In this document: positions 1-24,000 of the stretch, piece by piece | How positions within the stretch are numbered: position 1 is the stretch's first letter | How the letters are laid out: each line of letters opens with the position of its first letter | The notes under the pieces: model-generated | Database searches by the model: none | What the model was told of the DNA's origin: nothing | Seen by the model: only the letters and a program-made list of their open reading frames with translations | Position numbers and translations under genes: made by a program | Source: Candidatus Binatia bacterium | GTDB taxonomy: Bacteria; Desulfobacterota; Binatia; UBA9968 | Reading direction: 5' to 3' | Length of the DNA: 24,000 bases | Assembly (NCBI GenBank): GCA_036555515.1 | Contig: DATBLC010000195.1 | Span: 1-24,000 of the forward strand

Positions 1-669
1 TCCACCGAAACCGGCAATCCCTATGTCTTTTATACCCGCAAGGAACTGGGGCTCGACAATCTGGAGAAACTGCGGAGCAAGCCGGGGATACGGATCGGCG
101 CTCAATCGGTGGGACATTCAGTCTATGTGACCGCGCGCTTGTTCGCCTATCTGCTGGAATTCAAGGAGCCCAATTTCATCGTCGGCTTCACGGGCCCGGA
201 ATTGGATATTGCTATGGGCAACCGGGAGCTGGACGCGAGAACCACCAGCAGTTTGGAGGACCTCGTGCAAAAAGGGAGTAGGGACAACTTCCATTATCAC
301 GCGAATTTGGCGGTCCCCAAAGGCGCGCCGCATCCTGACGTGCCTGGGCTTCCCGACCTGGACAAATTTGCTAAGACCGAAAAAGAACGCAAGGTCCTCG
401 ATCTGTTTCGCGCTTTTCAGTATCCCCGCTGGCCGATTCACCTGCCTCCAGGGACTCCCAAGGAATTAGTACAGATTCTGCGCGACGCGATGGCGAAGAC
501 CTATAAAGATCCTGGTTTTCGGCGAGATTTTAAAAAGCTTATGGGCAGGGACCCTTCACCACTTAGCGGAGAAGATTTGCAAAAGGCGGTGCGAGAACTG
601 CCTCGGGACGCCGAGGTGATTGCGCTCTATAAGAAGTTTGCCGATGCCGGGCCGCTGCCGATGCGATAA
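1..669 (+). CDS. extracytoplasmic solute-binding protein, C-terminal fragment (5' end lies outside window)
   Basis: Frame 1 is open from base 1 (STETGNPYVFYTRKELG...) to the TAA at 667-669, so tracked ORF 109..669 is only the first internal GTG. Sequence character (GIRIGAQSVGHSVYV, PPGTPKELVQILRDAM, PSPLSGEDLQKAV) resembles TauA/NMT1-like ABC or Bug-type binding proteins. Family call is from memory only. Confidence 0.55.
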   Translation, partial: STETGNPYVFYTRKELGLDNLEKLRSKPGIRIGAQSVGHSVYVTARLFAYLLEFKEPNFIVGFTGPELDIAMGNRELDARTTSSLEDLVQKGSRDNFHYHANLAVPKGAPHPDVPGLPDLDKFAKTEKERKVLDLFRAFQYPRWPIHLPPGTPKELVQILRDAMAKTYKDPGFRRDFKKLMGRDPSPLSGEDLQKAVRELPRDAEVIALYKKFADAGPLPMR

Positions 670-681
670 TGGCACGATAAG

Positions 682-708
682 AGTTCAATTCGTTCAAGTC
701 GTTCAAAG
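682..708. repeat. three tandem 9-bp units AGTTCAATT/CGTTCAAGT/CGTTCAAAG (CGTTCAA-type periodic repeat)
   Basis: Read directly from the sequence in the convergent spacer between the binding-protein gene and the minus-strand OCD gene. A related five-unit array lies at 4109-4153. Confidence 0.5.
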
Positions 709-987
709 TGTCTCGAACGGCTTTTGCGGCCAGAAAGCTGAGGAATCAAAACGGCAAAAGCGCGGAGTCCATCGAATAAAGGTAACTCATGACGATGGTG
801 GTCGAGTAAAAGACGACGAAAAAAGTGATTGTGGCTAGGAAAAATCGAAGCAAAATTGCCATAAATCCGCCCGTCTTCGCCTGGCAAGTCATATCGCAGC
901 TACGAAGAAAGTGCCACCCCTATGGAGGCGAAGGAGAATGCCTCAGCATTGCCGGCGATCTACTGATGGGAGCAAGACGGCTCGATT

Positions 988-2004
988 TCAATACGGCAGC
1001 CGAGTGCCGATGCCGTTCTCTAAAGCGCTGCGATAAATGTAATGCGCCATGGCGACGTCCTGGTTCACCAGGCCGATGGCGCGGATGAAGATCCGTTCGC
1101 GCTCGGATTGCCGGGCCGCTTTCTTGCCGGACAGCAAATCGGGAAGTTCGGCGTAGAGATCCGTTTCACTTAAAAAATTTTCACTGAGCATTCGCTGCAT
1201 GTCTGACTTGTGTTTGCAATGTTTCCAACTGTCGACGACGAATTTGTCGCTGTTTTTGTAAACGGAGCTTTCCATCTCCTGGTTTTTGCCGATGGAGTAA
1301 ACGGTAATTCCTTCACCGAGCCAGGATTCCTTGACAAAAGGGGTTGAGGTCGTCGTCGCTGAGATAACCACGTCGGCGCCCTTGAGCGCGTCCTCGGTGG
1401 ATTCCACCGCAAGGATATTCAATCCATATTCTTTGCCGACTTCCTTGGCATAATTTTGGCGCGATTCCGGCGTACGCGACGTGACCCGGATTTCTTTCAA
1501 CTCGAACGCCTTTGTCATCACCGGTACGGCGGCGCGCGCGGTGTCGCCTGCGCCGAGCATCGCCATCGTCTTTGAACCTTTGCGCGCGAGCAACCGCATC
1601 GCCACGGTCGCGGCGGCGGCGGTGCGCACCGCGTGGCACCAGTCTTCATCCATAATGCAGAGAATCTCGCCGCCGGCGCGATCGCTGAGCAGCAAAATTC
1701 GTCTCGGACCACGGGGTGGCCGCGAAACATCCCGGCTGCCGCCAGCGGCTTTGATCGAACGAATGCGAAAACCGGCTACCGGCTCGGTGGCCAGCGCGCA
1801 GCCGGTGACCCATGACTGCCAACCCTGTTCCGGCTTAATTGCCAGATCTTCGGGCGTGGACCAGATGACCCGCCCTTCGCTGTGGTCCCGCAGCGCGCCC
1901 TCGGTGATTTCGATGGCGCGGCCAAGGTCGAGGACTTTTTTGACATCCTGATTGGAAAGATAAAGTATTCCTTTGTGCGACATCGTCAAATTAGCCACCC
2001 TCAC
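988..2004 (-). CDS. ornithine cyclodeaminase / mu-crystallin family NAD(P)-dependent enzyme (paralog 1)
   Basis: 338-aa ORF. OCD-type N-terminus (ILYLSNQDVKKVLDLGRAIEITEGAL), Rossmann motif MLGAGDTARAA, and VISATTTSTPF. The GTG at 2004 is preceded by AGAGGA with a 5-nt spacer. ATG 1983 is an alternative start, so the start is uncertain. Confidence 0.8.
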   Translation of the reverse strand: MRVANLTMSHKGILYLSNQDVKKVLDLGRAIEITEGALRDHSEGRVIWSTPEDLAIKPEQGWQSWVTGCALATEPVAGFRIRSIKAAGGSRDVSRPPRGPRRILLLSDRAGGEILCIMDEDWCHAVRTAAAATVAMRLLARKGSKTMAMLGAGDTARAAVPVMTKAFELKEIRVTSRTPESRQNYAKEVGKEYGLNILAVESTEDALKGADVVISATTTSTPFVKESWLGEGITVYSIGKNQEMESSVYKNSDKFVVDSWKHCKHKSDMQRMLSENFLSETDLYAELPDLLSGKKAARQSERERIFIRAIGLVNQDVAMAHYIYRSALENGIGTRLPY

Positions 2005-2110
2005 CTCTGTCCTCTGCCGTCAAGCGAGAGGAAGTTCGAGACTAGGCCATAGTCGAGTCTGGCTAGCCATACAAGACAGCCATTTGATGAAGAAGAAGTC
2101 CAATTGAAGA

Positions 2111-3247
2111 TCAGTTGATCAACCGCAGATCCCGGCAGCCCGTGGTCAAAAATTGCGGGCCTGTCTCGGTGATGAGCACATCCTCCTCCAAATGTACCGC
2201 GCTCTTTTCTGACCGAACCTTGGGTTCCAGGGCGAGAACCATCCCTGGCCGATAGAGGTCTTTTTCAACTTCGTTCAGTGAGGGCGGCTCCGCGCGCGAC
2301 ATGCCGATGCCGTGGCCGATGCGTTTCGGGCTATCGACCGCTTGATAACCGCGTTTCACCAATTCACGGTTAGCGACGGGCGATACCTCGGCGATGGGCG
2401 TGTCTGGTTTCATGGATTCGAAACAAAGCTGAACTACGTCGCAGGCGGTCTCGTGATCTCTTTTGTGATCCGCCGTCGGCTCGCCAAAAATCGCCATTCG
2501 GGTGATGTCGCCGTAATATCCTTCGTAACAAGCGCCGAAATCGGCGATCATCCGATCGCCTTTTTCATAACGGCGGTCATCATAACGGGTTGACGAATTG
2601 AGCATAAGAAATCCGGGATGGCGCGGATGCGCGCCTTCTTCGATCATCGAGATATACAACCGGTCCGCGATTTCGCGCCGGGTCATGCCCGGCTTCAATT
2701 GCGGCAGGCAGCGGTCATAAGCCTTGACGGAAATCTCGCAAGCCCTGCGCATGAATTCGATTTCCCGCGGGCTTTTGATGATTCGCATCTCCGTCAGAGC
2801 GGCGCTGCCGTCTTTGATCTGGGCCTTGGGGAGAGCTTCGGTCAGGCCGGACAGATAATTCACGGGAAAACCCAGCCGCTGATCGTCGCCGAGCTCAAAA
2901 CCCAACTTGGCCTCGCCGAGACCCATTTCCTTGACACAATCGGCGATCATTTCGCGGGGAAACGGCACGTCCGTGTAGGCGTGCACTTCCCCAACCCAGG
3001 GCAGTGCCTTGGCTTTCGCTTTGTCATTGCCGTATACGAGGAGAAGCGGCTTGCCGCTCTTTGGTAGAATACAAATCTGCGGGCGCTGAATGTGGTCTAG
3101 CTGGTAGCTGATGAGCCCGCTGAAGTACCAGTAGTTGTTTTTTTCCGATACCACGAGGGCGTCAAGTCCATCCCGGTCCATGAGACCCTGGGCGCGTCGG
3201 TGGCGCTCGCAATATTCTGATTCAGTGAACGGCGCTTCGGTTGCCAT
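2111..3247 (-). CDS. M24 (pita-bread) family metallohydrolase, Xaa-Pro peptidase / creatinase / ectoine-hydrolase-like
   Basis: 378 aa. N-terminal creatinase/prolidase-type domain. The five canonical metal-ligand contexts appear to be retained (ADFGACYEGYYGDITR, IGHGIGM, LALEPKV, LEEDVLITE). RBS GAGGAG lies 6 nt upstream of ATG 3247. Confidence 0.85.
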   Translation of the reverse strand: MATEAPFTESEYCERHRRAQGLMDRDGLDALVVSEKNNYWYFSGLISYQLDHIQRPQICILPKSGKPLLLVYGNDKAKAKALPWVGEVHAYTDVPFPREMIADCVKEMGLGEAKLGFELGDDQRLGFPVNYLSGLTEALPKAQIKDGSAALTEMRIIKSPREIEFMRRACEISVKAYDRCLPQLKPGMTRREIADRLYISMIEEGAHPRHPGFLMLNSSTRYDDRRYEKGDRMIADFGACYEGYYGDITRMAIFGEPTADHKRDHETACDVVQLCFESMKPDTPIAEVSPVANRELVKRGYQAVDSPKRIGHGIGMSRAEPPSLNEVEKDLYRPGMVLALEPKVRSEKSAVHLEEDVLITETGPQFLTTGCRDLRLIN

Positions 3248-3328
3248 GCTGATCTCCTCGTCTGGGCTGGCAAAAAGGGGACATGCTATTTTTTTCTCCT
3301 TCGAGAAAGAGTTGCCTGTCTCCCTAGC

Positions 3329-4030
3329 TTAGCTAACTTTCCGGCCTTCCACGCGCTTTAACTGGTTTACGTAAGCCAGTGCCTCTTGGAGCTGAATCAC
3401 CGACGCGTACTTCGCGTTCATCTCGAAGAGATTGACCAAATGCGAAGTGCGAGAACGGTCGAACACGCATTCTTCGACGAGGAAAACCGGGAAGCCAAAG
3501 GAATAACCGTCCAGCACTGTGCCACGAACGCAGCCACAAGTGCTGGTACCGGTGACGAGCAAGCAATCGATATTTTTGCGCACCAGGTAAGTGATCAAGT
3601 GGGTGCCGAAAAAAGCGCTGGCGCGGGCCTTGCGAACGATGAATTCATTGTCTCTCGGCCTGATCATCTCGGGAAATTCGACCGCGAGTTTCTCGAAGTC
3701 GGTTTTGTCCACACCGCGTTTGGTGGCGTTGCCGAAGGCGGCTTTGAAGTCGGGATCGCTGGTGGAGTAGATCACGGGAATCTCAGCATCACGACAGGCG
3801 TGGAGCAGCTGCTGTATCTTCGGCAGCGCGTCCCAGGCTACTTGGCCACAACTGGTGGGGAATTCGTCGATGGCATCCATCACCGGCATTGGCTTTGTCC
3901 CCGTGAAGCCGGTAATCACGTCGATAATCAAGAGCGCGGGGTTGACGCCAAATTTCTCCTTGCCCTTGTAACCGGCTTTTTCGTAAACCTTTCGTTCCTC
4001 TTCCGGGATAAACGCTTCCCAATCTCGCAT
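3329..4030 (-). CDS. isochorismatase-family cysteine amidohydrolase (N-carbamoylsarcosine amidase / RutB / PncA-like)
   Basis: Catalytic D-K-C contexts are present: LLIIDVITGF, VRKARASAFFGT, LLVTGTSTCGCVRGTVLDG. The tracked ORF starts at GTG 4036, but ATG 4030 sits 8 nt after GGAG, so 4030 is preferred. Confidence 0.85.
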   Translation of the reverse strand: MRDWEAFIPEEERKVYEKAGYKGKEKFGVNPALLIIDVITGFTGTKPMPVMDAIDEFPTSCGQVAWDALPKIQQLLHACRDAEIPVIYSTSDPDFKAAFGNATKRGVDKTDFEKLAVEFPEMIRPRDNEFIVRKARASAFFGTHLITYLVRKNIDCLLVTGTSTCGCVRGTVLDGYSFGFPVFLVEECVFDRSRTSHLVNLFEMNAKYASVIQLQEALAYVNQLKRVEGRKVS

Positions 4031-4108
4031 AATCACATCTCCTATCTATTTCGATTGTTAAGTGATTTTGCCTGTGGCTGAAACTGGCGTTTCTCTGAGC
4101 ATGATTTT

Positions 4109-4153
4109 CGTTCAAGCCGTTCAACCGCTTCGCTCCGTTAAAACCGTTGAAAT
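4109..4153. repeat. five tandem 9-bp units CGTTCAAGC/CGTTCAACC/GCTTCGCTC/CGTTAAAAC/CGTTGAAAT
   Basis: Read directly from the sequence. It lies between the stop of OCD paralog 2 (4197) and the start of the isochorismatase-family gene (4030). Same unit type and period as 682-708. Confidence 0.5.
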
Positions 4154-4196
4154 GGCGGTGAATGGGGCACGCCTCACACCTTACCTGCTTTTTCGG

Positions 4197-5264
4197 TCAC
4201 GGCGAATACAACTTATCTCCCCGTTGCGTCATGAATAGCTCCAGCGGCAGCTCCCGACCGATGTCTTTTTCTTTGGCTTTCTCGTACATCTTTCGCGCCG
4301 TCGCTGCGAACTGGATACCCATGCCCGTGTTGTTTTTGAAAAAGGTGATCTCTTTGTCGTCCTTGCGGCCACGGCACTTACCCGTAAGTAGCTCGCCAAG
4401 TTCGTGCAGGTTTTCGGCTTTCACGATGCCGCGTTCGAGTCGGTCGTGGAACTCGGCCTGCTTGTCGAGAAATATTTGTTGTTTGGAGCCGACGACGATG
4501 AGATTGGACTTCATCACGGCATCATCGTCGAGCTCTTTTCTTGGCAGAAAACCGTCGCCGCCGACAATGCTGTTCAAATGCATGCCCGCGTCGACCCATT
4601 TGCCTTGAATGACCGGGTCGACCGTGTTGGTGGCGGCAGTGACGATGTCGCTGCCGCGGATCGCTTCTTCGGCGCTTGATACAGGGATGATTTCCACGCC
4701 GGTCTCGGCGCTCATTTCCGCGGCGAAGCGTTCGCGATTCTCCTTCGTCGGGCTGTAAACTTTGATTTTGCTTAACGGCCTTACGGCAAGGTGCGCTGTA
4801 ACTTGTGTCTTGGCCTGTTCGCCAGAGCCCAGCAGGGCCATGACCTTCGCGTCCTTGCGCGCCAGATATTTGCTCGCCACCGCGCTGGTGGCACCGACAC
4901 GCATGGCGGAGATGTAATGATCATCCATCATGGCCAGGATTTCGCAAGTGTCCATGTCGAAGAGCAACACAAGGCCGATAAAGTCGCCGGGGTAGACGCG
5001 CCGCTTGCTGCCGGCCACTTGAACTTCCTTCGAAAAACTCGAGTCGATGCGCAGCGCCATCGACTTCATTCCCGGGACGAGTCCCATGATATTATTGAAA
5101 TAGTATTGGCCGCCTTCCTCCTTCCATGATGTCCGCAGACGCGCCCGTGGCGCAATCATTGCCTTGCCTTCGCCGAGCTCGCGAAAAGCTTGCTCTATGG
5201 CATCGACCTCTTCCGCCATCGGCAAAAGATTCTTCATCTCCTCGTTCTTGAGAACCATCACCAT
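4197..5264 (-). CDS. ornithine cyclodeaminase / mu-crystallin family NAD(P)-dependent enzyme (paralog 2)
   Basis: OCD-type N-terminus MVMVLKNEEMKNLLPMAEEVDAIEQAFRELGEG, ISAMRVGATSAVASKYLAR, Rossmann LLGSGEQAKTQ, and IVTAATNTVDPV. ATG 5264 is preceded by AAGGGAGAAAGCTTCT. The 33-codon in-frame upstream extension to 5363 has no RBS and no family precedent. Confidence 0.85.
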   Translation of the reverse strand: MVMVLKNEEMKNLLPMAEEVDAIEQAFRELGEGKAMIAPRARLRTSWKEEGGQYYFNNIMGLVPGMKSMALRIDSSFSKEVQVAGSKRRVYPGDFIGLVLLFDMDTCEILAMMDDHYISAMRVGATSAVASKYLARKDAKVMALLGSGEQAKTQVTAHLAVRPLSKIKVYSPTKENRERFAAEMSAETGVEIIPVSSAEEAIRGSDIVTAATNTVDPVIQGKWVDAGMHLNSIVGGDGFLPRKELDDDAVMKSNLIVVGSKQQIFLDKQAEFHDRLERGIVKAENLHELGELLTGKCRGRKDDKEITFFKNNTGMGIQFAATARKMYEKAKEKDIGRELPLELFMTQRGDKLYSP

Positions 5265-5448
5265 AGAAGCTTTCTCCCTTCCGAATCTCCGTACAACGAA
5301 GTCCGGCGCAGAGTCAAGGAAGGGAACCAGAAGCCAGGCATTGTCGAAGCGCAAGACGGGCAAGAATCGGCAAGCGAGGAAAGAGCAATGGGTTAATCAT
5401 GGTGCCGGTCAATGGACTGTTGAGCGGAGTTGCCGCGTCGATGGAAAA

Positions 5449-5481
5449 GAAAAGGGCTGAAGAAAGTCTCTTCAGCCCTTT
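5449..5481 (-). terminator. bidirectional rho-independent terminator downstream of the ferredoxin gene
   Basis: Perfect 10-bp stem GGGCTGAAGA (5453-5462) / TCTTCAGCCC (5468-5477) with a 5-nt loop. It is flanked by AAAA on one side and TTTT on the other, giving a U-tract on either strand. Confidence 0.65.
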
Positions 5482-5515
5482 TCGTGTGAGTAGGGGCAGG
5501 TCGAAAGTCGAGGAG

Positions 5516-5788
5516 TCAGCCTTTCTTCGCCTTGTACCAGTCAGCGTCTATCTGAATAAAATGCTTCCATTTGTCCGGCACCGCTGCCTCTTCAAAAATC
5601 GCCTCCACGGGGCAGACCGGCTCGCAGGCGCCGCAGTCGATGCACTCTTCGGGATCTATATAGAGCTTTTTTTCCTTTTCAAACTCCTCGGCCTCGTTTT
5701 TCGTCGGATGAATGCAATCAACCGGGCATACGTCAACACAAGCGGTGTCTTTTACGTCTATGCACGGCTCAGCAATAATATAAGTCAT
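5516..5788 (-). CDS. fdxA: 7Fe ferredoxin ([3Fe-4S][4Fe-4S], FdxA type)
   Basis: 90 aa, [27 protein letters not shown]...[16 protein letters not shown], with the classic Cx7Cx3CP plus CxxCxxCxxxCP spacing. Strong RBS GAGGAGGAG upstream of ATG 5788. The tracked ORF start at 5803 lies inside the RBS. Confidence 0.9.
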
Positions 5789-5803
5789 CTCGCTCCTCCT
5801 CAA

Positions 5804-5848
5804 AATTGACTTTTAGTGTAGTAGCAAATCGACTTTGGCAAGTCAATT
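5804..5848. promoter_or_regulatory. 9-bp perfect inverted repeat AATTGACTT ... AAGTCAATT in the fdxA/ybeY divergent region (candidate operator or promoter element)
   Basis: Arms at 5804-5812 and 5840-5848, with a third half-site AATTGAC at 5874-5880. On the minus strand the right arm contains TTGACT, a -35-like hexamer upstream of fdxA. No convincing -10 at canonical spacing. Confidence 0.3.
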
Positions 5849-6017
5849 AATCAGGAGGGCACAAAAGGATCTTAATTGACCGCTCAAACGGGCAGTGTTA
5901 AATAAGTCCGCCTGGGGCATCCCCACCCGGCAATTGTTTCGGAATTTTACAGAAATTTACTGACAACCGCGGAGCGCGGCTGTCGCAAGCGCAACGCCAA
6001 GACGTTACTATCTGACG

Positions 6018-6548
6018 ATGCCCGTCGAATTGGTCCGGCGCGGCGCGGGGAAGAACTGTCCCGCGCGGGCCGTTAAAAACACTGCGCTCGAAGTTCTCCG
6101 CCTGCTCAACCAGGATAAGGCGGAGCTGAGTCTGGCGTTAGTCGGCGATAGAGAGATTCGGAAACTCAACGCTAAGTACCGCAAAAAAGATTACGCCACC
6201 GACGTGCTGTCGTTTTCCACGGCAAAGAATTTGCCGGAACCGACTCGGCTGCTTGGGGATGTCGTGATCTCGGTCGATAAGGCGCGCGCGCAGGCAAAGG
6301 AGCGCGGTTGGACGCTAAAAGAAGAACTGACCACGCTGTTGATCCACGGCGTCGTGCATCTGCTGGGTTACGATCACGAGCGTTCCGCCAGTGATGCGCG
6401 CGCTATGGGACGGTTGGAGAGAAAGACTTACCGGCAGCTTTGTGAGCGGGGCTTTTTAAGGGTATACTATAAACCTAGACGGAATCCGGGCGCCGGAACT
6501 ACGAAGTCGGAAGCAGGAAGGCAAAATTCACGAGCCGGAAGAAAGTAA
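6018..6548 (+). CDS. ybeY: endoribonuclease YbeY (rRNA maturation factor)
   Basis: Zinc motif HGVVHLLGYDHE, plus DREIRKLNAKYRKKDYATDVLSF. Carries a roughly 35-aa basic C-terminal tail beyond the usual domain. Confidence 0.9.
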   Translation: MPVELVRRGAGKNCPARAVKNTALEVLRLLNQDKAELSLALVGDREIRKLNAKYRKKDYATDVLSFSTAKNLPEPTRLLGDVVISVDKARAQAKERGWTLKEELTTLLIHGVVHLLGYDHERSASDARAMGRLERKTYRQLCERGFLRVYYKPRRNPGAGTTKSEAGRQNSRAGRK

Positions 6549-6553
6549 ATTAG

Positions 6554-7658
6554 ATGTTGGACGAAACCCGCGAACAATTAACCCACCTAGAAGAGCGCGT
6601 CGAGCTTTTGCGGAGGCGGCTTTGACGTCGCAGGTAAGCAAAAGCGCGTCGAAGAGCTGAACCAGATCACGTCCAAGCCGGATTTCTGGAACGACAGCGA
6701 AAAAGCCCAGAGCATTCTTAGAGAGCAATCTTCCGTCAAAGGCGTTATCGACGCTTGGGAGAAACAACGCGCCGGCCTCGAAGAAGCGCGCTTCTTTCTC
6801 GAGATCGCCAAGGATGAAAAGAGCGAAGATGCGTTGAACGAGGCAGCGGCTAAAGTCGCCCAGGTGTCCCGCGAGATGGCGCAGACCGAGTTGGCACTGC
6901 TTCTAGGGGGGCCCGACGACCGGCGCAACGCCATCGTCACGCTGCACCCCGGCGCCGGCGGCACCGAAGCGCAGGACTGGGCTGAGATTCTTCTGCGCAT
7001 GTATTTGCGCTGGTGTGACCGACGCGGTTATCGAAAAGAGATTCTCGAATTCCAACCTGGCGAAGAAGCCGGCGTCAAGAGCGTGACTTTCACCGTCGAG
7101 GGCGACTACGCTTACGGCTATTTGAAAGCCGAAGCCGGCATCCATCGCCTCGTGCGCATCTCTCCCTTTGACGCCAATTCCAGGCGGCACACCTCTTTCG
7201 CCTCGGTGTTCGTCTATCCGGAAGTCGACGACGATATCAAAGTCGAGATTAACGAGGCCGATTTGCGCGTCGACACGTATCGGTCGAGCGGCGCCGGCGG
7301 GCAGCATGTCAATAAGACCGATTCCGCCGTGCGCTTGACCCATCTTCCCACCGGCATCGTCGTGGCCTGCCAAAACGAGCGCTCGCAGCATAAGAACCGC
7401 GCCATGGCGATGAAAATCTTGAAATCGCGTCTGTACGAGCTCGAGCTTGAAAAGCAAAAAGAAAAGATGGACGTTTTTCACAAGAGCAAAAAAGAGATTG
7501 CCTGGGGCAGCCAGATCCGTTCCTATGTGCTCCACCCCTACCGCTTAGTCAAGGATCACCGGACGAATATCGAGGTCGGCAACGCGGATGCCGTGCTCGA
7601 TGGTGATATTGATCAGTTTATCGAAGCTTATCTGATGGAGGCGGGCGAGCCGGCGTAA
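6554..7658 (+). CDS. prfB: peptide chain release factor 2, two frames joined by a programmed +1 frameshift (6554-6622 then 6624-7658)
   Basis: ATG 6554 opens a 23-codon ORF (MLDETREQLTHLEERVELLRRRL) ending at the in-frame TGA 6623-6625. The +1 frame continues as DVAGKQKRVEELNQITSKPDFWND... into tracked ORF 6834..7658, which contains the SPF tripeptide and GGQHVNKTDSAVR. Confidence 0.95.
6611..6626 (+). promoter_or_regulatory. RF2 autoregulatory +1 frameshift site (internal SD-like GGAGG, 3-nt spacer, CTT TGA C)
   Basis: The sequence CGGAGGCGGCTTTGAC matches the canonical prfB recoding architecture of E. coli (AGGGGGTATCTTTGAC), including the spacing. Confidence 0.9.
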
Positions 7659-7695
7659 CTCGTTTCCTGATCAAATCCATAAGTTTGCGACTTTG

Positions 7696-7734
7696 AATGG
7701 CAAGGGGTCGGGGAGAGGCTCACCCCTGACCATT
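7696..7734 (+). terminator. hairpin downstream of prfB (weak terminator or REP-like element)
   Basis: AATGG-CA-AGGGGT (7696-7708) pairs with ACCCCT-GA-CCATT (7722-7734): 5+6 bp around a 2x2 internal loop, with a 13-nt loop. Only TTT follows, so intrinsic termination is doubtful. Confidence 0.3.
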
Positions 7735-7886
7735 TGACCCTTACGGCCCCCGCTGAGCCGGAACTTTTCTGCGACGTGCACCGTTGTAAAAGCATCTAAG
7801 ATGAATTAGGGCCATGGTGCGCTTCAGGGCAACGTCAAAGTCAGTTTCACTTTACTGAATTGAATTTCCACCTGGCGTTTGTCCAA

Positions 7887-7958
7887 AAATCTCCCCTTCC
7901 CCCCTTTCAAAGTCTTTCAAAGGGGGGACTAAAAAGCTCCCTTTGTAAGGGGAGATTT
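7887..7958. repeat. nested palindromic REP/MITE-like element
   Basis: Outer perfect 12-bp inverted repeat AAATCTCCCCTT (7887-7898) / AAGGGGAGATTT (7947-7958). Inner perfect 9-bp inverted repeat CCCCCCTTT (7899-7907) / AAAGGGGGG (7919-7927). It creates the spurious in-frame N-terminal extension (..SPLPPFQSLSKGGLK..) of tracked ORF 7860..9287. Confidence 0.55.
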
Positions 7959-8078
7959 AGAGGGATTTTTAATCCGGTCAAAGCGACTTTGGCGCAACCC
8001 CTGGCGTGTGTCCGCTTTGGTCTTGCTTGCAGTTTGCGAAGGTGGTTTTCTGAAACGAAGACGTTAAAAGGAGGGTCC

Positions 8079-9287
8079 ATGGAGGGTCAGTCGCGAACGG
8101 ATGTCGACGGTGGCGCGAAAACCAACCGAAACAATATTGACCATGAACAGGCGGTTCTCGAGCGCTATGGCAACGCCGCCCAGCAGGTTGAGGCTTGTTT
8201 GTGTTTGCCCGTGAGCTACGACAAAGCGCTGCTGAAAGTCATCCCCGATGAAATAATTCAGAAAGATTACGGCTGCGGCGATCCGTCGTGCCATATCCGT
8301 GAGGGCGAGATAGTTCTCGACCTAGGTTCGGGCAGCGGCAAGGCCTGTTACATCATTTCCCAGATCGTCGGCGCCAAAGGCAAGGTGATCGGCGTCGACT
8401 TTAATCCGCCGATGCTGGAACTGGCGCGCAAATACCAGAAATCCATTGGCATGGCTCTCGGCTTTCACAACATCGATTTTCGCCGCGGCAAGATTCAAGA
8501 CCTCAGAACCGACCTGGAACTGGTCGATCAATATCTAAGCGAGAATCCCGTGCGCTCGGTGGCCGATCTAGCGCAGTTGGAAGAGTATCGAAACAGGATT
8601 TGCCAGGAGCGACCACTGATTGCCGACGAATCGGTCGACGTGATCGTTTCCAATTGTGTGCTCAATCTCGTGCGTCCCGAGAACAGGAAACAACTTTTCT
8701 TCGAAATGTACCGTGTGCTCAAACGGGGCGGGCGCGTGGCGATCTCGGATATCGTCAGTGACGAGCCGGTGCCGGAACATCTCGCAGAAAACTCCGATCT
8801 TTGGAGCGCCTGCGTGTCCGGCGCTTTTCAAGAAGAGGAGTTGCTGCGCGCTTTTGAGGAGGCGAAGTTTCACGGGATTCAGCTCGAAGATTTTCAGACG
8901 GTGCCCTATCAAACCGTCGATGGCATCGAGTTTCGCGCCGTCACGGTGACGGCTTACAAGGGTAAGGAAGGCCCCTGTATAGAGCGCAATCAGGCGGTGA
9001 TTTACCGCGGGCCGTGGAAGCAAGTGGTGGATGACGATGGTCACACGCTCGAGCGCGGTGCGCGTACGGCGGTCTGCGATAAGACTTTCAAGCTCTATTC
9101 ACATGCGCCTTATGCGGGCCAATTTATTGCCGTTCCGCCGCGCGAAGAGGTCGCGCTGGAAAAAGCCGGCGTCTTCGACTGCTCGCGCGATCATAAGCGG
9201 CATCCGCGCGAGACTAAAGGTATGGAATACAACGTTACCAGGATTGCGGCTGGTGTGTGCGGGCCGAATTCCAATTGTTGTCCGTAG
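8079..9287 (+). CDS. arsM: ArsM-like arsenite S-adenosylmethionine methyltransferase (402 aa, long form with Cys-rich C-terminal domain)
   Basis: RBS AAAGGAGGG (8067-8075) before ATG 8079. SAM-binding motif VLDLGSGSGK. ArsM/AS3MT hallmark cysteine contexts YGCGDP (C66), SNCVLNL (C193) and WSACVSGA (C245). Ends in GVCGPNSNCCP. Confidence 0.8.
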   Translation: MEGQSRTDVDGGAKTNRNNIDHEQAVLERYGNAAQQVEACLCLPVSYDKALLKVIPDEIIQKDYGCGDPSCHIREGEIVLDLGSGSGKACYIISQIVGAKGKVIGVDFNPPMLELARKYQKSIGMALGFHNIDFRRGKIQDLRTDLELVDQYLSENPVRSVADLAQLEEYRNRICQERPLIADESVDVIVSNCVLNLVRPENRKQLFFEMYRVLKRGGRVAISDIVSDEPVPEHLAENSDLWSACVSGAFQEEELLRAFEEAKFHGIQLEDFQTVPYQTVDGIEFRAVTVTAYKGKEGPCIERNQAVIYRGPWKQVVDDDGHTLERGARTAVCDKTFKLYSHAPYAGQFIAVPPREEVALEKAGVFDCSRDHKRHPRETKGMEYNVTRIAAGVCGPNSNCCP

Positions 9288-9566
9288 AAGCGATTATTAA
9301 GGAGTCCACAATTGAGTAACCAAACAGCGACCGAGGGGTGAGACCTGGAAAGCGCGGGCACAGGAGCGCAAAGGTTGTTTTCAGGCCCTGCCGGCGGGCA
9401 TTTTCCACCTATGGAGAGGACGGGGTGGTGGCCGGCCAAGGCAAAGAACCATTGACCGCGATCGGAAGGGCTCGCCTCTCGGTCGCACACTAGCGACATA
9501 GTCTCTAAATAACGACTCATTAGTAACAAGACGATCATGGACACCAAGCACGGTAAATATGACCTT

Positions 9567-9587
9567 CCTCTCCCTTGATGGGTGAGG
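9567..9587 (+). repeat. GC-rich imperfect hairpin (REP-like) about 20 nt upstream of the arsS start
   Basis: CCTCTCCC (9567-9574) / GGGTGAGG (9580-9587): an 8-position stem with one T-T mismatch and loop TTGAT. Followed by the purine-rich GAGGTGAGGG, which probably serves as the arsS RBS. Confidence 0.35.
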
Positions 9588-9609
9588 ATCGAGGTGAGGG
9601 TGATCTTCG

Positions 9610-10572
9610 ATGCAACCCTTCGCACAGAGACTTCATCTAAACGGCAACGGCCTTTGGCGCCGCGCCATTGACGTGCTGCAGGTCAATCTGGGCCGGTATT
9701 GCAACCTGGCGTGCATTCACTGCCATGTCGAATCCGGCCCGACGCGCAAAGAAATGATGAGCCGGGAGAACATCAAAGCGGTGCTGCGCTTTCTGGCGCG
9801 CACGGAAATTCCAACTCTCGATATCACCGGTGGGGCGCCGGAGTTGCATCCCGACTTCGACTACCTGGTTGAGTCGGCGCGGGAGTTTGGCCGCCATGTG
9901 ATGGACCGCTGTAATTTGACGGTGATCTTCGAGCCGGGAAAAGATTATCTGCCTGAGTTTTTTAAGCGCCAAAAGGTCGAACTGGTGTGTTCGTTGCCCT
10001 GCTATTCCGAAGAAAACGTCGATAGACAGCGGGGCAAAGGAACCTTTGATTTGAGCATCCGCGCGCTGCATATTTTCAATCAAATCGGCTACGGCCAGCC
10101 CGACTCGGATCTAGTGTTGAATCTGGTTTACAATCCCGTCGGGCCACATCTGCCGCCGCCGCAAGAAAAGCTCGAACAGGAGTACAAACGGATTCTCAGC
10201 GAGCAATTCGGCATCGTCTTTAATCGCCTCTACTGTTTGAGCAACATGCCGATCACGCGCTATGAAACCCATCTCAGGCTGCGCGGCGAATATGATCGGT
10301 ACATGGAACTACTCGCCGACAACTTTAATGCCGCCACCTTGGGTCAAGTAATGTGCCGCAATCTGATCAGCGTCGGTTGGGACGGTTTGATCTACGACTG
10401 CGACTTCAATCAGATGCTCGGGTTTTCCCTCCAGGATGCCCGCGGTGAGGCGCTTAATATCGCATCGCTGAACTCTTTGGATCAGCTTCTTGCCCGGTCC
10501 GTTACCGTCGGCGATCACTGCTACGCCTGCACGGCTGGTTCCGGCAGCAGTTGCGGCGGCGCGCTGGTCTAG
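9610..10572 (+). CDS. arsS: ArsS-type radical SAM / Cys-rich (DUF3641) protein, Cys form (TIGR04167-like)
   Basis: 320 aa. Radical-SAM cluster motif CNLACIHC (CX3CX2C) in LQVNLGRYCNLACIHCHVESGP. C-terminal Cys-rich domain ...GLIYDCDFNQMLG...GDHCYACTAGSGSSCGGALV. Confidence 0.85.
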   Translation: MQPFAQRLHLNGNGLWRRAIDVLQVNLGRYCNLACIHCHVESGPTRKEMMSRENIKAVLRFLARTEIPTLDITGGAPELHPDFDYLVESAREFGRHVMDRCNLTVIFEPGKDYLPEFFKRQKVELVCSLPCYSEENVDRQRGKGTFDLSIRALHIFNQIGYGQPDSDLVLNLVYNPVGPHLPPPQEKLEQEYKRILSEQFGIVFNRLYCLSNMPITRYETHLRLRGEYDRYMELLADNFNAATLGQVMCRNLISVGWDGLIYDCDFNQMLGFSLQDARGEALNIASLNSLDQLLARSVTVGDHCYACTAGSGSSCGGALV

Positions 10573-10588
10573 AATTACGAACCACCCC

Positions 10589-11719
10589 ATGAGTTTCTGG
10601 CCTGTCATTATTGCCGGTGCGACGCTTTTTGTCGCTTACGCCAACGGCGCTAATGATAACTTCAAAGGCGTCGCAACATTGTTCGGCAGCGGCACGACGG
10701 ATTACCGTAAAGCGCTCTGGTGGGCGACGGCGACGACCCTCGCCGGCTCGGTTGCGGCATTTTTCTGGGCGACCCAACTGGTCTCGATGTTTCAAGGCAA
10801 CGGCCTTCTGCCGGCGTTTCTGATTCAATCGCAACCGTTTATTGCCGCGGTGATCCTGGGTGCGGCGTTGACTGTGATCTCAGCAACCAAGATCGGCATC
10901 CCCATTTCGACCACTCATAGCTTGACGGGTGCGCTGTGCGGCGGCGGATTGGTTGCTGTGGGTTTTGAGATCGGTTTTCAAACGCTGATCGACTTTTTTT
11001 TTCTACCACTTCTAGTAAGTCCGCTCGTCGCGGTAAGCTTGGCGGCTGTGGGTTACCCATTATTAGATCGCGCGCTACGCTTTTCCAGTCTGACTAAAGA
11101 AAATTGCCTGTGCGTCGCGAGCGAAGCTGTTCTGACGGCAGCAACTCCCGGCGGAATTACAATCAGGGAGTCGACTCCGGGCCTGCGCGTGATCGTGGAG
11201 CGGCAGTCGGTCTGCGCGCAGCCGTTTTCCGGCGCTTTGTTCGGTATCAACGCTCAAAACCTGTTCGACATCGGCCACTTTCTCAGCGCGGGCGCCGTGA
11301 GCTTTGCCCGCGGACTTAACGACGCGCCGAAAATCGTCGCTATGGGTTTGGCCGTCGGCGCGCTGGATCTGCAGTGGTCCATCGGCTCTGTCGCAGTCGT
11401 AATGGCTCTTGGTGGATTGCTCAATGCGAGGAAAGTGGCGGAGACAGTGAGCAAGCGCATTACACCCATGGAGCCCGATCACGGATTCGTGGCAAATATC
11501 GTGACGAGCTTCCTGGTTATTTTTGCTTCGAGGTGGGGACTGCCCGTATCAACCACCCATGTATCTTGCGGGTCGCTTTTCGGCATCGGAATAGCGAATG
11601 GCCAGGCGAACTGGGGTGTCATCCGCACGATTCTGTTTGCCTGGATTTTGACCCTGCCCTTGGCTGCGGCCAGCGCGGGCCTGATTTACTCGATATTAAA
11701 CCGGGTTACCGCCGGTTAA
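10589..11719 (+). CDS. PiT (PHO4) family inorganic anion transporter, divergent signature
   Basis: ATG 10589 lies 16 nt after the arsS stop. 376 aa and polytopic. Two pseudo-symmetric halves with YANGANDNFKGVATLFGSG / PISTTHSLTGALCG and FARGLNDAPKIVAMG / PVSTTHVSCGSLFG. The tracked ORF start 10490 overlaps arsS and is rejected. Confidence 0.8.
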   Translation: MSFWPVIIAGATLFVAYANGANDNFKGVATLFGSGTTDYRKALWWATATTLAGSVAAFFWATQLVSMFQGNGLLPAFLIQSQPFIAAVILGAALTVISATKIGIPISTTHSLTGALCGGGLVAVGFEIGFQTLIDFFFLPLLVSPLVAVSLAAVGYPLLDRALRFSSLTKENCLCVASEAVLTAATPGGITIRESTPGLRVIVERQSVCAQPFSGALFGINAQNLFDIGHFLSAGAVSFARGLNDAPKIVAMGLAVGALDLQWSIGSVAVVMALGGLLNARKVAETVSKRITPMEPDHGFVANIVTSFLVIFASRWGLPVSTTHVSCGSLFGIGIANGQANWGVIRTILFAWILTLPLAAASAGLIYSILNRVTAG

Positions 11720-11729
11720 CCAAAGCACG

Positions 11730-13979
11730 ATGAAAACCGGCAAGATCTTGGTCCTTGCGGCATTGGCCATTGCGCTTGCGCTAGGGTTTCTCTTTTTGCC
11801 AATTCGCGAATGGTTCATGCGGTTTGAAAGCTATGTGCGGTCTTTGGGAGCCATCGGTCCGGTGGTCGTTGTACTGGCATACATTCTTTGTACCGTGCTG
11901 TTTATTCCTGGCAGCGCGATTACAATCGGCTCGGGAACGTTATTCGGATTGACGACCGGATTTATTGTCGTGGTACTAGGCGCCAACCTCGGCGCGCTCT
12001 GTGCTTTTGGTCTCGCGCGCAGCTTTCTCCGTGACAAGGTCGCGACCTGGGCAGCGGCCAATCCGAAGTTCCGCTCGCTCGATCAGGCGATCGGCCGTGA
12101 GGGCTTCAAGATGGTTCTGTTGACGCGGTTAAGCCCGGTCTTTCCGTTCGTGTTGCTGAATTATCTACTAGGTCTCACCGCGGTGCGCGTGGGCTCTTAT
12201 GTCTCGGCCAATTTGTTGGGCATGTTGCCGGCAACATTTTTGTTCGTCTACATCGGCGCGGCGGCGCGCGACGCCATTGCCGGCCAAACGGACGTCTCGG
12301 CGGGATTTTATCAACAAATCTTGAAATTCGTCGGGCTGGCGGCGACCGTCGCCGTCGTTGTGGTGGTGACGCGCATCGCGCGCAAAGCCTTGCGGGAGGC
12401 GGAGATTGAGCGCGAAGGGAGCACCGTGAAGCCGCGCCTCGATCCGAATCATAAGCCGGCGTCGTTTGACGAAATGATGCTCGTGGAGGACGACTACGAC
12501 AGGCAGTTGATCGAAAACTGCCACCCGCCGCATTGGGTCAATCCGACGCCGAATGGCAAATATAATCTCGTCGTCGTGGGCGCCGGGACCGCGGGGTTGG
12601 TGAGCGCTGCGGGCGCCGCCGGCCTGGGCGCCAAGGTCGCCTTGATAGAGCGCAATCTCATGGGCGGCGACTGCCTGAACGTGGGTTGCGTGCCGTCGAA
12701 AGGGATCATCCGCGCTGCGCGCGCAGCCCATGACGCGCGCAACGGAGCGGAATTCGGCGTGCGCCTTGAATGCCGGCCTGACGTGGCCTTCGCCAGCGCC
12801 ATGAGGCGCATGCGCCAAATTCGCGCGGGAATCAGCATTCACGATTCCGCGCAACGCTTCGCAAATTTGGGTATTGATGTATTCATCGGCCAGGGCTGCT
12901 TTGTCGGTCCCACGGCTGTGGCGGTTAACGGCAAGCGGCTCGAGTTCGACCGCGCCGTGATTGCCACCGGCGCGCGCGCCGCAGAGCTTTCAGTCCCGGG
13001 GTTGACAGGGGCGGGTTATCTGACCAATGAAAATGTCTTCACGCTTACCGAGCTTCCCCGCCGCCTCGCCGTGATTGGCGCCGGTCCCATCGGTTGCGAG
13101 CTTGCGCAGTGCTTTGCCCGTTTCGGGAGCGAAGTCTTTCTCATCGAGGCGCTGCACGGCGTCCTGCCCAACGAAGACCCCGACGCATCTGAAATCGTCC
13201 GCCGATCGTTGATGGACGGCGACGGCGTCAAACTCATGTGCTGCGGCAAGGACTTGAAGATCGGCAACGCAGACGGCGGCAAGCGATTGACCGTGGACTC
13301 GCATGACAATCACTACGACATCGTTGTCGATGAAATTCTCGTCGGCGGCGGGCGCCGGCCGAACCTGGAAGGTTTGGGATTGGACGAAGCCGGCGTTCAA
13401 TACAGCGCCCAGGGCGTGACCGTAGATGACCGTTTGCGCACGACGAACCCGCGAATTTTCGCCGCCGGCGATATCTGCTCGCGCTATAAATTTACCCATG
13501 CCGCCGATGCCATGGCGCGCATTGTAATCGCCAACGCGTTGTTCTTCGCTCGCCGCAAGGTGACCGATTTGGTCATCCCCTGGTGCACCTACACCGACCC
13601 GGAAGTCGCTCACGTGGGTTACTACGAAAAAGACGCCAAAGCAGCGGGTTTCGACGTGGCGACGATTACCGAGCACTTCGGCCACGTTGACCGCGCCGTC
13701 TTGGACGGCGAAGATGAGGGATATGCCCGAGTTCACTATGATAAGAAAACCGGCAAAATCCTGGGCGGTACCATCGTCGCGCGCCACGCGGGTGAGATGC
13801 TCGGTGAATTGACCTTGGCAATGGTGGCGAAACAGAGCGTTGGCGTTTTGTCGTCGACCATCCATTCTTACCCGACGCAGGCGGAGGTGATGCGTAAAAT
13901 CGGCGATACCTACATGCGCACCAAGCTCACGCCGGCGGTAAAAAAGCTTTTTGAAAAGTGGTTAGCGTGGCGGCGGTGA
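11730..13979 (+). CDS. fusion protein: N-terminal TVP38/TMEM64 (DedA superfamily) membrane domain plus C-terminal class-I FAD pyridine-nucleotide-disulfide oxidoreductase
   Basis: 749 aa. N-terminal third is hydrophobic with LFIPGSAITIGSGTLFGLTTG...GANLGALCAFGLARSFLRDKV. C-terminal part has YNLVVVGAGTAGL (FAD), GGDCLNVGCVPSK (redox CxxxxC), LAVIGAGPIGCELAQ (NAD(P)H) and HSYPTQAE (His-Glu dyad). Confidence 0.85.
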   Translation: MKTGKILVLAALAIALALGFLFLPIREWFMRFESYVRSLGAIGPVVVVLAYILCTVLFIPGSAITIGSGTLFGLTTGFIVVVLGANLGALCAFGLARSFLRDKVATWAAANPKFRSLDQAIGREGFKMVLLTRLSPVFPFVLLNYLLGLTAVRVGSYVSANLLGMLPATFLFVYIGAAARDAIAGQTDVSAGFYQQILKFVGLAATVAVVVVVTRIARKALREAEIEREGSTVKPRLDPNHKPASFDEMMLVEDDYDRQLIENCHPPHWVNPTPNGKYNLVVVGAGTAGLVSAAGAAGLGAKVALIERNLMGGDCLNVGCVPSKGIIRAARAAHDARNGAEFGVRLECRPDVAFASAMRRMRQIRAGISIHDSAQRFANLGIDVFIGQGCFVGPTAVAVNGKRLEFDRAVIATGARAAELSVPGLTGAGYLTNENVFTLTELPRRLAVIGAGPIGCELAQCFARFGSEVFLIEALHGVLPNEDPDASEIVRRSLMDGDGVKLMCCGKDLKIGNADGGKRLTVDSHDNHYDIVVDEILVGGGRRPNLEGLGLDEAGVQYSAQGVTVDDRLRTTNPRIFAAGDICSRYKFTHAADAMARIVIANALFFARRKVTDLVIPWCTYTDPEVAHVGYYEKDAKAAGFDVATITEHFGHVDRAVLDGEDEGYARVHYDKKTGKILGGTIVARHAGEMLGELTLAMVAKQSVGVLSSTIHSYPTQAEVMRKIGDTYMRTKLTPAVKKLFEKWLAWRR

Positions 13980-14002
13980 CCAAGTATCGTACGGAAGACA
14001 CT

Positions 14003-14030
14003 CCATTCGAACCTTCGGATGGCGAGTTTT
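14003..14030 (+). terminator. candidate intrinsic terminator or attenuator hairpin inside the cluster
   Basis: CCATTCGAA (14003-14011) / TTCGGATGG (14014-14022) gives 9 complementary positions including one G-U. The innermost pairs must open to form a loop. CGAG then TTTT (14027-14030) follows. Confidence 0.35.
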
Positions 14031-14040
14031 GAGTTAAGAG

Positions 14041-14907
14041 TTGAACTCGAAACCTGAAACCCGAAACCTGGAACTCCTGTGGCGTAACGCATTGAGCGTG
14101 GTTGCCGCACTTCTTTTGGCGGCCACCCCGTTATTCGCCGCCCCCAAGGCTGACCTCTGGCCGCGTTGGCAAAAGCACGACGCGTCGAGCAAGCAATCAA
14201 TCGATCACGGAGCTTGGGAGGCATTTCTCCGAAAGTATCTCGTCGCGCCTCATCCATCGGGGATCACCCGCGTCCGTTACGCGGCGGTCAGCCCGGAAGA
14301 TGGCGTTCGGTTGAAGAATTATCTCAAAACGCTGCAAGGGGCGCCGATATCCAACTACAATCGGGACGAACAGAAGGCTTACTGGATAAATCTCTACAAC
14401 GCGCTCACGGTGGACGTGATTCTTTTGCGCTTTCCGGTGGATTCGATTCGCGACATCAATATCTCGCCAGGTTTTTTCACCCGTGGGCCCTGGGGTGTGA
14501 AGCTTTTGACGATCGAAGGCGAGAAACTCTCGCTGGACGACATCGAGCACCGCATTCTGCGCCCGATTTGGCAAGACAACCGCGTTCACTACGCCGTCAA
14601 CTGCGCCAGCCTGGGCTGTCCGAACCTGCAATCGGTTCCTTACACCGACGAGAACACCGAATCACTGCTGGAAAAAGGCGCGCGGGAGTTCATTAATCAC
14701 CCGCGCGGCGTCGCCGTCACGAATGGCAAGCTCAAGGTGTCGAGCATCTATGTTTGGTTCCAAGAAGACTTCGGCGCCGGCACCGCCGGGCTCATCGAAC
14801 ATTGGCGAAAGTACGCGACTGCTACCCTCGCCGACAAGTTGAGGAATTATCGGGGCGGCCTCGATCATGAATACGATTGGCGGCTGAACGGCGCGGAGTC
14901 GAAATAA
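14041..14907 (+). CDS. secreted DUF547 domain protein
   Basis: 288 aa. Signal-peptide-like N-terminus (RNALSVVAALLLAATPLFAAPKA). DUF547 blocks YWINLYNALTVDVIL, LSLDDIEHRILRP and RVHYAVNCASLGCPNL. The start is uncertain (TTG 14041 versus CTG 14080 or GTG 14098), with no clear RBS for any of them. Confidence 0.75.
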   Translation: MNSKPETRNLELLWRNALSVVAALLLAATPLFAAPKADLWPRWQKHDASSKQSIDHGAWEAFLRKYLVAPHPSGITRVRYAAVSPEDGVRLKNYLKTLQGAPISNYNRDEQKAYWINLYNALTVDVILLRFPVDSIRDINISPGFFTRGPWGVKLLTIEGEKLSLDDIEHRILRPIWQDNRVHYAVNCASLGCPNLQSVPYTDENTESLLEKGAREFINHPRGVAVTNGKLKVSSIYVWFQEDFGAGTAGLIEHWRKYATATLADKLRNYRGGLDHEYDWRLNGAESK

Positions 14908-14916
14908 GGATCGCTC

Positions 14917-15594
14917 ATGCGGGTCTCCGTGGTCGTACCTGTCCTTAACGAAGAAAGGACCATCGCGCGGACGCTGGCAGCGCTTTTGCCCATGAAGCCC
15001 GATGAATTGTTCGTCGTGGATGGTGGCAGCAGCGATGGCACGTGGGAGACTTGCCGGAGTCTCGGCGTCGAAATCCTAACCGCCCCGCGCGGCCGGGCGG
15101 CGCAGATGAATTACGGCGCAGGACAGGCCACCGGCGATGTGTTGCTGTTCCTGCACGCCGACACTCGGCTGCCGCCGACCGCTTTTAGCGACATGCGGGA
15201 CGCGCTCGGCGATCCGCGCTGCGTGGGGGGGCGATTCGACGTTCAGCTGGACAGCGATCATTGGATGCTGCGAGTGATCGGCGCGATGATCAGCCTGCGC
15301 TCGCGGTTGAGCAAGGTCGGCACCGGCGACCAGGGAATTTTCGTCCGCCGCGAAGTGTTTCAAAGGATGGGCGGCTTCCCGGAGATTCCGCTCATGGAAG
15401 ACATCGCCTTCTGCCGCGCGCTCAAGCGCCTGGGCGCAGTGGCCTGTTTGAAAAGCAAAGTTATCACTTCGGCCCGGCGCTGGGAGTTGAACGGCGTATG
15501 GCGTTCGATCTTTAGAATGTGGACGCTCAAGTCGCTTTATTTACTCGGTGTGTCGCCACACCGGCTCAAACGGTTCTACGACGATGCGCGCTAA
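14917..15594 (+). CDS. family-2 glycosyltransferase-like protein (TIGR04283-like, 'transferase 2, rSAM/selenodomain-associated')
   Basis: 225 aa. VSVVVPVLNEERTI, FVVDGGSSDGT, GRAAQMNYGA, LLFLHADTRLP, GDQGIFVRREVF..GGFPEIPLMEDIAF, ITSARRWE. ATG lies 9 nt after the DUF547 stop, preceded by AAGGA. Confidence 0.85.
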   Translation: MRVSVVVPVLNEERTIARTLAALLPMKPDELFVVDGGSSDGTWETCRSLGVEILTAPRGRAAQMNYGAGQATGDVLLFLHADTRLPPTAFSDMRDALGDPRCVGGRFDVQLDSDHWMLRVIGAMISLRSRLSKVGTGDQGIFVRREVFQRMGGFPEIPLMEDIAFCRALKRLGAVACLKSKVITSARRWELNGVWRSIFRMWTLKSLYLLGVSPHRLKRFYDDAR

Positions 15595-16279
15595 CGCCCT
15601 GGCCGTCATGGCCAAAGCGCCGCTAGCCGGGCAAGTTAAGACCCGGTTAATGCCGGCCCTGAGCGCGGCGGAAGCCGCGGCTCTGGCGCGGGCTCTGCTG
15701 CTCGATCAACTGCGCCATCTCGCGGCGATAGCCGATGCAGATCTCTATCTCGCCTTCGCGCCGGCCACGGAGCGGGGATTATTTCAAGACATGGCTCCGC
15801 CCGGCTTTCGTTTGTTTCCGCAACAGGGCGCCGATCTCGGCGCACGGATGGCAAATGTCTTCGATACGCTACACGGCGTGGGCTACCGTAATATGGTTCT
15901 CATCGGCGGGGACCTTGCGCCGGTTCCTTTGGAGATTTTCGCCGAGGCGTTCGCTTTACTCGAAAATCGCCTTCAGCGCGTCGTCTTTGGACCAAGCCGC
16001 GATGGCGGCTATTATCTTGTCGGCTGCAATCATCCGCCGCCGCGCATTTTTGAGGGCATGAGCTGGAGCCATGGCGAAGTTTTAGCGCAGGCGCTGGCCG
16101 TGCTCGTCTCTCTGCAAATCGACGCGCACCTCCTGCCCATCTGGTTTGACATCGATACCGTGGATGATCTGCGCCATCTGCAATCCCTCTTGAACCCCGC
16201 GCTCGAAAAGACGCTGCCGAATACTTTGCCGCTGCTCCGGCGTTTGAATCCGGACAACAAAGCCGGTGGCGACCAATAA
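15584..16279 (+). CDS. DUF2064 / CofC-like nucleotidyl- or glycosyl-transferase-fold protein (TIGR04282-like, 'transferase 1, rSAM/selenodomain-associated')
   Basis: 231 aa from ATG 15584 (MRANALAVMAKAPLAGQVKTRL...), with GADLGARM, LIGGDLAPVP, GPSRDGGYYLVG, MSWSHGEVL and WFDIDTVDDL. It overlaps the upstream GT2 stop by 11 nt (ATGCGCGCTAA), implying translational coupling. Confidence 0.85.
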   Translation: MRANALAVMAKAPLAGQVKTRLMPALSAAEAAALARALLLDQLRHLAAIADADLYLAFAPATERGLFQDMAPPGFRLFPQQGADLGARMANVFDTLHGVGYRNMVLIGGDLAPVPLEIFAEAFALLENRLQRVVFGPSRDGGYYLVGCNHPPPRIFEGMSWSHGEVLAQALAVLVSLQIDAHLLPIWFDIDTVDDLRHLQSLLNPALEKTLPNTLPLLRRLNPDNKAGGDQ

Positions 16280-16953
16280 AATCGCCGTCTGTTCCCGCAA
16301 AACATTAGAGCGATTCCGGCAACGCGAGGACCGAAAAAGGCGAAGTCCCGCACGCAAAAGAGTAGCCGTTCTCCCTGCCACAGACGTGCCGGCTTGACGA
16401 ACTAAACTAATAGACTGACTTTCCAGAACTCCACCGCTGCAATTGTGGAATTCATCCCGGATTCCGCAGTTAAACCGAGGAGCCCGGAAGCGAGGTGGAA
16501 CATTGGAGTAGCGAAGGCGTCCAACTGTAAAATTCAAAGTCATTTCGCGCTTTGGGCACTTCGTTGTTCGATCTTTAACGTTCCATCCAAGCACCGCTGA
16601 TCGATGTCTGCTCAAAGGCAGACGGCATCTCCGCCACAGGCGGATCAGCCTTCGGCTGAGACTTCGCTATGGAAGGGTTCCGCGCTTCCTGCTGAGCAAG
16701 ACTCGGGTTCATAGTAGCGAGCTGGTGTGCGGATTTCTTTCCCTTCACCGTAGAGACAACGAACCTTAACCTTGCTACACTGATATAAGGCGTTACCATG
16801 ATGGTTACCTATGTAATCCTACTGTGATAAGATTTTTTAATCGCTCAAATACGTTAGCAGCCAGTCTACGAGTTTTCCGTGCTCACATGAAAAGACGCAA
16901 ATCTGCAGTCTCGTGATCCGGCTTGGGGTGGGAGTTTCGAGGGAGAAACGTTT

Positions 16954-19005
16954 ATGGAGCATTCGATCGATCAACTTTGCATTAACTCGATTCGCATGCT
17001 GGCCGTGGACGCGGTTGAAAAAGCCAAGTCGGGCCATCCTGGCGCTCCCATGGGCCTTGCGCCCGCGGCGTATGTGCTGTGGACGCGTTTTCTCAAACAC
17101 AATCCGAAAAAACCTTCATGGCCCGATCGCGACCGTTTCGTCCTCTCCGCCGGACACGCCTCCATGTTGCTTTACGGCATGCTCCACCTTACCGGGTACG
17201 ATCTTCCGCTCGAGCAGATCAAACAATTTCGCCAATGGGGAAGCCGCACGCCCGGCCATCCTGAGCGCAAGCTGACGCCAGGAGTAGAAACTACCACCGG
17301 ACCCCTTGGTCAAGGTTTCGGCAACGGCGTCGGCATGGCGATGGCGGAAGCGCATCTGTCGGCGCGTTACAACCGCCCGGGATTCGAGGTCGTCAATCAC
17401 TTTACCTATGGCATCGTCAGCGACGGCGACTTGATGGAAGGCGTGGCGGCGGAAGCCGCCAGCCTCGCCGGCCATCTGAAACTGGGCAAATTGATTTATC
17501 TCTACGACAACAACCATATTTCGCTGGCTGCCTCCACTGACTTGACGTTCACGGAGAACTGCGCGATGCGGTTCGAGGCCTATGGCTGGCATACCCAGAC
17601 GGTAGACGATGGCAACGACGTTGGCGCGATCGGCCAGGCGCTCAGCGCCGCGCAGAGCGAAACGACGCGGCCATCGCTGATTATTTTACGCACACATATC
17701 GGCTACGGATCGCCGGGCAAACAGGACAGTTTCGATGCGCATGGGGCGCCTTTGGGCGAAGCGGAAGTCAAGCTGACGAAAAAAAATCTGGGCTGGCCGG
17801 CCGAGCCGCCGTTTTCCATTCCGGATGAGGCGTTGGCTCGTTTTCGCGAGGCGTTAGGCAAGGGAGAGCGGGCCGAGGCGGACTGGAACCAGATGTTCTC
17901 CGCCTATGCGAGGGAATTCCCTGACATGGCGAAAGAGCTGGAGGAAGCATTCCGCGGCGTTTTGCCGACGGGCTGGGAAGAAGCGATTCCTGAATTTCCT
18001 CCGGATACGAAAGGACTGGCGACCCGCGTCGCATCGGGGAAAGTCCTCGACGCGTTAGCGTCCAAGCTGCCGACGTTAATCGGTGGCTCGGCGGATTTGA
18101 ATCCATCGACGTATACCGTGCTGCACAAGCTGGGCGATTTTCAAAGCCCGCAGAGAAAGTGCACCGATAGCCAGGGGGCGGCGGGCGGCGGTTGGGCTTA
18201 CAGCGGGCGCAACTTGCACTTCGGAGTGCGCGAGCATGGCATGGGCGCGGCGCTCAACGGTATGGCGGCCCATGGCGGAATCATTCCCTTCGGCTCGACC
18301 TTCCTCATATTTTCCGATTACCTGCGCCCAGCGATTAGGCTCGCAGCGCTGATGGAGCTGGGCGTCGTCTACGTTTTTACCCATGATAGCATCGGGGTCG
18401 GGGAAGACGGCCCGACACACCAACCGGTCGAACAATTGACCGCGCTGCGCGCCATACCGCGCCTGGTCGTAATTCGTCCGTGCGACGCCAATGAGACCGC
18501 CGTGGCGTGGCGCGTCGCCATCGAGAGTCGCGACGCTCCGGTGGCGCTGGCGTTGACGCGTCAGAATGTGCCCACCCTCGATCGCACACAGTTCGCTGCG
18601 TCCGGCGGGCTGCGACAAGGAGCTTATGTCCTGGTCGATGCGCCGGACGGTAGGCCCGATATTGTATTGATCGGCAGTGGATCCGAGGTGCCCTTGGTCG
18701 TCGCGGCGCGGGAAAAGCTCTCGGAGCGAAAAATTCAGGCTCGTGTTGTTTCCATGCCCAGCTGGGAGCTCTTCGATGCGCAGCCTCGGCAGTATCGCGA
18801 CTCGGTCTTGCCCCGGTCCGTACCCGCGCGGTTGGCGGTGGAAGCTGCTCTGCCGCAAGGGTGGCATCGCTATGTCGGCGACAGCGGCGATGTCATCGGC
18901 GTGGAGCGGTTCGGCGCCTCTGCCCCCGGAAACGTTGTATTGGAGAGATTGGGTTTTACCGTAAATCACGTCGTGGAACGCGCGCTAGCGCTGGTGGGAA
19001 GATAG
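16954..19005 (+). CDS. tkt: transketolase
   Basis: 683 aa. [78 protein letters not shown] upstream. Confidence 0.95.
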
Positions 19006-19008
19006 GCA

Positions 19009-19482
19009 ATGCGAATCGTCATCGGCGCCGATCACGCGGGTTTCGAGCTGAAACAAAATCTCCGGGAGTATTTGCGTCACCTCGGCCACGAAGTCATAGA
19101 CGCGGGAACCGATAGCGCCGACGCCGTGGATTATCCAGATTGCGCCGAGGCGTTGAGCAAGGTGCTCTTGAACGGCGCCGCGGAGCGCGCTGTGTTTATC
19201 TGCGGCAGCGGCGTGGGCGCATCGGTATCGGCGAATAAAATCCCAGGCATTCGCGCCGGGCTTTGTCACGACACCTATGCCGCGCGCCAGGGGGTGGAGC
19301 ACGACGATATGAACGTTCTCGTGCTTGGCGCCCGTGTCATCGGCGTCGCGCTGGCGCACGAGTTGGTGAACAATTTCCTGGCGGCGGAATTCTGTGGCGA
19401 AGAGCGCCACCGCCGGCGCGTCGAAAAGATCAAAGCGTTGGAAAATCGTTACTGCAAACCGGCATTGGGGGAAACGGAATGA
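19009..19482 (+). CDS. rpiB: ribose-5-phosphate isomerase B
   Basis: 157 aa. [48 protein letters not shown]. Starts 3 nt after the tkt stop. Confidence 0.9.
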
Positions 19483-22241
19483 ATCCGCTGAGAGAACTTT
19501 TAGGACAGGGACAGTCCGTCTGGCTCGATTACATCCGGCGCAACTTGATCCGCAGCGGCGAGCTGAAACGGCTGGTCGAAGAGGACGGCATCCGCGGCGT
19601 CACCAGCAACCCAACGATATTCGAGAAAGCCATCGCCGGCAGCACGGACTACGACGAAGCCTTGGCCGCCCTGCTAGCGCGCGACCCCAAGGCCCCCATC
19701 GAGAAACTCTATGAGACGCTCGCCATTGAAGACATTCAGATGGCCGCCGATCTCTTAAGCCCCGTGTACCATGAGACTCAGGGCGCGGACGGTTTTGTGA
19801 GCCTGGAGGTGTCGCCCCATCTCGCCAACGACACTCAGAGCACCATAAGCGAAGCGAAACGCTTGAAGGCCGCTGTGAACCGGCCGAATTTGATGATCAA
19901 AGTCCCCGCCACCCCTGCCGGTATACCTGCCATTGAAGAACTCATCGCAGAGGGCATCAACGTTAACATTACCCTCATGTTCTCCATGAGGCACTACGAG
20001 GCGGTGACTCGCGCGTATATAAAAGGTTTGGAACGCTGCGCTGACCCGTCAAAGGTCGCGTCCGTGGCTTCATTTTTTGTCAGCCGGGTCGATACGATGG
20101 TGGATCGCGCGCTGGAAAGTGTAGGGACGCCGCAAGCCCTGAGCCTCCTGGGCAAGATCGCCATCGCCAACTCTAAGTTGGTCTACGACCGGTTCCGCGA
20201 GACCTTTCACGGCGAGGGTTTTGTTTCCCTACGGCAGCGTGGGGCCCGGGTGCAAAGACCGCTTTGGGCCAGCACTAGTACGAAGAATCCGAAATATTCC
20301 GACATTATGTACGTGGATAATCTCATCGGTCCCGAAACGGTCAATACGCTCCCGCCTGAAACGCTAAACGCGTTCAAGGATCATGGCAGAGTGATTGACA
20401 GCTCGGTCAGAGAAAATCTCGATGAGGCCGCGGCGGCGTTGGCTCGGCTGCAAGCGGTGGGAATCGATCTCAATATCATCGGCGAAAAGCTGCAGCAGGA
20501 TGGCGTCGCCGCTTTCGCCGCGTCCTTCGACGCGCTGCTTTCGGCGCTGGAGAATAAGCGCCAATCGATGGTCGGCACGGGACTAAACCGCCAGGAGCTG
20601 GACCTGGGAAAATATCACGGCCGGGTCCAGCGGCGCCTAAAAACTTGGCAGACGGCGGGGTTGGCCGGCCGGTTATGGCGAAAAGACTGGACGATCTGGT
20701 CGGCCGCGCCGCAACCCGAACTGTCGGACCGCCTCGGCTGGTTGGACTTGCCGGAAACGATGGCAAAACACGCTGCTGATCTGGCTGCCTTCGCGGGCAA
20801 AGCGAAGGCCGACGGTATTCGCCATGTCGTGCTTCTCGGCATGGGGGGATCGAGCCTCGCGCCCGAGGTCTTTCAGAAGACTTTCGGCAATGCGCCCGGT
20901 TATCCAGAGCTAGTGATGCTCGACAGCACACATCCCGGCGCAGTGAAAGGCGTGGAAGCGAGAATTGATCTAGCCAGGAGCTTATTTCTAGTTTCGAGCA
21001 AGTCGGGCACGACCACGGAGACCAATTCTTTCTTCTTCTACTTCTGGGACAAATTGAAACGGCTCAAGGATGAGCCCGGCCAACATTTCGTTGCCGTCAC
21101 CGATCCGGGCACGCCGCTGGAGAGGCTCGCAGCGGAAAGAAAATTCCGCGCCACTTTCAATGCGCCAGAAGAAGTCGGCGGCCGCTATTCCGCCCTTACC
21201 GTGTTTGGCTTGGTTCCGGCGGCGCTGATCGGCGTCGATATCGGCGCGCTGCTGGCGCGCACCCGTTGCATGAGTGATGGCTGTGGTGCTCTGGTGGAAG
21301 AGAGTCAAAATCCCGCGCTGGCGTTGGGCGCGGCGCTGGGAGAACTTGCGCTGGCGAAGCGCGACAAAGTAACGTTTCTGTGCTCGCCGTTGCTGAGCGC
21401 TTTTCCCGATTGGGTGGAGCAGCTGATCGCCGAAAGCACGGGCAAAGAAAAAAGGGGCATCGTGCCGGTAGCCAATGAAGGCGTGGGCGCGCCCGATAAG
21501 TATGGCGACGATCGTTTCTTTGTTTACTTGCGCTTGGAGGGCGACGAGAATCACGGCCTCGATCGCCAGGTGGCGGCGCTGCAGGCGAACAGCCACCCGG
21601 TGGTGCGCATTGATCTAAGTGACAAGCTCGACCTCGGCCAGGAGTTTTTCCGGTGGGAGTTCGCCGTCGCGGCCGCGGGCGCGGCCATCGGCATCCATCC
21701 ATTCAATCAGCCCGACGTTCAACTCGCCAAGGACTTGGCCAAGAAAGCAATGAGCGAGGGCGCGGGCGGCAAAAAAGCGAGCGCGATGCTGAGAGATGAA
21801 GTTACCGCTAGCGACGCGGGCCAATTGCGTCAAGCGGTCGCTTCATGGCTGGGCAAGAAAAAGGCGCGCGATTATGTCGCGGTTCAGGCCTACCTGATGC
21901 CCTCGCCCGAATACGCCGCAAAGTTACGGCATGTCGCAGCGATTATCCGCGACCGGCTCGGGGGGGCCACGACGATCGGTTTTGGCCCGCGCTTTCTCCA
22001 TTCAACCGGGCAGCTCCATAAAGGCGGGCCGAATTCTGTATTGGTATTACAGATCGTCGATCGGCCTGCCGACAATTTGGCCGTGCCAGAGACGAACTAC
22101 ACGTTCGACGCGTTAATTCAGGCCCAGGCGCTGGGCGATTTGGCGGCGCTCAGGCAACGGCGGCGGCGTGTGCTCAGAGTCAATCTCGGCGGCGAAATTT
22201 TGGCTGGATTGGATCTATTAGCGCAGGCTTTGCAAGCATAG
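19479..22241 (+). CDS. tal-pgi: bifunctional transaldolase / glucose-6-phosphate isomerase fusion
   Basis: 920 aa from ATG 19479, which overlaps the rpiB stop as ATGA. N-terminal transaldolase blocks [38 protein letters not shown]. The C-terminal PGI-like half has [22 protein letters not shown] and GGRYSALT. The tracked ORF start 19263 is an out-of-frame overlap with rpiB. Confidence 0.9.
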
Positions 22242-22280
22242 TAATTGATTCTGAAAAACCCTAAGAATGCTTCGACTGAC

Positions 22281-22355
22281 GCTCAGCATGAACGGAAAAT
22301 GTCTCATGATCTTAGCTTCTCCACCGTTCGTCCTGAGCTCTCGAAGGATGAACGG
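22281..22355. repeat. three-arm REP-like palindromic element
   Basis: Arm A is GCTCAGCATGAACGG (22281-22295), arm B is CCGTTCGTCCTGAGC (22324-22338), and arm A' is AGGATGAACGG (22345-22355). B is complementary to A at 13 Watson-Crick pairs plus 1 G-U out of 15. B (22324-22334) is also complementary to A' at 10 Watson-Crick pairs plus 1 G-U out of 11. Confidence 0.55.
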
Positions 22356-22405
22356 TGGGTTTTGTAGCGGAATCCTACTGAGTCCCCACGGAAGGAGGAA
22401 CGACC

Positions 22406-23302
22406 ATGGAACTGGGCATGATTGGTCTCGGCCGTATGGGCGCCAACATGACCGAACGGCTTGTGCTCGGCGGCCACCGAGTGGTCAGTTACGACCGCAA
22501 CCCCGAGGCGATTCAAAATGTCGTCGACAAAGGCGCTGTGGGGGCCCGTTCGCTTGCCGATTTCGTCAATCAGCTGAGTTTGCCTCGCGCCATCTGGCTG
22601 ATGGTTCCATCGGGAGATCCCGTCGATCAGACCATCGAGCAGTTGTGCGTGAGTTTAGCCAAGGGTGACGTCATCGTTGATGGTGGTAACTCCAACTACA
22701 AAGATTCGATCCGCCGCGCCGAGAAGCTCAGAGAGCAAGGCCTCTATTTCGTTGACGCCGGCACCAGCGGCGGCATCTGGGGTTTGAAGGTCGGCTACTG
22801 CATGATGGTCGGCGGCGACAAAGAAATCGTCGAGCGGCTGGTGCCGATTTTTGAAACTCTCGCGCCCAAAGACGGCTATCTCCACGCTGGGCCCAGCGGC
22901 GCGGGTCATTTCGTCAAGATGATTCATAACGGCGTCGAGTACGGCATTATGCAGGCCTACGGTGAGGGATTTGAACTGCTCAAAGCGTCTCAATTCGATC
23001 TCGACCTGGGAAAAATCGCACATCTGTGGAACCAGGGCAGTGTCGTGCGCTCGTGGCTCTTGGAACTCTGCGAGAGCGCCTTCGCCAAAGACCCGCATCT
23101 TTCATCCGTCAAGGGTTACGTCGAAGATTCCGGCGAGGGACGCTGGACGGTCGAGGAAGCGATTGACCGAAGCGTGCCCGCGCCGGTGCTGACGCTCTCG
23201 CTCTTCGCGCGTTTTGCTTCGCGCCAAGAGGATTCCTTTGCCGCCAAAGTCACCGCCGCGCTGCGCAATGAGTTTGGCGGCCATGCCGTAAGAAAAGACT
23301 AA
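22406..23302 (+). CDS. gnd: 6-phosphogluconate dehydrogenase, decarboxylating, short (about 300 aa) form
   Basis: 298 aa. MIGLGRMGANMTERL (Rossmann), DGGNSNYKDS, GTSGGIWG, GAGHFVKMIHNGVEYG. Strong RBS GGAAGGAGGA upstream. Confidence 0.9.
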   Translation: MELGMIGLGRMGANMTERLVLGGHRVVSYDRNPEAIQNVVDKGAVGARSLADFVNQLSLPRAIWLMVPSGDPVDQTIEQLCVSLAKGDVIVDGGNSNYKDSIRRAEKLREQGLYFVDAGTSGGIWGLKVGYCMMVGGDKEIVERLVPIFETLAPKDGYLHAGPSGAGHFVKMIHNGVEYGIMQAYGEGFELLKASQFDLDLGKIAHLWNQGSVVRSWLLELCESAFAKDPHLSSVKGYVEDSGEGRWTVEEAIDRSVPAPVLTLSLFARFASRQEDSFAAKVTAALRNEFGGHAVRKD

Positions 23303-23309
23303 ACGGCGA

Positions 23310-24000
23310 TGGCGAGCGACCCGCACTACTATTTGCCGCAAGGTTTTGCCCAGGCGAAAAAACCCCACGCCTGCGTGGTGACGATCTTCGGCGCGTCCGG
23401 CGACCTCACCAAACGCAAACTCATTCCCGCGCTTTATAATCTCGCTTTGGAAAAGCGCCTGCCGGAGCGCTGCGCCGTGGTCGGTTACGCGCGCAGCGAA
23501 ATGAGCGACGATGCCTTCCGGGAAAAAATGCGCGAAGCGGTGAGTGAATATTCTCGCACCGGCTTGAAAGACGAAAGCGCCTGGCACCAGTTCGCGTCCA
23601 CGCTTTACTACGTCCGCGGCGGCTACGAGGACGACGAGGACTACCGGCGCCTGAGAGAATTCATCGATGGCTTCGACAAGGGCAGCCGCGTCTTACCCGC
23701 CCGGGCGTTTTATCTAGCGACGCCGCCGGAGCTTTACGGCCATGTGGTGCAACGCATCTCCGCGGCGGGACTTACCCCCAGAGAGAGCGACGGCGTGCCG
23801 AGGGCGCGAGTAGTTATTGAAAAACCCTTCGGCACCGATCTACGGAGCGCGCGGGAACTCAATCGCGGCATCCACCAGACGCTGGACGAAAGCCAGATTT
23901 ATCGCATCGACCATTATCTCGGCAAAGAAACGGTGCAAAACATTATGGTCTTTCGCTTCGCCAACGCCGTCTTCGAGCCGATCTGGAACCGGCGCTACGT
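23310..24000 (+). CDS. zwf: glucose-6-phosphate 1-dehydrogenase, N-terminal part (3' end outside window)
   Basis: ATG 23310, open to the window end, so absent from the ORF track. FGASGDLTKRKLIPALY, VVIEKPFG and the signature RIDHYLGKE. Confidence 0.95.

Follow-up and report, generated by a model that had tools for sequence, protein, structure and literature searches.

One of the closest described systems is the ArsM/ArsS arsenosugar pathway of Synechocystis sp. PCC 6803 (Xue et al. 2019; Cheng et al. 2021). Its ArsS reaction is biochemically established (Cheng et al. 2021, as cited in PMC12159101; see also PMC13598754 and bioRxiv 2026.04.29.721666). A second relative is the 'rSAM/selenodomain-associated' neighbourhood of TIGR04167, TIGR04282 and TIGR04283, which also occurs in Burkholderia, Acinetobacter, Hymenobacter and many MAGs. 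PGAP now describes it as arsenosugar biosynthesis, and these names are based on gene context only. In the arsinothricin arsQML genes of Burkholderia gladioli, ArsM likewise has a radical SAM partner, which makes a C-As bond. The hopanoid pathway offers a parallel in logic: a radical SAM 5'-deoxyadenosyl addition (HpnH) is followed by a purine-nucleoside-phosphorylase-type removal of adenine (HpnG), which turns adenosylhopane into ribosylhopane, and the ribosyl derivative is elaborated further.

A seven-gene operon between prfB and tkt

In the window, the whole 24,000-nt stretch of DNA analysed here, seven same-strand genes occupy positions 8079-16279. Coordinates and profile searches agree with the spacers and gene families of the original prediction:

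8079..9287, + strand: ArsM-like class I methyltransferase, 402 aa
9288..9609, no strand: arsM-arsS spacer, 322 nt
9610..10572, + strand: ArsS (radical SAM and C-terminal DUF3641; Cys form, not Sec form), 320 aa
10589..11719, + strand: PiT/PHO4-family anion permease of an uncharacterised subfamily, 376 aa
11730..13979, + strand: fusion of VTT/DedA-TVP38 and FAD/NAD(P)H disulfide reductase, 749 aa
14041..14907, + strand: DUF547 protein, 288 aa
14917..15594, + strand: GT2 glycosyltransferase, TIGR04283, 225 aa
15584..16279, + strand: DUF2064/TIGR04282 CofC-like putative nucleotidyltransferase, 231 aa

The ORFs are separated by 322, 16, 10, 61 and 9 nt, and the last pair overlaps by 11 nt. This spacing is the one basis on which we infer that the seven genes are co-transcribed. 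A near-identical contig, for which JGI called the genes independently, gave identical product lengths (402/320/376/749/288/225/231 aa). Shine-Dalgarno-like sequences lie 5' of arsM (AAAGGAGGG) and of arsS (GAGGTGAGGG). The arsM-arsS spacer, which measures 0-90 nt in relatives, holds a lineage-specific insertion of ~250 nt, and a 42-nt dispersed repeat is positioned just 5' of arsS (9561-9602; partner copy at 1996-2037). The Rfam search matched zero families and left the spacer blank even at E<=1, and the promoter/terminator scan gave results no better than shuffled sequence.

Upstream of the cluster lie ybeY and prfB, and tkt, rpiB, tal-pgi, gnd and zwf follow it. These flanks confirm the predicted position between prfB and tkt, free of mobile-element genes: transposase and integrase domains were absent from all sizeable ORFs of the window, and the GC content shows no break. 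The sizeable ORFs of the window also yielded no arsR, arsC, arsB or acr3 domain, which bears out the view that the cluster is something other than a classical ars operon. In relatives whose ArsS is 78-99% identical, both the cluster and its prfB/tkt position are kept. The locus is a real seven-gene operon of an uncultured soil/groundwater Candidatus Binatia bacterium.

The encoded proteins and the case for arsenic

ArsS is a bona fide family member. It scored 439 bits against TIGR04167 (curated cutoff 300) and matched Radical_SAM and DUF3641 in Pfam. Like Synechocystis ArsS it has the CX3CX2C motif and ends in a Cys-rich DUF3641 domain; both this motif and C304/C307/C315 are invariant across 86 homologues. 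The GT2 (TIGR04283, 274 bits, cutoff 182) and the DUF2064 protein (TIGR04282, 182 bits, cutoff 134) also passed, so all three models of the selenodomain neighbourhood were matched above cutoff. The three remaining partners matched PHO4, VTT and DUF547 in Pfam.

The ArsM assignment was upheld only in part. Structure alignment with CmArsM showed that the YGCG, SNCV.NL and C.SGA cysteines are conserved, and C42, C66, C193 and C245 are invariant within the clade. However, the protein reached the curated cutoff of none of the NCBIfam ArsM models: 356 bits for its top match, the arsinothricin ArsM model NF040538 (cutoff 500), 187 bits for PRK11873 (cutoff 263) and 120 bits for AsSugarArsM (cutoff 400). 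By sequence, it belongs to a clade distinct both from the cyanobacterial AsSugarArsM and from classical ArsM; in PGAP it is simply a 'methyltransferase domain-containing protein'.

At least three ArsM clades adjoin ArsS in other genomes. AsSugarArsM above its cutoff was found beside ArsS in three loci (L017, L047, L032), a generic ArsM in three others (L049, L070, L074) and the clade of the window in two (L042, L055). Such repeated pairing points to arsenic and not to selenium, and nothing in the analysis supports the organo-selenium product that was originally offered as an alternative. It is very unlikely that the system has another substrate, be it an element such as selenium, antimony or tellurium or a non-metalloid molecule that it adenosylates, with the arsenic label mis-transferred from Synechocystis. 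The observations that fit this idea are the fusion reductase, which resembles MerA and GR, a class able to reduce selenite or tellurite, the weak similarity of PiT to the sulfate permease CysP, and the probable selenoprotein genes that adjoin the cluster in the relatives L082-84. Some ArsS family proteins are also selenoproteins (PMC13188914). Against it, the three independent ArsM clades have intact As(III)-binding cysteines, ArsS is 47-55% identical between phyla, cyanobacteria among them, an ArsR regulator lies beside the cyanobacterial cluster, and the window holds no SelD/SenABC-type gene.

The fusion protein combines an N-terminal VTT/DedA-TVP38 membrane domain (~11730-12410) with a cytoplasmic FAD/NAD(P)H disulfide reductase (~12480-13979), matched by VTT_dom, Pyr_redox_2 and Pyr_redox_dim in Pfam and by NF004991 (760 bits, cutoff 620). 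The reductase shares its fold, FAD/NAD(P)H domains and redox-active CxxxxC with MerA and the glutathione/lipoamide disulfide reductases. Neither its CLNVGC motif nor the His/Glu pair varies. Its top PDB match is MerA (5x1y), and it is 55% identical to the 'mercuric reductase' of the Pseudanabaena arsM/arsS cluster. It stays under the cutoff of the MerA model TIGR02053 (358 bits, cutoff 454) and has no C-terminal Cys pair. In contrast to MerA it also lacks the NmerA domain, has the His/Glu dyad of GR and LipDH, and carries the added DedA membrane domain.

The PiT protein (PHO4, 203 bits) has TmPiT (6l85) as its nearest structure; it scored far under the cutoffs of PitA (48 bits, cutoff 800) and CysP (68 bits, cutoff 400). 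The DUF547 protein (Pfam, 90 bits) begins with a signal-peptide-like segment, and its N-C-A-S-x-G-C-P motif is conserved. C193-P194, E169-H170 and R174 are invariant among its homologues and C188 is present in 14 of 17. Its AF2 model has a pLDDT of 70, and fold and profile searches gave no PDB match. In the GT2, D35, D40, H80-x-D82, G137-D138-Q139 and E161-D162 are conserved, H-x-D standing in place of the D-x-D seen in many GT2 enzymes. The DUF2064 protein scored 40 bits against CofC and matched the 'putative nucleotide-diphospho-sugar transferase' 3cgx (E 1e-24); K19-T-R-L, D110, D140-G-G and D189-x-D191 are conserved.

Recurrence of the gene set

For the neighbour counts, 34 species-representative ArsS loci were used that extend 7 kb or more to each side. 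GT2 was present in 19 of them, DUF2064 and the FAD reductase in 17 each, VTT in 16 and DUF547 in 8. Any ArsM was found in 14 and the window-type clade in only 5, while 20 had no ArsM within 8 kb. Over all 80 loci, GT2 (35/39), DUF2064 (30/32) and the reductase (24/25) lie on the ArsS strand. PiT was linked to ArsS in five of the 80, in different phyla. The partner families are conserved neighbours of ArsS in different phyla, so the outcome that the original prediction had named as its refutation, a lack of conserved co-localisation, did not occur. In a search of 72,556 plasmids, ArsS was present on 54 and GT2 on 52, and organism tallies and listed accessions indicate that the 52 lie within the 54.

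One of these plasmids, pJNE5-X3_NDM-1 of Acinetobacter portensis, carries all seven families: ArsS, the VTT-reductase fusion, DUF547, TIGR04283, TIGR04282, an ArsM-like gene and PiT. It differs from the Binatia operon in gene order, has identities of 24-54%, is mobilisable, and adds mtnP (MTAP), N1pC/P60, CcdA/thioredoxin and a sigma factor. Proteobacterial versions have MTAP, an ECF sigma/anti-sigma pair and CcdA/thioredoxin genes that the Binatia operon lacks. Relative to the selenodomain neighbourhood it adds ArsM, PiT, the VTT-reductase fusion and DUF547 in a tight chromosomal seven-gene array.

We also considered whether only ArsM and ArsS act on arsenic, in detoxification or volatilisation, with VTT-reductase/DUF547/GT2/DUF2064 as an independent envelope or redox module nearby. 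The relative L090 has the four-gene module next to tkt with no ArsM/ArsS nearby. In all Binatia-like relatives this module has its place beside tkt and the upstream part varies: PiT is missing in L081 and extra genes occur in L082-84. The cyanobacterial plasmid cluster L087, where TVP38 and a MerA-like reductase flank arsM/arsS, lacks GT2, DUF2064, DUF547 and PiT. The two phototroph plasmids with ArsS, those of Pseudanabaena and Ca. Thiodictyon, have no GT2, so canonical arsenosugar synthesis may do without GT2 and DUF2064. However, GT2 and DUF2064 adjoin ArsS in about half of the loci, in many phyla and mostly on the same strand, plasmid-borne GT2 was not seen without ArsS, and the TIGRFAM/NCBIfam models were themselves defined from ArsS association. 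We therefore regard an independent module as unlikely.

Proposed pathway and its product

We think it probable that this chromosomal operon is vertically inherited and that its enzymes make an arsenosugar-type organoarsenical from inorganic arsenic, be it an arsenosugar lipid or a soluble riboside. Several observations weigh against this reading: the ArsM scores below cutoff, the small number of full-flank loci with a window-type ArsM (5 of 34) and the 20 that lack any ArsM within 8 kb, the phototroph plasmids with ArsS and no GT2, the VTT-reductase, DUF547 and GT2 genes of L090 that have no ArsM or ArsS close by, the H-x-D of GT2, and the missing structural match for DUF547. As in Synechocystis, an ArsM-family methyltransferase adjoins a TIGR04167 ArsS, and DDMAA is the expected product of the first two steps. 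Unlike Synechocystis, the ArsM is not of the AsSugarArsM type, the host belongs to a non-phototrophic lineage, and five extra genes follow. Unlike arsQML, the radical SAM enzyme is ArsS (adenosyl transfer) and not the non-canonical ArsL (3-amino-3-carboxypropyl transfer), and there is no ArsQ permease.

All steps beyond ArsS we infer. A methylthioadenosine-phosphorylase-type enzyme, unlinked in the Binatia genome and cluster-encoded in other bacteria, would remove adenine to give 5-deoxy-5-dimethylarsinoyl-ribose-1-phosphate. The CofC-like DUF2064 protein would convert this into a nucleotide-activated sugar, and GT2 would pass the arsenoribosyl group of this sugar to an acceptor of glycerol, phosphoglycerol or lipid type. 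MTAP adjoins ArsS or GT2 in four loci (L019, L026, L027, L051) and on Burkholderia plasmids, which suggests the route from DDMAA through ribose-1-phosphate and NDP-sugar to the glycoside and strengthens the predicted activation and transfer by these two proteins. The similarity of ArsS to HpnH and of GT2 to HpnB is weak and marginal (E ~1e-4); in contrast to the hopanoid pathway, the substrate would be arsenic and not a triterpene, and hopanoid genes are not present. The membrane-anchored reductase may pass NAD(P)H-derived reducing power to the recycling of ArsM cysteine disulfides, or may use it to keep arsenic trivalent. Handling of the product, or of a lipid-linked intermediate, at the membrane and in the periplasm may fall to the DedA-type domain of the fusion and to the exported DUF547 protein, which has a Cys pair; the lineage-variable PiT permease may take up arsenate or phosphate.

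Environmental arsenosugar phospholipids with acyl-ether glycerols occur in seawater and a bacterial source is suspected (bioRxiv 2021.03.22.436501). This is in line with a more specific proposal, namely that the product is a membrane arsenolipid and not a soluble arsenosugar. Under this proposal, a lipid or phosphatidylglycerol head group would receive the arsenoribosyl group from GT2, after which the DedA domain would flip the product across the membrane and periplasmic DUF547 would process it, giving a phosphate-sparing or envelope-modifying lipid. The closest solved structures of GT2 are polyprenyl-phosphate/phosphoglycerate glycosyltransferases (DPM synthase 5mlz, ArnC 9hwj and GpgS 7p5l). 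DedA/VTT proteins were recently reported to be lipid and undecaprenyl-phosphate flippases, DUF547 is apparently exported, and the operon includes a phosphate-type permease. However, GT2 has only 225 aa and no obvious transmembrane segment, its acceptor is putative, and in three loci (L009, L037, L055) the VTT domain is either detached from the reductase or missing next to it. We regard this proposal as unlikely and keep to the broader arsenosugar-type reading.

The original prediction thus stands for the non-classical operon, ArsS and co-localisation, and falls short on the ArsM cutoff, selenium, completeness and novelty. A complete biosynthesis and export system is unproven, as the operon encodes neither a recognised exporter nor an enzyme for adenine removal, and the close relative L081 has no PiT. 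New biology in a non-phototroph was overstated, since GenBank already contains exactly these proteins, from a Candidatus Binatia MAG. There, PGAP labels the TIGR04282 and TIGR04283 proteins 'arsenosugar biosynthesis glycosyltransferase', a label also given in Burkholderia, Acinetobacter, Hymenobacter and Aromatoleum (PMC8801600). Many non-photosynthetic bacteria share the gene set, and it already carries a label in public annotation. The operon most likely makes arsenic-containing sugars or lipids, by a late-step chemistry that is predicted.

The seven-gene array and its surroundings

The cluster consists of seven open reading frames on one strand, and their positions and spacing in the window agree with the original prediction:

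8079-9287, plus strand, ArsM-like methyltransferase
9610-10572, plus strand, ArsS
10589-11719, plus strand, PiT transporter
11730-13979, plus strand, VTT (DedA/TVP38) domain fused to a FAD reductase
14041-14907, plus strand, DUF547 protein
14917-15594, plus strand, GT2 protein (TIGR04283)
15584-16279, plus strand, DUF2064 protein (TIGR04282)

Successive genes are separated by 322, 16, 10, 61 and 9 nt, and the last two overlap by 11 nt. The seven product lengths are the same in the JGI gene calls of a near-identical metagenome contig (L092), and Shine-Dalgarno-like sequences are positioned 5' of both arsM and arsS. The promoter and terminator scan did not rise above the shuffled-sequence expectation and was left out of the analysis, so the operon status rests on gene spacing and on the conservation of the array.

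Housekeeping genes flank the array on both sides. Upstream are genes for two OCD-family proteins, an M24 peptidase, an isochorismatase and a ferredoxin, then ybeY and prfB; downstream are tkt, rpiB, a fused tal-pgi, gnd and zwf. In the sizeable ORFs of the window we found neither transposase or integrase domains nor arsR, arsC, arsB or acr3 domains. This ruled out a classical ars resistance operon, which is defined by arsR and arsC together with an efflux pump (arsB or acr3). We also rejected a mobile island, since synteny with the relatives is kept, the GC content is even and without discontinuity, and mobility genes are absent. On both points the locus is as it had been predicted from the sequence.

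The same array lies between prfB and tkt-rpiB-tal/pgi in the Binatia-like relatives with 78-99% ArsS identity (L081, L082-L084, L091 and L092). L081 is without the PiT gene, and in L082-L084 the prfB-arsM interval holds additional redox and ECF-sigma genes. In L082-L084 (78% ArsS identity) this region, at about 360-7700, contains MerF, a thioredoxin-like protein and an ECF sigma/zf-HC2 pair. Several of the ORFs there are split in some gene calls (AhpC/TSA, 103+79 aa; DUF3179, 215+100 aa; a T4-deiodinase-like ORF) and look like selenoproteins with an in-frame UGA.

The arsM-arsS spacer (9288-9609, 322 nt) carries a lineage-specific insertion of about 250 nt, whereas the spacers of the relatives measure 0-90 nt. 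The insertion matches no Rfam family and contains no convincing ORF. Across the window, Rfam gave no family at the gathering threshold, and a riboswitch or other RNA in the 322-nt gap or 5' of arsM was rejected, as there was no Rfam match at the gathering threshold or at E<=1. A 42-nt repeat is present at 1996-2037 and 9561-9602, with copies that are 83% complementary. Each copy directly precedes a start codon in the coding direction of the gene concerned, namely an OCD-family gene (988-2004, minus strand) and arsS (plus strand), and the repeat resembles a dispersed element of the 5'-UTR/RBS or promoter type. The 420-nt prfB-arsM region includes a C/T-rich palindromic stretch (7880-7960) with a hairpin at 7937-7954, which could be a terminator for prfB in an opposite-strand reading or a repeat element.

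Two features of the neighbouring genes were observed as well. The sequence CTTTGAC at 6620-6626, upstream of the long RF2 frame (6834-7658), is the programmed +1 frameshift site known classically from prfB, so that the gene (about 6548-7658) occupies two frames. The arsenic operon is followed immediately by a compact set of pentose-phosphate genes (tkt, rpiB, tal-pgi, gnd, zwf), which includes a fusion of transaldolase and glucose-6-phosphate isomerase (19263-22241). Its listed TTG start is probably too far upstream, since the calls in the relatives are 918-920 aa.

Family assignment of the encoded proteins

ArsS scored 439.3 bits against TIGR04167 (cutoff 300) and covered profile positions 4-303 of 303, so its predicted identity held. 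It has the Radical_SAM and DUF3641 (181 bits) domains, and the CX3CX2C cysteines C31/C35/C38 as well as C304/C307/C315 are invariant in 86 homologues. The window protein is the Cys form, not the Sec form. Methylation of As(III) by ArsM and transfer of a 5'-deoxyadenosyl radical onto DMAs(III) by ArsS, giving DDMAA, are established steps, and the adenine is thought to leave DDMAA so that the ribose can be derivatised (PMC12159101, PMC13598754, bioRxiv 2026.04.29.721666). The support for DMAs(III) adenosylation in this literature covers only the Synechocystis enzyme; from its family membership, the window ArsS is predicted to form DDMAA in the same way.

Contrary to expectation, the ArsM-like protein did not pass the curated ArsM models. 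It stayed below the cutoff of all three, with 187 vs 263 bits for PRK11873, 120 vs 400 bits for the cyanobacterial AsSugarArsM (NF038099) and 356 vs 500 bits for the arsinothricin-type NF040538, which was the best match, and its PGAP name is merely 'methyltransferase domain-containing protein'. The protein aligns to the CmArsM crystal structures with the cysteines of YGC66G, SNC193VLNL and SAC245VSGA intact. It thus retains the counterparts of CmArsM Cys72, Cys174 and Cys224 and one N-terminal Cys, which we used as the mark of an ArsM. C42, C66, C193 and C245 are invariant within its clade, and this clade escapes every curated model. An arsinothricin arsQML cluster was ruled out because neither an ArsL-type non-canonical radical SAM enzyme nor an ArsQ permease is encoded beside ArsM; the sole radical SAM gene in the window is that of ArsS and the sole permease is PiT.

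The proposed family membership of the partner proteins was confirmed for GT2 (273.7 bits against TIGR04283, cutoff 182), the DUF2064 protein (182.3 bits against TIGR04282, cutoff 134), the DUF547 protein (90 bits against Pfam DUF547) and the transporter (203 bits against Pfam PHO4). Both TIGR families are now named 'arsenosugar biosynthesis glycosyltransferase' by NCBI. The nearest characterised relatives of GT2 are DPM synthase, ArnC and glucosyl-3-phosphoglycerate synthase. The DUF2064 protein is CofC-like, has a GT-A/NTP-transferase-like fold and matches PDB 3cgx (E 9.5e-25), which is labelled 'nucleotide-diphospho-sugar transferase'. In the DUF547 protein a C-P pair is invariant, and a Cys five residues upstream is found in 14 of 17 homologues. 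The transporter is a general PHO4/PiT member, and a PitA phosphate or CysP sulfate permease equivalog was ruled out (NF033774, 48 vs 800 bits; NF053884, 68 vs 400 bits).

The fourth gene encodes a 749-aa protein in which a VTT domain is fused to a class I pyridine-nucleotide disulfide reductase (760 bits against NF004991, cutoff 620). The reductase has a CLNVGC redox disulfide and a His/Glu dyad, where MerA has a Tyr. It is 55% identical to the 'mercuric reductase' of a Pseudanabaena plasmid. MerA identity was ruled out by the TIGR02053 score (357.8 vs 454.45 bits) and by the lack of the C-terminal Cys-Cys Hg-binding pair; the C-terminus, ending in KLFEKWLAWRR, is cysteine-free.

Our literature search found nothing experimental on TIGR04282, TIGR04283, DUF547, DUF2064 or enzymes downstream of DDMAA, and no experimental work on the five partner families.

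Partner genes beside ArsS in other bacteria

An ArsS profile scan with one genome per GTDB species gave 80 loci, which span Proteobacteria, Acidobacteriota, Verrucomicrobiota, Planctomycetota, Nitrospirota, Bacteroidota and others. HMMs built from the window proteins and their first matches were run on the six-frame ORFs of these loci, and co-occurrence was counted in the 34 loci where ArsS has 7 kb or more on either side.

Gene families near ArsS in the 34 full-flank loci
GT2: 19/34
DUF2064: 17/34
FAD reductase: 17/34
VTT: 16/34
DUF547: 8/34
ArsM of the window's clade: 5/34
Other ArsM-family gene: 9/34
PiT: 1/34 (5/80 overall, in five different phyla)

The partner families thus co-localise with ArsS in other genomes, as had been anticipated. 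They are on the ArsS strand and near it for GT2 in 35/39, DUF2064 in 30/32, the reductase in 24/25 and ArsM in 24/26 cases.

The 'other' methyltransferases beside ArsS are true ArsM relatives of different clades: the AsSugarArsM cutoff was passed in three loci (L017, L047, L032), generic ArsM was found in L049, L070 and L074, and the window's clade in L042 and L055. Several ArsM clades were therefore recruited independently beside ArsS, and this is the strongest argument for arsenic as the substrate. Together with the ArsR gene beside the cyanobacterial cluster, it makes a substrate other than arsenic very improbable.

All-vs-all clustering of the neighbour ORFs was discarded, as it returned mostly antisense shadow ORFs. 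The genuine extra neighbour families are DUF3047, DUF3179, the ECF sigma factors and a roughly 340-aa protein that has no name. The last was observed between ArsS and the VTT-reductase in 8/80 species loci, most of them from betaproteobacterial MAGs, as well as on plasmids of Burkholderia (L040 10749-11954, L052 11988-13328, L058 12021-13349, L085 9951-10970 and others). It has no Pfam or NCBIfam match, and its GD/GNHE-like motifs are reminiscent of metallophosphoesterases.

Among 72,556 plasmids, ArsS was found on 54 and TIGR04283-type GT2 on 52, a phylogenetically redundant sample with 49 plasmids from Burkholderia. Judging from organism tallies and listed accessions, the plasmids with GT2 are a subset of those with ArsS, and GT2 without ArsS was not seen among these plasmids. 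The Acinetobacter portensis plasmid pJNE5-X3_NDM-1 (L089 8956-17247) carries all seven window families and mtnP. Since this is a mobilisable NDM-1 resistance plasmid, the module is horizontally mobile in some lineages. On Burkholderia glumae and B. thailandensis plasmids, S-methyl-5'-thioadenosine phosphorylase directly adjoins TIGR04283 and TIGR04282, in clusters with ArsS, DUF547, a FAD oxidoreductase, an MFS transporter, CcdA/thioredoxin and an ECF sigma/anti-sigma pair.

The two ArsS-only plasmids belong to the phototrophs Pseudanabaena and Ca. Thiodictyon. The Pseudanabaena galeata cluster (L087 265-9969) comprises ArsR, TVP38, 'mercuric reductase', AsSugarArsM, a second TVP38 and ArsS, and is without GT2, DUF2064 and DUF547. 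A phosphate-binding protein gene is also located near it. In the Binatia-like contig L090, VTT-FAD reductase, DUF547 and GT2 (6631-10919) lie upstream of tkt, and neither ArsM nor ArsS occurs within 9 kb; as several genes of this contig are frameshifted, its assembly quality may be poor. Such separate occurrences of ArsS and of the module would be expected if ArsM and ArsS acted alone and the neighbouring genes were unrelated to them. However, the linkage of the partner genes to ArsS across phyla opposes this explanation, and we consider it unlikely.

A possible late arsenosugar pathway

A methylthioadenosine phosphorylase (MTAP) gene recurs inside the ArsS/TIGR04283/TIGR04282 clusters of unrelated bacteria.

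MTAP genes in ArsS clusters
L085 2117-2998: Burkholderia glumae plasmid
L019 9039-9950: homologue adjoins ArsS
L026 7731-8621: homologue adjoins ArsS
L051 8909-9802: homologue adjoins ArsS
L027 3008-3850: homologue adjoins ArsS
L089 16384-17247: mtnP, Acinetobacter portensis plasmid

DDMAA is a structural analogue of methylthioadenosine, which makes the cluster-encoded MTAP a plausible candidate for a DDMAA phosphorylase. From this we infer the steps after ArsS. MTAP would phosphorolyse DDMAA to 5-deoxy-5-dimethylarsinoyl-ribose-1-phosphate, and the DUF2064 protein, given its CofC-like character and the match to the 3cgx fold, may turn this into an NDP-sugar. GT2 would then pass the arsenosugar moiety to a glycerol-, phosphoglycerol- or lipid-phosphate acceptor, a proposal in keeping with the arsenosugar aglycones and arsenosugar phospholipids already known. 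That the product is an arsenolipid instead of a soluble compound seems rather improbable to us.

The reductase is probably cytoplasmic, as it is located after the last membrane helix, and it likely recycles the ArsM catalytic disulfides or holds arsenic in the trivalent state. Such an early-step role is supported by its close association with ArsM and ArsS, which extends to a cyanobacterium. With low confidence, we assign membrane, periplasmic and uptake roles to the DedA domain, the exported DUF547 protein and PiT, respectively. Our tentative overall proposal is that MTAP, DUF2064 and GT2, in this order, with the DedA-linked reductase and the exported DUF547 protein, might be the long-missing late steps of arsenosugar or arsenosugar-phospholipid synthesis, via a new nucleotide-activated 5-deoxy-5-dimethylarsinoyl-ribose. 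The window's operon has no MTAP gene of its own and no recognised exporter, so the originally predicted 'complete' system is not shown.

The suggested novelty in a non-phototroph is overstated as well. The five window proteins that were looked up (ArsM-like, PiT, reductase fusion, GT2 and DUF2064) have GenBank accessions within the run HEY7556513-HEY7556519 of a 'Candidatus Binatia bacterium' MAG, where PGAP names the GT2 and DUF2064 proteins 'arsenosugar biosynthesis glycosyltransferase'. The locus is therefore already public and auto-annotated. It belongs to the ArsS-associated neighbourhood that defined TIGR04282 and TIGR04283 and that PGAP now labels arsenosugar biosynthesis, a label already used for a non-phototroph in a published genome description (Aromatoleum, PMC8801600). 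Peculiar to the window locus are the tight seven-gene chromosomal array, the ArsM clade outside the curated models and the PiT gene. The window is thus a further chromosomal Binatia example and not a new kind of system; its value lies in the candidate genes and in cultivable test organisms. Environmental arsenosugar phospholipids of suspected bacterial origin have been reported, which makes the question of a bacterial source timely (bioRxiv 2021.03.22.436501).

The conserved cluster offers candidate genes for removing adenine, for activation and glycosyl transfer, and for redox support and membrane handling. The organic arsenic of seafood and seawater consists mostly of arsenosugars and arsenosugar lipids, and, to our knowledge, the biosynthetic enzymes identified so far are those of the first two steps, ArsM and ArsS, in a cyanobacterium only. 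Since the cluster is also carried by non-phototrophs that can be cultured and manipulated genetically, among them Burkholderia glumae, B. thailandensis and Acinetobacter portensis, arsenosugar production by heterotrophs and the pathway-completing enzymes are directly testable. The cultured carriers identified include A. portensis JNE5 (pJNE5-X3_NDM-1), B. glumae BGR1 (bglu_2p), B. thailandensis 2002721643, Microbulbifer rhizosphaerae CECT 8799, Caldimonas manganoxidans ATCC BAA-369 and Methylotetracoccus oryzae C50C1. If the proposal is true, widespread heterotrophs (Binatia, Burkholderia, Acinetobacter and many Gamma- and Betaproteobacteria) would be primary producers of arsenosugars or arsenosugar phospholipids in soils and waters, and primary production would not be limited to algae and cyanobacteria.
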